A stretch of DNA of 64,000 bases from an uncultured Candidatus Saccharibacteria bacterium. Lineage in GTDB: Bacteria; Patescibacteriota; Minisyncoccia; Phycocordibacterales; UBA9973. A program made the translations under genes and the position numbers. The stretch is from assembly GCA_964591665.1 (NCBI GenBank), contig CAZQCV010000001.1, positions 178-64,177 of the forward strand. Direction: 5' to 3'. The notes below the pieces were generated by a model that was not told where the DNA came from, made no database searches, and saw nothing but the letters and a program-made list of their open reading frames with translations. Below, in pieces: positions 1 through 64,000 of this stretch. Positions within the stretch are counted from its first letter, which is position 1. Each line of letters begins with the position of its first letter.

Positions 1-6
1 AATTGC

Positions 7-1572
7 ATGAAAGAACTCAAACCAAAATATTTTCTATACGCGCGAAAATCCACTGAAGATGACGATCATCAGATAATGTCTATTGAGGCACAACTTTTTG
101 AATTACGAGAATATGCGCGTAGAGAGAATCTTGAAATTCTTGATGAATTTCAAGAGTCGAAAAGTGCAAAGAAACCTGGTCGTGAACTTTTTAATCAAAT
201 GATGGCCCGTATTGAAAATATGGACGGCGTAGGTATTCTCGCGTGGCACCCTGATAGACTTGCTCGCAATAGTGTAGACGGCGGGCGCATCATTTACGCA
301 GTAGACACGACCAAAATAGTTTCTTTGCGATTTCCGACATTTTGGTTTGAGCCAACTCCGCAAGGGAAATTCATGTTGCAGGTGGCTTTCGGACAATCTA
401 AATATTATTCCGATAATCTTGTTGAAAATATTACACGCGGAATCCGCCAAAAAGTGAGACGAGGAGAATGGCTCGTGCGTGCGCCCTTTGGCTATATGAA
501 CAATCCGAAAACGAGAAATATTGAACCTCATCCGACCAAATCTCGTATTGTGGTAAAAGCGTTCGAAGAATATGCTAAAGGGACGCACACTCTCGACTCG
601 ATTTCTCACTTTTTGGCGGATCATGGCGTATCTACAAATGGTAAGCCACCTGCCAAAGCTTCCGTCGCTAAAATGCTCACGAGTCGCGCATATCTCGGAT
701 TTACACATCACAAAGGTGAATGGTATGACGGAAGCTTTGAGCCAATTATTTCTCCGACACTTTTTGAAGCAGTCCAAAAAATGCTTGCGAAAAAATCTCG
801 CCCAGTTAAACGTAAGGAGGCAAATCATTTCCCTTTTTCACAATTTGCAAGATGTGGTGAGTGCGGAAGTATGATTACGGCTCAATATGCCACTAATCGT
901 TTTGGTACTACCTATACATATTATCGTTGCACAAAAAAGAAAGGTGTTTGTCATCAGCCGTATCTATCTTCTTCCGCACTCATTTCGCAAGCAAAACATC
1001 TGCTTCAATCAGTGTCGCTTCCTCTTTCAGAAATTGAGAATATGGAAAAACAAATTGATATATGGGAAAAGGAAACAATTTCCGAAAGAGGAAGTGTTGC
1101 CCAAAATCTTAAAACCAAACTTTCCGAGACGAAGGAGAGATTAGACAAACTCGTTTCTTTATACTTAGACGGAGATATTGAACGAGAAATATATTTGCAC
1201 AAGAAAGATACTCTCCTTCGTCAGAAAGCAAAGTTTGAGGAAAGTTTTAAGGATTTTGAACAACAGAGAAAAAATTGGATCGAACCCTTGCGGAATTTCA
1301 TTTTGTCCTTGAAAGAAGCCATTTATTTGGAAAAAACCGAAAATTATTTAGAATGGAAAACTTTTTTCCAAAAAATCGGCTCTAACCCTGAAATCAAGGA
1401 CAAAACGCTTTCATGCAATTGGGGAGAGCTTTTTGAATTCACGGCTTCCGCCGTAGGCGGAAAGGGTTTGGAAAAATATGATAGCGCGATTTTGGCTCCC
1501 GCAAAATCGCTCCGCATTTCTAATTTTGCCGATGTATCTTTGGGTGGACTCAAGATTCTTTTCTTGGAATAG
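7..1572 (+). CDS. large serine recombinase (resolvase/invertase N-domain + recombinase domain + zinc-ribbon)
   Basis: N-terminal YARKSTEDDDHQIMSIEAQ matches the catalytic Ser motif of the resolvase family. The central recombinase domain and the Cys cluster CGECGS...YYRC (zinc ribbon) are typical of large serine recombinases. Confidence 0.85.
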   Translation: MKELKPKYFLYARKSTEDDDHQIMSIEAQLFELREYARRENLEILDEFQESKSAKKPGRELFNQMMARIENMDGVGILAWHPDRLARNSVDGGRIIYAVDTTKIVSLRFPTFWFEPTPQGKFMLQVAFGQSKYYSDNLVENITRGIRQKVRRGEWLVRAPFGYMNNPKTRNIEPHPTKSRIVVKAFEEYAKGTHTLDSISHFLADHGVSTNGKPPAKASVAKMLTSRAYLGFTHHKGEWYDGSFEPIISPTLFEAVQKMLAKKSRPVKRKEANHFPFSQFARCGECGSMITAQYATNRFGTTYTYYRCTKKKGVCHQPYLSSSALISQAKHLLQSVSLPLSEIENMEKQIDIWEKETISERGSVAQNLKTKLSETKERLDKLVSLYLDGDIEREIYLHKKDTLLRQKAKFEESFKDFEQQRKNWIEPLRNFILSLKEAIYLEKTENYLEWKTFFQKIGSNPEIKDKTLSCNWGELFEFTASAVGGKGLEKYDSAILAPAKSLRISNFADVSLGGLKILFLE

Positions 1573-1629
1573 ATTTGCGGTAGAACTTGAATATTTGGTG
1601 TATATTTTAAATAAAATATAATAAACTCA

Positions 1630-2334
1630 TTAAGTCCTAATATATTTAACAAACTCTTTGCCCAATTCCGAAATCCTAAAGTGACCATTTCCATTATAAC
1701 TTGTACCCGCATCCTCTTTAAGTAACCCAACACCAACTAAATAATTAAGCTTTTCAAAAGTGTATTCATCATCTTTAAATTTTTCAAATCCTTTCATTTC
1801 ATAAAGTATAAATTGACCATATTGTTTAACATTCAATCCACGTTTTAGTTCGTGAATGAGTTGTTCAGGACTATATACGCCTCCTTTCTGTAACCATTTT
1901 TCGACAGTTCCATCAATCCAGATTTTTACAATTTCTATATCTTCGACAGAGACTATGCTTAAAATATTTGATATTTTTTCTAGTTCAAAATTTTCTTTAT
2001 CTTGGCTATCTATAAAACCCAGCAATATTCCTAATATTGCCTCTCTTTTTTTGTCGTTTCTTTCATTTAAATATTGTTGAAATGAAAATATAAAAGCTTC
2101 TTGAACTTGTTCATTTTGAAGTGTTTTACCTGTGAATTTATCAACATTCGTTGCTATATGTTTAAAAAACTCATTTGAGCGTTTTTCTTTAACTTTGACA
2201 ATCCCACCAAATATGGACTTACAGACAACATACAGGGCTTGTGCCTCAAGTGGTAAAGAATTCCAAACAAGCAACTCAGTTGAGTTGATCGTAAGATCTT
2301 TACTTATATTGACTGCAATTTGATTAAGATCCAT
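1630..2334 (-). CDS. hypothetical protein (third gene of an AT-rich 3-gene operon)
   Basis: 234-aa ORF on the same strand as the two upstream ORFs, with a 10-nt overlap onto the 2324..2830 ORF. No motif recognised. Very AT-rich codon usage compared with the core genes. Confidence 0.5.
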   Translation of the reverse strand: MDLNQIAVNISKDLTINSTELLVWNSLPLEAQALYVVCKSIFGGIVKVKEKRSNEFFKHIATNVDKFTGKTLQNEQVQEAFIFSFQQYLNERNDKKREAILGILLGFIDSQDKENFELEKISNILSIVSVEDIEIVKIWIDGTVEKWLQKGGVYSPEQLIHELKRGLNVKQYGQFILYEMKGFEKFKDDEYTFEKLNYLVGVGLLKEDAGTSYNGNGHFRISELGKEFVKYIRT

Positions 2335-2830
2335 GATTATTTTCTTTATTCCATATTTCTAAAAAGTCATTAATATCAGAATGAATATTTAACTCTACTG
2401 ATTTAACTTCTGGTTTATCTGTATCTTTCTGTTCTTCATTATAAAACAAATACATTACTTTTTTAAAATTCTCTGAAACTTTATATAACATAAAATTATA
2501 TTTAATTTTTTTATTAAAAACTAAATCATTCCAGTCATGGGCAAAGACATTTCTGGGAATTTTTATATTTTTACTCTGTGACTTGTTTTTCTCAGTTATA
2601 TAGTAATAACTTGAAAGTTTTATATATAATAATTGAATATTTAATTCTAATTGTATCATATCCTGATTGGTCTGAAACAAATCCATTATAGTAAAATGAT
2701 TAATATATGAATTCGTTGAACTTAAAGAAGTATTTGTCAATTTAAAGAATAGTTCCCTTCCTTCAGTTATGAAAGAAACTAAATGTGCAATTTCTTGTTC
2801 CAGTCTTTTTTTATTTTTTAATCCAATCAT
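2324..2830 (-). CDS. hypothetical protein (middle gene of the 3-gene operon)
   Basis: 168-aa ORF lying 18 nt downstream of the 590-aa ORF and overlapping the next gene by 11 nt, which suggests translational coupling. No recognisable domain. Confidence 0.45.
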   Translation of the reverse strand: MIGLKNKKRLEQEIAHLVSFITEGRELFFKLTNTSLSSTNSYINHFTIMDLFQTNQDMIQLELNIQLLYIKLSSYYYITEKNKSQSKNIKIPRNVFAHDWNDLVFNKKIKYNFMLYKVSENFKKVMYLFYNEEQKDTDKPEVKSVELNIHSDINDFLEIWNKENNHGS

Positions 2831-2848
2831 TATGTTAGTTTGCTTATT

Positions 2849-4621
2849 TTAATCAATATGCTTACCAAAAACCGATTTATTTGAGAAGAAATTGGAAAAG
2901 TCTTTATTTTTTATAATCGGGTCTTTCTTTGTTTTATTAAAGACATATTCAGATAAACCATATGAGACACTATGGAACTTCGCCCTTTTAGTTATTGAAA
3001 TCCAATCTTTTGCAAATTCTTTTAATGCTGTACCTGAATCTTTTGGATCAAACAAACTCCATAATGTCTCCATATCATCCAAACACATAAATAAAGGAGG
3101 GTTATCTTGTAGATGTGTGAGGTTTTTTTGTACAATGTGTGTATTGTAGAAATCATTAAAATTATTAAATAATTCATCATCACCCAAGATATTTTCAGTT
3201 ACTAAAATTGGAATAATAGTTTTACCTTCAATTTGGTTATTTTCTATATACTGATTTAGCTTAAGCAACTTTCCTTTTTCTTTTTTCACGACTCTTGCAA
3301 GTGGATCATTTCTTCCTTCATTAAATAAAATAAGATATGCATCTTTAAGAAACTCCTCACAACTTGTATTATAAATTGAAGGTAAGCGATAATATTCAGT
3401 GGTAAATTCTATTATAAAAACAACATCATCTTGTATAATAACGGCATCTGCTCCAGAAGTTGCTCCAATCTGTATCTTGGATCCTTTGAAAATATTTTCA
3501 GTTAAAAATTGAAAATATTTCTCCATTAAACGTCCATACGATGATTTGAAACTTCGCAATTCACCTTTACTTTTTATACGCCAAAGCAATCCGCCACAAA
3601 CATTTTCAATAAGAAATTTTAAGTCAGTAATACAATATAAACCATCAGACATTTTAAAAATTGGATTATCAAAAAAAATTCTTATATTTTTATTAAATCC
3701 ATCTATTATATATTCTCTCTCTTCTTCTTCTAATATTGAAGTTTTAAGAGATTGAATATCTTTAGAGAGTATATCTATAATCCTCATAAAAGATGGATCT
3801 TTTTCAAAAAGCTCAGAACGAATATAGAATGAATCAGGATTTCTCCAATCAAATCCAAGTTTATCTTGACCATCAGGAAGTTGTATCTTGTCAGAAGTTG
3901 ATGGAATTTCTAAAAACCATATATATAAACCATGCAAAACTTTCATATATTCTGCAAGGGTAACACCTTCTTTCTCTTCAAAACTAGTAATACCTTTTTG
4001 TATTGTCTCTTTATCATGCTCCTCTAACTCAAGCAAGAGAGCTTCATAGCAATAAGCATAGCGTCTTATTCTACGTTTATAAATCATTGTCGAGACTTCG
4101 GGTAGATAGTAGTGTGGCCATTCTCTTATAAAATAATCTCTGAGAAACTTACCATTTTTATAATCTTGTTCTTTCTCCTCAATAGTAGTAATACTATTAG
4201 TTAGTAGCAATGCTTCAGAATATTTTTTCTGATTAGCAACGTGACTTTGCCCAATAAGCATCTGTGTACCAAATCTATCTTGTGAAATAACCTTAGTGAT
4301 AAGATTAAGTAAACTTTCTCTATGAAATAAGACTTTATGTGATAAATCTCTTTCGCCTTTTCGTAAAACATTGGATTCATACAGTAATCCAGCACCTTTT
4401 TCAATAGTTACTTCCGTTATAGAAGTCTGACATATCATATTAAGAAAACAACTAAATTGTATAAGTTGAGTAGGATCTATATTACTTAGAAGATATATTA
4501 TTTGTGTTTCAAAATCTGTCTCTGATTTTAAAATATCAATTGGAAATGTAATACCACCTTTTTCAAAAGTTTTAAATATTTCAGAATAATGAAGATAGGT
4601 AACTAATTTAGTTTCGCTCAT
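2849..4621 (-). CDS. hypothetical large protein (590 aa), possible degenerate PD-(D/E)xK-like segment
   Basis: Long uninterrupted ORF and first gene of the operon. The segment GADAVIIQDDVVFIIEFT weakly resembles a restriction-endonuclease-fold core (D...D/ExK) but has no Lys. Nothing else recognised. Confidence 0.5.
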   Translation of the reverse strand: MSETKLVTYLHYSEIFKTFEKGGITFPIDILKSETDFETQIIYLLSNIDPTQLIQFSCFLNMICQTSITEVTIEKGAGLLYESNVLRKGERDLSHKVLFHRESLLNLITKVISQDRFGTQMLIGQSHVANQKKYSEALLLTNSITTIEEKEQDYKNGKFLRDYFIREWPHYYLPEVSTMIYKRRIRRYAYCYEALLLELEEHDKETIQKGITSFEEKEGVTLAEYMKVLHGLYIWFLEIPSTSDKIQLPDGQDKLGFDWRNPDSFYIRSELFEKDPSFMRIIDILSKDIQSLKTSILEEEEREYIIDGFNKNIRIFFDNPIFKMSDGLYCITDLKFLIENVCGGLLWRIKSKGELRSFKSSYGRLMEKYFQFLTENIFKGSKIQIGATSGADAVIIQDDVVFIIEFTTEYYRLPSIYNTSCEEFLKDAYLILFNEGRNDPLARVVKKEKGKLLKLNQYIENNQIEGKTIIPILVTENILGDDELFNNFNDFYNTHIVQKNLTHLQDNPPLFMCLDDMETLWSLFDPKDSGTALKEFAKDWISITKRAKFHSVSYGLSEYVFNKTKKDPIIKNKDFSNFFSNKSVFGKHID

Positions 4622-4751
4622 ACGCTCTCATATAATACCATTTATACTTAAACTAATCCTAAACTAAGCAATAGATTTAATCTCAACTTTTTCAACAATT
4701 TTGAACATAGCAAGATCTCAAATCCTAGCTTTTCTTAGCACCCCTAAACTA

Positions 4752-5221
4752 TCAAACCTCTTTATTTTCAACATTTTTGACATATTTCTCTATGCTATGG
4801 TGCTTTATAACTGAACGCTCCCTTCCATCTCGTAAAACCTCTTGTACAAGCCTAGGAATGGTCTTAGGAAAGGTGGTAGATAAGGTAGAATATCCATATT
4901 TATAGCGTGTTGGTGTATACCAGCGTATAAGGAAGATAAGTGGTAATCCTGTCTTTCTAAGCGTATCTAAGCCTTGTACAAAGGTGGTAATAGGATCAAG
5001 GAGCATATAGGAATACTACAAGGTACGAGAATACAATCTATACCCTCTTCTACTGTCGGATTATTATAGCTTTCAGCATATGTTCGATCTGGATCATCTT
5101 TGTATTGTTCATAAAGGCTGAGATCTATGCTGATGTTGTTATATCCTTCTTTGTGAAGAAGTTGGATGGCATCGTGGAAAGAGTCTTCGTTATTTTCGAG
5201 TTCAATGTTGAGAGGTTTCAT
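4752..5221 (-). pseudogene. probable frameshifted gene remnant (two overlapping 84-aa ORFs in different frames on the same strand)
   Basis: ORFs 4967..5221 and 4752..5006 are collinear on the minus strand and overlap by 40 nt in different frames, consistent with one ~150-aa gene broken by a frameshift. Product unknown. Confidence 0.3.
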
Positions 5222-5255
5222 GAGCTCGTTCCTAAATACTAAAGCACTTATAAAA

Positions 5256-6140
5256 TTAGTAACATTGAGTCCTTAAATCACCAACCACCGTTTTACTAGT
5301 TGTACAATCTAGAGAATACAAAGAAGGTATTGAAGAAGGCGGTGTTGCAACAGGGGTGACTGTTGGTAACTTACTGGATGAACTATAATGACTTGATAAA
5401 CCAGCCATTATTCCATCTTTAGTAGTTTTCATTTTTCTTGAAGCAACAGACCATTCTTGACTTAATGCAGTTAATTTGGACAGTTGGTCTTTGTATGACT
5501 GTATTTTTTGTTTTTGAATCTCTAGTTGCTCAATACTATTAATTTTATGTAAGTCATTAGTAAAATATGCCTGTTCAGTTTTTAATCTAGATAGCTCAGC
5601 TTGAATAAACTTTCTTGCCTTTATTTCATCTTTGTAAAAATCTATTTGTTGCTGGTCTATTTTAGTAATATAATCCATTAAATAAATAGAATTTGGGTCT
5701 CCTTTTTTAAAACCCTCTGAGAGATTGATATTATCCTCAAGATCTAAGATTTGCCGTTCCGTAGAATCAATGAAAAGACCTTCCAACGATTGCTGAGTAT
5801 TATAACTTATGATTTGTTTCGTGAAGAGATTAATTACTTCGTTACGATAGTTTGCTACGTCATCTGATTCTTTTTTCTCTAAACCTGCATTTTGAATTGG
5901 CAAATTTGTTTTATTCTTGGATGGTTTTATCACAGCAGATTCTTTAACAGGAACCTCTGAAATAATTTCTTTTTGATTAATGATTTTAGTTGATTCTTGG
6001 TTACTTTGAACTTGTGTAGTTTTTCTAAAAAACATATTTGGAAACCATGTAAAAGGATTCCACCATGAAGCAAAAACAAACTGAGGAATAAAAACTAAGA
6101 GCGTGACAACTAATGAGAATAAATATTTTTTGTTTTTCAT
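5256..6140 (-). CDS. secreted or membrane-anchored coiled-coil protein with Ser/Thr/Pro-rich C-terminus
   Basis: N-terminal hydrophobic segment LFSLVVTLLVFIPQFVFA (signal or anchor), a long heptad-like Q/E/K-rich middle, and a C-terminal SSSSKLPTVTPVATPPSS tract. Confidence 0.5.
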   Translation of the reverse strand: MKNKKYLFSLVVTLLVFIPQFVFASWWNPFTWFPNMFFRKTTQVQSNQESTKIINQKEIISEVPVKESAVIKPSKNKTNLPIQNAGLEKKESDDVANYRNEVINLFTKQIISYNTQQSLEGLFIDSTERQILDLEDNINLSEGFKKGDPNSIYLMDYITKIDQQQIDFYKDEIKARKFIQAELSRLKTEQAYFTNDLHKINSIEQLEIQKQKIQSYKDQLSKLTALSQEWSVASRKMKTTKDGIMAGLSSHYSSSSKLPTVTPVATPPSSIPSLYSLDCTTSKTVVGDLRTQCY

Positions 6141-6230
6141 AATAAGTCACTGGTTTTAATTAGTAAAATGCAAAAAGCCCACCACATAAGGGATGATAGC
6201 TTTCGCTACCCATACACCTTTCGATGTACG

Positions 6231-6279
6231 ACCAGTGACGGAAGCCCCCTATGATGATGGGTTCTTTACACGTCACTGG
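6231..6279. other. perfect 9-bp inverted repeat (CCAGTGACG...CGTCACTGG) forming a stem-loop in the relatively GC-rich divergent intergenic region
   Basis: Read directly: ccagtgacg at 6231-6239 and cgtcactgg at 6271-6279 with a 31-nt loop. It sits in a local GC-rich patch within an otherwise AT-rich spacer. Confidence 0.3.
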
Positions 6280-6400
6280 ATTTTTCACCATGCCTCTATT
6301 ACTAAAGGTTTAGGCTACTACTTATTTGGTTGTAAGGATATTATATAAAAATTACCTTTAAAAAGAAAGCTTTTTAAGCTTAAAATAGACACTTTCTAAC

Positions 6401-6429
6401 TTGACAAAAAGGCAATTATAGTATATAAT
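6401..6429 (+). promoter_or_regulatory. consensus sigma70-type promoter (TTGACA-17nt-TATAAT)
   Basis: TTGACA at 6401-6406, a 17-nt spacer, and TATAAT at 6424-6429, about 40 nt upstream of the helicase start codon at 6468. Confidence 0.5.
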
Positions 6430-6467
6430 ATAGCAAACCAACAATTTACAAAAGAAAATAAAATTAT

Positions 6468-8456
6468 ATGTATACAGAAACTCTTAATTCACAGATTAAG
6501 CCAGTCCCCTTTCAACTTTATGATTACCAAAAACCAATCGTAAAGAAAGCCTTAGATACTATTCTTAAAGGAGAAAACGGATTGATAGTACAGCCAACTG
6601 GAACCGGTAAGACGGTGGAAGCGGCCTTTATAGCTCGTGCATGTATCCTTCTTCATAAAAAAAGAGGTTTATATGTTTACGATGCTAATGATGGGCTCGA
6701 ACAAGCCCGAAAAAAGTTCGAAGAGATATTCAATGGTAATGATATTTCCTGTGCTAATTTCTTTGGCTATGGAAAAGAAGACCATGTGCGTACTGCTAAT
6801 ATCGTATTTGCTTCGTATCAATCACTAAATCACTATAAGGAAAAAGCGTACAAAACGTTTGATCCAACTCATTTTGATTTTATCATTGTCAACGAAGCAC
6901 ACCACGGTGAAGCAGTTACCTACAAAGAAGTCATTCAACACTTTACCTGTCCTAAAATTGGTATGACTGCAGTACCTGAGCGACAAGACGGAAAAGACAT
7001 ACTTAACATATTCGATAAGATTATCCATGAGATACTTTTTGAAGAAGCTTTAGTAAAAGGTTGGATTGCACAAATAGAATATCATGTTCTATCGAGCGGT
7101 CTTTCAACCCAAAACCTAAAAGCAATATGTGAAGATGTCTTAGAAAAAGGCAAACGAATCACTATTAAACAGCTTAATGAATCAATTTTTGTTGAGAAGT
7201 TAGATAATGAAATCCTTGCCGAGATTCACAAGTATGCGTTTCCTGAAAATCGAGCACCACTTCAAACACTTATTTTTTGTGAAAACATCAGACATGCAGA
7301 ATACATGTTAACCATGTTAAAAGATTACAATAGAAGTGTTGATGTCGTGCATTCGAAAAAAGGTAAAACACATAACCGTAATGCAATCAGAGATTTTAAG
7401 GCAAAAAAGTTTCAGTTCTTGATTTCTGTTGACCAGTTAAATGAAGATATTGATATCCCACAAGTTGAGCTCGGAGTTTTTCTCAGAGCAACAAACTCAA
7501 AAAATATCTGGTATCAACAACTTGGAAGACTACTTCGTAGAACGAAACTTAAACAAAAAGCTATTGTCTTAGACTTTGTTGCAAATATTCAACGCTTAGT
7601 AGCTGTACAGGAATTATCCAAAAGAGTGGAAGAAATGGCAAAACTTCAGAAACCTCTAGTAGAACTATTACCTCTTGAAAAAGATGTAATAAATGTCTCT
7701 GGTGAAGGATTCAGTTTTGACTTCTCAGATTATACAGTTGATATTCTAAAAACCGTTGCTGCGATAAATAAGGGTAGATACTCTACTTATATTGAGGCAA
7801 AGGAAGCTACAGAGAAATTGAAAATCAAAAGTGGTATTGAATATTATGCTAGATATAAAGAAGATCCAGGGCTTCCTAGTGCTCCTAGTTTATTCTATAA
7901 AGATAAAGGTTGGCTAGGATGGGATGATTTTCTAGGAACATTTTATTCTACCTATGAAGAAGTTGTCGAAGCTGTAAGAAAACTGCAGATTAAAGATCAA
8001 ACTGATTATAGGTATCGTTACAAGGAAGATCCTAAACTTCATTCTGCTCCATATCTCTTTTATAAAGACAAGGGTTGGATAGGTTGGCCTGAGTTGTGCA
8101 ATGCACTTAGTGAAAGGAGAAAATTCTACACTTATGCTGAAGCAGTTGAGGTAGTAGCTAATCTTAAAATTAAGGATAGGATTGATTATAACGAGAAGTA
8201 TAAGCAAGATCGTAAACTTCCTCGTAATCCTCACTTTATTTATAAAGATAACGGTTGGATAAATTGGTTGCTATATCTTAGTAAATATTATGAGACCTGT
8301 GAAGAAGCCGCACAAGCAGCTAGAAAACTCAGGATTAAAAGCTCTGATGATTACAGATTACGATATAAAGAGGATGAAAAACTTCCGTGCAATCCAGATA
8401 GCTTCTACAAAAACGAAGGTTGGATAAATTGGCCTAAATTTTTAGGTAGAAAATAA
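6468..8456 (+). CDS. SF2 (DEAD/DEAH-like) helicase with four C-terminal tandem repeats
   Basis: Walker A QPTGTGKT, motif II VNEAHH, motif III TAVPE, motif VI QQLGRLLRR. The C-terminal ~220 aa is four repeats of ~54 aa with the signature Y..YKED.KLP..P..(F/Y)YKD.GWI.W. Confidence 0.8.
   Translation: MYTETLNSQIKPVPFQLYDYQKPIVKKALDTILKGENGLIVQPTGTGKTVEAAFIARACILLHKKRGLYVYDANDGLEQARKKFEEIFNGNDISCANFFGYGKEDHVRTANIVFASYQSLNHYKEKAYKTFDPTHFDFIIVNEAHHGEAVTYKEVIQHFTCPKIGMTAVPERQDGKDILNIFDKIIHEILFEEALVKGWIAQIEYHVLSSGLSTQNLKAICEDVLEKGKRITIKQLNESIFVEKLDNEILAEIHKYAFPENRAPLQTLIFCENIRHAEYMLTMLKDYNRSVDVVHSKKGKTHNRNAIRDFKAKKFQFLISVDQLNEDIDIPQVELGVFLRATNSKNIWYQQLGRLLRRTKLKQKAIVLDFVANIQRLVAVQELSKRVEEMAKLQKPLVELLPLEKDVINVSGEGFSFDFSDYTVDILKTVAAINKGRYSTYIEAKEATEKLKIKSGIEYYARYKEDPGLPSAPSLFYKDKGWLGWDDFLGTFYSTYEEVVEAVRKLQIKDQTDYRYRYKEDPKLHSAPYLFYKDKGWIGWPELCNALSERRKFYTYAEAVEVVANLKIKDRIDYNEKYKQDRKLPRNPHFIYKDNGWINWLLYLSKYYETCEEAAQAARKLRIKSSDDYRLRYKEDEKLPCNPDSFYKNEGWINWPKFLGRK
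7778..8447 (+). repeat. four tandem ~160-nt coding repeats inside the helicase gene
   Basis: Four peptide units beginning YSTYIEAKEA..., YSTYEEVVEA..., FYTYAEAVEV... and YYETCEEAAQ... . Each unit ends in YKDxGWIxW. Confidence 0.6.
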
Positions 8457-8486
8457 TTACAACACTTTTACATTAAATAACTAAAC

Positions 8487-8520
8487 CTGTCTATCTTAAA
8501 TGATAGGCAGTTTTTTATTT
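8487..8520 (+). terminator. rho-independent terminator after the helicase gene
   Basis: Stem ctgtctatc/gataggcag (one G-U pair), loop ttaaat, followed by TTTTTTATTT. Confidence 0.5.
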
Positions 8521-8582
8521 GTATTTTTACTTTATTTATTGTTGCACTGGAAAGCTTCCAAATAAAAAGGTAAAATATAGTT

Positions 8583-9341
8583 ATGAATGAGAAGCTTGTC
8601 GACGGACTCAAAAGACGGTTTGAGACAATAGAAAAGGCCCAATTTCGTGGCAATCAACATATTGCGTATGTAGAGTATTTTACTTTTATATTACAAAATC
8701 CCTTAACAACAACTACTGCTAAAGGCCTTCTACTTCAAGAGGGACATTTCTTAAATAAAAACCTTTTAAGCTATCTTTTTGCAACTTCAGTACTAACGGA
8801 TAATTACTCACTTATTTTAAAGGAGATTGACTATATTCAATCTTATATACAAGAGACGCTTGATGAAAAGAAAAAAGGGAAAGGTATAAAATTAACAGAG
8901 AAAGATGTACGTTCAATTGCAGAAAGAAATAACCAAAAGACTAATGAGCTTGAAAAAGAAACGGACCTGAATTTGTTAAATGTATTTCATCATAAACTCA
9001 TTGATAGATTGCATGGTATGGTAATTAAAATACCTTTAACTTTTTCTAAACTTAGAGGTATAGCTTTAGCGTCAGATCCAAGTAAATTTTATAAACCTGC
9101 AAATGGTTCTGACCGGCTTGAATATTTAAGTAAAATCATACAAAAGAAAGGTATTTCGATATTATCAAGGGATCTTTCTCAAAATGTAGGCAAAAAAAGA
9201 CACATTAACCAGATGATTATAGTAAGTACAGCAATCAAGAATATCAATGAAACCATAAAGAAGAAACTAGGCTTAAAACATAACGTCATTCTAAATAATG
9301 ATGGATATATGCTCAACACAGAAGACTATGATTTTTTGTAA
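8583..9341 (+). CDS. hypothetical protein (252 aa)
   Basis: ORF on the same strand between the helicase and the HTH protein. No recognisable motifs. Confidence 0.45.
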   Translation: MNEKLVDGLKRRFETIEKAQFRGNQHIAYVEYFTFILQNPLTTTTAKGLLLQEGHFLNKNLLSYLFATSVLTDNYSLILKEIDYIQSYIQETLDEKKKGKGIKLTEKDVRSIAERNNQKTNELEKETDLNLLNVFHHKLIDRLHGMVIKIPLTFSKLRGIALASDPSKFYKPANGSDRLEYLSKIIQKKGISILSRDLSQNVGKKRHINQMIIVSTAIKNINETIKKKLGLKHNVILNNDGYMLNTEDYDFL

Positions 9342-9461
9342 GTTAATTTGTAGTTAACGTTAATATCCTCTAAAAAAGCAATTAAAATATCGCTTTTTTT
9401 CTTTTACAAGTTAATAAAAGGCTAATATTTGCTAGAAAAAAAATATGCTTGAATAGAGTAT

Positions 9462-10013
9462 ATGGAGAAATTCAGAGACACAAAAGAAAGAACAGGAAAG
9501 TTTTTCATGAACGACCTAGTGCTGGATAAATATGCACGTTATCTTGGTATTTATGCAACAGGAGTATACATGTCACTTTGCAGACACTTTAACTATGCTA
9601 CAGGAACTTGTTTTCCATCGAAAGAAACGATGGCTCAGAAACTTGGTATCTCAGAAAGAAAAGTTTATGACGCAATAAAGCAATTAAAAGAGCTAAATTT
9701 AATCCAGGTTACTTCCCAAGGAAAGAAAGAGGACGGTTCATATAAAAATAATGTGTATAAATTATTGGATAAATCACATTGGTTGGATCCTTTGTTGTTC
9801 TATGCCGACGGCACAGGAAAACATAAACCGTCAGCACGTGGAGGCAAAACCCATAGGCACCGTATGCCTAATAAGGATACACATAGTAAGGATACAAATA
9901 ATAAGGGAGATATTAACATAGAAAGAACAGGAGAGCCTATAAATCCAATGAAGCAATTTAGAGAGAAGAAAGATGCTCTGGTCAAATCTATAACTATTGA
10001 TTACAATGGATAA
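9462..10013 (+). CDS. helix-turn-helix protein resembling phage/plasmid replication-initiator or replisome-organiser N-terminal domains
   Basis: The pattern ...FPSKETMAQKLGISERKVYDAIKQLKELNLI... is typical of winged-HTH Rep/DnaD-like proteins (HTH_36-like). The C-terminus is basic. Confidence 0.5.
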   Translation: MEKFRDTKERTGKFFMNDLVLDKYARYLGIYATGVYMSLCRHFNYATGTCFPSKETMAQKLGISERKVYDAIKQLKELNLIQVTSQGKKEDGSYKNNVYKLLDKSHWLDPLLFYADGTGKHKPSARGGKTHRHRMPNKDTHSKDTNNKGDINIERTGEPINPMKQFREKKDALVKSITIDYNG

Positions 10014-10218
10014 GCTACATGCCAAATTAATAAACGATGCTGTCTTTGTACCTGAAGAGGGGCAACGTGATTTGGTATGTAGCAATACAAAGTCGTTTCG
10101 TTGTCCCTCTTTGGGTATTAATTCTAATCAAGTCTCGGAAGAAATTGCACTCGATTACTTTGCAGGTATTTTAGTAAAAGCATTCCTTGATAAAAAAGAA
10201 AATGATCACAAACAATAA
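9997..10218 (+). CDS. small hypothetical protein (73 aa), possibly a recombination directionality or accessory factor
   Basis: Short ORF bridging the HTH gene and the recombinase, overlapping both by a few codons. No motif, so it could be spurious. Confidence 0.2.
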   Translation: MITMDKLHAKLINDAVFVPEEGQRDLVCSNTKSFRCPSLGINSNQVSEEIALDYFAGILVKAFLDKKENDHKQ

Positions 10219-11743
10219 TAAGAAAGCAGTACTTTACTGCCGAGTGTCTACTAAAGAGCAGGTTGATGAAGGTAATAGTCTTAGTACACAGGAAAAGACA
10301 TGTAGAGAATACTGCGCTAAAAATGACTATGAGATAGCTAAAGTCTTCTTAGAACAAGGTGAAAGTGCTAAGACTGCTGATCGCACCGAACTTCAAAAGC
10401 TGTTGACTTACTGTGCTGATAAAAAGAATGGCATAAAAGCTATTATCATATACAAAGTAGATCGTCTTTCCCGTAATACCGACGATTACAGTCAAATTAG
10501 GCTTTTCCTGAAGCGTTATGGTGTAGAAATCAAATCTACCTCTGAACACTTCGAAAACAGTCCTGTGGGGCGTTTTATGGAGAATACGATGGCCAACATA
10601 GCACAGTTCGATAACGATGTACGTTCTGAACGCTGTGCTGCAGGAATGATGGAGGCTGTACGAGAAGGTCGTTATGTATGGATGGCTCCTATAGGCTATG
10701 ACAACGTAAAAGTGAACGGTAAATCTACCATAGCTATGAATGAATTTATGGGTTCTTTGATGCGTAAAACTTTTGAACTCATAGCTTCTAATATTCATTC
10801 AACAGAAGAAGTAAGACACCTTATGACCGCAGAAGGTCTATTAAATAAAAAAGGGCAGCCACTTTCAAAAAGTTATTTCTATAGTGTACTTACCAATAAG
10901 TTATATACTGGACGAATCATTAAGTTTGGAGAAGAGCATATGGGTTTATTTGAACCGATCATCTCAGATGAACTATACGACCAAGTACAACGTGTATTAA
11001 AGGGTAAAGGACGGAAACATTCTCAATATCTTACTGACAACCCTGATTTCCCTCTTAAAAGATTAATTACAGATGAGAATGGTAAATTACTTACAGGTAG
11101 TTGGTCTAGAGGTGGTAGACTTAAAAAATATCCTTACTACCGTTTTGGAGATAACAAATCAAGTCACAACAGAGATAAGTTTGAAAAAGCATACATGCAA
11201 TATGTTGATCAGTTTGCTTTTGATCAGAAAAGATTAAGTCGACTGAAAGAATTAGTAAGAGAAAACCTAACAAGAGCAACAATGACTCAACGCAAAGAAG
11301 AAGAAAAACTTAAGAAACAAATAATTGAACTCAAAGAAAGACAATCAAATATCATTAAGAAAAACTTTGATGGTATCATTTCGGACACCGTTCTACAACA
11401 ACAATCAGCAATGATAGAAAAACAGTTACTAGATGCAAATACTTTGCTCATGAGTATGCCTAATACTGAAACAGATTATGATGAAGCATTATTATTCGTA
11501 GAAGAATATCTAAAAAACCCAAGTAAAATATGGAAAGAAGCAAATCTTGATGTAAAAATTAAACTACAATGGTTCCAATTCCCCTCAGGTATCGTGTATA
11601 AAAATAATACTTTTGGAACCACCGAAATGTGCTTATTTTTCAAAGCAAAAGACGCCTTTTCGGCGTCTAAGTCTGCTATGGTGGACCCTACAGGACTCGA
11701 ACCTGCCACCCCATCATTGCAAATGATGTGCTCTACCAGATGA
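10187..11743 (+). CDS. large serine recombinase (integrase), 3' end overlapping tRNA-Ala
   Basis: N-terminal AVLYCRVSTKEQVDEGNSLSTQE is a resolvase catalytic-Ser motif, followed by a recombinase domain and a coiled-coil C-terminal region. The last ~22 codons run antisense through the tRNA-Ala gene. Confidence 0.85.
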   Translation: MIKKKMITNNNKKAVLYCRVSTKEQVDEGNSLSTQEKTCREYCAKNDYEIAKVFLEQGESAKTADRTELQKLLTYCADKKNGIKAIIIYKVDRLSRNTDDYSQIRLFLKRYGVEIKSTSEHFENSPVGRFMENTMANIAQFDNDVRSERCAAGMMEAVREGRYVWMAPIGYDNVKVNGKSTIAMNEFMGSLMRKTFELIASNIHSTEEVRHLMTAEGLLNKKGQPLSKSYFYSVLTNKLYTGRIIKFGEEHMGLFEPIISDELYDQVQRVLKGKGRKHSQYLTDNPDFPLKRLITDENGKLLTGSWSRGGRLKKYPYYRFGDNKSSHNRDKFEKAYMQYVDQFAFDQKRLSRLKELVRENLTRATMTQRKEEEKLKKQIIELKERQSNIIKKNFDGIISDTVLQQQSAMIEKQLLDANTLLMSMPNTETDYDEALLFVEEYLKNPSKIWKEANLDVKIKLQWFQFPSGIVYKNNTFGTTEMCLFFKAKDAFSASKSAMVDPTGLEPATPSLQMMCSTR

Positions 11744-11754
11744 GCTAAGGGCCC
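11679..11754 (-). tRNA. tRNA-Ala (anticodon UGC), CCA encoded
   Basis: The reverse complement folds as a cloverleaf GGGCCCT/TA/GCTC-ATCTGGTA-GAGC/A/CATCA-TTTGCAA-TGATG/GGGTG/GCAGG-TTCGAGT-CCTGT/AGGGTCC/A/CCA. It has the G3:U70 Ala identity pair and a TGC anticodon. Confidence 0.85.
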
Positions 11755-11780
11755 GTACAAGGAATATACTATACTATTTT

Positions 11781-12767
11781 TTATTTCAGTGCAAGACCAA
11801 TCAAGTGGTGTATAAACTCTGGGAGTGTTACGCCTACTGGAGGTAAGGACTTTGGCACCAAAGACTCTTTGGTAAGCCCTGGAAGGTTGTTTACCTCAAG
11901 GAAATAGATCTTACCGTTTTTCCCTACGATGAAATCAGAGCGTGAATAGTGACGCAATCCAAGACCTTTGTGGATACGTTTTGCATAGTCCATAAGCACT
12001 TGTTTTTCTGCTTGACTGAAATTACCAGGAGAAATCTCTTCTGCTTCACCACTGTACTTTGCATCAAAATCAAAAAACGTAGACTTCGTGCGAATTTCAA
12101 TAGGAAGAAACGCGTAGACATCTTGTCCACGAAGGTTATCTGTAACCGCAACAGTTGCTTCTCGTCCTCCAACATATTCTTCTACGAGCACAACACTCTC
12201 ACCGAGGAGTTTCATAAGCACGTCTTGGAGATCGGTTGCAGTCTTAACAATAGAGACACCGATCGATGAACCACTAGTGACTGGTTTAACCACCCATGGA
12301 GGAGAAAGTTTCATCATGGTCTCACGAGTCATAGCGGTGACATAATTAGCAAATGGAACTGCAGTGCTTTCTGTATATTGATCAAGGTGAATATCTTTTG
12401 ATACAAGGATATCAAGTTCACGAGCATACTCTTTTGTTGTCCACTTATCGAGTGCACGTTTAGAAGCTTCAGGATTTGAACCAGTGTATGGAATACCTAT
12501 TGCTTCAAGTATTTGCTGTATCTGACCATCTTCACCAAACTCTCCATGAAGTGCAATGAACGCAACATCTATTTTGTCCACCAGTTGTTCAGGTTGTATC
12601 TCACGTCCTGCATGATGCCAAGTGCCATCTTTGGTGATGAGAACATCTACGGGTGTATACGTATCTTTAAAATGATCATGGAGTACAGACAAAACACTCT
12701 TACCTGTCTCAAGTGAAACAGGATATTCACTACTGATACCTCCACGTATAACACCAACTCGAATCAT
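11781..12767 (-). CDS. ddl: D-alanine--D-alanine ligase
   Basis: MIRVGVIRGGISSEYPVSLETGKSVL... shows the ATP-grasp Ddl architecture, 328 aa. Confidence 0.9.
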   Translation of the reverse strand: MIRVGVIRGGISSEYPVSLETGKSVLSVLHDHFKDTYTPVDVLITKDGTWHHAGREIQPEQLVDKIDVAFIALHGEFGEDGQIQQILEAIGIPYTGSNPEASKRALDKWTTKEYARELDILVSKDIHLDQYTESTAVPFANYVTAMTRETMMKLSPPWVVKPVTSGSSIGVSIVKTATDLQDVLMKLLGESVVLVEEYVGGREATVAVTDNLRGQDVYAFLPIEIRTKSTFFDFDAKYSGEAEEISPGNFSQAEKQVLMDYAKRIHKGLGLRHYSRSDFIVGKNGKIYFLEVNNLPGLTKESLVPKSLPPVGVTLPEFIHHLIGLALK

Positions 12768-12792
12768 ATACGGTTAGTATATCACGGAGGAA

Positions 12793-14016
12793 TTATTTTA
12801 GAAAATTCTTTGCTCGTTTTTCTTTATGAAACGCAATAGCGAAACGGTGTGCTTCAACGTTTGCGAGAAGAATAGCGCGTTTGTGTTTGTTTACGAGCAA
12901 CTGTTCACCAAGTATTTCTCGTGCTTTATGACTATCATCTTTTACCACTGATACTACTGGCACGTTCCATTGGTACCGAGCACTTACTTGTTCTCCTACA
13001 CGTTTCTGCGCTACACCACCGTCAGTAACGATAATATCCGGAATTCCCCATTCTGTGTGCCGTAAACGACGTGAGAGGATCTCTTCAAGCGCACCAGTGT
13101 CGTTACTACCTGACTGTGTCTTTATGATGAATTTCTTATATTCACGAGGCGCAGCTTCACCATCAATCACGACCGTCATAACGCCAACCATATTTTTGCC
13201 ACTCATATGCGCTACATCGTAAGCTTCGATACGAACTCGTGACATGCTTGGATTTGTAAGAAGTTCGTTCTTGATAAGGGAAACATCATTGATATGTTCA
13301 AGAGCAAAGATCTGTCGTTTGTACTCACCTGCTTTTTCAAACGCTTGTGCTTTGGCAGCTTTCATCATTTCTTTTTTGAGTGTTTCCAATATCTTCTTTT
13401 TCTTACCTGCGAAAAAGAGTTCGATGTGCCTAATTCGTTCTTTATATAGTTTTATTGCTTCAATATTTTGTGTGTCAGGTGTGAGTCCAAGTTGTTTATA
13501 AAACTCATAGTTATCTTTTTTGATAGAGTTCTGATCTACAAATGGGAAAATACGGCGAATAATCTTCAGTCCATCACGAATCGCACCGCCACTTGGATAC
13601 GGACCAAAAAGTGACCGTATTGCCATGGTTTTTGTCTTCATTTTAATGTCAACTTCTCTGCCTCGAATAAGAAGCACCTTTGGAATGATTTCATCAGTAA
13701 TAACGACATAGTTGAAGCTCTTATCATCTTTTTCTTTGGTATTGTACTTCGGCTGATGTTTTTTTATGACATTTGCTTCGAGCATAAGTGCTTCAAGTAC
13801 TGAGTCAGTAACTTCATATTTTACAGTGGTTGCCTTGAACACCATATCAACAATATGTGAACCACGTGTATGGATAAGATCAGTAGCGAAATAACTCCGT
13901 ACGCGAGAACGAAGTGACGTTGCTTTACCGATATACAAAATCTCCCGACCTTTCATAAAGAAATATACGCCGGGTTGATCTGGAAGTTTTAGTTTTGTTA
14001 GTCCTTGACTAGTCAT
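12793..14016 (-). CDS. uvrC: excinuclease ABC subunit C, short form lacking the C-terminal (HhH)2 region
   Basis: N-terminal GIY-YIG motif (GVYFFMKGREILYIGKATSLRSRVRSYF) plus the UvrC central and RNaseH-like region. Only 407 aa. Confidence 0.8.
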   Translation of the reverse strand: MTSQGLTKLKLPDQPGVYFFMKGREILYIGKATSLRSRVRSYFATDLIHTRGSHIVDMVFKATTVKYEVTDSVLEALMLEANVIKKHQPKYNTKEKDDKSFNYVVITDEIIPKVLLIRGREVDIKMKTKTMAIRSLFGPYPSGGAIRDGLKIIRRIFPFVDQNSIKKDNYEFYKQLGLTPDTQNIEAIKLYKERIRHIELFFAGKKKKILETLKKEMMKAAKAQAFEKAGEYKRQIFALEHINDVSLIKNELLTNPSMSRVRIEAYDVAHMSGKNMVGVMTVVIDGEAAPREYKKFIIKTQSGSNDTGALEEILSRRLRHTEWGIPDIIVTDGGVAQKRVGEQVSARYQWNVPVVSVVKDDSHKAREILGEQLLVNKHKRAILLANVEAHRFAIAFHKEKRAKNFLK

Positions 14017-14082
14017 GTATTTGATAGTATATTATATAAAATTTGAAAATGCAATTTTGCAAAACAATAAAATAACGACGAT

Positions 14083-14376
14083 ATGAAAATCAGATTAATT
14101 AATCCTGACAATATTGACCTAAAACGAGCTCATAAAACCTGGTGGTTTTGGTTTGCAGCAATTTTATCCATCCTATTTTTTTACTTTAAAATAATTCCTA
14201 AAATAAATGGATACTCTGCAGATGAGGTAGCGTGGATTGCAACTTGGGTAGTATTCCTTTACTTTTGCAGTCTTATTTTAGGTATTATCATTGCAGTTAT
14301 ATGCACAATAATAGAGTATGCAGTAAATGGAGAATCTGAGGAAATAATCAAATTCATTCGAGATATTTTTAAATAA
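14083..14376 (+). CDS. small membrane protein (97 aa)
   Basis: Two predicted hydrophobic helices. Hypothetical. Confidence 0.35.
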   Translation: MKIRLINPDNIDLKRAHKTWWFWFAAILSILFFYFKIIPKINGYSADEVAWIATWVVFLYFCSLILGIIIAVICTIIEYAVNGESEEIIKFIRDIFK

Positions 14377-14387
14377 AAACTGAGAAG

Positions 14388-15020
14388 ATGAAACCGAAAC
14401 CATATTTATTTTTGGATTTAGATGAAATGATGTTTGCCACATTGCAACACATGGTTGATTATATTAATAAACGCCATGGAATCAATTCAACTATTCATGA
14501 TCACATTGGTCAAAACGATACTTTAGATAGTGTAATAAAGAGATACAATAAAGACTATAACTTAAGCTGGGGTGAAACATATATGGATGTTGGAATTAAT
14601 TTTCACGCATCTTTAGAAATACACAAAAATGTTCTTCCTATGGAGGGCATGCCTGAAGCTGTTAAACAACTTTCTAAAAAATATCGATTAGTAGTAGTAA
14701 CTGCAAGACAAAAAGCTGGTTATGAAGTTATTCGTTATCTCCTTAACAAACATGTTCCAGGTTGCATCACTCATATACACTGTGTATGGGAACACATAGG
14801 AAACGGACGGTTTAATGAAATCATGTCAAAGAGAAAATTCATTGAAAGTGTTTCTGGAAAGAAAACTGGCTTTATTGATGACTCCGTACACGAAATCAAA
14901 AAACTGATGAGCGTCCTCGACTGCTACCTTTTCGATCCGACAAATTTACATGAATCTGTGCCGGGTATTCCAAACAGAGTACATGGTTGGGACCATATTC
15001 ATAATACTTTTCTCAGATAG
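14388..15020 (+). CDS. HAD-superfamily 5'(3')-deoxyribonucleotidase-like hydrolase
   Basis: N-terminal FLDLDEMMF is HAD motif I (DxDx[TV]). Size and layout resemble NT5C-type deoxyribonucleotidases. Confidence 0.55.
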   Translation: MKPKPYLFLDLDEMMFATLQHMVDYINKRHGINSTIHDHIGQNDTLDSVIKRYNKDYNLSWGETYMDVGINFHASLEIHKNVLPMEGMPEAVKQLSKKYRLVVVTARQKAGYEVIRYLLNKHVPGCITHIHCVWEHIGNGRFNEIMSKRKFIESVSGKKTGFIDDSVHEIKKLMSVLDCYLFDPTNLHESVPGIPNRVHGWDHIHNTFLR

Positions 15021-15063
15021 AAAAGAAAAACATATACTAGGTATTGCTCACGCAATGCCTTTT

Positions 15064-17715
15064 TTATTTATCTTTCTTTAACACTTTCTTTAAATATTTT
15101 CCTGTATATGAGTTTTTATTGCTAGCTACTTCTTCTGGAGTTCCCTTTGCAACCAGCTGCCCACCACCAACACCACCTTCTGGGCCGATATCAATCAAGT
15201 AGTCTGCGCATTTTATAAGATCCATGTTGTGTTCAATAACAACCACCGTGTTCCCTTTTGAAACAAGCAAGTCTAACACTTGTATGAGACGAGCCACATC
15301 GTCATAATGAAGTCCAACGGTAGGTTCATCAAGTAAGTACATAGTTTTTTCTACATGCGGTCGATAGAGTTCTGAAGAGATTTTTACACGCTGTGCTTCA
15401 CCACCTGAGAGTGTAGTTGCACTTTGACCGAGCGCGAGATACCCAAGACCTACTTCATCCAGTGTTTTAAGTCTGTCATGAATTGCTGGGATGTCGTCGA
15501 AGAACGTCAACGCTTCTTCTACCGTCATCTGAAGCACGTCATAAATATTTTTCTTTTTATATTCAACCGTGAGTGTTTCTTTGTCGAAACGTTTTCCACG
15601 GCACACATCACATGTCACATATACCGTTGGCAAGAAGTGCATTTCAACAGCGATCTCACCGTTACCTTCACATGCTTCGCAACGACCACCTTTTACGTTA
15701 AATGAAAAGCGATTAGATTTCCAACCTTTGACACGGGCATCTGTTGTCGATGCAAAAATATCACGAATAAATGTAAACGCGCCTGTATAGGTAGCAACGT
15801 TTGATCGTGGTGTACGACCAATCGGTGATTGATCAATCAGAATTGCTCGTGAAATATGTTCTGTACCAGTAAATGCCGCACAGTTAAAACGTTCATTTGA
15901 ACGATATTTACGATCTAAACGAACTTGCAAATTCTTATGCAGGATTTCATACATAAAAGAACTCTTACCACTTCCAGATACACCTGTGATACAGATAAGG
16001 CGTCCGAGTGGAACTTCAACATTCATATTTTTTATATTAAACACTGAACCGTTGGTGATTTTGATACTACCTTTATCTTTTGTTCGACGTTCTTCTGGAA
16101 TGCGAACTTTTTCTTCCCCCCGAAGGTATGCAAGAGTTCGAGAACCTGTGTGATTCTTTTTTGCGGCAAGAAGATCTTCAAGCCATCCAGAGGCAACAAC
16201 TTCCCCGCCATGTACACCAGCTTTTGGACCAATATCAACGATATAGTCTGCTGAGTAAATCGTATCTTCATCATGTTCAACAACAAGAATAGTATTTCCA
16301 AGATCACGGAGATTTAACAGTGTTTCAATCAATTTTTCATTATCACGCTGGTGAAGTCCGATAGTTGGTTCATCGAGTACATACAATGCCCCCACAAGTC
16401 GAGAACCTAGTTGTGATGCAAGTCGAATACGCTGACTCTCGCCACCCGAGAGCGTATTTGCGCGGCGATCAAGTGAAAGATACTCAAGTCCTACATTGAG
16501 CATAAACTGCAGTCTAGCCTCAATTTCACGGACTACAGGCACCGAAACATCTTTATCTTTAGGAGACAATACAAGCCCATACATGAAGTCATATGCATCT
16601 TGAATAGAAAGTGAGGTAAAATCAACAATATTTTTTCTACCCTTTCCAGAACCAAGGAAAACATGGAGTGCCTCTGTGCGAAGTCGTGCTCCATTACACT
16701 CTGGACACTTTTCGTCTCCACCGAAATACTTGGTACCAAGACCGTTACAAGAAGGACATGCACCATAGGGTGAATTAAATGAAAATAGTCGTGGTTCTAT
16801 TTCAGGAAACGAATACCCGTCGTTCGGACACGCAAACTTTGCAGAAAGAAGAAACTCGGTCTCTGCTGTTTGACCTTCACCGAATGAAACAACGACAAGT
16901 CCTTCTGATTCTACAAGCGCTCTCTCTACTGCTTCTGAGAGGCGTTGACGGCTACTGACTTTGTCACTTTTAAATTCTTGAATAGTAAAGCCATCCACAA
17001 GCACGTCGATGTTGTGTGGTTTTGTTTTTGAAAGCATGACTTGTTCACGGAGACTGTGCATCACACCATCGAGTCGTATATCAGAAAAACCTTTTGCAAG
17101 TAAATCATAGAGTAGTTGATAGTGTTCACCTTTTCTTCCACGAATGATCGGAGCAAATACTGAAACCGGTGTTTCCTGCCAGGTTACACCCATCACTGAT
17201 TTTTTACCTGAACCTTCTTTAAGCAATTGATCAACTTTTGAGATAACAAAAGCTACAATTTCTTCAGTAGAAAGTTTTTTAATTTCTGCACCACACTCTG
17301 GACAAACTGGCTTACCAACACGAGCATACATGACACGAAGGTAGTCATAAATTTCTGTAATAGTTGCAACCGTTGAACGTGGGTTGTTTGAGCGAGATTT
17401 TTGATCAATAGAAATAGCTGGAGAAAGACCCGTGATCTCATCTACATCAGGTTTCGGCATTTGATTCAAAAACTGTCGCGCGTATGCAGAGAGCGACTCC
17501 ACGTAGCGACGCTGACCTTCTGCGAAGATAGTATCAAACGCAAGAGAACTCTTACCAGAGCCTGACATACCAGTAACAACGATCATTTTATTTCGAGGCA
17601 TTTCAACAGAAATGTTCTTGAGGTTGTGCGTTCGCGCACCTTTTACAACGATTGTTTCAGCCATTTCATGTTTTTTCATACGCGCCATTTTACCATATTT
17701 TGCAATAAAAAACAC
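15064..17715 (-). CDS. uvrA: excinuclease ABC subunit A
   Basis: Two ABC ATPase modules ([15 protein letters not shown] and [15 protein letters not shown]), zinc-finger Cys clusters, and LSGGE signature motifs. The true start is probably the internal MARMKK. Confidence 0.95.
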
Positions 17716-17748
17716 CCTCTGAGTGAGGGTATCTTTTATGCATTATAT

Positions 17749-18540
17749 TTATCTTGTCAACTGAACTTCTGGCATACCGAGTACATATGGACCTACTTGG
17801 TATTGACCGAAGTACAGAGTAATCGTTGTCGGTGTAAAGGTGAACACACTAAAATTTTCTTCTTTAGGCTCTGTACCGTCTTCAATCATGGATACAAGTG
17901 AACTAGTATCTTCTCCATCATTCATAACTACGTACTGCTTTTTAAGATCTGCGCGTGAGGCATCTGAGACTGTTTTCAAGTAATTTGGATCGTTCGGAAA
18001 TAGATCTTTCAGTGTCATAATCTTATTATTTTTTACATCATAGGCAAATGAGACTTTATTTGCATACCCATGTGCACCACCTGAAAAACCACTATACTCT
18101 TCCACAAAACTTATATAGTTAGCGTTACTTTGTGCAACGGTAAAGTCAGCCATAAACGGCCACTTATCTTCATCTGTTTCGGGTTTAGCTTTTATATCAT
18201 CACCTGGTGCTCGTGTATCATATCGTGCTTTCCAGTTGTCTTCTGATGATTGTTTTTGCTCGTCAATAGCTTTTTTCAATACAGTTTCGACTTGGTCGTT
18301 AAACTCTTTCGAAGCCTGAGGGAAATATGGATATTTTACATTTACCGTAACGTAATCAGTACTTTCGGAAATAGCTTTAGTCTCATATGAATTACCAAGG
18401 ACAAGATCCTCGGTTTCAAGATTTGAAACTGGTAACACTGCAGCATCTCTCTGTACTCGCCAGTATCCAAGCACCGCAAGAATAGCTAAGAGGATAACAA
18501 CGAACAAAATAAGATTAAAGATAGATTGTTTTTTTATCAT
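17749..18540 (-). CDS. membrane-anchored DUF3298/DUF4163 (RsiV-like) domain protein
   Basis: N-terminal TM anchor. The SGFSGGAHGY motif is characteristic of DUF3298. Confidence 0.55.
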   Translation of the reverse strand: MIKKQSIFNLILFVVILLAILAVLGYWRVQRDAAVLPVSNLETEDLVLGNSYETKAISESTDYVTVNVKYPYFPQASKEFNDQVETVLKKAIDEQKQSSEDNWKARYDTRAPGDDIKAKPETDEDKWPFMADFTVAQSNANYISFVEEYSGFSGGAHGYANKVSFAYDVKNNKIMTLKDLFPNDPNYLKTVSDASRADLKKQYVVMNDGEDTSSLVSMIEDGTEPKEENFSVFTFTPTTITLYFGQYQVGPYVLGMPEVQLTR

Positions 18541-18583
18541 AAAAAGTGTGCTGAGTTAGATGTGTAATAGATCCAGTATATCA

Positions 18584-20617
18584 CTATTTCTTTTTCTGGT
18601 CTAACTTGGCTTTGAGTGCTTTTATTTCATCACGAAGAATTGCCGCTGTTTCGAAATCGAGAACTTTCACTGATTCTTCCATTTCCTCTTCTTTGAGCCG
18701 TATGAGTTTCTTTGGATCACCCTTAAATACCGCTTCATCAAGCAAAAGGTTCGCTCGAACGGATTTCTCATGTTCATTTTCAAGCTCTTCGGTGATATCA
18801 TGAATCTTTTTAAGAATAGTCTTCGGAGTAATTCCATGTTTTTTATTATATGCAAGTTGTACCGCACGGCGTCGATTCGTCTCATTTATTGCACGTTCCA
18901 TAGAACCAGTGAGTGTATCTGCATACAGGATTACATGACCTTTGACGTTACGAGCGGCACGACCAATAGTCTGGATAAGTGAGGTTTCAGATCGGAGAAA
19001 TCCTTCTTTATCGGCATCAAGTACACCAATAAGCTCAACCTCAGGAAGATCAAGCCCCTCTCGAAGCAGGTTTACACCAACGAGACAATCAAATTCTCCT
19101 TTTCTAAAACTAGTAAGAATCCTGATACGATCGATAGTTTTTATGTCACTGTGTAAATATTCAGATTTCATATTTCTTTCTTTTAGATACGAAGAAAGAT
19201 CTTCTGCCATTTTTTTTGTGAGTGTAGTAGCGAGAACACGACCACCACCACGAATTGTCTTTTCAGCTTGATCAATAAAATCTTGCACTTGTCCAGTATA
19301 AGTACCTTTTGGCACGATTGGCTTCAAAATAATCTCTGGATCGACAAGGCCCGTTGGGCGAATGATCTGCTCTACAATTTGTTTACTTGATTCTTTCTCA
19401 ACAGCGCTCGGTGTTGCAGAAACATAAATAATCTGACCTATTCTGTCTTCAAACTCAGGATATTTAAGAGGCCGGTTATCTTGCGCGCTTGGCAAACGAA
19501 ATCCAAACTCTACAAGTGTTTTCTTTCGAGATGCATCACCTGCATACATACCGTGTAACTGTGGAAGTGTTACATGCGATTCATCGATAAGCGTAAGAAA
19601 CTCAGGAGTTCCATCTTTTCCATGTGGAAAATATGAAAGCAATGTTTCAGGCGGTTCTCCTGCTTTTTTACCAGAGAGGTGTCGAGAATAGTTTTCAATA
19701 CCTGAACAATATCCCATTTCACGTATCATGGCGAGATCATAATTTGTCCGGCGTTTGATACGTTCCGCTTCGAGCAATTTTCCTTCTTTTTCAAATTTTT
19801 TAAGTTGTGCAGCAAGTTCAAGTTTTATTGCTTTGAGTGCAGCTTCTTTTTTATCATCTGCAGTAATAAAGTGTTTTGCTGGAAATATAAAAATATCTTT
19901 TTCTTCTTTAAGAATTTTTGAGGTAATAGGATCGATCTTGAGTATCGCGCTGATCTTTGTTCCAGAAATAACAACCTGATACATAAAGGTTTCAGAAACA
20001 GGCATAATTTCTATTTTACTTCCAAGTGCTCGAAATGTTCCTGGAGTCAGATCAGCATTGGTTCGTTCAAACTGCACCGTAATAAGTCGCTGCATGAGTT
20101 CAAGACGATTCGCGGTATCCCCAACTGAAAGTTTTATATTTGTTTTCTGATACTCTTCAGGGCTACCCAAACCATAGATACACGACACGGACGCGACAAT
20201 GATCACATCATCGCGAGTAAGGAGTGCTTGTGTAGTTGCATGGCGAAGACGATCAATTTCTTTGTTGATCTGTGCATCTTTTTCAATAAACGTATCTGTT
20301 GTTGGCAGATATGCTTCTGGCTGATAGTAGTCATAGTATGAGACGAAGTAATGCACTGCGGCATCTGGAAAAAACTCACGGAACTCTTGAGCAAGTTGTG
20401 CCGCGAGTGTTTTGTTGTGAGCGATTACGAGCGTTGGCTTTCCCCATTCCTGGATGACATTTGCCATCGTAAATGTTTTTCCCGTCCCAGTCGCACCGAG
20501 AAGTGTTTGCTTATCATATCCTTTCTTTAGACCAGAGAGCAAAGATGAAATAGCCTCGGGTTGATCACCTGCGGGTTTATACTCACTTTTTATTTTAAAT
20601 GGAGATTTTTTTGGCAT
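18584..20617 (-). CDS. uvrB: excinuclease ABC subunit B
   Basis: GATGTGKTFTMANVI Walker A, helicase motifs, and the C-terminal UVR domain. Confidence 0.95.
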   Translation of the reverse strand: MPKKSPFKIKSEYKPAGDQPEAISSLLSGLKKGYDKQTLLGATGTGKTFTMANVIQEWGKPTLVIAHNKTLAAQLAQEFREFFPDAAVHYFVSYYDYYQPEAYLPTTDTFIEKDAQINKEIDRLRHATTQALLTRDDVIIVASVSCIYGLGSPEEYQKTNIKLSVGDTANRLELMQRLITVQFERTNADLTPGTFRALGSKIEIMPVSETFMYQVVISGTKISAILKIDPITSKILKEEKDIFIFPAKHFITADDKKEAALKAIKLELAAQLKKFEKEGKLLEAERIKRRTNYDLAMIREMGYCSGIENYSRHLSGKKAGEPPETLLSYFPHGKDGTPEFLTLIDESHVTLPQLHGMYAGDASRKKTLVEFGFRLPSAQDNRPLKYPEFEDRIGQIIYVSATPSAVEKESSKQIVEQIIRPTGLVDPEIILKPIVPKGTYTGQVQDFIDQAEKTIRGGGRVLATTLTKKMAEDLSSYLKERNMKSEYLHSDIKTIDRIRILTSFRKGEFDCLVGVNLLREGLDLPEVELIGVLDADKEGFLRSETSLIQTIGRAARNVKGHVILYADTLTGSMERAINETNRRRAVQLAYNKKHGITPKTILKKIHDITEELENEHEKSVRANLLLDEAVFKGDPKKLIRLKEEEMEESVKVLDFETAAILRDEIKALKAKLDQKKK

Positions 20618-20623
20618 ATTAAA

Positions 20624-20935
20624 TTAATACATAGTACTTCGTATTTCTTCAAGTTTTTTGATGATTTCAGTGTCAGTAATTTTTTGAAAACGAGGAAATG
20701 TCTTTTCGTCTTTTGTGACAGGCTCCATGAATGAGTCATACGGACGTAAATCCCAATGTTTCCCTGCTTTATATACAGAAGATTCATATATAGGACGATA
20801 CATAACCATAGCAGACTCATCGAGTCCATCTATTTCTGTATGATGACCAATACCCATAATTTCATAGGCATAATCATTGATTTCCTTGGCTGGATCATGT
20901 TTGTAATGATAATAAAAACCTTTTTCTATTTCCAT
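20624..20935 (-). CDS. DUF1653 family protein
   Basis: YYHYKHD...YEIMGIGHHTE...VMYRPIY pattern, typical of DUF1653. Confidence 0.5.
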   Translation of the reverse strand: MEIEKGFYYHYKHDPAKEINDYAYEIMGIGHHTEIDGLDESAMVMYRPIYESSVYKAGKHWDLRPYDSFMEPVTKDEKTFPRFQKITDTEIIKKLEEIRSTMY

Positions 20936-20974
20936 ATCTAGAAGTATAGCATACTCGTCAACAAGTCTCCGTGC

Positions 20975-22168
20975 TTACTTATACTGTGCCAAAAACGCAT
21001 CTCTAAATTCAGTAAACGTACCATCTATGAGTGTCTGCCTCATCTGCGCAACAAGGTGATTTATAAAGTACAAATTGTGTACACTTGCAAGTGTACCTGC
21101 TAACATTTCCTTTGCACGGAATAAGTGCGCGAGATATGAACGTGTATAATTTTTACAGGTATAACAAAGACACCCTTCTTGAATTGGACCGTAATCTGTT
21201 TGATATTCACTGTTCATGAGATTAATACGTCCTGTTGGTGTATAGAGTGATCCCGTGCGACCTTGTCGTGTCGGTGCCACGCAGTCAAAAAGATCACAGC
21301 CATATTCTACTGCCATAAACAAATCTCGCGGATCTCCAATGCCGAGCAAATGTCGAGGTTTTTCTTTCGGAAGAATTTCATTTACCCATTTCACAGCTGT
21401 TGCCATATCTTCTTTTGCAAATGATCCACCAATACCAAATCCATCAAAATCCATGCTGCCAATTATTTCTGCACTTTTTTTTCTTAGGTCTTCATATCTT
21501 CCACCTTGGACGATCCCAAAGAGTGCTTGTGTTTTACTTATTTCTTTACTCTTATGATATTCCAAACTTCGTTTCGCCCAAGCATGTGTTCTATCAAGTG
21601 AATCTCGCTGGTATTCATATGATTCTGTAGGAGCAGTACATTCATCAAATGCAAATATAATGTCAGCGCCAAGTGCATGTTGAATTTCCATTGATCGCTC
21701 AGGAGTAAGATAATGCAGTGATCCATCAATGTGTGATTTAAATGACACACCATCATTACCTATTTTTGCAAGTGGCTCAACACCATCGAGCGATCGCTCT
21801 GGAATAAGTAAACTTGGATCCGTAATTTCTAAGACTTTTGAGATACCTTTTCCATATGCAGCACCCAAAGAAAAGACCTGGAACCCCCCTGAATCAGTCA
21901 TGGTCGGACCATGCCAACCCATCATCGGGCCAAACCCACCATGCGCTTTTACGATGTCTATCCCTGGTTGCAAAAACAAATGATATGTATTTGCGAGTAC
22001 CACCTGAGAATTAATACTTGCAAGCATTTCAGGAGTTAGGCCTTTGACCGTACCTTTTGTACCCACGGTCACAAACGCAGGTGTTTTAATCGTCCCGTGA
22101 GATGTGGTAATGATACCCACACGAGCACCAGTTGCTGTATTTTTTTCAATAGAAAAAGAAAAAGACAT
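20975..22168 (-). CDS. tgt: queuine tRNA-ribosyltransferase
   Basis: TIM-barrel Tgt signature with the zinc site CLCYTCKNYTRSYLAHL and the catalytic-Asp region DCVAPTR. Confidence 0.9.
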   Translation of the reverse strand: MSFSFSIEKNTATGARVGIITTSHGTIKTPAFVTVGTKGTVKGLTPEMLASINSQVVLANTYHLFLQPGIDIVKAHGGFGPMMGWHGPTMTDSGGFQVFSLGAAYGKGISKVLEITDPSLLIPERSLDGVEPLAKIGNDGVSFKSHIDGSLHYLTPERSMEIQHALGADIIFAFDECTAPTESYEYQRDSLDRTHAWAKRSLEYHKSKEISKTQALFGIVQGGRYEDLRKKSAEIIGSMDFDGFGIGGSFAKEDMATAVKWVNEILPKEKPRHLLGIGDPRDLFMAVEYGCDLFDCVAPTRQGRTGSLYTPTGRINLMNSEYQTDYGPIQEGCLCYTCKNYTRSYLAHLFRAKEMLAGTLASVHNLYFINHLVAQMRQTLIDGTFTEFRDAFLAQYK

Positions 22169-22170
22169 AG

Positions 22171-22962
22171 TTATTCTGTTTTACGAATAAATACTTCTGT
22201 AAGCTGATTCATGTTTACAGGACTAGTCAGTAATACTTTTTTATATGGATCTCGTGGATCAGAAATTACAGGACCAACCGTCGCAACATAAAAATTTATC
22301 ATACCCGGAAGATACACATGGGTTCCTTGTGTAATCAATGCATCACGAGGAAGTTCTAATTCAAAATTTCCACCACCACGACCAACCAATTCAAAATCGC
22401 CACCACCTTCTTCAAGTCGTACCACTGTTTTTTGTCCAGGCGTCGAAAAGAGTGTAACGATACTCGAAGTATTGAACACTCGGCTTATAGTACCAACAGG
22501 GATATTTCCTTCCGCATACACAAGACTATCTACCAATACACCAGATTCTTTTCCTACATTTATCAAAATAGTGTCATATGGTGTCTGTGAGGGTTTACTA
22601 AGAACAATACCGAGGATATTTCTTGTTATATCTAATTGCCCAAGTGACATTTTTATGCGGGTATTCTCATCGAGCACTAACTTATAGGCGTCTAATTGCA
22701 TACGTAATACTGCGTTCTCTTTCTTGAGTGCTGTATTATTTAATTCAAGTGATTGCTTTGAACGAACATACGAAAAAAAACCAGAAAAGGGATTCGGAAT
22801 ATATGAAATACCTGATGAAATACCACGAATACCATATGAAAATACTTCTCCCAACGGATTTCTGAAACATATAACAATAGCAACAACGAGGAAACATCCT
22901 ACCACATAGACAATCAATTGCCGTATCTTTTTTTGTTTTTCTCTATCTTGGTACGATGTCAT
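22171..22962 (-). CDS. mreC: rod shape-determining protein MreC
   Basis: N-terminal TM and coiled coil then beta-rich domain, immediately downstream of mreB. Start chosen at the internal MTSYQD, which overlaps the mreB 3' end by 20 nt. Confidence 0.7.
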   Translation of the reverse strand: MTSYQDREKQKKIRQLIVYVVGCFLVVAIVICFRNPLGEVFSYGIRGISSGISYIPNPFSGFFSYVRSKQSLELNNTALKKENAVLRMQLDAYKLVLDENTRIKMSLGQLDITRNILGIVLSKPSQTPYDTILINVGKESGVLVDSLVYAEGNIPVGTISRVFNTSSIVTLFSTPGQKTVVRLEEGGGDFELVGRGGGNFELELPRDALITQGTHVYLPGMINFYVATVGPVISDPRDPYKKVLLTSPVNMNQLTEVFIRKTE

Positions 22963-23989
22963 AGTCCTCGGGAACAAGTACTTCTTGGTAATATGTAATA
23001 TCATCGAGCACTATTCCTGCGCCACGTGCGACAGCAGTAAGTGGATCTTCTGCAACAAATACAGGGATTTTAAGCATTGTTTCAAGTAACGTATCAAGTC
23101 CACGAAGCAAAGCACCTCCGCCAGATAGTACAATACCTCGATGCATAACATCACCCACAATTTCTGGAGGTGTAGTTTCTAAGACTTCCTTTACTCCATC
23201 AACAAGAACAAGCACAGAAGGTATAAGAGCTTCGCGAATATCTCCATCAGTCACGATTACTTCTCGTGGCAACCCGGTGACTAAATCGCGTCCTCGCACC
23301 TGTGCTTCCATAAAGTTGCCTGGCAAAACATTTGCAACAGCAAGTTTTACACTTTCAGCAGTTTTTTCTCCAATAAGTAATTTAAATTCGTCCTTAAGAT
23401 AGTTAATGATATCAGTATTGAACTTATCACCTGCAATTTTAATATTTTTTGATCGAACCACACCACCAAGTGATGTTATCGCGATATCAGTTGTACCACC
23501 ACCGATGTCTACAATCATAGAGCCAACTGGGTCTTTAACGGGTAAGTGAATACCGATTGCAGCGGCCATTGGCTCTTCGATAATATACACTTCTCGAGCA
23601 CCTGCAGACTTTGCAGCATCATATACCGCACGAGTCTCAACGTTTGTAATACCAGACGGCACGCCAACAACCACACGTGGTCGAAATAGTTTTTTAGAAA
23701 TTTTTTCAGTTTTATTTATAAGATATGCCAACATTTCTTCAGTTACTTCGTAATCAGAAATAACACCATCTACAATCGGTCGAACTGCTTTAATGTGCCC
23801 AGGTGTGCGTCCAAGCATTTGTTTTGCATCTGCACCAACTGCAACGATCTGCCCTGTTTTCTGATTTACCGCAACCACAGAAGGTTCATTGATAATAATC
23901 CCATGCCCTTTCAGATATACGAGTGTATTAGCGGTACCTAGATCGATACCTATGTCATTTGAGAATAATTTGTAGAGTGCGTTAAACAT
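22943..23989 (-). CDS. mreB: rod shape-determining actin-like protein MreB
   Basis: DLGTANTLVY...DIGGGTTDIA...LSGGGALLRGLD are actin-fold phosphate-1, phosphate-2 and adenosine motifs. Confidence 0.95.
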   Translation of the reverse strand: MFNALYKLFSNDIGIDLGTANTLVYLKGHGIIINEPSVVAVNQKTGQIVAVGADAKQMLGRTPGHIKAVRPIVDGVISDYEVTEEMLAYLINKTEKISKKLFRPRVVVGVPSGITNVETRAVYDAAKSAGAREVYIIEEPMAAAIGIHLPVKDPVGSMIVDIGGGTTDIAITSLGGVVRSKNIKIAGDKFNTDIINYLKDEFKLLIGEKTAESVKLAVANVLPGNFMEAQVRGRDLVTGLPREVIVTDGDIREALIPSVLVLVDGVKEVLETTPPEIVGDVMHRGIVLSGGGALLRGLDTLLETMLKIPVFVAEDPLTAVARGAGIVLDDITYYQEVLVPEDYDIVPR

Positions 23990-23999
23990 ATCAGGAAAT

Positions 24000-25262
24000 T
24001 TATTTATCAGTACTGGTAAAGAAATCTATACATTCAGAAATACTCATAATGCGACTTTCTGGCTCTGTGCGTTTTTTAACTTCAACACCACCAGCTGCAA
24101 GGCTTCGTTCTGACACAACAATACGTGTTGGCATACCAAGTAGGTCAGCATCTGCAAACTTTGCGCCGTTCGAGGTCTCTACACGATCATCAAACAGAAC
24201 TTCAATACCAGCAAGAACGAGATCACTGTAGAGTTTTTCTGCTTGAGTTTTTACTGCTTCGTTATCCCCAAGCGCAAGTACGTGTATCGCAAATGGTGCA
24301 ACTGACTCTGGCCAAACAATACCTTTATCATCTGAAAGTACTTCCACGATGGTACCCATAACACGTCCTGGACCGATTCCATATGAACCCATAAACACAG
24401 GAGTATCGTCGCCGTTTTCTGCTTTATATTTAAGATCTAGTGCATCAGAAAATTTGGTACCTAGTGTAAAGATATTCCCCACTTCAACGGCAGTCTTTGG
24501 CACAAGTTCGTCTTTAGTAACGCCAAGATTGGCGAGCACTTCGTCGGTGTACACTTCTTGGTTAATAGCTATCTTTTTTTCTTCATGCACATAGATAGTG
24601 TCTTCTCCCGCATCCGTAAGCGTCTGAAATTCATGAGAATATTTCGAAAAGCTTCCACCTGAAGCAAATGTGACATACGTAAGATGCCCAAGACCTACTC
24701 GGTCAAAGATATTGATATATGCTTGTTTTGCTTTTTCATAAAACGCATCATGCTCTTCTTGGTCTTTTGAAAAAGAATATAAATCTTTCATGATAAACTC
24801 ACGACAACGCATGATGCCAGACTTTGCACGAGTCTCATTTCTAAACTTTGTTTGAAATTGATACGCAGAAAACGGAAGATCTCGATAGGAAGAAACATAT
24901 GACTTTACTAAATTCGTAAGTGGTTCTTCGTGTGTAAAACCGAGACCGAGTTCACTGCCGCTTGTAAGCGCTGTTTTGAACCAAACATCTACTTTATCGT
25001 CATCCCAACGGTCAGTTTTTTCCCAAAGTGATTTATCTTGCAATGCGGTAAGCGTTAATTCTTGTCCACCAATAGCATTCATTTCTTCACGAATAATTTG
25101 CGTTACTTTATTCAACACACGTAACCCCAACGGTAGATACGCATACACACCCGCCATTTCTTTGTAGATATAACCCCCACGAATAAGTAGTTTGGCGTTC
25201 TTTGAAACCTCGTCTTTTGGGTCTTCTCGCTCGGTTTTGGTAAATAGTTGACTTTGTCGCAT
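24000..25262 (-). CDS. proS: proline--tRNA ligase (compact, no INS editing domain)
   Basis: Class II aaRS motifs plus a C-terminal anticodon-binding domain. 420 aa. Confidence 0.9.
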   Translation of the reverse strand: MRQSQLFTKTEREDPKDEVSKNAKLLIRGGYIYKEMAGVYAYLPLGLRVLNKVTQIIREEMNAIGGQELTLTALQDKSLWEKTDRWDDDKVDVWFKTALTSGSELGLGFTHEEPLTNLVKSYVSSYRDLPFSAYQFQTKFRNETRAKSGIMRCREFIMKDLYSFSKDQEEHDAFYEKAKQAYINIFDRVGLGHLTYVTFASGGSFSKYSHEFQTLTDAGEDTIYVHEEKKIAINQEVYTDEVLANLGVTKDELVPKTAVEVGNIFTLGTKFSDALDLKYKAENGDDTPVFMGSYGIGPGRVMGTIVEVLSDDKGIVWPESVAPFAIHVLALGDNEAVKTQAEKLYSDLVLAGIEVLFDDRVETSNGAKFADADLLGMPTRIVVSERSLAAGGVEVKKRTEPESRIMSISECIDFFTSTDK

Positions 25263-25361
25263 ATGAAGACACTATAGCCCAAAAACGCTTTTTTTACAAA
25301 TAAAAAAATCTTGCCGGTTTTTACAACTTGCAAGATTATATACTGTTTTTTCGATGAATGA

Positions 25362-25766
25362 TTATTCATCAACATACTGATAGTATGCTTGAAAAAATGA
25401 GAAAAACTCTATGAGTGACATGAGAAGGTACGTTACAATATACACAGCGGAAGCCGTAATTAAATAAACATGTGCTGACTCAACTTCAACAAGTAAACAT
25501 ATCGGAATTGATAACGTTGCGTTTATTAAACACATTCGTATAAATCCTTCTTCATAGGGAAACCAATCAGGAAACCAGCTTGCTTTTTGACACACACACC
25601 AAATTAACGAAATCGGTATGAGGACGACATACACATACTTTGTGTAATAGAATTGATACAACAAAAATAGTTGCCAATCTGCTTGTTCTTTTATTGCAAC
25701 GACAATAAAGATTACTGCTGCTACGGCTAACGCAACAGTTCTGAGAATTTTTGATGAATTTTTCAT
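25362..25766 (-). CDS. hypothetical membrane protein
   Basis: Four hydrophobic helices. No motif recognised. Confidence 0.35.
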   Translation of the reverse strand: MKNSSKILRTVALAVAAVIFIVVAIKEQADWQLFLLYQFYYTKYVYVVLIPISLIWCVCQKASWFPDWFPYEEGFIRMCLINATLSIPICLLVEVESAHVYLITASAVYIVTYLLMSLIEFFSFFQAYYQYVDE

Positions 25767-26030
25767 GTGCGGTAATTTTTCTCAACAATAACAGAAAATT
25801 ATATTCTGTCAAAACACTCAAATGATCATATTGCATTTTTTATGATTTTATAGTAGAATCCATATACATTCCGTGAGGAGTTTTTTGTTTAGCCCGAGTT
25901 GCATAAGCACTCTCGGTAAACCCGCTTCTCCTTGTAAATAAGGCTGAAATGCTAAAAAACGGATTGTACGCTACTTTGTAGCATTTATTAATTAACACAT
26001 ACTTTTCAAGTATGTGAGAGAAACAAAATT

Positions 26031-26738
26031 ATGTCAGATTTGACTCTTATTGATGGGCTTTTCAAAGCAGGCTCACACTACGGCTACTCAAAAACACGCC
26101 GTCACCCAAGTACCGCAAAATACATTTATGGTACAAAAAACAAAGTAGATATCATTGATATCGAGAAAACAGCGACAGGTCTCGAAAAGGCACAAGCATT
26201 TTTAAATGAACTTGGCGCAAAAGGCAAGACAGTTCTTTTCGTCGGTGTAAAACCAGAAGCACGAGAGGCAGTTCGCCACAACGCAGAAATCATCGGCATG
26301 CCATTTATTGCAGAACGTTGGGCAGGTGGTGTACTTACTAACTTCCCTGAAATCAAAAAGCGTGTAGCAAAACTCGAAGATCTCCGCACAAAACGTGAAA
26401 ATGGCGATCTTGAAAAATATACAAAAAAAGAGCGTCTCCTCATTGATGAAGAAATTGCTCAAATGCATCGCCTCTTCTCAGGGATTGTTGGCATGAAAAA
26501 ACTTCCAGATGCTCTTGTCATTGTCGACCCAAAACGCGAATACATCGCAGCAGCTGAGGCAGTTCATCTAGGTATTCCTGTTATCGCTATTGCAAATACC
26601 GATAACGATATTAGTACTATTGAATATCCTATCGTTGCAAATGATGGCTCTGTAGCAAGTGTTTCATTTATCTTACAATCACTTGCAAGTGCATACCGTG
26701 CACCAGTGACCACAACAATCGTCAAAGAAGATAACTAG
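26031..26738 (+). CDS. rpsB: 30S ribosomal protein S2
   Basis: Canonical uS2 sequence (LFKAGSHYGY...VLFVGVKPEA...). Confidence 0.95.
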   Translation: MSDLTLIDGLFKAGSHYGYSKTRRHPSTAKYIYGTKNKVDIIDIEKTATGLEKAQAFLNELGAKGKTVLFVGVKPEAREAVRHNAEIIGMPFIAERWAGGVLTNFPEIKKRVAKLEDLRTKRENGDLEKYTKKERLLIDEEIAQMHRLFSGIVGMKKLPDALVIVDPKREYIAAAEAVHLGIPVIAIANTDNDISTIEYPIVANDGSVASVSFILQSLASAYRAPVTTTIVKEDN

Positions 26739-26773
26739 TTCCTTTTTTATTAGTTCATTTCATTAATCTTTTT

Positions 26774-27547
26774 ATGATTACAATAGAACAAGTTAAACAG
26801 CTCCGTGATCAAACAGGTGTATCAATCATGCAGTGTCGTAAAGCCCTTGAAGAAGCAGGTGGCGATATGGAAAAGGCTATCATGATTATGAAGAAAAAAT
26901 CTACAGAAGTCGCTGCAAAGAAAGGTGACCGTGAGGCTCTCCAAGGTATCATCGTAGTCAAAACACTTGCAGACAAAGCAATCATACTCGAACTTAACTG
27001 TGAGACAGACTTCGTAGCAGCAAACAGTGATTTTACTACCCTCGCAACAGCACTCTTGGAGAAAGCTGCTACTGATGGTGTAGACGTTATGCAATCAGCA
27101 GCGGAAGAAATGATAAGTCCAGTAATTCAAAAGATTGGTGAGAATATCAAAATCGGTCGCGTAGAAGTCATCGAAGGCACAACACTTGGTAGTTATGTGC
27201 ACAATGGTAAAGTTGGCGTTGTGGTTAAACTTACAGGCGGCACGACAGAAACCGCAAAAGACATTGCAATGCATATTGCAGCAATGCGACCTGAATACGT
27301 TACAAAAGACGCCATTCCTGCAGATATGATTGAAAAAGCGCGAGAAATGTTTAAAGAAGAAGTCGACAAGTCAGATAAACCAGAAGATATCAAAGCAAAG
27401 ATGCTTGAAGGAAAACTTGCAACATACTTTAAAGAGCAAACCCTCATGGAACAACCATTCATCAAGAACCCTGATATAACTATCGAGAAGCTCTTGGGTT
27501 CACAAAACGCGAAACTTGAAACATACGCATTGTATACTATTGCTTAG
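26774..27547 (+). CDS. tsf: translation elongation factor Ts
   Basis: UBA-like N-terminus (VKQLRDQTGVSIMQCRKALEEAGGDMEKAI) plus the EF-Ts core. rpsB-tsf is a conserved pair. Confidence 0.9.
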   Translation: MITIEQVKQLRDQTGVSIMQCRKALEEAGGDMEKAIMIMKKKSTEVAAKKGDREALQGIIVVKTLADKAIILELNCETDFVAANSDFTTLATALLEKAATDGVDVMQSAAEEMISPVIQKIGENIKIGRVEVIEGTTLGSYVHNGKVGVVVKLTGGTTETAKDIAMHIAAMRPEYVTKDAIPADMIEKAREMFKEEVDKSDKPEDIKAKMLEGKLATYFKEQTLMEQPFIKNPDITIEKLLGSQNAKLETYALYTIA

Positions 27548-27558
27548 GAAGAACATTT

Positions 27559-27948
27559 ATGACACTTACTTTCATCATTATAATAGTGTCCGGACTGTGC
27601 ATACTTGGTGGACTCTTTGGCTACCAAGTATGGGCAATTCGTAAAGGAAACGTAAATCATAGGGAGATTGACCATCAACAAGAGAATCCCCTTTCTCATA
27701 TAAACACTGCTCGTACCAGTTACACAATTCGACAAACTCTTGAACATACTTGGCATGTTGTCGTCTTATATACAACAGGAATACTCATGTGGACAATACG
27801 GTTGATCGAAAAACAACTTCGTGCTATAGTGTACCGTACATACGATAAGTTACACGGAGTAAAGGCTTCTGCTGAGAAAGCTCGAACACTTTCACGCCAA
27901 AAACGTAAATTACTTCAAGGAGTAGACATCGTAAAAAAAGAAGAGTAA
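27559..27948 (+). CDS. hypothetical membrane protein
   Basis: N-terminal TM helix. No motif recognised. Confidence 0.35.
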   Translation: MTLTFIIIIVSGLCILGGLFGYQVWAIRKGNVNHREIDHQQENPLSHINTARTSYTIRQTLEHTWHVVVLYTTGILMWTIRLIEKQLRAIVYRTYDKLHGVKASAEKARTLSRQKRKLLQGVDIVKKEE

Positions 27949-27960
27949 GAGTACTCAAAT

Positions 27961-28033
27961 GCCGCTTTAGCTCAGTTGGTAGAGCAACGCTTTTGTAAAG
28001 CGAAGGTCCTCGGTTCAAGTCCGAGAAGCGGCT
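27961..28033 (+). tRNA. tRNA-Thr (anticodon UGU)
   Basis: Cloverleaf GCCGCTT/TA/GCTC-AGTTGGTA-GAGC/A/ACGCT-TTTGTAA-AGCGA/AGGTC/CTCGG-TTCAAGT-CCGAG/AAGCGGC/T. CCA is not fully encoded. Confidence 0.8.
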
Positions 28034-28044
28034 CCCGAATAAAA

Positions 28045-28075
28045 AAGACATCCTAAACTTGGATGTCTTTTTTAT
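28045..28075 (+). terminator. rho-independent terminator downstream of tRNA-Thr
   Basis: Stem aagacatcc/ggatgtctt, loop taaactt, then a T-run. Confidence 0.55.
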
Positions 28076-28093
28076 TGCTGAGAATGTCGTATC

Positions 28094-28540
28094 TTACCAG
28101 CCACCATAACTGTTACCACCTGCGCCTGGTTTTTTCAATTTTGCTTGCTGTTCTTCACGTTCAGCTTGGGAATACTCTCTATCATATTCATCATACTTCC
28201 TCTTAGTTTCGTTTACCTTTATATCAAGAGAACGAATATCTGATTCAATTTTTTGCATATCTCGAGTCACATTTTCGAAATCACGTTTTTTACCTTCCAT
28301 TGAACGTATATCTACCTTAAGTCTCTCAATATCACGTGTGAGGGTTTGAATCTCTCGTTCTTTTGTACTCAATTCACGTTCTTTACTATCAAGATCTCTG
28401 AACTCTGTCTTAAGACGATCTGCATCTCGTTTTTTTGCTTCTAGATCCCGTTTAGCATCATCGCGATCACGGACCGCTGTCTCGTTCGCGATACGAGCAT
28501 GATCACGCTCGCCTTTTATAAAAGATAGATTTGCTGTCAT
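28094..28540 (-). CDS. highly charged coiled-coil / single-alpha-helix-like protein with C-terminal GAGGNSYGGW tail
   Basis: 148 aa dominated by E/R/K/D heptads (RDRDDAKRDLEAKKRDADRLKTEFRDLDSKERELSTKEREIQ...). Confidence 0.45.
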   Translation of the reverse strand: MTANLSFIKGERDHARIANETAVRDRDDAKRDLEAKKRDADRLKTEFRDLDSKERELSTKEREIQTLTRDIERLKVDIRSMEGKKRDFENVTRDMQKIESDIRSLDIKVNETKRKYDEYDREYSQAEREEQQAKLKKPGAGGNSYGGW

Positions 28541-28549
28541 ATAGTACTA

Positions 28550-29275
28550 TTATTTAGTTACTTTTTTAGTATCGACTGGTTTATTTGTGGTAACATTTTC
28601 TGCTTTTGCTTTTGCTTCAGCCTCTGCTTCTGCAGCTTTTACTACATCGGGAATCTGTTTTTCAATATCTTCAAGTGATTGAAATCCAGTATATATCTTT
28701 TCATCATTTATAATGATAGCAGGAAGCTTTGTATCTTCAATTTTATAAAGACCAACAAGAGCCTTGAGTGCGGAAACGTCTACATTGTAATCAAATGAGT
28801 ACACACGGAGATTTGGATATTTCTGACGAAGTGTTGTGAGGACATATCCTTGACGAGTACACTCACTACAGTTATCAGCTGTTGTATAAATATAAATAAT
28901 TGAGGTCATTGGCTTATTGCAACGTTCGGTAATTTTCCGAACAAGCAAAAAGTCTTTTATTTGGAGCAATGTGTAATATTTCTTTAAACGCAAAACCTCT
29001 TCTTTATTGTTAATGTTCTTTTCACTATATTCTACTTTTTCTGCAATAGAGTTAAGTTCTTGAGAAAGCGTATTCTGTCCCACTTCCCTACAAGAAAGTT
29101 CTGAGAGGAGCGAAAACTGAGTCTCTGAAGACATAATATCAAGCGCGATAGAATCCTGCGTCTCTTTAAGACTTGAGAGCTTTTGATTAGTGATATATCG
29201 AGAAAAAAGCACCGCGGTACCAAAGATAGCAAGTGTAATAAATAGTGATAAAATATAATTTTTCCATTGCATCAT
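28550..29275 (-). CDS. membrane-anchored thioredoxin/glutaredoxin-like protein (CxxC)
   Basis: N-terminal TM, a CSEC motif, then LPAIIINDEKIYTGF typical of the thioredoxin fold, and a C-terminal AEAEAEAKAKAE linker. Confidence 0.5.
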   Translation of the reverse strand: MMQWKNYILSLFITLAIFGTAVLFSRYITNQKLSSLKETQDSIALDIMSSETQFSLLSELSCREVGQNTLSQELNSIAEKVEYSEKNINNKEEVLRLKKYYTLLQIKDFLLVRKITERCNKPMTSIIYIYTTADNCSECTRQGYVLTTLRQKYPNLRVYSFDYNVDVSALKALVGLYKIEDTKLPAIIINDEKIYTGFQSLEDIEKQIPDVVKAAEAEAEAKAKAENVTTNKPVDTKKVTK

Positions 29276-29284
29276 AATGATTGA

Positions 29285-30556
29285 TTATCGCCATGTCGTC
29301 TCACGAGACAAGAGCGTATTATATAAAGCTTTTAAAAACCAGAATGGCCCGACCACACTGTAAATAAACAAGAAATAAACAAAAGAAATATTCGGAAGTG
29401 GTTGTTTTTGCCGCATACGCATACCGGCCAACACCATACCGAAGACACTAATAGTAAGCAGTATAGTAATAAAAGTCAACGGTCGTGTATCAATAAAAAA
29501 TGGATCTATGACAAGCCGAGAAGACAAAGACGGAACAAAGAAATCAGTAACAAGTAGTTGTTGTGCATATTTTATGACACGAGAAATAATACTGATACTT
29601 GAAATAATAAAAAAGATAATAACAGATAGAGCTCCTAGTGTTCCCCAGGGGACGGTAAACATAGAAAATGTACCGTATTCTTTTTTAAATAGATACTTGC
29701 GATAATCAATTGTGTTATTGATAAATCCATACATCCAACGAAGTTGTTGCTTGAACAGTGTCTTGAGTGTTTTAGGAACAACCGTATATACAAAAGCATC
29801 ATGACACTGGGCAATCTTCATCTTGTTAGTTTGCATACGATATGCGATTTCCATATCTTCAGTATTGTGTGCTTTTCGATATAATCCAATCTTTTCAAAA
29901 ACCTCACGTCGGTAAAATGAAAACGGTCCTGGGGTAACATGAATACCATTTATCATACCGAGTAGTTTTTTAATAAACACCGCCATATCATATTGGACAT
30001 TTTGAGCCTTTTGGATGAAATTATCTGGTTTATAGGCAAGAATTGAAGGAGAAACAGCCATAACCGTAGGGTCATCAAAATGCACCATTATCTTTTTGAG
30101 CGCATCTGGTTCTGTAAAAGCATCAGCGTCCAGACAACCGATGAAAGGTGTTTTTGAGTTTTGGATACCAATATTCATAGCAGTATGTTTACCACCGTTT
30201 TCTTTTCGAATCATCTCAATTTGCGGGACACCTGCAAACTTTTGCATTTCATTCCAAGTAGTATCTTCACTACCATCGTCAACAAGTAAGATATGCAGCT
30301 TATCCTTAGGATAATCGAGTGATAGTAAGGATTCAACAGTCTTTGCAACAGTTTTCTCCTCATTCCAACAAGGGACAACAATCGTAACCGGTGGTAACAA
30401 ATCAGTGTCGTGGTGAACATCTGTAGGAACAATACCCTTTCTTTTTTCAAGAAATGTAAGCAGTAAAAAGACCTGAACATACATTGCACAGAAAGAAAAA
30501 AAGAAGAAAATTGATGAACTAAAAGTCTCCATATGGCACAAATGCCCGTAGGGCAA
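29285..30556 (-). CDS. family-2 glycosyltransferase (processive, membrane-embedded type)
   Basis: VTIVVPCWNEE, a DxD motif (VDDGSED), and Q..RW (QQLRWMYG), with multiple C-terminal TM helices. Confidence 0.75.
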   Translation of the reverse strand: MPYGHLCHMETFSSSIFFFFSFCAMYVQVFLLLTFLEKRKGIVPTDVHHDTDLLPPVTIVVPCWNEEKTVAKTVESLLSLDYPKDKLHILLVDDGSEDTTWNEMQKFAGVPQIEMIRKENGGKHTAMNIGIQNSKTPFIGCLDADAFTEPDALKKIMVHFDDPTVMAVSPSILAYKPDNFIQKAQNVQYDMAVFIKKLLGMINGIHVTPGPFSFYRREVFEKIGLYRKAHNTEDMEIAYRMQTNKMKIAQCHDAFVYTVVPKTLKTLFKQQLRWMYGFINNTIDYRKYLFKKEYGTFSMFTVPWGTLGALSVIIFFIISSISIISRVIKYAQQLLVTDFFVPSLSSRLVIDPFFIDTRPLTFITILLTISVFGMVLAGMRMRQKQPLPNISFVYFLFIYSVVGPFWFLKALYNTLLSRETTWR

Positions 30557-30661
30557 GGTGTTTGTATCATAACATATTTTACAGGCTACGGCAACAAACT
30601 TTTTCGGGTAGTTTTTGATATACTAAATCCATACAAGGTAAATATATAAAAACATACACCT

Positions 30662-31417
30662 ATGGAACATACAGAGACAACACATGTACATAAGCAGAAA
30701 ACGAGCTTAAATATACCAGGAGCAATTATTATCGCTGGTATCATTGTAGCTCTAGCGATCTTTGCAAGCAAAATGCCTTTTTCGAAAAATGCAACAAATG
30801 AACCACTCAAAGATCCAGAATTACTCGCACAGGTGAGCGGCATCCTTTCTGATCCAGTCCAAGTAGATGCACGCCCTATTGATGAGCAAGATTTTATTCG
30901 TGGAGATAAAAACGCACCACTTACATTCATAGAGTACTCTGATACTGAATGTCCATTTTGTAAAAGATTCCACATAGTGATGAATATGATCATGGCTGAC
31001 TTGCCTGGTAAAGTTAAACTAGTATATCGACATTTCCCACTTGATGGCTTACACAAACAAGCTCGAGAGGAAGCACTCGCAACAGAATGTGCAGCAGCAC
31101 AAGGAGGAAATGATGCGTTCTGGAAATATACTGATGAGATATTTAAGAGAACTAAATCAAATGACGGTTTGGATCTTGCAGAACTTCCAAAGATCGCACA
31201 ATCAACGGGTTTAAATGTCGATACCTTTAACACATGTATGGCGGATAAGAAACTTGCGGAGAATGTACAGGCGGATGCTGAAGATGGTAGTAAAATCGGT
31301 GTCACTGGTACTCCATACACACTTATCATCACAAAAGACGGTAGACAATACGCGGTTGAAGGATATCGATCATATAGTGTAATTAAAGAAGTCATTCGAC
31401 AACTCACAGAAAAATAA
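30662..31417 (+). CDS. DsbA-family thiol:disulfide oxidoreductase
   Basis: N-terminal TM anchor, a CPFC active-site motif (ECPFCKRFH), and the DsbA-like alpha-helical insertion. Confidence 0.7.
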   Translation: MEHTETTHVHKQKTSLNIPGAIIIAGIIVALAIFASKMPFSKNATNEPLKDPELLAQVSGILSDPVQVDARPIDEQDFIRGDKNAPLTFIEYSDTECPFCKRFHIVMNMIMADLPGKVKLVYRHFPLDGLHKQAREEALATECAAAQGGNDAFWKYTDEIFKRTKSNDGLDLAELPKIAQSTGLNVDTFNTCMADKKLAENVQADAEDGSKIGVTGTPYTLIITKDGRQYAVEGYRSYSVIKEVIRQLTEK

Positions 31418-31478
31418 GTTGGTACATAAAAAGAAGCCATCCGTTATATTCGGATGGCTTTTGTTATATTAAGTGTGA

Positions 31479-32507
31479 TTATCCTTTTTCTGAGAAATCA
31501 ACACCTGCTATTTTTACAAAAGAATAATTATTTCTTTCTTTCGATGCAGTATGTATAATTTTCTCTTGAGAAGAATGAACCTTGTTTCGATGCTGAAACA
31601 CGAAATCAGATAAATTCGGCCTTGTTGCCATTTGCCGGTCAACCAAAGCGTGTACCTGGTAAGGATCTCTTACATCAGTAATTTCAATAAAATTATACTG
31701 ATTTAATAAAAACACGGACAGTTCTTGGTATTTTTCCTGCATCCATAACTCAAAGCTTTGGTGTAAAACCTGGAGAGAATTAGACGTATTTCCTGTCTTA
31801 TTCCTAATTACCTCGTGCAAATTTTTTGCATATGATTTTATCAAAGCGAAATCTTTGAAGTAATTAGTGATAGTTTGAATATCATTCTTTTGATTTTCTA
31901 AGTTGCACCAATCTCTTATCTTTGTCATAGATTGCAGTGTTTGGTTTTTAAAGAAAAACATACTTAAATACGAAACAAAGTCATTTAAGACAAAGTCTCT
32001 CCAAATATGTTTATTCTTTATTTTTTTTACCGAATCAAACGGAACACTAGCGGTCAGAGAATTAATCTCATCATCAGCACCAGAGACAGACAAATCAACT
32101 TTATTGGGCAAAGTGGCAGACTGGACAAAACCAGTTAGCACGTTTTTGGAAAATAAAGAATATATTTTTATGTCTTCCATCAAAAGTCCTGGGACCAGTG
32201 ATAGTAAACCTGGTTTAAACCTTTTGACTGGGGTATTTTTTTCAAAAAATTCCACTGTTTCGAATCCTTTCATATTGTAAAAAAAAGATTCGACCTCAAG
32301 CCTTTTGGGGCGTAATGTTAGTACGACCCAGTCGTGCAAAAAGATATCAGAATACTTTTGCGTCATGTAGACTGGCAGAGAATAGAAGTCTAGACTGCTT
32401 TCTTCAGTTTGTAAAACGGTAACCGTAAGATTTTTTTTGCTTAAGTTTTGAGCCAAATAGAACGCTAGTGGTGTGTTACCTACCAAGATGATTTTTACTG
32501 ATTTCAT
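31479..32507 (-). CDS. hypothetical protein with N-terminal Rossmann-like segment
   Basis: KIILVGNTPLAFYLAQNL resembles a dinucleotide-binding loop. The rest is unrecognised. Confidence 0.4.
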   Translation of the reverse strand: MKSVKIILVGNTPLAFYLAQNLSKKNLTVTVLQTEESSLDFYSLPVYMTQKYSDIFLHDWVVLTLRPKRLEVESFFYNMKGFETVEFFEKNTPVKRFKPGLLSLVPGLLMEDIKIYSLFSKNVLTGFVQSATLPNKVDLSVSGADDEINSLTASVPFDSVKKIKNKHIWRDFVLNDFVSYLSMFFFKNQTLQSMTKIRDWCNLENQKNDIQTITNYFKDFALIKSYAKNLHEVIRNKTGNTSNSLQVLHQSFELWMQEKYQELSVFLLNQYNFIEITDVRDPYQVHALVDRQMATRPNLSDFVFQHRNKVHSSQEKIIHTASKERNNYSFVKIAGVDFSEKG

Positions 32508-32549
32508 GTTAATTTTTTTATTGGTTAGAAAATTTATTTATTTTTTAAA

Positions 32550-32586
32550 GAAAAAGAGCTCTTCGGAGTGAAGAGCTCTTTTTTGT
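32550..32586. terminator. bidirectional rho-independent terminator
   Basis: Stem agagctcttc/gaagagctct, loop ggagtg, flanked by A-run and T-run. Confidence 0.55.
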
Positions 32587-32605
32587 GTACTTAACTCAGG
32601 TAATT

Positions 32606-32674
32606 ACACAAAAGACAACCCTCCACGTAGTGTGCGGAAGAAGTAGAAAGGACGAGGATACTTCTGGGTTGTCT
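32606..32674 (-). terminator. rpoD terminator (long hairpin followed by TTTTGTG on the minus strand)
   Basis: agacaaccc at 32613-32621 pairs with gggttgtct at 32666-32674. On the minus strand the hairpin is followed by ttttgtg, about 45 nt after the rpoD stop. Confidence 0.45.
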
Positions 32675-32718
32675 TATTCATATAGTAGTACTATAGCACA
32701 CTGGTTTAAATGTGCAAG

Positions 32719-34098
32719 TTAGTCAAAGTAATTTTTAAGGCGCTGGATTTTTTCATTGTTTCGGAGCTTTTCATGGACTTTCGCTTCAATCTGACGAATA
32801 CGTTCACGAGTAACACCGAACTCAGTACCTACTTCTTCAAGTGTATGTTGTACACCATCAAGTAAACCATAGCGAAGTTCTAGAATCTTTTGTTCTTTGG
32901 GTGAAAGTTCTGATAACACCTCACGGATCTGATCTTGGAGAATACGTCGAGACGATTCTTGGTCAGGCCGTAAAATTTTGTCATCAGCGATGAACTCACC
33001 ACGTGTTGACTTCTCATCATCGTCACCTATTGGTTGCTCAAGAGACACGGTATCCTGATTTATATTTTCGATGATATGAACCTTTTCAACTTCAATACCC
33101 ATTTCAGTTGCTATCTCTTCTGGAAGTGGATCACGACCGAGATCTTGTGCAAGTCTGCGGTGTACCTGTTTATATTTTGAAATGGTCTCTACCATGTGCA
33201 CCGGAATACGAATGGTTCGTGATTGATCGGCAAGTGCACGTGTGATAGATTGTCTGATCCACCAGGTCGCATATGTTGAGAACTTGTACCCTTTTGTCCA
33301 ATCGAACTTCTCAACCGCTTTAAAGAGACCAAGATTACCTTCTTGAATCAGATCAAGTAAAGTAAGGTCAGAACTACGACCTACATACTTTTTAGCAATA
33401 GAAACTACAAGACGTAGGTTCGCACGAGCAAGAAGGTTTTTTGCCTCTAAATCCCCTTCTGTAATACGTTTCGCAAGAGAGCGTTCTTCTGCTGCGTTAA
33501 TAAGACTATATTGACCGATCTCCTTCAGATAAATCTGAATTGAATCATACATACTTTGATCTTTACCCAAACGAGGATCGGTTTTTTTGTCCACTTCAAT
33601 ATCAAGCAAGTTTCCACCTTCAAGAACGTCGACACCCGCCACTGACATTTTTTCGTATAGTTCATCCAAAAAAAATACATCATCTTCAATCTGCGGGAAC
33701 ATCTTGAGAATCTCATCATAAGTAACAAACCCTCGCTTTTTACCTTTTGCGATAAGTTCGTCTGCACGTTTATTGAGGTCAACACTTTTTTGCTCTTTCT
33801 TAGAAAGCTTTTTTTGCTTCTCTGGAACAACTTTAAGTGGTTTTTTCCCCACGACCTTCGCAACCGACTTCTTTGGGGAAGGTTTTTGTTTTGGAAGCAA
33901 TGCTTTTCGTTTCGTAATAAGTTTAGAAACTGGTTTCTTTGCAACTACTTTCTTTACTACTTTTTTAATCACTGAAGCTTTTTTTACAGCTTTCTTAACA
34001 ACCTTTTTAAGCACTTTTTTCTTAACAACCGGAACAACCTTCTTCTTTACAGGAAGTGTTTTTTTTACGGATTTTTTTGCTGGTTTCTTGTTTGCCAT
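32719..34098 (-). CDS. rpoD: RNA polymerase sigma-70 factor RpoD with a Lys/Val-rich low-complexity N-terminal extension
   Basis: Regions 1.2, 2, 3 and 4 are present (e.g. [35 protein letters not shown]). The N-terminal ~110 aa is [10 protein letters not shown]-type repeats. Confidence 0.9.
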
Positions 34099-34118
34099 AT
34101 ACTATAGATATACACTAT

Positions 34119-35834
34119 TTACTCTAATGATTCAAGAAGTCGACGTTTTTCTTGAAATGCTTTCATTAATTCTGTAACCGGTAGACCTGCTTTTTCAGCA
34201 TGTGCAATTTTATCTTTCAAATCTCTAAGCGCTTCGGCAACTACCATTTTCTCGACATCTTTGAGCAAATTGAGATGATACAGATTTTTATCTTTTATGC
34301 TTTCATGCATAAGTTCAATCTTGAATAAAAGTTCTTCTTTATGTTCTTCGATATCTTCTAAAACTTTCTGATATCGTTCCTCCCCGAGAGTCGTCTTGAT
34401 TGTTTCATTGAGAGAGCGCGAATGTTCATCATTGTATAACATGAGTGATCCTATAAGTTCTTTTGCAGGAGAAAATGTTTGATGGTTTTCTTGTTTATAA
34501 ACAAGAGTTTTATTTTCTAAAGATTTATTTTTTAAATATTCAGACACGAGATCACGGATTGAGTTTTCGTCTAAATCCGCACTACGTGATATCTCTTGGA
34601 TATAGTAGTCACGGTCAAGTGGATTTCTAAGACATGCAACAAGCGGGATGACTCTTTCTGTTATATATCTTCCTCGTTCAAGTTGATTTTTTGTCTCTCG
34701 TTGGGCCCTTTCTGTAAAGAATAATATAAGTGGCTGCGTCTGTTTGAGTAGTTCTTTCCATACATTTGGATCCTGTGAAATAATATCAGCGGGATCTTTT
34801 AATGATGAGATCGGCACAACTTTTACATCAAAACCAGTTCTTAGTGCAATGCTCCCACCACGATATGTTGCCATGACTCCAGCCTTATCGCCATCAAAAG
34901 CAAAGACTACCTTAGGTGCAAGACGAAACAAGTACGACAACGCTTGTGGATGGTCTCCTGTTTCTGACAGAGCAGTACCTGAGGACGCAACAGTGTTTGT
35001 AATACCCGCCTGATGTGACAGAATAAGATCAAGTTGTCCTTCAACAAGGATACTGTACCCTTTTGATCTAACAGCTTCTTTAGCTTTATCTATACCATAC
35101 AGCAACTCAGATTTCTTGAAAAGAATCGTTTCTGGGCTGTTTAAATATTTAGCCGCCTGTGGATCTTCTTGAAGAATACGCCCAGAAAAACCTATCACAC
35201 GTGCGCTTGCATCCATAATGGGAAACATAATTCTTCCACGAAATCTATCATATGTCCTACCATCGTGTTCTTTTATAAGACCAGCTTGAAGTAACACTGA
35301 TTTCGTATACCCTTCTTTTTGCAGAGTATCAGATAGCGCTTGCCACGATACGGGAGCATATCCAATACGAAAAGAGGAAATAGTTTCTTTCGTGACACCG
35401 CGTTTTTCTAAATACTGAGGTGCTTCTGGGAAAAGCCTAAATTGCTCCTCAAAAAATACTGTCGCTCGTTCGAGAGCTCGGTATAACATTTCTTTTTCAT
35501 CTTTAGAAACACTATCACCGCTCGCGCCTTGTAATTTGACTCCTGCCTTATCTGCGAGAAACTTAAGCGCACCTTTGAAATCTAGAACTTCCAAATGTTC
35601 AGTGAGAGAAAAGATATCTCCTTTCGCACCACAACCAAAACAATAATAATTACCACGATCTGGTGAGATAAAAAACGACGGGGTCTTCTCATTATGGAAA
35701 GGACAACACGCTCGATAACTAGATCCAGAGCGTTCAAGCTTCAGATATGATCCCGCAATATCAACAATTGATAATTTTTGTTTTATTATTTCAGTATCAG
35801 TCATATGGCGTAATGAGTGACATTCTAAAGCCAT
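34119..35834 (-). CDS. dnaG: DNA primase
   Basis: Zinc-binding domain CCPFHNEKTPSF...YYCFGCGAKGD, a TOPRIM region (EGQLDLIL, DGDKAG). The start is probably the internal MTDTEII. Confidence 0.9.
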   Translation of the reverse strand: MALECHSLRHMTDTEIIKQKLSIVDIAGSYLKLERSGSSYRACCPFHNEKTPSFFISPDRGNYYCFGCGAKGDIFSLTEHLEVLDFKGALKFLADKAGVKLQGASGDSVSKDEKEMLYRALERATVFFEEQFRLFPEAPQYLEKRGVTKETISSFRIGYAPVSWQALSDTLQKEGYTKSVLLQAGLIKEHDGRTYDRFRGRIMFPIMDASARVIGFSGRILQEDPQAAKYLNSPETILFKKSELLYGIDKAKEAVRSKGYSILVEGQLDLILSHQAGITNTVASSGTALSETGDHPQALSYLFRLAPKVVFAFDGDKAGVMATYRGGSIALRTGFDVKVVPISSLKDPADIISQDPNVWKELLKQTQPLILFFTERAQRETKNQLERGRYITERVIPLVACLRNPLDRDYYIQEISRSADLDENSIRDLVSEYLKNKSLENKTLVYKQENHQTFSPAKELIGSLMLYNDEHSRSLNETIKTTLGEERYQKVLEDIEEHKEELLFKIELMHESIKDKNLYHLNLLKDVEKMVVAEALRDLKDKIAHAEKAGLPVTELMKAFQEKRRLLESLE

Positions 35835-35863
35835 GAGAATTCCCCATGGCCTTAGATGTGTAC

Positions 35864-38800
35864 TTATTTACTGTCTTTTGATTCTATTTCAGAATCTTCT
35901 TTTTCTTCACGGAAACCAGTACCCGCTGGTATCAAACGTCCGATAATAACATTTTCTTTAAGACCACGGAGCTTATCTACACCACCACGGATAGCATTAT
36001 TGATTAGAACACGGTTTGTATTTTGGAAAGAAGCAGCTGAAAGCCAACTTTTTGTAGAGAGAGAAACATCAGAGATTCCAAGTACAATAGTTTCTGCTTT
36101 TGCTGGTTCACCTTGTTCTTCTGTCGCAACACGTTCATTTTCTTCAATAAGTTCAACAGACTCAATGATCTCACCAGGAGAAAATTGTGTATCACCTGGG
36201 TGTTTTACACGCTTACGTGAGAACATCTGGCGAATAATAATCTCTGTATGTTTTCGAGCAATAGATGCACCTTGAAGTTCATATACCTTGTTAATTTCAC
36301 GAATGATGTACTCTTCTGCGAGTTCCTTACTTCCATATTTGAATATTTCAGCAATATCAGCAGAACCATCAGTGAGTAGTTGCCCTTTTGTGATAGTATC
36401 ACCAACTTTTACTAGTGGTGTACGTCGGTATTGTACAAGATACTCTTCTTGGTTTGACTTTCCATCCATCTTTGAATCATTGAGCACAACAATGACTTTT
36501 TCTTTAGCAGTTGCTTTGATTTCTATGACAGTACCATCTGCTTTTGCAACAACTGCTGGGTTTTTTGGAGTTCGTTTTTCAAAAATTTCTTCAATACGTG
36601 GAAGACCTTGTGTAATATCCACACCTGCAACACCACCTGCGTGGAATGTTCGGAGTGTCAACTGCGTACCAGGTTCACCGATAGCTTGAGCTGCAATAAT
36701 ACCCACTGCCTCACCAGGTCGAACAAGGTGATCACGTCCAAGGTCGAGACCATAACACTGACGACACATACCATGAAGTGTTGTACAGGTTAGTGGAGTT
36801 CGTACGAATACTTTTTCAATACCAAGGCCTTCAATCTTGCGAGCTTCATGCTTGGTAACAAGAAATCCTTTTTTATACAGTACATTCCCTTGTGCATCTT
36901 TAATATCAGCAGCAAGCACACGACCACGGATATTTTTAGAGAGTGGAATATCTATACCGAGAACGTTATCGCGAGTCATCCACTTTCCTTCTTTAGTTCC
37001 ACAATCTTCTTCAGTGATTGTTACATCTTGTGCCACATCAACAAGACGACGTGTAAGATACCCAGCTTTTGCAGTATTAAGAGCCGTGTCAGCGAGACCT
37101 TTACGTGAACCGTGAGTAGTAATAAAGTACTCAATCGGAGAAAGACCTTCTTTATATGATGGGATAACAGGGAAATCAAGCGTCTGACCTTGTGTGTTTA
37201 CAATAAGACCTTTCATACCAGCCATCTGCGTGATATTACCAATAGAACCACGAGCACCTGACATTACCATGTCATGAACAGGGCCCATTGTGTCGAGTGT
37301 TGCCGGAATAAGTTTTTCAATTTCTCCTTTTTTCTTTTCCCAGATTTCAATTACTTTTTGGTAGCGTTCATCTTCAGAGAGTAAACCATCATTAAACTGC
37401 GCAATAACCTCTGCTTCTTCTTTTCGTCCTTCTTTTACGATTGCTGGTTTACCTTCTGGAATAGTCACGTTATCGATACCCCAAGTAACACCTGATTTTG
37501 TCGCATATCGATACCCAAATGCTTTAATTTTATCAAGTACAGGCGGCGTTGCGTCAATACCATAGTTGAAAATAATTTCATCAATCAATGCTGAAAGACG
37601 TTTTTGATTCATTTCTTCGTTAATATAGGTAAAGTCTGATGGAAGAATACTGTTAAACAATAAACGACCGACAGTTGTCTCAAATGGCTTACCTTCAAAG
37701 TGCGCATATTTAGGAGTATCTGTACCAAGTACGTGAATCTTTGCACGATATGATACGACACCAAAATCATACGCAGTGATCGCCTGATTTGGGGATGAGA
37801 ACATTCTTCCCTCACCAAGTTCACCAGGAACATTCTTTGTCATCCAGTAACAACCAAGAGTAATATCAAGAAGCTTAGATGACACAATTGGTTCACCATT
37901 TTGAGGCTTTAAGATATTTTTATTTGCCGCCATGAGTGTATCGGCTTCTCCTTGTGCTGCATCTGAAAGTGGAACATACACGGCCATTTGGTCACCGTCA
38001 AAGTCTGCGTTAAAGGCAGTACATACAAGTGGGTGAAGTTGGATAGCATTACCTTCAATCAAAATAGGGTGGAACGCTTGGATACCTAGTCGGTGAAGTG
38101 TTGGTGCACGGTTAAGCAGCACATACTTCCCTTCAATTACTTTTTCAAGAATCGCCCAGACTTCAGGAATACCTTCTTCAATGAGTTTGTTTGCTCCACG
38201 GATATTAAACGCAAGTTCTTGTGCAATTACCTTTGAGATAACAAATGGTCGGAAAAGTTCAAGCGCCATATGTTTCGGAAGACCACACTGATTGAGTTTA
38301 AGATTTGGACCAACCACGATTACAGAACGTCCAGAATAGTCTACTCGTTTACCGAGCAAGTTCTGACGGAAGAGACCTTGTTTTGATTTCAAGTTATCAG
38401 AGAGAGACTTAAGCGCTCGACGTTGTGACTGACTCATTGCTTGTGAGTCACTTTGACTTGCGATTGAGTTATCAAGAAGCGCATCAACAGCTTCTTGGAG
38501 AATACGTTTTTCGTTACGGAGGATCACATCAGGCGCACCGATTTCTTTGAGTTTTTTGAGACGATTGTTTCGGTTGATCACACGACGATAAAGATCATTA
38601 AGATCAGACGTTGCATGTCGTCCACCATCAAGCGCAACCATCGGACGAAGCGCTGGAGGAATTACAGGAATCACAGTCAAAAACATCCATTCAGGGCGAA
38701 TATGAGAGTGAATCATCGAACGAATAAGTGCGAGACGCTTCTCAAGTTTTTCACGCTCAAGAGAACTTGCTTTCTCAAGCAATTTTTCTGTATTTTCTTG

Positions 38801-39490
38801 GAGTTTAGCAAGATCAAGATTTTTGAAGAGTGTATAGATTGCCTCTGCACCGATCGCTGCTTCGAATGCAGCACCGTATTTCAAACTAAAGTGATGATAC
38901 TGGATTTCATTGAGAACTTTACCTTCATACAGATCAGTAATTTCTTTTTTTGTATTAGCAAGAAGGTCGCGAAGTTTTTCACGAGTTTCTTCATCTTGTG
39001 CTGACTTCATTTTACTCTTATATTCAGATTCAAGATTTGAAATGATAGTTTCTTTTTCGTCTTCATGAACACGAGTAATGATGTATCCTGCAAAGTAAAT
39101 AACTTTTTCAAGATCAGTAAGTGTCATATTCATAAGAATAGACATACGTGATGGTACACCACGAAGGAACCAAATATGCGCAACAGGTGAAGCCAGTTCA
39201 ATATGCCCCATACGTTCACGGCGAACAATAGAACGTGTTACCTCAACACCACATTTTTCACAAATAATATCTTTGTAGCGGATACGTCGATATTTACCAC
39301 AGTAACATTCGTAGTCTTTTTCTGGACCGAATACACGTTCGTCAAATAAACCACCACGTTCTGAACGACCCGTTCGATAGTTAATAGTTTCTGGTTTTTG
39401 AACTTCACCGTATGACCAATCGCGAATACGATCAGGAGACGCGAGTTTGAGTATAATTTCGTCAAAATGACTTGTATCAATTGTTTTCAT
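35864..39490 (-). CDS. rpoC: DNA-directed RNA polymerase subunit beta'
   Basis: NADFDGDQMAV catalytic motif and zinc-finger Cys residues. 1208 aa. Confidence 0.97.
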   Translation of the reverse strand: MKTIDTSHFDEIILKLASPDRIRDWSYGEVQKPETINYRTGRSERGGLFDERVFGPEKDYECYCGKYRRIRYKDIICEKCGVEVTRSIVRRERMGHIELASPVAHIWFLRGVPSRMSILMNMTLTDLEKVIYFAGYIITRVHEDEKETIISNLESEYKSKMKSAQDEETREKLRDLLANTKKEITDLYEGKVLNEIQYHHFSLKYGAAFEAAIGAEAIYTLFKNLDLAKLQENTEKLLEKASSLEREKLEKRLALIRSMIHSHIRPEWMFLTVIPVIPPALRPMVALDGGRHATSDLNDLYRRVINRNNRLKKLKEIGAPDVILRNEKRILQEAVDALLDNSIASQSDSQAMSQSQRRALKSLSDNLKSKQGLFRQNLLGKRVDYSGRSVIVVGPNLKLNQCGLPKHMALELFRPFVISKVIAQELAFNIRGANKLIEEGIPEVWAILEKVIEGKYVLLNRAPTLHRLGIQAFHPILIEGNAIQLHPLVCTAFNADFDGDQMAVYVPLSDAAQGEADTLMAANKNILKPQNGEPIVSSKLLDITLGCYWMTKNVPGELGEGRMFSSPNQAITAYDFGVVSYRAKIHVLGTDTPKYAHFEGKPFETTVGRLLFNSILPSDFTYINEEMNQKRLSALIDEIIFNYGIDATPPVLDKIKAFGYRYATKSGVTWGIDNVTIPEGKPAIVKEGRKEEAEVIAQFNDGLLSEDERYQKVIEIWEKKKGEIEKLIPATLDTMGPVHDMVMSGARGSIGNITQMAGMKGLIVNTQGQTLDFPVIPSYKEGLSPIEYFITTHGSRKGLADTALNTAKAGYLTRRLVDVAQDVTITEEDCGTKEGKWMTRDNVLGIDIPLSKNIRGRVLAADIKDAQGNVLYKKGFLVTKHEARKIEGLGIEKVFVRTPLTCTTLHGMCRQCYGLDLGRDHLVRPGEAVGIIAAQAIGEPGTQLTLRTFHAGGVAGVDITQGLPRIEEIFEKRTPKNPAVVAKADGTVIEIKATAKEKVIVVLNDSKMDGKSNQEEYLVQYRRTPLVKVGDTITKGQLLTDGSADIAEIFKYGSKELAEEYIIREINKVYELQGASIARKHTEIIIRQMFSRKRVKHPGDTQFSPGEIIESVELIEENERVATEEQGEPAKAETIVLGISDVSLSTKSWLSAASFQNTNRVLINNAIRGGVDKLRGLKENVIIGRLIPAGTGFREEKEDSEIESKDSK

Positions 39491-39508
39491 AAATTAGTAT
39501 TTTAATTA

Positions 39509-42500
39509 TTACTCAGCGTCCGACACACGCTCATCTTCTGCTAAAGGATTTGTGTTCACAAGATCAACATCAAGGGCAAGACCACGGAGATAGTTCAACA
39601 TAACGTTAAATGAGGCTGGAGCATTTGGTTCTTTGATAGGTTCACCTTTGATAATTGCATCAAATGTTTGTGATCGTCCGAGAATATCATCAGATTTAAT
39701 CGTAAGCATCTCACGAAGTGTGTGTGAGGCTCCATAACCTTCAAGTGCCCACACCTCCATTTCTCCGAATCTTTGTCCACCACCTTGTGCTTTACCACCG
39801 AGAGGCTGTTGCGTAATAAGAGAATATGGACCAATTGAACGCATGTGGATCTTATCTTCTACCATGTGGTGTAGTTTCAAAATATGTTTATATCCAATCG
39901 CCACAGGTTGCGCAAAAGCTTCACCAGTCTGTCCGTCATAAAGTGTCACCTTACCATGTTCTGGAAGCCCTGCCTTGACGAGTTCTTCTTTGATTTCTTT
40001 TTCACTTGCACCTGAGAATGGTGGCACCACTGCTTGATACCCAAGTGTGTGTGCTGCAAGACCAAGATGCATTTCAAGAATCTGTCCAAGGTTCATACGA
40101 GATGGCACACCAAGTGGTGTCAAAATAACATCGACAGGTGTTCCATCTGCCATGAATGGCATTTCTTCTTCTGGAAGAATAGTTGAAATAACACCTTTGT
40201 TACCGTGTCGTCCTGCAAGTTTATCACCTACAGAAATATTTCGGAGCTGTGCTACTTCGACAACTACTTTTTTGATAATTCCACTTTCGAGCTGGTGACC
40301 TTGTTCACGAGAGAATATCTTTACCCCGATAACACGACCGCGCATACCATGTTCCATGCGAAGTGATGTATCTTTCACATCACGAGCTTTTTCTGCAAAG
40401 ATAGAGCGGAGCAATCGTTCTTCTGGCGTAAGTTCTGTTTCACCTTTTGGTGTGATTTTACCAACAAGAATGTCATTCTCACGGACTTCAGCACCGACAC
40501 GAATAACACCTTCTTCATCAAGGTCTTTAAGTTTGTTTTCACCTACGTTTGGAATATCACGAGTAGTAAGTTCTGGACCAAGTTTTGTATCACGAACGAT
40601 ACAGACAAACTCTTCTACATAGATAGAAGTAAATTTACTGTTTTTTACCAAACGTTCTGAGAGAATAATCGCATCTTCGTAGTTCTGACCGTTCCATGAC
40701 ATAAACGCAACGAGTACGTTTTGTCCGAGTGCCATCTGTCCACCTGAAGTCGAAGACGTGTCAGCGATAACATCGCCTCGTTTTATCTTTTGACCAAGTG
40801 AGACAATAGGACGCTGGTGAAATACCGTAAAGTTATTTGTTCGTTCGAACGTAACAAGCTTGTATGTGTGTTCTTTGTTCTTATCATCTTTGATCTTTAT
40901 GAAACCGCCGTCAACATATGAAACAACACCTGATTCGCGAGCAACAACAACACGTCCTGATTCGCGAGCAATGTGTTCTTCAAGTCCAGTTGCAACTACC
41001 GGTGCATCTGGTACCACACATGGTGTTGCCTGTTTTTGCATGTTTGATCCCATGAGCGCTCGGTTTGCTTCATCATGCTCAAGAAACGGAATCATAGAAG
41101 TCGCAAGAGAAAATGCCTGGTTTGCCGCAACGTCAATAAAATCTACCTGATCACGATCAACGATGCCTGGTTCTGTTTTACTACGAGCTTCTACACGATC
41201 TTCAATAATTTTATTGTTTGCGTCGTATTTAGTACCTGAGTGAGCAATGACATATTTCTCTTCTTCAAGTGCGTTCATATAGACGACTTCACCAGTAATC
41301 TTACCGTTTTTAACGCGAATATATGGTGTTTCAATAATACCGAATTCATTGACGCGAGCAAAAAGCGACAAGTGCAAGATAAGACCGATGTTCGGACCTT
41401 CAGGAGTGTGGATCGGACATACGCGACCATAGTGAGATGTGTGTACGTCACGAACTTCAAGACCAGCACGTTCACGAGTAAGACCTCCTGGACCAAGCGC
41501 TGAGAGCGTTCGCAAGTGTTCAAGTTCCGCAAGAACGTTTTCTTGGTTCATAAACTGTGAAAGCTGGTTCGTCGTGAAGAATTCTTTGATACGAGCTTGA
41601 AGTGGACGTTGGTTAACGATAGACACAGGAAGTGTCGTGCCTGCATCAATTGTAGACATACGATCTTGCACGTTACGTTTGATCTGGGTCATACCAACAC
41701 GAATTTTCTGTTGCAATAGTTCACCGATGTATCGAACACGACGTTGACCCAAGTGATCTATATCGTCCGCAACCGCATGCGGTGTTGTATTTAGTTCAAA
41801 GAGATATTTTGCAATACTAACAAGATCGTCTGCAGAGAGTGTTCGACGTTCCATTTCTTTTTCGTCCATTGAAAGATCAAAACGCTTGTTAAAACGGAAT
41901 CGTCCTACCGGAGAAAGGTCATATCGTTCTTTGCTAAACAATGCAGTAATAAATTCTTTTGCGTTTTCTGCGGTTGCAAGATCGCCATCACGAAGCCGTT
42001 TATAGATCTCAACATATGATTCGCCGAGTGTTTTTGCACTGTCTTTTTCAACACACACTTTCATGATTGCTTCATGAGGTGTACCTTTAAATTTCTCAAG
42101 AATAGCTTCATCTGTAGTTAAACCAAGGACACGGAGAAGTGCCGTAAATGGGAATTTACGTTTCTTGTCGATACGAACAACTAGTGTACCGTCAGTATCA
42201 GTTTCGATTTCAATCCAGACACCACGTGCAGGAATAATTTTTGCACCGAATGTTGGCTTCCCTTTTGATTCGAGTTCAACAAAGAAGATACCAAATGAAC
42301 GAGCAAGCTGTGGTACAATAACACGCTCTACACCATTAATAATGAATGTACCGTGAGCTGTCATGAGTGGAATATCAGCAAAGAAAATTTCTTGTTCTTT
42401 TTCTGTACCAAGCGTTTTGTTTTTTAGTTTTACACGAGCTTTGAGCTGGCCTTCATAGGTAAGCTTATTCGCTTTTGCATGATGTTCATCACATTTTGGT

Positions 42501-42727
42501 TCACCGAGTGAGAACGATGAAAAATTAAGTTCAAACTTTTTTCCTGAATAATCAGAAATTGGTGAGAATTCTTTGAAAACCTCTTTGAGACCTGATTCAA
42601 CAAGCCACGAGAAAGAAGTCAGCTGTGTTTCAAGCAAATTCGGAAATGGAACCAACGGTTCTTTGTACTTTGCAAAGTACTTCTTAGGTAATGGTTTCGA
42701 CATACTATTTGTTCTTTCTACAAACAC
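39509..42727 (-). CDS. rpoB: DNA-directed RNA polymerase subunit beta
   Basis: Canonical beta-subunit blocks (GRHGNKGV, the rifampicin-cluster region). The start is probably the internal MSKPLPKK. Confidence 0.97.
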
Positions 42728-42892
42728 AAATAAACGACGGAGGTCGTTTCGGTATTTACATTAAATACGCGGAGTAGATGTTTGCAAGAAATGTAATGGT
42801 TTTAGTGCTAATAACACCAAAGCACATCCATAACTCACTCAGCTTTAGTACTTACCAGTATACTCAAATTTGATTTTTTGTCAAATTTAGAC

Positions 42893-42921
42893 AAATAAAA
42901 ACCCCAGTCATACGACTGGGG
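42893..42921 (-). terminator. rho-independent terminator after plsC (minus-strand orientation), separating it from rpoB
   Basis: ccccagtc/gactgggg hairpin. On the minus strand it is immediately followed by TTTTTATTT. Confidence 0.5.
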
Positions 42922-42940
42922 CAATATATTTTTTCTTAGT

Positions 42941-43672
42941 TCATAATTCATTCATCGTACGATAAAGAAAATCTTTCAGTTCGAGAAATGAACCAAAGTC
43001 AGACGGTTGAACAGGATCACCGATAATAACAGTAACTCGTCCTGGTAAAACATTCATCCATGTATTTTTATTGTTAACTTCATATAAACCACGCATGGCA
43101 ATCGGCACAATGGGAACATCTTCAATAAAAGCAAGTTCAAATCCACCATTTTTAAATTTACCCAAATTCCCATCAGTAGTGCGCGTTCCTTCAGGGAAGA
43201 ATAACAGATCTAAATTATAGTTTTTACAAGTATCAAAGACTTTTCTAATTCTTTTTCTATCGCCTGCTGGATCTTTTTTGTTTCGTCTCATGGGACGGAC
43301 AAATAGCATGTACATACCAAGTCCAAAGAACGGTATAAAAAAATTAGAGAGCTTACTTACTGCTGTAACAGGTCTACCATTTAGAGCGTAGCCAATTACA
43401 AATATATCAAGCAAGGAAACGTGGTTAGACATGACCATATGTACAGTCTCGTTTTTTGGCCAATTTCCTTGTACAACCACTTCTACGTTCAAAACATTAA
43501 GTATGCTTTTCGATAAATGATAGATATATTTTCTATGAACGTATTCAACCAGTTTTTTTGATCTAAAAACTCTCGCAACCATCATATGAAATATGATGAG
43601 TACTGCATAGTAAACAAATATGACAACTGCGTATATATTAGTATTTTTCATAGGTGTATTTTTGTACACCAT
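42941..43672 (-). CDS. plsC: 1-acyl-sn-glycerol-3-phosphate acyltransferase
   Basis: N-terminal TM, an HxxxxD motif (NHVSLLD), and an FPEGTR motif. Confidence 0.75.
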   Translation of the reverse strand: MVYKNTPMKNTNIYAVVIFVYYAVLIIFHMMVARVFRSKKLVEYVHRKYIYHLSKSILNVLNVEVVVQGNWPKNETVHMVMSNHVSLLDIFVIGYALNGRPVTAVSKLSNFFIPFFGLGMYMLFVRPMRRNKKDPAGDRKRIRKVFDTCKNYNLDLLFFPEGTRTTDGNLGKFKNGGFELAFIEDVPIVPIAMRGLYEVNNKNTWMNVLPGRVTVIIGDPVQPSDFGSFLELKDFLYRTMNEL

Positions 43673-43683
43673 ACAATAAAAAA

Positions 43684-44385
43684 TTATATTTGTCTATTCT
43701 TATTCTGTTCCTGTTTCCAGGCCTCTATTTTCTTATGATCACCAGAGCGCAGCACTTCTGGGACCTTGTACTTCTTTTTTTTATGAATTAGAACTTCCGG
43801 TCGAGTATAGATTTCAGATGACGACACACGTTCTTCTTCTCGAGAATCAAAATTGCCCAACACACCAGGCACTTGTCGCGCCATACAGTCGATCACCACC
43901 ATTGCAGGCAGTTCTCCACCAGTGAGCACATAGTCTCCTATGGAAAGTGAGTCCATTTTAAATATTTTCAAAACTCGTGAATCAACCCCCTCATATCGTC
44001 CACAAATAAGAATAATGTCTGTAAACTTTTCTGCAGATTGTTTTGCATATGCTGTATCGAAATGTTTTCCAGAAGGTGAAAAGAAAATAATTTTTAATTT
44101 AGTCTTTGTTTTTTTCTTTTCTATTTTTTTAAGAGCGGTTTCAACAGCTTTTATAACTGGTTCGGCTCTCATAACCATGCCAGGCCCACCGCCATAGGGT
44201 CGATCATCGACAACGCGAGACACATTTCCATCTGGCCAGACTTTTTTATACTTACCAACCACATAGTCACGAGGATTGTAAAACGTGATTTTTATTTTCT
44301 TTTCTTTTAGTGCACGACCAATAATCGATTCAGTAACATATGAATCAAAACTTTCCGGGAATAAAGTTATTACATGAAAATGCAT
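43684..44385 (-). CDS. trmD: tRNA (guanine37-N1)-methyltransferase
   Basis: SPOUT/TrmD signature (ICGRYEGVDSRV, GGELPAMVVIDCMARQVPGVLG). Confidence 0.9.
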   Translation of the reverse strand: MHFHVITLFPESFDSYVTESIIGRALKEKKIKITFYNPRDYVVGKYKKVWPDGNVSRVVDDRPYGGGPGMVMRAEPVIKAVETALKKIEKKKTKTKLKIIFFSPSGKHFDTAYAKQSAEKFTDIILICGRYEGVDSRVLKIFKMDSLSIGDYVLTGGELPAMVVIDCMARQVPGVLGNFDSREEERVSSSEIYTRPEVLIHKKKKYKVPEVLRSGDHKKIEAWKQEQNKNRQI

Positions 44386-44491
44386 AGATTATAAACACAG
44401 TATATACAGATATTCCCTTTTCTGCAAAAACAAAAAACACCCGAGATAGGATCGGATGCTTTTTGTTTTTTGGATAGTGAATCTAAAGAAA

Positions 44492-44839
44492 TTAAAGATC
44501 TTTGAGATCAGCCATCGCTTCATCAACTGCAGAAGCAGGATTTGCTGACTTCATAGAACCACCAGCTGGTTCGTTGATCTTGAGGTTAACACGTGCATTG
44601 TTCTTCATACCGATAACTCGGAGAAGTGTGCGGATAGCTTTTGCGGTGTTACCCATGCGACCAATAATCTTACCCATATCGGCTGGGTTGACTGAGAGAG
44701 TGATTAATACACCCATTTCATCAACGGTCCGATCAATCTTGACATCATTCGGATTGTCAACGAGTGACTTTACAACATACTCAAGGAATGCTTTATCTTC
44801 CATACGTAGCGGATTACTTAATTTATCAAGTGACAACAT
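44492..44839 (-). CDS. KH-domain RNA-binding protein (YlqC-like)
   Basis: GKIIGRMGNTAKAIRTLL GxxG KH motif, in the position of ylqC after rpsP. Confidence 0.6.
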   Translation of the reverse strand: MLSLDKLSNPLRMEDKAFLEYVVKSLVDNPNDVKIDRTVDEMGVLITLSVNPADMGKIIGRMGNTAKAIRTLLRVIGMKNNARVNLKINEPAGGSMKSANPASAVDEAMADLKDL

Positions 44840-44922
44840 GACTAATGTTATCTTGTTTCAGTATATCAAAGCTGACACGAGTGGTCAATCAAAAAATCCC
44901 TTTCGGGATTTTTTGATGTGTT

Positions 44923-45225
44923 TTATTTCTTCAATTCTTTTCGTTTTACAGTTGGTACTTTTTTAGGAAGAACATTTTTCATTTTGCCTTCTACAATTTT
45001 TTCTTTCACAAGAAAGTTGTATACCGTATCTGATGGTTGTGCACCTTTTTTCATCCAATCTTTGATACGATCTGCGTTAAATGCAGTAGTACCCATTTTT
45101 GGATTGTAAACACCAAGAACTTCTAAAAGTTTGCCACTACGAGCAGCTGCTTTTGAGTCCGTGAGAACAACACGAAATGCTGGATCGTTCTTTCGGCCAA
45201 TACGTTGTAGTCTTATCTTTAACAT
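44923..45225 (-). CDS. rpsP: 30S ribosomal protein S16
   Basis: MLKIRLQRIGRKNDPAFRVVLTDSKAAARSGKLLEVLGVYNP is the canonical bS16 N-terminus. The start was trimmed to this internal Met. Confidence 0.85.
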   Translation of the reverse strand: MLKIRLQRIGRKNDPAFRVVLTDSKAAARSGKLLEVLGVYNPKMGTTAFNADRIKDWMKKGAQPSDTVYNFLVKEKIVEGKMKNVLPKKVPTVKRKELKK

Positions 45226-45280
45226 GAAAACGATTATAGCACCACTCTTATAAAAAGTCAAAGTATGCTATTATAGATTT

Positions 45281-47248
45281 GTGAAAAAACAACAAAAAAC
45301 CTCCTCTCGCACAAAGAGCGCATCGAGTGTACCCAAATCTCTCGTTGGAACAATAACTATTTCCCCTAAACAAGTAGGTACTGTTTTTGACCCAATACAG
45401 AAGGTAAAAGTGATTATATATCTGGAAGATCTCCACGGAGCACTCCACGGAGACCATGTAACCGTCTCATTGCGACGACAAAAATCGCCTGGCGTCTATC
45501 AAGGACGTATTGAAAAAATACATAGTCACGCTAAACAGGGATATAGTGGTATTCTTAAAAAAGAGCAAAATGGTGTCCTTGTGCTTGAACCTCAAGATCC
45601 ACGAATGTACATGCGCATTGAAGTGACCGGACGTATTACCAAAGAAGCAATAGGAAAGAAAGTATTCGTATCTGACCTTATACATAAAAAACACTATATT
45701 GAAGCAAAAAAGTGTGAACTGCTCGGAGAATCAGGATCCCATGAAACCGAAATCCAGAGTATTATACGAGAACAAGGGTTCGCATATATCTTTCCTAAGG
45801 AGGTACTCGAAGAAGCAAAACGATACGGAGAACCTACTGGAAACGACTACAAACAACGCCTCGACATACGTGACGTACTTACGTTTACTATTGATCCTTT
45901 TGATGCAAAAGACTTTGACGATGCGTTATCTATTAAAAAAGTTAGTGATACTGTGTATGAAGTAGGTATACACATCGCAGACGTAAGCCATTATGTAAAG
46001 CCAAACACCGCACTTGATAAAGAAGCTTATAAACGAGGAACATCAATTTATCTCGTAGATCGAACCATACCTATGCTCCCTGAAAAACTCTCCAATGATC
46101 TTTGTAGCCTTAAACCCAACGTAGATCGACTCGCCATGAGTGTCATCCTACAGATAAAAACAGATGGTACAATAACAAAACGATGGTATGGACGCACTAT
46201 TATTCACTCAGATAAACGATTCACCTATGAAGAAGCCTGGGACAATATAAATAACCCTACTGGGCTTTACCACGAGGAACTCGTGACGCTTAATAACATC
46301 GCAAAAATTTTACGCAAAGAACGAGAAGAAAACGGTTCTCTCGAATTCGCTGGAGAAGAAATAAAATGTATATTAAATCCAGATAACACCGTAAAAGCAT
46401 TCATTCGCAAAGAACGCAATGACGCACATAAACTTATTGAAGAATACATGCTTCTTGCAAACCGCGAAATTGCCGCATTATGGAATCCTAAAAAATTAAA
46501 AAAAGGGCACGAGCTTTTCTTATTCAGAACTCACGATGTACCAAATGCAGAAAAACTCGCACTTCTTGAGAGTATTGCAACAGCACTTGGGTACGAAATA
46601 CCAAAAACAAAAAAACGTGTGACACAGCGAGACATTCAACAGTTCCTTAAAATGATACACCGTACTCCTCATGAAGGATTTTTGAGTACTCTCATGATTA
46701 GAGCAATGTCAAAAGCTATTTATTCAACTCGCGCAACTGGGCACTTCGGACTTGCACTTGAAGATTACACACACTTTACGTCACCCATTAGAAGGTACCC
46801 TGATATCGTAGTGCACCGTTTCTTAACGGACTACCTAGAACATAGAGAACGAAAGTATAAACCAAAAGAATTCGAGGCTATCGCCGCACATACGTCTCTT
46901 ATGGAGAAAAATGCAGCCCAAGCTGAAAGAGATTCTCTTGTATATAAACAAATCGAGTATATGCTCTCACGAAAAACAGAGACATTCACCGGAACTATCA
47001 CTGGAGTAATAGAACGTGGTATATTTATAGCAGAGACGTATAGTGGAAGTGAGGGCATGGTCTCGGTAGAACGTTTGGTACCAGGGACATGGGTATATAA
47101 CGAAAAGACATACTCATTCGCAAATACCGCCACGCAGGAAATACTACGCCTTGGTGATCATGTTTGTTTTAAAGTATATGACGGCGATCCGCTTAGTAGA
47201 CGTCTTGATTACACACATATTGTATGCGAGCACTCATCGAAAAAATAA
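45281..47248 (+). CDS. rnr: ribonuclease R (RNB-family 3'-5' exoribonuclease)
   Basis: Cold-shock/OB N-region, an RNB catalytic domain (DPFDAKDFDDALSI, HFGLALEDYTHFTSPIRRYPDIVVHR), and a C-terminal S1 domain. Confidence 0.9.
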   Translation: MKKQQKTSSRTKSASSVPKSLVGTITISPKQVGTVFDPIQKVKVIIYLEDLHGALHGDHVTVSLRRQKSPGVYQGRIEKIHSHAKQGYSGILKKEQNGVLVLEPQDPRMYMRIEVTGRITKEAIGKKVFVSDLIHKKHYIEAKKCELLGESGSHETEIQSIIREQGFAYIFPKEVLEEAKRYGEPTGNDYKQRLDIRDVLTFTIDPFDAKDFDDALSIKKVSDTVYEVGIHIADVSHYVKPNTALDKEAYKRGTSIYLVDRTIPMLPEKLSNDLCSLKPNVDRLAMSVILQIKTDGTITKRWYGRTIIHSDKRFTYEEAWDNINNPTGLYHEELVTLNNIAKILRKEREENGSLEFAGEEIKCILNPDNTVKAFIRKERNDAHKLIEEYMLLANREIAALWNPKKLKKGHELFLFRTHDVPNAEKLALLESIATALGYEIPKTKKRVTQRDIQQFLKMIHRTPHEGFLSTLMIRAMSKAIYSTRATGHFGLALEDYTHFTSPIRRYPDIVVHRFLTDYLEHRERKYKPKEFEAIAAHTSLMEKNAAQAERDSLVYKQIEYMLSRKTETFTGTITGVIERGIFIAETYSGSEGMVSVERLVPGTWVYNEKTYSFANTATQEILRLGDHVCFKVYDGDPLSRRLDYTHIVCEHSSKK

Positions 47249-49548
47249 GTACATTTGCAAGGACACATAGTAGGGCTGTTGAAATCACCGTTGGGCTTTT
47301 TGCACTTGCAACACTCGCTTTTTTTATCTTTACATATATTCCAAAAAACAAAGGAGATACAGTCGAGGAGCCAACCGCTTCTCAAGAAGTCACTAGTGAA
47401 GATGTCGTCCAAGATGTACAAGGTGATGTTCTCGAGACTATTTCTTTCGAAAATATACCAGACGAAGCGTTCGTACCACCAGCAGACGGAAAAGTGATTC
47501 GGGTTAATATACTCAAAGGTGAAGTTCGTCGGTATGAGAATGGCACACTTGTTGGAGAGACTATGCGCATGGTTGCACGACCTCGAAAAGGAACCTACTG
47601 GGAGACGCCAGGAGGTCTCTATCATATCTCAAACAAAGACGAAAACTATTATTCTGAAAAGGCAGGCGCATATCTACCCTACAGTATTCATTTATTTGGT
47701 AACTATATCATTCATGGTATTCCGAACAATGGAAAAGGACGCATCTATACGTCGAGTTTTCTAAATGGAGGAATCAGACTCTCAGATGCAAATGCAAAAG
47801 AATTGTATCTATGGTCTGACCCTGATACTCGAGTATCCATATTTAGCGATAGTGTATTGCGCCCCGAACAACTATACACGGGTTCAGTGTATATAACAGA
47901 AAACGGAAGCAGTAGACCAAGACTTGGCGCAGATGCATATATTATCGGAGACATAGACACAGGAGATATTATCCTTGAAAAGAACAAAGATAAAGTTTTC
48001 CCCCTTGCCTCACTTACAAAATTAATAACACTACTGGTCGCACTTGATAAAGAAAACCCTTTTGAAACTATCAAAGTATCTGGCCGTGCACTGAGTGCGT
48101 ACGGGACAAGTGGTTTCCGTGTCGGTGAAGAAGTTGAGATGGCAAACGTCGTATACCCACTATTACTTCAATCTTCTAACGATGCAGCAGAAATTCTCGC
48201 AGAATATGTAGGAAGAAATGAATTTTTGAAACTCATGAATGAAAAAGCAAAGTCACTCGGCATGATAAACACTTTTTTTGACGACCCTTCTGGACTTTCG
48301 GCAAACAACAAAACTTCAGCTTCTGATTTATTTAAGTTAGCACAACACATAACGAAAGAAAAATCTTTTATTTGGAAAATCACCGGCAAAAAGAGTTATA
48401 GCGCACAAGGTCATATATGGAGGAATATTAACCAATTCCTAAGACTTCAAGGTCATGTTGGTGGGAAGAGCGGACAAACAGATGAAGCACGGCAAACAAA
48501 CGTTGAGGTCTTTTCCCTACCACTCGGCGAAGGAAAGACTCGAAACATCGCGATTATTGTGTTACATACACCAGATAGATACAACGACACGATCCGTTTA
48601 TATAATTATGTGAAGAAAAATGTCACATTTGGACGTGATGGACTTTTCAAGTTCACGAGCAATCCAGAGGAAAACAAAGAAGTAGTCTTATCCTTCCTTG
48701 GAGATACCATGCTTGATCGTGGAGTAAAATTCTCAGTAAAGAAAAACTTTGCTGGTGATTATATGAAGTTATTCACACATATGGCAAAGCTGAAAGAAAG
48801 TGACTTCGCATTCATAAATCTTGAAGGTCCAGCATCAGACAAAGGAACTGATTTAAAAAATCTATACTCATTTAGAATGGAACCAAAAGTACTCGATACA
48901 CTTAAAGAAGCTGGCGTGGATGTTATAAACGTCGCAAACAACCATATTGCGGACTGGGGCACGGGAGCATTTACTGACACGATAGCAAGAATCAGAGGTA
49001 ATGGACTCCAAGCAGTTGGTGGTGGGTTCAATAGAGCTGAAGCTATCGAACCAGTAATTGTAGAAAAAGAAGGTATGAAAATTGGATATCTTGGCTTTTC
49101 TGATGTTGGACCAAGTGGGTTTGAAGCAGAAGAAAAAAAGCCTGGTATACTCTACGCAGATGATCCAGAGTTTAATACAATCGTTGCAAATGCAAAAAAG
49201 AAAGTTGATTTCCTTGTAGTATCATTCCACTGGGGCACTGAGTACGCAGGAGTGACTCGACGTCAAACGGAACTCGCTCATAAAGCTATCGATGCTGGAG
49301 CTAACATGATTGTCGGTCATAATCCTCACGTGACACAAGACACAGAACTTTACAAAGGTGGCGTGATTGCATACAGTCTTGGTAACTTTATCTTTGATCA
49401 AAATTTCTCAAAAGAAGTCTCTCAGGGTCTCATGGTAGAAGTCACGCTTGATGCAAAACAAAAACGGATAAAACGTTTCGACAAATTCACGATCACGCAA
49501 GACAAAGATCTTGTACCAAGCGAACCAAAACCGTTTGGTGAGAAATAA
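47224..49548 (+). CDS. tri-domain envelope protein: degenerate YkuD-like (L,D-transpeptidase-fold) domain + PBP5-type D-alanyl-D-alanine carboxypeptidase + CapA/PgsA metallophosphatase domain
   Basis: N-terminal TM. The HGIPNNGKGRIYTSSFLNGGIRL segment resembles an Ldt catalytic block, but the Cys and His are replaced (NGG instead of HGC). SLTKL (SxxK), SSN and KSG motifs belong to an S11 peptidase. LGDTMLDRG, NLEGP and VANNH match CapA. Confidence 0.75.
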   Translation: MRALIEKISTFARTHSRAVEITVGLFALATLAFFIFTYIPKNKGDTVEEPTASQEVTSEDVVQDVQGDVLETISFENIPDEAFVPPADGKVIRVNILKGEVRRYENGTLVGETMRMVARPRKGTYWETPGGLYHISNKDENYYSEKAGAYLPYSIHLFGNYIIHGIPNNGKGRIYTSSFLNGGIRLSDANAKELYLWSDPDTRVSIFSDSVLRPEQLYTGSVYITENGSSRPRLGADAYIIGDIDTGDIILEKNKDKVFPLASLTKLITLLVALDKENPFETIKVSGRALSAYGTSGFRVGEEVEMANVVYPLLLQSSNDAAEILAEYVGRNEFLKLMNEKAKSLGMINTFFDDPSGLSANNKTSASDLFKLAQHITKEKSFIWKITGKKSYSAQGHIWRNINQFLRLQGHVGGKSGQTDEARQTNVEVFSLPLGEGKTRNIAIIVLHTPDRYNDTIRLYNYVKKNVTFGRDGLFKFTSNPEENKEVVLSFLGDTMLDRGVKFSVKKNFAGDYMKLFTHMAKLKESDFAFINLEGPASDKGTDLKNLYSFRMEPKVLDTLKEAGVDVINVANNHIADWGTGAFTDTIARIRGNGLQAVGGGFNRAEAIEPVIVEKEGMKIGYLGFSDVGPSGFEAEEKKPGILYADDPEFNTIVANAKKKVDFLVVSFHWGTEYAGVTRRQTELAHKAIDAGANMIVGHNPHVTQDTELYKGGVIAYSLGNFIFDQNFSKEVSQGLMVEVTLDAKQKRIKRFDKFTITQDKDLVPSEPKPFGEK

Positions 49549-49601
49549 AAAAATCGTGATAGTTTTGCTATCACGATTTATATATTTTCGTTAATGTATT
49601 T

Positions 49602-50711
49602 TTAGTCTGTTATTATAGTAACATTAACATCTACTATAATAGTTCTTTGAATTTCTTTCAGGATGTTTTCCTGTTGCTGTTTTTCTTCAGCAGTTTGTGC
49701 AAAATGATCTTTCGGCGTTTCCTTCTGCGTCTCTTGCATCTTTGCAAAATTTGCATTGGTTACTTCTCTGAATTCATTTTGTTTGCCATATTCTGTATCC
49801 TGATTGTTTTTGATCGTTTGAACATTTGTAGCCACGTTACGTATGTCTTCACGAACAGCACTATTATTACGGTTACCATCTTCTTCAATTTTTCTGAATT
49901 TCGAAGATAGCCACAATAATAATAAGAACAACAGTAACAATAACAACCAAAGCCACCAATAGTCAGTAATAAACTTCCAAGCTTTTGTCCAAAAACTATT
50001 ATTACTATTGTTTCCTTTGCCACCGAATTGTGTATCTAAAGGAATTTTAGCAGTATCTTGTTTTGCAACCAAAACCGAGCCGTTGCTCATGATAAACCAA
50101 GGTTTATCTCTGTAAACAAGCGCCTTTACATTCATTTCGCGAGGTATGTCATCATACGACAACTGACCTGTACAGTTTTGAATGCGGATGAATTGGAATT
50201 CGCCAGGTTTTAATGTAACTAACTGTTCTGTACTTTGACGTATCATAGAAGCGATATCCGCATTGTTTTGCGGAACCGAACCAAACACACCAGTCGAAAC
50301 ATTCTCAATTAGTTCAATAAATCTTGCTTCTGTTAAACGTTGATGTAATATTACCTGACCAGAATTGCAGTCGCAATTTTTGTCAAAATAGTTTTCCAAC
50401 GCACACAAAGTGGTTGGTTGCATCAACGGTTTGAGTGTACAGTCTTTATCGGGCTGCTCCGTGCAGCTTTTACAGATTGGTGTTTCAGCTTTTTTGGCAA
50501 TCGCTGTTTTGGTTGTGTCAGAAATAGTACTTGTACGGTGTTTTTTTATAGCTACTTTTTTAGAGCAGTTACAGGTGTCAACCGTTTCGCGGAACAGAAT
50601 AGTATCGTGAACTATTTCTGGTTGGTAGTCTTCTTTGTCGCCACCTGCGTATGCAGCGTTAGCGAAAAACATAAGGCATAACATGCCTAAAATAATTGTT
50701 AATTTTTTCAT
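49602..50711 (-). CDS. secreted Cys-rich protein with C-terminal Trp/Leu-rich TM helix and charged cytoplasmic tail
   Basis: Start set at the internal MKKLTIILGMLCLMFFANAAYA signal peptide. There are more than 14 Cys in CxC/CxxC patterns. The TM segment is WWLWLLLLLLFLLLLWL, followed by a Q/E/K-rich tail. Confidence 0.5.
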   Translation of the reverse strand: MKKLTIILGMLCLMFFANAAYAGGDKEDYQPEIVHDTILFRETVDTCNCSKKVAIKKHRTSTISDTTKTAIAKKAETPICKSCTEQPDKDCTLKPLMQPTTLCALENYFDKNCDCNSGQVILHQRLTEARFIELIENVSTGVFGSVPQNNADIASMIRQSTEQLVTLKPGEFQFIRIQNCTGQLSYDDIPREMNVKALVYRDKPWFIMSNGSVLVAKQDTAKIPLDTQFGGKGNNSNNSFWTKAWKFITDYWWLWLLLLLLFLLLLWLSSKFRKIEEDGNRNNSAVREDIRNVATNVQTIKNNQDTEYGKQNEFREVTNANFAKMQETQKETPKDHFAQTAEEKQQQENILKEIQRTIIVDVNVTIITD

Positions 50712-50815
50712 ATTTGTAGATTTAAATTTTGATATATTATATACCTTTTTTATTAAATTGTCAAGTGTTTCATTGACACATAAAAATATAGATGCTATAA
50801 AGAGAAAAAACAAAA

Positions 50816-51493
50816 ATGATAACAAATACTGCCTCATTCATCATAGTAAAAATCATCATTGGCATTTTCATGCTTATTGGTAAAATAGGTATACGAAAAA
50901 AGCTACAAGATGGCGAATCTATACATATATATTTCAGATCTCTTCCCTTTATTGTTATTGGGTATGATTTACTCACAATATTTACATATCCAATGACCTT
51001 ATCAGAGAAGATCATGCATAACATTCCTCTACTGTTTTATTTGTTCGGTGAAATAGTACTCTTGTTACTCATTATGCTAGCAAGAAAAATACTTCTTCTT
51101 ATACGATTTAATTCTTGCCTAAAGCATTTCGAAACTTTTTCTACAGAAGAAGTATTGTACTTAAACGAAAAAACATTTTTTATTATTATTTCAATTACAA
51201 AAGGTTTTGAAATAAAAATGAATAAAATATATGTACATTTAAAAAGTAGAGAAAACAGTTTTGATTTTGACGCACAGTTCGTGAGTAATGAACTTGTTCC
51301 TCAAACACGCGAAGTACTTGTACAGATTTTCTCTACTATCAGTGGTATCATAGAAGAGAGACGAAGAATACTGAAACTTGAAGAAGAAGCATACAAAACA
51401 GGTGTAAAAGAAGATCAGGATACCATTAAGATGCGACACCACGTCGAAAATATGAAAACTGAATTCAAAGAAAAATACAATTTCAACATATAA
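50816..51493 (+). CDS. hypothetical membrane protein
   Basis: Three N-terminal TM helices and a charged C-terminal domain. Confidence 0.4.
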   Translation: MITNTASFIIVKIIIGIFMLIGKIGIRKKLQDGESIHIYFRSLPFIVIGYDLLTIFTYPMTLSEKIMHNIPLLFYLFGEIVLLLLIMLARKILLLIRFNSCLKHFETFSTEEVLYLNEKTFFIIISITKGFEIKMNKIYVHLKSRENSFDFDAQFVSNELVPQTREVLVQIFSTISGIIEERRRILKLEEEAYKTGVKEDQDTIKMRHHVENMKTEFKEKYNFNI

Positions 51494-51497
51494 CAAA

Positions 51498-51530
51498 ACG
51501 GGAGACGTAATCTCCCGTTCTTTTTTATTT
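51498..51530. terminator. convergent or bidirectional rho-independent terminator
   Basis: acgggaga/tctcccgt hairpin followed by TTTTTTATTT. The smc stop codon lies within the T-run. Confidence 0.55.
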
Positions 51531-53801
51531 TGCAATTTTTACAGCATCATCAAATTTGATGGAAAGTAATTTTGAGCCACCATCTGCTCCGATGGTCACT
51601 CCATAGAGTACTTTTGCACGAGACATAGTCTCTCGGTTATGTGTTACCACAATTAATTGTGAGTATTTCGAAAGGTTTTCAATCATATCACCGTATCTGC
51701 GACTGTTCGCTTCATCGAGTGCAGCGTCGGTTTCATCGAGCACAAGGAATGGCGGAGGATTGACTTGTGACATTGCGAAGAGTAATGCGATAGAAGTAAG
51801 TGATCGCTCTCCACCTGAGAGCATCGCAAGTTCTTTAACCTTTTTGTGTGGAAGTGATACATTAATCTCTATACCTCGTTCAAACTGAAATTCTTCTCCA
51901 GAGTCAACAGGAACCTCTTGTTCTTCATCATCTTTTGAAGGACGTTTATGTTCGACAACAATAGAAAGGAATGCACCCCCACCGCCAAACATGAGGCTGA
52001 AAAACTCATTAAACTGCTTATTGATTTTTTCAACACCAGTTTTAAATTCTCGATCAATAGTTTCTCGAAGCTCTCTAATCAATCCACGAAGCTCAGCAAT
52101 CGCGTTTTCCAAGTCTACAAGCTCCTTTGCAAGAAATTGGTCTCGTGCAACTTTTTCTTCATACTCAGTAACTACGTCTGATCCTCCTCCCCCACCGATA
52201 TCTTCAATTTTAATTTTAATACGCTCAATTTGACGTCGAAGATTTTCTTGAGTATCTCGTGTCCATTGTTCATTTGCAACGTACGTTTGAGGAATACGAA
52301 GCGCCTCTTCACCAACAAGAACTAGAGCCTCTTGCTTTTCTTCTTCATGTTTTTGTCTGCGCAATGAGAGCTCTTGTTGCTTAAAAAGAATCATTTCTTG
52401 TTTAGCGAGTAACGCATCATATGTTCTTTTTTGTTCGTAATAGTCACGTTCACGAATGCGCATCTCTTCTTCAGCTTGTGCCTTTTCCTTAAAATACTGA
52501 TCTTTCTCTACACGAACCTGAGAGAGCGATGATTCTATCTCCGTACGTTGTTGCTCGAGGGAGGTAAGTGTTGCTTTTAATTCCTGCTGTTGGGCATCGA
52601 GATGCTCTGTATCATCTGTTCTATCAAAAGTAACCGCTTGAGATTGATGCGTAGAGACAAAAGTATCAAAAATATGTTCAATTTGTCCGATAAGTTCAAT
52701 CCGAGCACTATCGTCTGTGGTGTTGCGAAGTGTAACCATAAGACCTTTTACCTGAGAAATAGTCTCATGAACAACCTCAAAAGGTATTACCACTTTTTTA
52801 GTCTCAGGCTTTTTTAACAATCTCTCAAGAGACTGCAACGTAGTCTCAATAGCACCTTCTATTCGACCAATGTTTCGAGTAATTTCTTCACGATGTTGTT
52901 GTAATTCTTTTTCTTTGCGGTGTATTTCTTGTAACCACTCTGGTTTATATTCAAAACCTGCTGATTGTGTAGCTTCGGTTTTTTTGATTGCTTGTGTAAG
53001 TATTTCAAGTTCTTCGCGTATTGAAGAAAGCGAAGTATGTAAGATTTCTTGTTCTTTAGATAGATAGAGCGCTTCCTCAAAAAAATAGGTGTGGTATAAG
53101 TTAATTACTTCTTCTCTGAGTATTTTTGCTTTTTCAATCTTTTCAACTTGTTTCTTAAGGAAAACAATATGCGGTGCAATTTCACGACGAAGTGCACCAA
53201 CTTCTTTCATGTTTTGGAGTGTCTTTTCAAGACGTCTTTCACTTTCTTTGAGTCGAAATTGATACACACGTAACCCCAATGCATCTTCGATCATACCACG
53301 TCGATCTTTTGCGTTTGCAGAGAGCAATCTATCAGCTTCGCCCTGTGAGATAATATGATGACCCGATGAACCGATATTCACCGATGCTAACAACTCAACA
53401 ACATCTTTCAAACGAACAGAAGTACCGTTAATTGCATATTCATTACCACCATCAGCAAAAACCTCACGGCTAATGGTGATCTCGTTAAAATCAACGGAAA
53501 TTTTACTATCACTAGTTCGTTGAAATTGAAAAAGTTTTTGACGATTATCAAATGTTATCGCGACTCGAGCCCGAGAAAGCGGTGAAAGAATCTTTGAGCC
53601 TTTAAATATAAGATCCGAACCCCCTTTACCGCGTAGAGATTTAATAGATTGTTCTCCTAGTACAAATCGTATTGCCTCAACGACGTTTGACTTGCCAGAA
53701 CCATTCGGCCCCACGATAGCTGTGACGGGAGAATCAAAAAGCAATTCGGTTTTTTTTGCGAAAGATTTAAAGCCAGTGAGTTCAATTGATTTGAGAACCA
53801 T
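51525..53801 (-). CDS. smc: compact SMC-family chromosome-segregation ATPase (758 aa, no canonical hinge domain evident)
   Basis: N-terminal Walker A (GPNGSGKSNVVEAIRFVLGEQS), C-terminal signature LSGGERSLTSIALLFAM and Walker B FLVLDETDAALD. The two long coiled-coil arms are separated by only a short non-helical segment (~res 340-400). Confidence 0.75.
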   Translation of the reverse strand: MVLKSIELTGFKSFAKKTELLFDSPVTAIVGPNGSGKSNVVEAIRFVLGEQSIKSLRGKGGSDLIFKGSKILSPLSRARVAITFDNRQKLFQFQRTSDSKISVDFNEITISREVFADGGNEYAINGTSVRLKDVVELLASVNIGSSGHHIISQGEADRLLSANAKDRRGMIEDALGLRVYQFRLKESERRLEKTLQNMKEVGALRREIAPHIVFLKKQVEKIEKAKILREEVINLYHTYFFEEALYLSKEQEILHTSLSSIREELEILTQAIKKTEATQSAGFEYKPEWLQEIHRKEKELQQHREEITRNIGRIEGAIETTLQSLERLLKKPETKKVVIPFEVVHETISQVKGLMVTLRNTTDDSARIELIGQIEHIFDTFVSTHQSQAVTFDRTDDTEHLDAQQQELKATLTSLEQQRTEIESSLSQVRVEKDQYFKEKAQAEEEMRIRERDYYEQKRTYDALLAKQEMILFKQQELSLRRQKHEEEKQEALVLVGEEALRIPQTYVANEQWTRDTQENLRRQIERIKIKIEDIGGGGGSDVVTEYEEKVARDQFLAKELVDLENAIAELRGLIRELRETIDREFKTGVEKINKQFNEFFSLMFGGGGAFLSIVVEHKRPSKDDEEQEVPVDSGEEFQFERGIEINVSLPHKKVKELAMLSGGERSLTSIALLFAMSQVNPPPFLVLDETDAALDEANSRRYGDMIENLSKYSQLIVVTHNRETMSRAKVLYGVTIGADGGSKLLSIKFDDAVKIAK

Positions 53802-53813
53802 ACACTATGTATT

Positions 53814-54509
53814 CTAATCTATCCAGCCTCGAACGACAAGCGCTTCTTGTGCTGCTTTCTGCTCTGCCTCTTGTTTTGATTTACCCTTTCCTTGTGCTAC
53901 GAGTGTCGTACCGAAATAAATACCGACCACAAATCTTTTATCATGATCTGGCCCCGTTTCATTGAGAACTTTATACATGGGTGTAACACGCTCATATTCT
54001 TGTGCTTTCTCTTGGGCAAGACTCTTTGAGTCACGCCATAGTTTCTTGGTAACAATTTCATGTAGTTTCGGAAAAAGAAATTTCTCAACAAAAACCCGCG
54101 CAGCGTCATACCCTTGATCGAGATATATTGCCCCGAGGCAAGCTTCAAACGTATTTGCAAGAATATGTGAACGAGCTTTACCCATATCACGACTTTCACC
54201 TTTTGAAAGTAGTAAATACTCGTTAAGGCCAAGTTCGAGTGCAACAGTACCGATAACTTGAGTGTTTACCAACGCAGAACGATACGCGGTGAGTTCCCCT
54301 TCTGGTGCTTGCGAATACGTACGAAAAAGATGATCGGTCACCACCAATTCAAGCACCGCGTCACCAAGAAATTCGAGTCGCTCATTATGTGCAAGTTTCG
54401 ATCCAAGATTTTCGTTTATATAAGATCGATGAATAAACGCCTGTGTCAGCAGATCCTTGTTTTTAAATGTAGTTTCTAATTTTTTTTCTAGAGATGAAAA
54501 ATCAATCAT
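53814..54509 (-). CDS. rnc: ribonuclease III
   Basis: RNase III signature ERLEFLGDAVLELVV plus a C-terminal dsRBD. Confidence 0.9.
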   Translation of the reverse strand: MIDFSSLEKKLETTFKNKDLLTQAFIHRSYINENLGSKLAHNERLEFLGDAVLELVVTDHLFRTYSQAPEGELTAYRSALVNTQVIGTVALELGLNEYLLLSKGESRDMGKARSHILANTFEACLGAIYLDQGYDAARVFVEKFLFPKLHEIVTKKLWRDSKSLAQEKAQEYERVTPMYKVLNETGPDHDKRFVVGIYFGTTLVAQGKGKSKQEAEQKAAQEALVVRGWID

Positions 54510-54526
54510 ACTGTCTATTACGGTAA

Positions 54527-55411
54527 TTAAGAAATAAGTGGAATTGCTTTTGCAATGAGTGCGGTAACACTGTCATACATTTTAAGCTTGGCAACATCTT
54601 CGAGTTTAAACCACTGCGCGGCGTCCAGACCACCTGAAGATTCGAGATGAAGTTCTTCATAAGGCGCTTCTGCCAAGAAAAAGGTAACTCGTTTAAGAGA
54701 ACGACCGTTTGTAGGATGTTTGGCAACATACTCATCAGTACCAAGGGATTGTTTAATCACGATATCAATTCCCATTTCTTCTTTTATCTCTCGCACAGCT
54801 GCTGCTTCAGGACTTTCGTCTTCAGGCTCTACCCCACCTTTCGAGAGCGTCCAATACCCAAACACATCATGCACCAAAGCCAAATAGACAATTCCATTGT
54901 CTATAGTGTATACAACCGCACCTGCTTTTTGGTCAATAGGAAGTTTAGAAATATCTACGGGTTCATCATCTTTTTTGTCATCCTTACCTGGCTCACCAAG
55001 TTCCTTGTAAACCGCACCAAGTACACCGTTTACGAACCGACTTGAGCTATCTCCACCAAAAGACTTTGCTAGTTCAATTGCCTCGTTGATAGCAACACGA
55101 GGAGGGACTTCGTCTTTATTACCAAAAAGAAGTTCGCCGAGTCCGAGACGGAGCACATTACGATCAACTGCATTGATCTTTTCAAGCGGCCACTGTGGCG
55201 CAGCCTTGGTTATAACTTGATCAATAACATCACGATTTCGAACCACTAGTTCCAAGATACGTTCCATAAAAGGAGTGTCATCGAGTCCTGGTCCAAATTC
55301 TTCTATATTACGAAGAAGTACTTCACCAACGGTATCGATTGGTGCGTTCTTAAAGTCCCACTCAAAGAGTGTCTGGAGAATAATTGAACGTGAAAGATGT
55401 CTATTTGCCAT
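54527..55411 (-). CDS. nusB: NusB antitermination factor fused to a C-terminal NUDIX hydrolase domain
   Basis: The N-terminal ~140 aa has NusB helices (RSIILQTLFEWDF..., INEAIELAKSFGGDSSSRFVNGVLG). A linker is followed by the NUDIX box GGVEPEDESPEAAAVREIKEEMGI. Confidence 0.75.
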   Translation of the reverse strand: MANRHLSRSIILQTLFEWDFKNAPIDTVGEVLLRNIEEFGPGLDDTPFMERILELVVRNRDVIDQVITKAAPQWPLEKINAVDRNVLRLGLGELLFGNKDEVPPRVAINEAIELAKSFGGDSSSRFVNGVLGAVYKELGEPGKDDKKDDEPVDISKLPIDQKAGAVVYTIDNGIVYLALVHDVFGYWTLSKGGVEPEDESPEAAAVREIKEEMGIDIVIKQSLGTDEYVAKHPTNGRSLKRVTFFLAEAPYEELHLESSGGLDAAQWFKLEDVAKLKMYDSVTALIAKAIPLIS

Positions 55412-55514
55412 ACGTAAAAGAATTAATTGATAGGTGCAATACTTTTTGCAAAAGACGTGGAGTGTACCATCTCAAAGAAAAAGTATTTCACAAGAAAACC
55501 AACAGCGCAAAATA

Positions 55515-55736
55515 TTACTTTGCGCTGCGAGCTTTCACCTTTGCCTGCTTTTTTTCAACTGCTTTCACAACATCGATAACTTTCTTACCGCGATACATAC
55601 CAGTCGACATATCAACGCGATGACGAAGATGTGTTGAACCAGATTTGGTATCAGTTGTTATTGCCTTTGATGTAAGGGCATGATGTGAGCGGCGATTCCC
55701 TGTGTGGGCCCGCGTATGTCGCATTCTAACTACCAT
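55515..55736 (-). CDS. rpmF: 50S ribosomal protein L32
   Basis: [22 protein letters not shown] matches the bL32 N-terminus. The start was trimmed from the longer ORF. Confidence 0.8.
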
Positions 55737-55779
55737 ATCGGATAATATATCACGAAAAATAAAAAAACACAATAGCTTT

Positions 55780-56358
55780 TTAATTCTTCTGAGGAAGGAA
55801 CGTTCTGCGATGAAGCGGTGACGGTCCGTGTTTGCGGAGGGCCTTGTAATGACCATCAGTTCCATATCCTTTATGTTCGTCAAACGCATACAGTGGGTAC
55901 CTTAGGGCAATACCAGTCATGTAACGGTCACGTGTTACTTTTGCGATAATTGATGCAAGCGCAATTGCTTCTTCATGAGCATCACCACGCACAATGGTCT
56001 GCTGGTTTGTATACTCTTTAGATGCTCGAAGTCCTCCATCAAGCAGTATTGGTGTAGTTGTTGTTGCCTGAACAGAGTGAAGCGTTTCATTGATGAGACG
56101 ATGTATTGCATGGCTTATGCCGTGTATATCGATATACCGAGCCGACTTAGACTTCACAGACCAATTAATTATTCCCTGTTTCTTCAACAGTAAAAGTCGT
56201 TGATAAATCTCTCGTCTTTTTTGGGGGTTGAGTTGTTTGGAATCTTTAATACGACTTGAGAAAAAAGAGATATCCCGTGACAGGTATAATGCGCATACGG
56301 TCACCGGACCGGCAAGCGGCCCTCGTCCTACCTCATCGATACCAACACGAGGATACAT
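55780..56358 (-). CDS. rnhB: ribonuclease HII
   Basis: [18 protein letters not shown] is the RNase HII active-site motif. Start set at the internal MYPRVGIDE. Confidence 0.85.
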
Positions 56359-56414
56359 ATACGTACAGTATAACAAAAGAAAACTTAATGGTATACTATT
56401 GAAATAAAACGTAT

Positions 56415-59400
56415 ATGAAGTCACAATTTGTCCACCTCCACACCCATAGCCACTATTCCCTCCTCGACGGGCTTACAAAGCTCGAAGACATGGTTCGTAT
56501 AGCAAAAGAACACGAGATGAGTGCTATTGCACTTACTGACCACGGCAACATGTATGGTGCTATTGAGTTCTACAAAATTTGCAAGAAAGAAGGCATAAAA
56601 CCGATCATCGGCGTAGAAGCGTACATGGCTCCTGGTTCCCGTCTAGACAAAACAGCAACACCTGCTGGAACAAAAAAATACTATCACCTCATTCTCCTTG
56701 CCAAAAATCTCACCGGCTACAAAAACCTCATGAGACTGGTCACTCGAGCAAATCTTGAAGGATACTACTATAAACCTCGCATGGACAAAGACCTGTTGCG
56801 AGAACATCACGAAGGTATTATTGCACTCTCCGCATGTATGGGAGGCGAACTTTCACAAACCGTATTAAAAGGAAGTGCAGAGCAAGCTGAAGCACTCGTC
56901 CGTGAATATCAAGAAATTTTTGGCAAGGAAAATTATTTTATTGAAGTCCAGTCGCACCCAGGCATAGAACGAGATAAAGAGCTACGAGAAAAACTTGTCG
57001 CACTTGCAAAAAAAACAGGTACCACCGTCGTTGCAACACAAGATTCTCATTATCCATGCCACGATGACCACGAAGCACATAAAACGCTACTTGCTATAAA
57101 CACTGGTGCTGATGGAAAAGAAGCCACAAAATTTGAATTTTCAGATGACGACTTTTCATTAATTGATGAAAAAACTGCACTTACATATTTTAGTGATACA
57201 CCGCAAGCTGTAACAAACACCAGTATTGTCGCAGATATGTGCGAAGATTACGAGATTGAATTAGGCGTTGCGCATTTCCCCACATACGTCATTGAATCAG
57301 GAAAAGAGCCAGACGATGAGCTTAGAACTCTTGCCTATGATGGTTTTTCATTTCGAGAGTTAGAAATAACAGATACGTACAGAGAAAGACTGGATTACGA
57401 ACTAGGGATCATTAAACAAAAAGGATATGCAAACTACTTCCTTGTGGTAGGAGATTTGCTTAGATTTTCTCGAGAAAATGGTATTTTGACCAACATCCGA
57501 GGATCAGTTGCAGGATCACTGACCACATACCTTTTAGGTATCACAAACGTAGATCCGCTTGTTTACAAACTTCCTTTTGAACGTTTCTTGAATCCCGAAC
57601 GACCGTCACTTCCCGATATCGATATGGACTACGCCGATAACAGGCGTGATGAAGTTATTGCATACGCTAGACAAAAATACGGTGAAGATCGTGTCGCTCA
57701 AATCGGAACATTTGGAACCATGATGGCGCGCGGTTCTGTGAGAGATGTTGCACGTGCATTAAACTTCCCATACGCAACAGGCGATCGACTTTCCAAGATG
57801 ATTCCGATGGGATCACAGGGTTTTCCTATGACCATTGATCGAGCACTGGAACTTGTACCAGAACTCGCAAATGCCTACAAAAAAGAAGAAGACACAAAAA
57901 AAATTATCAATCTTGCTAAAAAAATAGAAGGATGTGTTCGCCATGTATCTGTACACGCAGCTGGTGTTGTTATTGCGCCACGACCACTGTATGAATTCAC
58001 ACCGATCCAATACGACCCTAAGGGTGGTGTTATTATCACCCAGTATGACATGTATCAAATTGAAGACGTAGGTCTCCCAAAATTTGACTTCTTGGGTATT
58101 AGAAACCTAGCTATTCTTGCAGATGCAGTTAAACTCGTAGAACAGTTACGAAACATTCGTATTAACGTAGATAAAATACCACTTGATGACAATAAGACGT
58201 TTGAGATGCTCGCTCGAGGTGAGACCATGGGATTATTCCAATTAAACGGATCAGGGATGACTGCGTATTTAAAACAACTCCGCGCAACTTCTATCTTTGA
58301 TATTAATGCGATGGTTGCACTCTATCGTCCAGGACCGATGGAATCAATCCCAGAATATATAAAACGAAAACACAACAACGCACTCATCCGATACCTTGAC
58401 CCTCGTCTTAAAGATATTCTCGATCAATCTTACGGAGTAATCACCTACCAGGATGATGTTATGATGATTGCCATAAAACTCGGCGGATATTCATGGCTTG
58501 AAGCAGATAAACTTCGTAAAGCTATGGGTAAAAAAATCCCAGCAGAAATGGAGGCACAAAAACACAAACTTCATGATGGATTCATTAAAAATGGCCTTTC
58601 AGAAGAAAAAGCTCAACAATTATGGTCACTTATTGAACCATTTGCTGCATACGGATTTAACAAAGCTCATGCTGCAAGTTACGGACAGGTGGCATATCAT
58701 ACCGCATACATGAAAGCAAACTATCCCGTCGAATACATGACCGCAATTCTCACAGCTGAATCAGGAGATACAGAGAAGGTTGCTGAAATTATCCACGAAT
58801 GTGAAAAGATGCATATTGAAGTGTTGCCACCAGACATAAATGCAAGTTTTGGAGGCTTTACGGTTATAGACAATGGAGTTGATTCTTCAACAGAAAGACA
58901 CACCTCAAACAAAACAGGAACCATTCGATTTGGATTGTATACTATTAAAAACTTAGGTACTGATATATCTGATGCAATTATTGCCGAACGAAAAGAAAAC
59001 GGGCTGTTTGCAGACATCAGTGATTTTCTTACCAGAATCAAACATAAAAATCTCAACAAGAAATCTTTAGAAGCACTTATCATGTGTGGAGCTATGGATA
59101 GTTACGGAGAACGAGGTATGCTCATGACGAATGTTGAAGGAATGCTCGAATATAATAAAGAAGTAAAAAAAGAACAAACACAAGAATCTCTTTTTGCTGG
59201 ATTCGATACAGGATTTGATACAGGATATACACTTAAACCAGGTGAACCAGTAGATCCTAAACAACGATTAGCGTGGGAAAAAGATTTGTTAGGACTTTAT
59301 GTCTCTGGACACCCACTTGACGATTATCGTGCAAAAATAGAAGCAAGCGGGATCACCATTAAAAAAATAAAAGAAGAATTAAAAAAAGGAATGCCCGTGA

Positions 59401-59633
59401 CATTCGCATGTATTGTAGAGGAAGTTAAACCTATTATAACCAAGTCAAATAAACGAATGGCTTTTGTTCGTGTAGCAGACTTTACTGGTTCCCTTGAAGG
59501 CGCGATTTTTTCAGAAACATATAAGGAGTTTGAGGAGACACTTCACGTAGATGCAGTACTTGCTATCAAAGGAACACTTTCAGAAAGAAATGACGAAATG
59601 AGTATTTTGATCGATAGTATGAAAAAATTATAA
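56415..59633 (+). CDS. dnaE: DNA polymerase III alpha subunit
   Basis: PHP domain (FVHLHTHSHYSLLDG), polymerase core, and a C-terminal OB fold. 1072 aa. Confidence 0.95.
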   Translation: MKSQFVHLHTHSHYSLLDGLTKLEDMVRIAKEHEMSAIALTDHGNMYGAIEFYKICKKEGIKPIIGVEAYMAPGSRLDKTATPAGTKKYYHLILLAKNLTGYKNLMRLVTRANLEGYYYKPRMDKDLLREHHEGIIALSACMGGELSQTVLKGSAEQAEALVREYQEIFGKENYFIEVQSHPGIERDKELREKLVALAKKTGTTVVATQDSHYPCHDDHEAHKTLLAINTGADGKEATKFEFSDDDFSLIDEKTALTYFSDTPQAVTNTSIVADMCEDYEIELGVAHFPTYVIESGKEPDDELRTLAYDGFSFRELEITDTYRERLDYELGIIKQKGYANYFLVVGDLLRFSRENGILTNIRGSVAGSLTTYLLGITNVDPLVYKLPFERFLNPERPSLPDIDMDYADNRRDEVIAYARQKYGEDRVAQIGTFGTMMARGSVRDVARALNFPYATGDRLSKMIPMGSQGFPMTIDRALELVPELANAYKKEEDTKKIINLAKKIEGCVRHVSVHAAGVVIAPRPLYEFTPIQYDPKGGVIITQYDMYQIEDVGLPKFDFLGIRNLAILADAVKLVEQLRNIRINVDKIPLDDNKTFEMLARGETMGLFQLNGSGMTAYLKQLRATSIFDINAMVALYRPGPMESIPEYIKRKHNNALIRYLDPRLKDILDQSYGVITYQDDVMMIAIKLGGYSWLEADKLRKAMGKKIPAEMEAQKHKLHDGFIKNGLSEEKAQQLWSLIEPFAAYGFNKAHAASYGQVAYHTAYMKANYPVEYMTAILTAESGDTEKVAEIIHECEKMHIEVLPPDINASFGGFTVIDNGVDSSTERHTSNKTGTIRFGLYTIKNLGTDISDAIIAERKENGLFADISDFLTRIKHKNLNKKSLEALIMCGAMDSYGERGMLMTNVEGMLEYNKEVKKEQTQESLFAGFDTGFDTGYTLKPGEPVDPKQRLAWEKDLLGLYVSGHPLDDYRAKIEASGITIKKIKEELKKGMPVTFACIVEEVKPIITKSNKRMAFVRVADFTGSLEGAIFSETYKEFEETLHVDAVLAIKGTLSERNDEMSILIDSMKKL

Positions 59634-59711
59634 AAATGAGTTTCCTTGCTATATATTTTACTAGATGTCAAAACTCTAGAAAAACCAGATACAATATGAT
59701 ATTATCTACAC

Positions 59712-61466
59712 ATGGATATCTCACACATTCGCCACACACTGGCTCATCTACTCGCACAAGCAGTAAAAGAACATTATAAAGATGCAGATCTGACGTTAGG
59801 TCCTGCTATTGATAATGGTTTCTACTATGATGTAGACTTTGGTGTAGAAAAAGTAAGTGACACTGATCTCGAAAAAATTGAGAAAACCATGCGTAAGCAT
59901 TTACCCAATTGGACTGAATTTACACATAAAGAAGTTTCAAAAGACGAGGCAATACAGACATTTTCAAACCCGCTTGGAGTAAATCCATACAAAGCAGAGC
60001 TCATAAACGAAATCACAGAGCGCGGTGAAGTTCTCACTCTTTACACATGCGGTGGCTTTACGGATCTTTGCCGTGGTGGACATGCAGAACATCCAAGTGA
60101 AGACCTTAAAAATATAGGGTGGAAACTCGATCGTGTTGCAGGTGCATATTGGCGCGGTGATGAAAAAAACAAAATGCTCACTCGTATCTACGGACTAGCA
60201 TTTGAATCACAAGAAAAACTCGACGAATATCTTAATCAAATTGAAGAAGCAAAAAAACGCGACCACCGAAAAATTGGCAAGGAACTTGGTCTTTTTGTTT
60301 TTTCTGATCTCGTAGGACCTGGACTTCCCCTCTGGACTCCAAAAGGTACTATAATACGAGAGCTTCTCAATGACTACGTATGGGAGTTACGAAAAGGATA
60401 CGGCTATCAGAAAGTATGTATTCCACACATCACAAAGAAAAACTTATATGAAACGTCAGGACACTGGGCAAAATACGCCGATGACTTGTTCAAAATTGAA
60501 ACTCGCGAGAAACACCTCTATGCGATGAAGCCTATGAATTGTCCACATCACACACAGATATTTGCATCTGAACCACGCAGTTACCGAGATATGCCGCAAC
60601 GCTATTGTGAAACAACTATGGTGTACCGCGATGAACAGTCTGGAGAACTTTCTGGTCTTTCTCGTGTACTTTCTATCACTCAGGACGACGCACACGTGTT
60701 CTGTCGTGAAAATCAAATCGAAGCAGAAGCACTCAAAATCTGGCAAATTATTGAAACATTCTATAAAACATTCGGATTCAACCTACAAGTTCGTTTTTCT
60801 CGCCATGATCCAAAAGAAATGGATAAATACCTTGGTGGTGTTGAAGTCTGGGCAAAAGCAGAAACTGCACTTGAAAATCTCATGAAACAAAAAGGAGTTA
60901 CATGGATTGATGGTTTAGGTGAGGCAGCGTTCTATGGTCCTAAAATAGACTTCATTGCACGAGACTCAATCGGTCGCGTACTTCAGGTTGCGACCATACA
61001 ACTTGATTTCAATCAGCCAAAGAACTTCGAACTTGAATACACAAATGAAGAAGGTAAAAAATCTCCCGCTGTTATGATTCACGCTGCAATTATGGGATCA
61101 ATCGAGCGTTTTATGTCTACCCTCATCGAACACCTAGCTGGAAACTTTCCTGTCTGGCTCTCACCTACTCAGGTTACGATTGTTCCAGTAAACAACGAAA
61201 AACATTTAGCATACGCAGAATCTTTATATACAAAAATTAAAAATTCTGATATTAGAGTTTCTCTTGATGATGGTAAAGACTCTCTTGGCAAAAGAATTCG
61301 CAATGCAAAAAATGATAAGGTTCCATACGTCATTATAGTTGGTGACAAAGAAATGGAGTCCGAACAACTGACAATAGAAACAAGAAATGATAAAATAGAA
61401 GGTATTACTAGTGATAATTTTATTACTCGTGTAATAAATGAAATCAAAGATAAAACATTAAACTAA
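59712..61466 (+). CDS. thrS: threonine--tRNA ligase lacking the N-terminal TGS domain
   Basis: Begins in the N2 editing domain (HIRHTLAHLLAQAV). Class II core motifs and anticodon-binding domain are present. 584 aa. Confidence 0.9.
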   Translation: MDISHIRHTLAHLLAQAVKEHYKDADLTLGPAIDNGFYYDVDFGVEKVSDTDLEKIEKTMRKHLPNWTEFTHKEVSKDEAIQTFSNPLGVNPYKAELINEITERGEVLTLYTCGGFTDLCRGGHAEHPSEDLKNIGWKLDRVAGAYWRGDEKNKMLTRIYGLAFESQEKLDEYLNQIEEAKKRDHRKIGKELGLFVFSDLVGPGLPLWTPKGTIIRELLNDYVWELRKGYGYQKVCIPHITKKNLYETSGHWAKYADDLFKIETREKHLYAMKPMNCPHHTQIFASEPRSYRDMPQRYCETTMVYRDEQSGELSGLSRVLSITQDDAHVFCRENQIEAEALKIWQIIETFYKTFGFNLQVRFSRHDPKEMDKYLGGVEVWAKAETALENLMKQKGVTWIDGLGEAAFYGPKIDFIARDSIGRVLQVATIQLDFNQPKNFELEYTNEEGKKSPAVMIHAAIMGSIERFMSTLIEHLAGNFPVWLSPTQVTIVPVNNEKHLAYAESLYTKIKNSDIRVSLDDGKDSLGKRIRNAKNDKVPYVIIVGDKEMESEQLTIETRNDKIEGITSDNFITRVINEIKDKTLN

Positions 61467-61470
61467 CTAT

Positions 61471-61668
61471 ATGAAGAAAGAAAACAATCTCTACAACCTC
61501 ATGACTCAGCTTACGCAAGAAGCAAAAAGTCTCTGGCGAATGGAAAACGAATATGTAAAGGATGCTGCAAAAAACCCAGAACTCAAGAAATTTTGGTCAG
61601 CATACGCAAAAGAGAAATCACAACATATTGCAGATCTCAAAGCATTTATAAAGAAGGAGATGAAATAA
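61471..61668 (+). CDS. small hypothetical protein (65 aa)
   Basis: Starts 5 nt after thrS and is followed immediately by a strong terminator. Helical, K/E-rich. Confidence 0.3.
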   Translation: MKKENNLYNLMTQLTQEAKSLWRMENEYVKDAAKNPELKKFWSAYAKEKSQHIADLKAFIKKEMK

Positions 61669-61672
61669 AAAG

Positions 61673-61698
61673 AAGGCGGAAAAATTCCGCCTTTTGTA
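61673..61698. terminator. bidirectional rho-independent terminator
   Basis: ggcggaa-aaa-ttccgcc hairpin flanked by an A-run on one side and TTTTGTATT on the other. Confidence 0.6.
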
Positions 61699-61710
61699 TT
61701 AGTGAGAACA

Positions 61711-62309
61711 TTAATCATATTCAATTTCATCGATTATGGTAGCATTTTCAACTTTGATTGAAAACGTGCTGCCAATGTCATTTCGTATATTGGATTCTGT
61801 GTCATATTTACATTCTCGCTTATGAAACAGATATGATCCGTCTCTCATTTTTGCATTTGAAAATAACGTCAACTTCGAAACACCAGAGTCGCTATAATCA
61901 TTTCTCGTAACAGTGTTTTCATTTAGTTGGGATAAATTTCCGAAACAAAGACTACTGGCTTTTGTAAACAATGTACCTGCAAGTCTCGTTGCGTGTAGTG
62001 GTTTATAAATCCCTAATATAGGGTATTTTGCATCTCTATGCCATTGAGAACCATGTCCAGCAAGTGCAAACGTTAAACTTCCCTGTAGCAACAAGTCTTT
62101 GTTTGGCAAAATAAAACTGATTATGGGAATATACTGAAAAAGTTCAATTAATCCGTTGGAAATAATAATTTTATTACTATGTTCAACAGATTGAAAAAAA
62201 GTATGATTGTTATCTTTCAAAATGACTTCTTTTATTTCAGGTTTTTCAAATCGTGCTTGCATAAAAATCGTTTTTGTCATATTACCACACAAAAACAACT
62301 TTGCAAGTT
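61711..62309 (-). CDS. hypothetical protein (possible cupin or oxygenase-like, with a GHGSQWHRD segment)
   Basis: ORF 61711..62385. The start is probably internal (MTKTIFMQ...) to avoid overlap with the upstream gene. No secure domain. Confidence 0.35.
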
Positions 62310-62765
62310 TTACAAGTAGACGATCTTTATACCTAGTCGTTCTGCTTCCCCATGTTCCCAATTCGCACCACGAGAGGTTTGCCAATTAGGCATAAAATAG
62401 AATGTATCAATATTTCCAGACTCAAAAAGTGGTCGATAAAAATCAGTAAGAATAGCTTCTGCATATTCGCCAGGTTTTAGATCGTTTTTTATTTTCTGCA
62501 TAGGCTCCTCAAAAGGAATCTGGTCAAACACAACATATCCTTCTGACTGCAACTTTTTTATAGTTTCATTAAAAGCATGTAGATTCGCCTCAATACTACC
62601 CAAACCACCAGTCGCAATAGGTCCGCATACTTGTCCAAAAGGTTTTGGCATACGAGAAATAATTACCTCTGCAATGGCATGTAGATCTGTATACGTTTCT
62701 GCTTTTTCAAGTTTTAAAAAATCTTCAGGAGTCCAATACCCAAGTGTTTTTGTACTTATCTCCAT
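62310..62765 (-). CDS. hypothetical protein (151 aa) co-transcribed with gyrB
   Basis: Starts 3 nt after the gyrB stop. Has an alpha/beta pattern with GPIATGGLGSIEANL. Family not recognised. Confidence 0.4.
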   Translation of the reverse strand: MEISTKTLGYWTPEDFLKLEKAETYTDLHAIAEVIISRMPKPFGQVCGPIATGGLGSIEANLHAFNETIKKLQSEGYVVFDQIPFEEPMQKIKNDLKPGEYAEAILTDFYRPLFESGNIDTFYFMPNWQTSRGANWEHGEAERLGIKIVYL

Positions 62766-62767
62766 AA

Positions 62768-64000
62768 TTAGATATCAAGATCTGCCATCTTTGCATTGGT
62801 CTGAATAAATGATTTACGTGGAGCAACTTCAGATCCCATAAGCATGTCAAATACTTGATCCGCATCTGCTGCTTCTTCGATGGTTACTTGTTTGAGCACT
62901 CGACGAGCAGGATCCATTGTTGTTTCCCATAACTCTTCGGCGTTCATTTCTCCGAGACCTTTATATCGTTGCACATGGAATTTGGTTGCTTTTGCCTTTT
63001 CCTCTTTCGTGTCTTCTTCTTCAAGAGATTCATCACCTTCCTCAATCATATCAGGTGCAACATCGCCAGTAATGGAAAACTTTTCCTCATCAGAATATGC
63101 ATAGTGAACTTCTTTACCGTGTTTAATTTTATACAATGGTGGCTGTGCAATATAGATAAAACCTCCATCGATCAAAGGTCTGAAGTGTCTGTAAAGTAAT
63201 GTAAGAATAAGTGTTCGAATATGTGCGCCGTCTACGTCCGCATCTGTCGCAATGATAACCTTATGATAACGAAGTTTTGAGATATCAAACGTATCACCAA
63301 TAGCAGTACCGAGGGCAACAACAAGGTTTTTAATCTGTTCTGAAGCGAGCATACGGTCGAGACGTGCACGTTCAATATTCAAAATCTTACCTCGAAGTGG
63401 CAGAATCGCCTGTGTACGGCGGTCGCGTCCAGTTTTCGCAGTACCACCCGCAGAGTCTCCCTCTACGATAAACACTTCTGATTCTTCTGCACTTTTACTT
63501 TGACAGTCAGCAAGTTTTCCAGGAAGCGTCATGCCTTCGAGTGCTCCCTTTCTGAGAATAGAGTCTTTTGCAGCCTTCGCAGCCTTACGTGCACGGACTG
63601 CAATGATTGCTTTGTTGATTATTTTCTTTGCATCATCTGGATTTTCTTCAAGGAACGTCTCAAATGCCTCACCAAAAACAGTAGCTGTTGCACCCTGAGC
63701 TTCCATAGAACCAAGTTTTGCTTTTGTTTGGCCTTCGAATTGAATCTCAGGAAGTTTTACAGAAATAACCGCAGTTAAGCCTTCAAGCACATCGTCACCA
63801 GTAAACCCACCATCGGCTTCTTTGAGCAAATTATTTTTCTTGCCATAACTATTTAACAAACGTGTGAGCGCCATCTTAAAACCAGTCACATGTGTACCAC
63901 CTTCTGGGTTATAGATATTGTTTGCAAATGGAACAATTTTTGTTTCAATTTCATCTATATATTGAAGTGCAATTTCTACACCGACGTTATCTTGCTCTTT
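62768..64000 (-). CDS. gyrB: DNA gyrase subunit B (C-terminal portion; gene continues beyond the window edge)
   Basis: TOPRIM motif EGDSAGG, PLRGKILN, and the C-terminal tail. The upstream reading frame stays open to position 64000 (…NPEGGTHVTGFKMAL…). Confidence 0.9.
   Translation of the reverse strand, partial: KEQDNVGVEIALQYIDEIETKIVPFANNIYNPEGGTHVTGFKMALTRLLNSYGKKNNLLKEADGGFTGDDVLEGLTAVISVKLPEIQFEGQTKAKLGSMEAQGATATVFGEAFETFLEENPDDAKKIINKAIIAVRARKAAKAAKDSILRKGALEGMTLPGKLADCQSKSAEESEVFIVEGDSAGGTAKTGRDRRTQAILPLRGKILNIERARLDRMLASEQIKNLVVALGTAIGDTFDISKLRYHKVIIATDADVDGAHIRTLILTLLYRHFRPLIDGGFIYIAQPPLYKIKHGKEVHYAYSDEEKFSITGDVAPDMIEEGDESLEEEDTKEEKAKATKFHVQRYKGLGEMNAEELWETTMDPARRVLKQVTIEEAADADQVFDMLMGSEVAPRKSFIQTNAKMADLDI

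What the first reader, a model, noticed from the sequence alone, without database searches (positions are those of the whole stretch)
54527..55411. NusB fused to a NUDIX hydrolase domain
A single ORF carries a complete NusB fold and then a canonical NUDIX box (GGVEPEDESPEAAAVREIKEEMGI). NusB is normally a stand-alone ~140-aa antitermination factor. A nucleotide-pyrophosphatase fused to it would couple rRNA antitermination to nucleotide, alarmone or cap-like metabolite hydrolysis.
Basis: seen in the sequence. Interest (0 to 1): 0.5.

Follow-up and report, generated by a model that had tools for sequence, protein, structure and literature searches.

The report
NusB with tethered Ap4A-hydrolase-like Nudix domain
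This gene really does join the rRNA antitermination factor NusB to a Nudix domain of the Ap4A-hydrolase type; the fusion is conserved in hundreds of Patescibacteria (candidate phyla radiation) species but is annotated only as "NusB" and appears undescribed, hinting at a link between rRNA transcription and alarmone or RNA 5'-cap chemistry.

Summary
Window 54527-55411 (minus strand) is one 294-aa ORF made of three parts:
- a bona fide NusB (TIGR01951, 120.6 bits against a cutoff of 88.35);
- a disordered K/D/E-rich linker;
- a Nudix domain with a complete Nudix box.

It is not a frameshift artefact. The identical protein occurs on 20 independent contigs. More than 120 clusters (90% identity) are full length, and at least 588 species genomes hold a relative; the best 80 are all full-length fusions in Patescibacteria. 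In those 80 loci the cluster rpmF - nusB::nudix - rnc - smc is conserved.

The Nudix domain belongs with the asymmetrical Ap4A/Ap6A hydrolases (aq_158, NUDT2, Ndx1, CT771) and keeps their four ligand-binding residues.

Across the wider fusion family the catalytic Glu residues are lost in about 80% of diverged clusters, while the ligand-binding residues persist. Nucleotide-polyphosphate binding is therefore the conserved function. Catalysis looks retained in this protein and its clade.

Best reading (inferred, untested): NusB docks on BoxA/S10, and the tethered Nudix domain recognises and here hydrolyses an Ap4A-like ligand or the polyphosphate or Np4-capped 5' end of the nascent rRNA.

I found no paper describing it. 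I rate it a new variant of known kinds, of moderate interest.

The parts
54527..55411 (-). Whole nusB::nudix ORF, 294 aa plus stop codon
   Evidence: ORF list. Pfam NusB plus NUDIX. Identical protein on 20 independent contigs.
54998..55411 (-). NusB domain, residues 1-138, seven helices
   Evidence: TIGR01951 scores 120.6 bits against a cutoff of 88.35. PDB NusB hits: T. maritima 8e-18, Aquifex 4e-17, E. coli 5e-14. AF2 predicts seven helices with pLDDT about 90. F126 aligns with the BoxA-U8-stacking F122 and is 100% conserved (PMC3177189).
54938..54997 (-). Junction motif GEPGKD (residues 139-144) and flexible K/D/E-rich linker (residues 139-158)
   Evidence: pLDDT is below 50 for residues 141-149 and pTM is 0.51. 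Linker length is 15-49 aa (median 32) across 177 fused proteins. GEPGK[DEN] is present in 130 of 177 and absent from the stand-alone NusB relatives.
54530..54937 (-). Nudix domain of the Ap4A-hydrolase type, residues 159-294
   Evidence: PF00293. Best PDB sequence hits are Ap4A/Ap6A hydrolases. Foldseek gives aq_158 TM 0.85 and Ndx1 TM 0.84. K191, Y228, K240 and Y279 align with NUDT2 K42, Y82, K89 and F128 (PMC4734340).
54767..54835 (-). Nudix box GVEPEDESPEAAAVREIKEEMGI (residues 193-215), all consensus positions met
   Evidence: Read from the sequence and matched by regex. E199, R207, E208, E211 and E212 are all intact in 93 of 121 close relatives but in only 9 of 55 diverged clusters.
55515..55736 (-). 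rpmF (ribosomal protein L32), upstream neighbour in the conserved cluster
   Evidence: PF01783, E 4e-13. Present directly upstream in 76 of 80 related loci.
53814..54509 (-). rnc (RNase III), starting 17 nt downstream of the nusB::nudix stop
   Evidence: Pfam Ribonuclease_3 plus dsrm. Directly downstream in 80 of 80 related loci.
51525..53801 (-). Short SMC-like ATPase (758 aa), the last gene of the conserved cluster
   Evidence: Pfam SMC_N only. Downstream of rnc in 71 of 80 loci.

Best explanation
This is the organism's NusB antitermination factor carrying a C-terminal, flexibly tethered Nudix domain of the asymmetrical Ap4A-hydrolase (NUDT2/aq_158/Ndx1) type.

Shown:
- It is one continuous gene, conserved across Patescibacteria of the Paceibacteria/Parcubacteria group, inside a conserved rpmF - nusB::nudix - rnc - smc cluster.
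- The NusB part passes the NusB equivalog model. It keeps the Phe that stacks on BoxA U8 and an aromatic residue at the NusE-interface position.
- The Nudix part keeps the adenine-stacking and phosphate-binding residues of Ap4A hydrolases and, in this protein, a complete catalytic Nudix box.
- The two domains are joined by a disordered linker of 15-49 residues.

Inferred mechanism:
- The NusB module binds S10 (NusE) and the BoxA element of the nascent rRNA leader on RNA polymerase.
- This holds the Nudix module within linker reach of the transcript's 5' end. There it recognises an adenine-nucleotide polyphosphate: the 5'-triphosphate or an Np4 (Ap4A-derived) cap of the nascent RNA, or free Ap4A.
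- In this clade it hydrolyses that ligand, preparing the leader for processing together with the co-encoded RNase III.
- In the many relatives that have lost the catalytic glutamates, the same pocket would only bind, acting as a 5'-end clamp or alarmone sensor.
For: - Domain calls.
- Full-length conservation: more than 120 clusters; at least 588 species hits, with the best 80 all full-length fusions; about 55 diverged 50%-identity clusters down to about 30% identity.
- Identical sequence on 20 contigs.
- Synteny with rpmF in 76 of 80 loci and rnc in 80 of 80.
- AF2 model: both domains confident (mean pLDDT 86.9), linker below 50, pTM 0.51, which fits a flexible tether.
- Nudix family assignment: the family profile hits aq_158 at 1.3e-18, CT771 at 1e-14, C. 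elegans Ap4A hydrolase at 1e-12, NUDT2 at 7e-12, Ndx1 at 1e-10 and then Dcp2 at 6e-9. Foldseek gives TM 0.85 and 0.84.
- K191, Y228, K240 and Y279 align with the NUDT2 P1-phosphate and adenine-stacking residues K42, Y82, K89 and F128 (PMC4734340). They are 75-95% conserved even in diverged members and 93-100% in the close set.
- NusB F126 = F122, D83 = AaE81 and F16 = EcY18 (PMC3177189).
- The junction motif GEPGKD is specific to the fused forms.
- Np4A alarmones become RNA 5' caps that Nudix RppH and ApaH remove (PMC8833179, PMC7044304), so enzymes of this general kind have documented RNA 5'-end substrates.
Against: - No biochemical or expression data exist.
- No rRNA operon or BoxA was available to test the geometry. 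The window has no rRNA, and E. coli-type BoxA matches are at chance level.
- RppH-specific models match only far below cutoff (about 21 bits against 116-118).
- Related Patescibacteria carry a stand-alone NusB in the same rpmF - nusB - rnc cluster with no Nudix (L082, L085), so the domain is not required for NusB function.
- The catalytic residues are often lost.
- AF2 gives no fixed interdomain contact.
- Whether the ligand is an RNA 5' end or a free dinucleotide is undetermined.
Confidence: 0.42

Rival explanations
1. Non-catalytic module. Even in this protein the Nudix domain works mainly as a ligand sensor (Ap4A or another adenine polyphosphate) or as a structural RNA- or protein-binding subunit of the antitermination complex. 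Its occupancy would tune NusB-dependent rRNA transcription, and hydrolysis would be incidental.
For: In 45 of 55 diverged fusion clusters at least one of E208, E211 or E212 is replaced. W187, K191, Y228, K240, W267 and Y279 stay 75-95% conserved in the same clusters. Some relatives appear to keep only a decayed Nudix remnant, with the box replaced by a K/E-rich insert (hhalign probability 48%, E 1.9e-4). Precedents for inactive Nudix folds in RNA processing or transcription control exist: CFIm25, which also binds Ap4A (PMC2425470), and NrtR/AraR (both appear in the hit lists).
Against: The window protein and 93 of 121 close relatives keep every catalytic position of the Nudix box. That argues for selection on catalysis in this clade.
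Confidence: 0.25
2. Two independent jobs on one chain. A housekeeping Ap4A or nucleotide-pool Nudix hydrolase became fused to NusB in small, compact genomes for co-expression only, with no functional coupling to antitermination.
For: The linker is flexible and AF2 predicts no interface (pTM 0.51). The domain is absent from some related NusB genes in the same cluster. It is the only Nudix box in the 64-kb window.
Against: The fusion is retained in at least 588 species and down to about 30% identity. The fold and ligand pocket persist after catalysis is lost, which is hard to explain for a purely catalytic housekeeping enzyme. The junction motif GEPGKD is conserved and specific to the fusion. 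No related locus shows nusB and nudix as genuine separate neighbours.
Confidence: 0.2
3. An assembly or sequencing artefact (frameshift or chimera) joins two adjacent genes.
For: None found. One metagenome contig (L081) has the gene called as two pieces.
Against: The identical ORF occurs on 20 independent contigs. All 80 best species-level loci are continuous. The L081 interruption is a single in-frame TAA at the invariant Tyr135 codon, and conserved sequence continues in the same frame.
Confidence: 0.01

Closest known systems
Stand-alone NusB (E. coli, Aquifex, T. maritima; NusB-NusE-BoxA complex of the rRNA antitermination machinery)
   Same: Residues 1-138 pass the NusB equivalog model. They align end to end with solved NusB structures and form seven helices. 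They keep F126 (= F122, BoxA U8 stacking), D83 (= AaE81) and an aromatic residue at the EcY18 NusE-interface position (PMC3177189).
   Different: The protein carries an extra 155 residues (linker plus Nudix domain). The conserved GEPGKD motif after the last helix is absent from stand-alone NusB.
Asymmetrical Ap4A/Ap6A Nudix hydrolases (A. aeolicus aq_158, human NUDT2, C. elegans Ap4A hydrolase, T. thermophilus Ndx1, Chlamydia CT771, M. tuberculosis Rv2985 N-domain)
   Same: These are the best sequence, profile and fold matches. The Nudix box is complete. The equivalents of NUDT2 K42, Y82, K89 and F128 are conserved (PMC4734340).
   Different: Those enzymes are free-standing, or in MutT1/Rv2985 fused to a different domain (from the chain lengths). 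Here the domain is fused behind NusB. Identity is only 24-30%. Most diverged members of the fusion family lack the catalytic glutamates.
RppH/ApaH removal of 5'-triphosphate and Np4 caps from bacterial RNA
   Same: RppH is a Nudix enzyme that acts on polyphosphate-linked RNA 5' ends derived from Ap4A-type alarmones (PMC8833179, PMC7044304). This is the activity proposed for the tethered domain.
   Different: RppH-specific NCBIfam models match only at about 21 bits against cutoffs of 116-118. RppH is not fused to a transcription factor. No activity has been tested here.
Dcp2 (helical regulatory domain followed by a Nudix decapping domain)
   Same: The layout is the same: an all-helical N-terminal domain followed by a Nudix domain. 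Dcp2 Nudix domains are the next-best profile hits after the Ap4A hydrolases, and whole-length Foldseek alignments appear.
   Different: The helical domains are unrelated (NusB fold here). The two-domain superpositions have rmsd of about 11 A. Dcp2 is eukaryotic and works on m7G caps.
RsmB/Sun rRNA methyltransferase (NusB-like N-terminal domain fused to an enzyme)
   Same: It is a precedent for a NusB fold serving as the RNA-targeting head of an rRNA-directed enzyme. RsmB models give weak hits to the NusB part.
   Different: RsmB scores are far below cutoff (43.6 bits against 319). There is no methyltransferase domain. The N-domain here is an orthologous NusB, not merely NusB-like.
Non-catalytic Nudix folds: CFIm25/NUDT21 and NrtR/AraR regulators. 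For comparison, SuhB in the E. coli rRNA antitermination complex (SuhB is from my own knowledge, not checked here)
   Same: These are Nudix folds, or in SuhB another enzyme fold, used as a ligand- or RNA-binding module in RNA processing or transcription control. CFIm25 binds Ap4A without hydrolysing it (PMC2425470). This resembles the diverged fusion members that lost catalytic residues.
   Different: The window protein has an intact Nudix box. There is no specific sequence relationship to CFIm25 or SuhB.

Membership tests
NusB (TIGR01951 / PF01029) | Scores above the curated cutoff of the NusB equivalog model over its full length | tested here: met
   TIGR01951 scores 120.6 bits against a cutoff of 88.35, covering model positions 2-130 of 131. 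PF01029 E 2.8e-30.
NusB (TIGR01951 / PF01029) | All-helical seven-helix fold | tested here: met
   AF2 predicts helices at 5-21, 25-39, 46-58, 60-70, 81-96, 104-119 and 121-138, with pLDDT about 80-96.
NusB (TIGR01951 / PF01029) | BoxA-contact residues: Phe stacking on U8 (Aa/Ec F122) and an acidic residue at AaE81 | tested here: met
   F126 aligns with F122 and is 100% conserved in close and diverged fused proteins. D83 aligns with AaE81 (PMC3177189).
NusB (TIGR01951 / PF01029) | NusE (S10) interface residue equivalent to EcY18 | tested here: inconclusive
   The aligned residue is F16 (Tyr in some relatives). An aromatic residue is kept but the hydroxyl is lost. No S10 complex was modelled.
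NusB (TIGR01951 / PF01029) | Binds BoxA RNA with S10 and supports rRNA antitermination | not testable with these tools
   Needs EMSA or ITC and complementation of E. coli delta-nusB.
Nudix hydrolase superfamily (PF00293) | Nudix box GX5EX7REUXEEXGU | tested here: met
   G193-x5-E199-x7-R207-E208-I209-x-E211-E212-x-G214-I215 (sequence).
Nudix hydrolase superfamily (PF00293) | Alpha/beta/alpha Nudix fold | tested here: met
   PF00293 scores 56.7 bits against a cutoff of 21.1. Foldseek target-normalised TM 0.85 to 3i7u and 0.84 to 1vc8.
Asymmetrical Ap4A hydrolase (NUDT2-like) subfamily | Closest relatives by sequence, profile and structure are characterised Ap4A/ApnA hydrolases | tested here: met
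   The top hits are aq_158, CT771, C. elegans and human Ap4A hydrolases and Ndx1.
Asymmetrical Ap4A hydrolase (NUDT2-like) subfamily | P1-phosphate and adenine-stacking residues (human K42, Y82, K89, F128) | tested here: met
   K191, Y228, K240 and Y279 align to them in the HMMER alignment. The roles are taken from PMC4734340.
Asymmetrical Ap4A hydrolase (NUDT2-like) subfamily | Hydrolyses Ap4A asymmetrically to ATP plus AMP | not testable with these tools
   Needs an enzyme assay.
RppH-type RNA pyrophosphohydrolase | Match to the RppH equivalog models | tested here: not met
   PRK00714 models score 13-21 bits against cutoffs of 116-259. The protein is not filed as RppH. An RppH-like activity remains possible.
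Non-catalytic Nudix (NrtR/CFIm25-like) | Degenerate Nudix box lacking the metal-binding glutamates | tested here: not met
   The window protein has an intact box. The feature is met by 45 of 55 diverged clusters of the same fusion family.
RsmB (NusB-like domain plus methyltransferase) | C-terminal SAM-dependent m5C methyltransferase domain, with scores above the RsmB cutoffs | tested here: not met
   Scores are 43.6 bits against a cutoff of 319 and 30.5 bits against 269. The hits cover the NusB part only.

The most novel reading that the evidence does not exclude
In Paceibacteria the rRNA antitermination complex carries its own 5'-end enzyme or sensor. The NusB-tethered Ap4A-hydrolase-like domain acts co-transcriptionally on the triphosphate or Np4 (alarmone-derived) cap of the nascent rRNA leader. 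In catalytically dead versions it clamps that end or senses Ap4A. This would wire alarmone and cap chemistry directly into rRNA synthesis and RNase III-dependent maturation, a coupling not known in any model bacterium.
Probability: 0.3. Interest if true: 0.75.

Novelty: new variant of a known kind. Interest (0 to 1): 0.55.

Why it matters
NusB is one of the most conserved and best-studied transcription factors, and it is treated as a simple single-domain adaptor. This lineage-wide version carries a nucleotide-polyphosphate-binding (and here probably hydrolysing) domain. That suggests that in these reduced-genome, uncultivated bacteria the 5'-end or alarmone status is read or edited directly at the rRNA transcription complex.

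It offers a defined, purifiable protein with which to test whether Ap4A or Np4 caps connect to rRNA synthesis, an open question about what Ap4A does. The repeated loss of catalytic residues with retention of the ligand pocket is also a clean natural case of an enzyme turning into a binding module. In practice, thousands of database entries labelled only "NusB" hide a second domain.

Tried and rejected
- Artefact or split-gene hypothesis. I looked up apparently stand-alone Nudix (P0260) and NusB (P0190) relatives. P0260 comes from a contig whose gene has one in-frame TAA at the invariant Tyr135 codon, so it is not a real split. P0190, P0222 and P0192 are genuine stand-alone NusB proteins with no adjacent Nudix gene. 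The fusion is therefore not two neighbouring genes read through.
- BoxA. A search for the E. coli BoxA consensus in the window gave 2 matches at 2 mismatches against 3.9 expected. The window has no rRNA operon, so this was uninformative.
- AlphaFold-database fold search, to see how UniProt names such proteins. The library was not available.
- Literature. Four searches (NusB+Nudix, +fusion, NusB+Patescibacteria, Nudix+Parcubacteria) found no description of this architecture. This covers only the open-access library.
- P0233-type NusB proteins (338-345 aa with no Pfam hit in the C-terminal half). A profile comparison with the Nudix domain gave only 48% probability (E 1.9e-4) over the C-terminal 84 columns. 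This is suggestive of a decayed Nudix but not established.
- (p)ppGpp hydrolase and MutT-type 8-oxo-GTPase readings. These are not favoured. MutT, NudG-like and other NTPase models match only the Nudix box region at low scores, whereas Ap4A hydrolases match over the whole domain.
- Promoter and terminator scans around the gene are at chance level overall.
Full report
**Observation**

The reported coordinates hold one ORF on the minus strand, 54527..55411, encoding 294 aa from an ATG. Pfam finds NusB (PF01029, residues 7-136, E 2.8e-30) followed by NUDIX (PF00293, residues 182-278, E 3.2e-15). The NCBIfam equivalog model for NusB, TIGR01951, is passed over its full length at 120.6 bits against a cutoff of 88.35.

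The quoted motif is residues 192-215. Counted from the second glycine, it satisfies every position of the Nudix box GX5EX7REUXEEXGU: G193, E199, R207, E208, I209, E211, E212, G214, I215. It is the only such box in the six-frame translation of the window. There is no Met between residues 49 and 213, so no ATG start lies between the two domains.

**Is it an artefact?**

No. Five lines of evidence agree.
- The identical 294-aa sequence is on record from 20 contigs in NCBI, JGI, ENA and Logan assemblies.
- A search of 5.8 billion proteins returned 8000 scored hits. The best 120 clusters (60-95% identity) all cover the whole query and all carry both Pfam domains.
The best 80 are all full-length fusions, matching query residues 1 to 289-294.
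- The 80 records are named Nomurabacteria, Paceibacterota/Paceibacteria, Parcubacteria, Adlerbacteria, Lloydbacteria, Minisyncoccia or Patescibacteria. Many bulk-assembled MAGs carry an "uncultured Candidatus Saccharibacteria" label, and one is labelled Flavobacteriaceae.
- At 50% clustering, an exhaustive HMMER search lists dozens of further full-length fusion clusters down to about 30% identity.

The one apparently split relative (L081, genes called NusB 133 aa plus NUDIX 141 aa) is the same gene with a single in-frame TAA at the invariant Tyr135 codon. Conserved sequence continues in the same frame.

**Anatomy**

AlphaFold2 on a 44-sequence alignment gives mean pLDDT 86.9. It predicts seven helices for residues 5-138 and an alpha/beta Nudix fold for residues 159-293. 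pLDDT is below 50 for residues 141-149 and pTM is only 0.51. This describes two well-folded domains with no predicted fixed contact.

The linker (Y135 to G164) is 15-49 residues long, with a median of 32, across 177 fused proteins. It is rich in K, E and D. It starts with the motif GEPGK[D/E/N] in 130 of 177 proteins. The stand-alone NusB relatives lack this motif. I cannot explain the motif.

**NusB half**

It aligns end to end with solved NusB structures: T. maritima at 8e-18, Aquifex at 4e-17 and E. coli at 5e-14. I mapped it onto the Aquifex NusB-NusE-BoxA structure paper (PMC3177189).
- F126 is the equivalent of F122, which stacks on BoxA U8; F122D is defective in E. coli. F126 is 100% conserved in both close and diverged fused proteins.
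- D83 corresponds to AaE81.
- F16 corresponds to EcY18, which is buried in the NusE interface.
- The N-terminal R4 and R8 are 87-89% conserved in the diverged members.

This is an orthologous NusB, not merely a NusB-like domain.

**Nudix half**

By sequence, the best solved relatives are the Aquifex Ap4A hydrolase aq_158, human NUDT2, T. thermophilus Ap6A hydrolase Ndx1, the DIPP enzymes and Chlamydia CT771. A profile of the family's Nudix domains sharpens this:
- aq_158, 1.3e-18
- CT771, 1.1e-14
- C. elegans Ap4A hydrolase, 1.2e-12
- NUDT2, 7e-12
- Ndx1, 1.2e-10
- Dcp2 Nudix domains, 6e-9

Foldseek agrees, with target-normalised TM 0.85 to aq_158 and 0.84 to Ndx1. It also hits Rv2985, titled a Nudix diadenosine polyphosphatase.

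In the printed alignment to NUDT2, K191, Y228, K240 and Y279 fall on K42, Y82, K89 and F128. According to PMC4734340 these form the P1-phosphate site and the adenine-stacking pair in Ap4A hydrolases. RppH-specific models match only far below cutoff.

**Catalysis is not what the family conserves**

I aligned 177 fused proteins and split them at 60% identity to the window protein.

| Set | E199/R207/E208/E211/E212 all intact | E208/E211/E212 intact |
|---|---|---|
| Close (≥60% identity, n=121) | 93 | 99 |
| Diverged (50%-identity cluster representatives, n=55) | 9 | 10 |

Typical replacements in the diverged set are RE to RK, RI, RV or RA, and EE to DE, KE or EK.

In the same 55 diverged clusters the putative ligand-contact and core residues are far better kept:
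- W187, 51 of 55
- K191, 52 of 55
- Y228, 43 of 55 (plus 5 Phe)
- K240, 41 of 55 (plus 7 Arg)
- W267, 51 of 55
- Y279, 50 of 55

The property maintained across the fusion family is therefore a folded NUDT2-like pocket for an adenine nucleotide polyphosphate. Hydrolysis seems to be retained in the window's clade and a few deep branches (for example P0235, P0253, P0148, P0143) and repeatedly lost elsewhere. These counts are of clusters, not independent evolutionary events.

A small group of NusB proteins of 268-345 aa has no Pfam hit in the C-terminal half. They show a K/E-rich insert where the Nudix helix would be. They give a weak profile match to the C-terminal half of the Nudix domain (probability 48%, E 1.9e-4). 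This may be the end point of the decay, but it is not established.

**Context**

The gene sits between rpmF (L32, PF01783) and rnc (RNase III), followed by a short SMC-like ATPase. rnc starts 17 nt after the fusion's stop codon. In the 80 related loci rnc follows in 80, rpmF precedes in 76 and smc follows in 71.

Related Patescibacteria with a genuine stand-alone NusB (140-144 aa) have the same rpmF - nusB - rnc order and no Nudix gene there (L082, L085). The cluster therefore exists with and without the domain, and the domain is not obligatory for NusB.

The window has no rRNA operon. E. coli-type BoxA matches are at chance level. The BoxA geometry could not be examined.

**How it most likely works**

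Shown: a real, ancient, lineage-wide fusion of orthologous NusB to an Ap4A-hydrolase-type Nudix domain through a flexible tether, encoded next to RNase III.

Inferred:
- NusB binds S10 and BoxA in the nascent rRNA leader, as in model bacteria (PMC3177189). This would keep the Nudix pocket within tens of angstroms of that transcript.
- A tether gives an advantage for a localised substrate. The obvious localised adenine polyphosphate is the transcript's own 5' end, either a triphosphate or an Np4 cap derived from Ap4A-type alarmones.
- Such caps exist in bacteria and are removed by the Nudix enzyme RppH and by ApaH (PMC7044304, PMC8833179).
- In the window protein the intact box predicts hydrolysis. 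In degenerate relatives the same pocket would bind only, as a 5'-end clamp or Ap4A sensor.

I give this reading a confidence of about 0.4. The rivals are:
- a purely non-catalytic sensor or structural module even here (0.25);
- two unrelated functions co-expressed on one chain (0.2);
- an artefact (about 0.01).

**Comparison with known systems**

It is a member of the NusB family and of the Nudix superfamily, and within the latter of the NUDT2-like Ap4A hydrolase group by sequence, fold and ligand residues. Its activity is untested. It is not an RppH by model score and not an RsmB.

Its layout, a helical domain followed by a Nudix domain, parallels Dcp2, but the helical domains are unrelated. 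RsmB is the known precedent for a NusB fold heading an rRNA-directed enzyme. CFIm25 (an inactive Nudix fold that binds Ap4A and sits in an RNA-processing complex; PMC2425470) and NrtR/AraR are precedents for the catalytically dead versions.

Databases name these proteins only "transcription antitermination factor NusB" or "N utilization substance protein B". Four literature searches found no description of the architecture. That covers only the open-access library.

**Verdict**

- Novelty: a new variant of known kinds.
- Interest: 0.55. The architecture is robust, widespread and apparently undescribed, and it makes an Ap4A/5'-cap link to rRNA transcription testable in vitro. The mechanism is inferred, and the organisms are uncultivated.

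Noticed in passing
window 6195-6316 (-): A full-length match to the Rfam LOOT RNA family (RF03000): 88.2 bits against a gathering score of 46.4. It lies between ORFs 5256-6140 (-) and 6468-8456 (+).
   Followed up: no
window 51525-53801 (-): The SMC-like ATPase is only 758 aa. Pfam finds SMC_N spanning both ends but no hinge domain, and there is a GGGGG run mid-protein. Related loci show tblastn matches of the same size, about 2.25 kb, in 71 of 80. This appears to be a conserved short, possibly hinge-less SMC in this lineage.
   Followed up: partly
window 55502-55528 (-): A 12-bp hairpin followed by a T-rich run overlaps the 3' end of rpmF, about 90 nt upstream of the nusB::nudix start. It could be an rpmF terminator or attenuator that controls read-through into nusB::nudix and rnc. 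Overall terminator counts in the region are not above chance.
   Followed up: no
window residues 139-144 of the ORF (nt 54980-54997): The junction motif GEPGKD directly after the last NusB helix is present as GEPGK[D/E/N] in 130 of 177 fused proteins and absent from stand-alone NusB relatives. AF2 confidence drops within it. It may be a short linear motif for a partner. Unexplained.
   Followed up: partly
L081 542-1459: A metagenome contig (GCA_013565675.1) carries the fusion gene with an in-frame TAA at the invariant Tyr135 codon, so gene callers split it into NusB (133 aa) and NUDIX (141 aa). This is a sequencing error, a pseudogene or a polymorphism.
   Followed up: yes
L082 513-1026; L085 4672-6050; L083 6001-6459: Related Patescibacteria have genuine stand-alone NusB proteins of 140-152 aa. 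In L082 and L085 the order is rpmF - nusB - rnc with no Nudix. In L083 the context is different. The Nudix domain was therefore either gained within, or lost from, an older rpmF - nusB - rnc cluster.
   Followed up: partly
proteins P0233, P0246, P0249, P0261 (and P0268, P0229, P0150, P0162): These are other C-terminal extensions on close NusB relatives. Four have a 130-200-aa extension with a K/E-rich insert and only a weak profile match to the Nudix domain (probability 48%). Two have acidic low-complexity tails. Two keep GEPGK and then continue into unrelated sequence, possibly chimeric contigs.
   Followed up: partly
window 32719-42727 (-), 45281-47248 (+), 47224-49548 (+): The same window carries rpoB, rpoC, dnaG, rpoD and an RNase R-like RNB protein. 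It also has a large fusion protein combining YkuD L,D-transpeptidase, D-Ala-D-Ala carboxypeptidase and PGA_cap domains.
   Followed up: no
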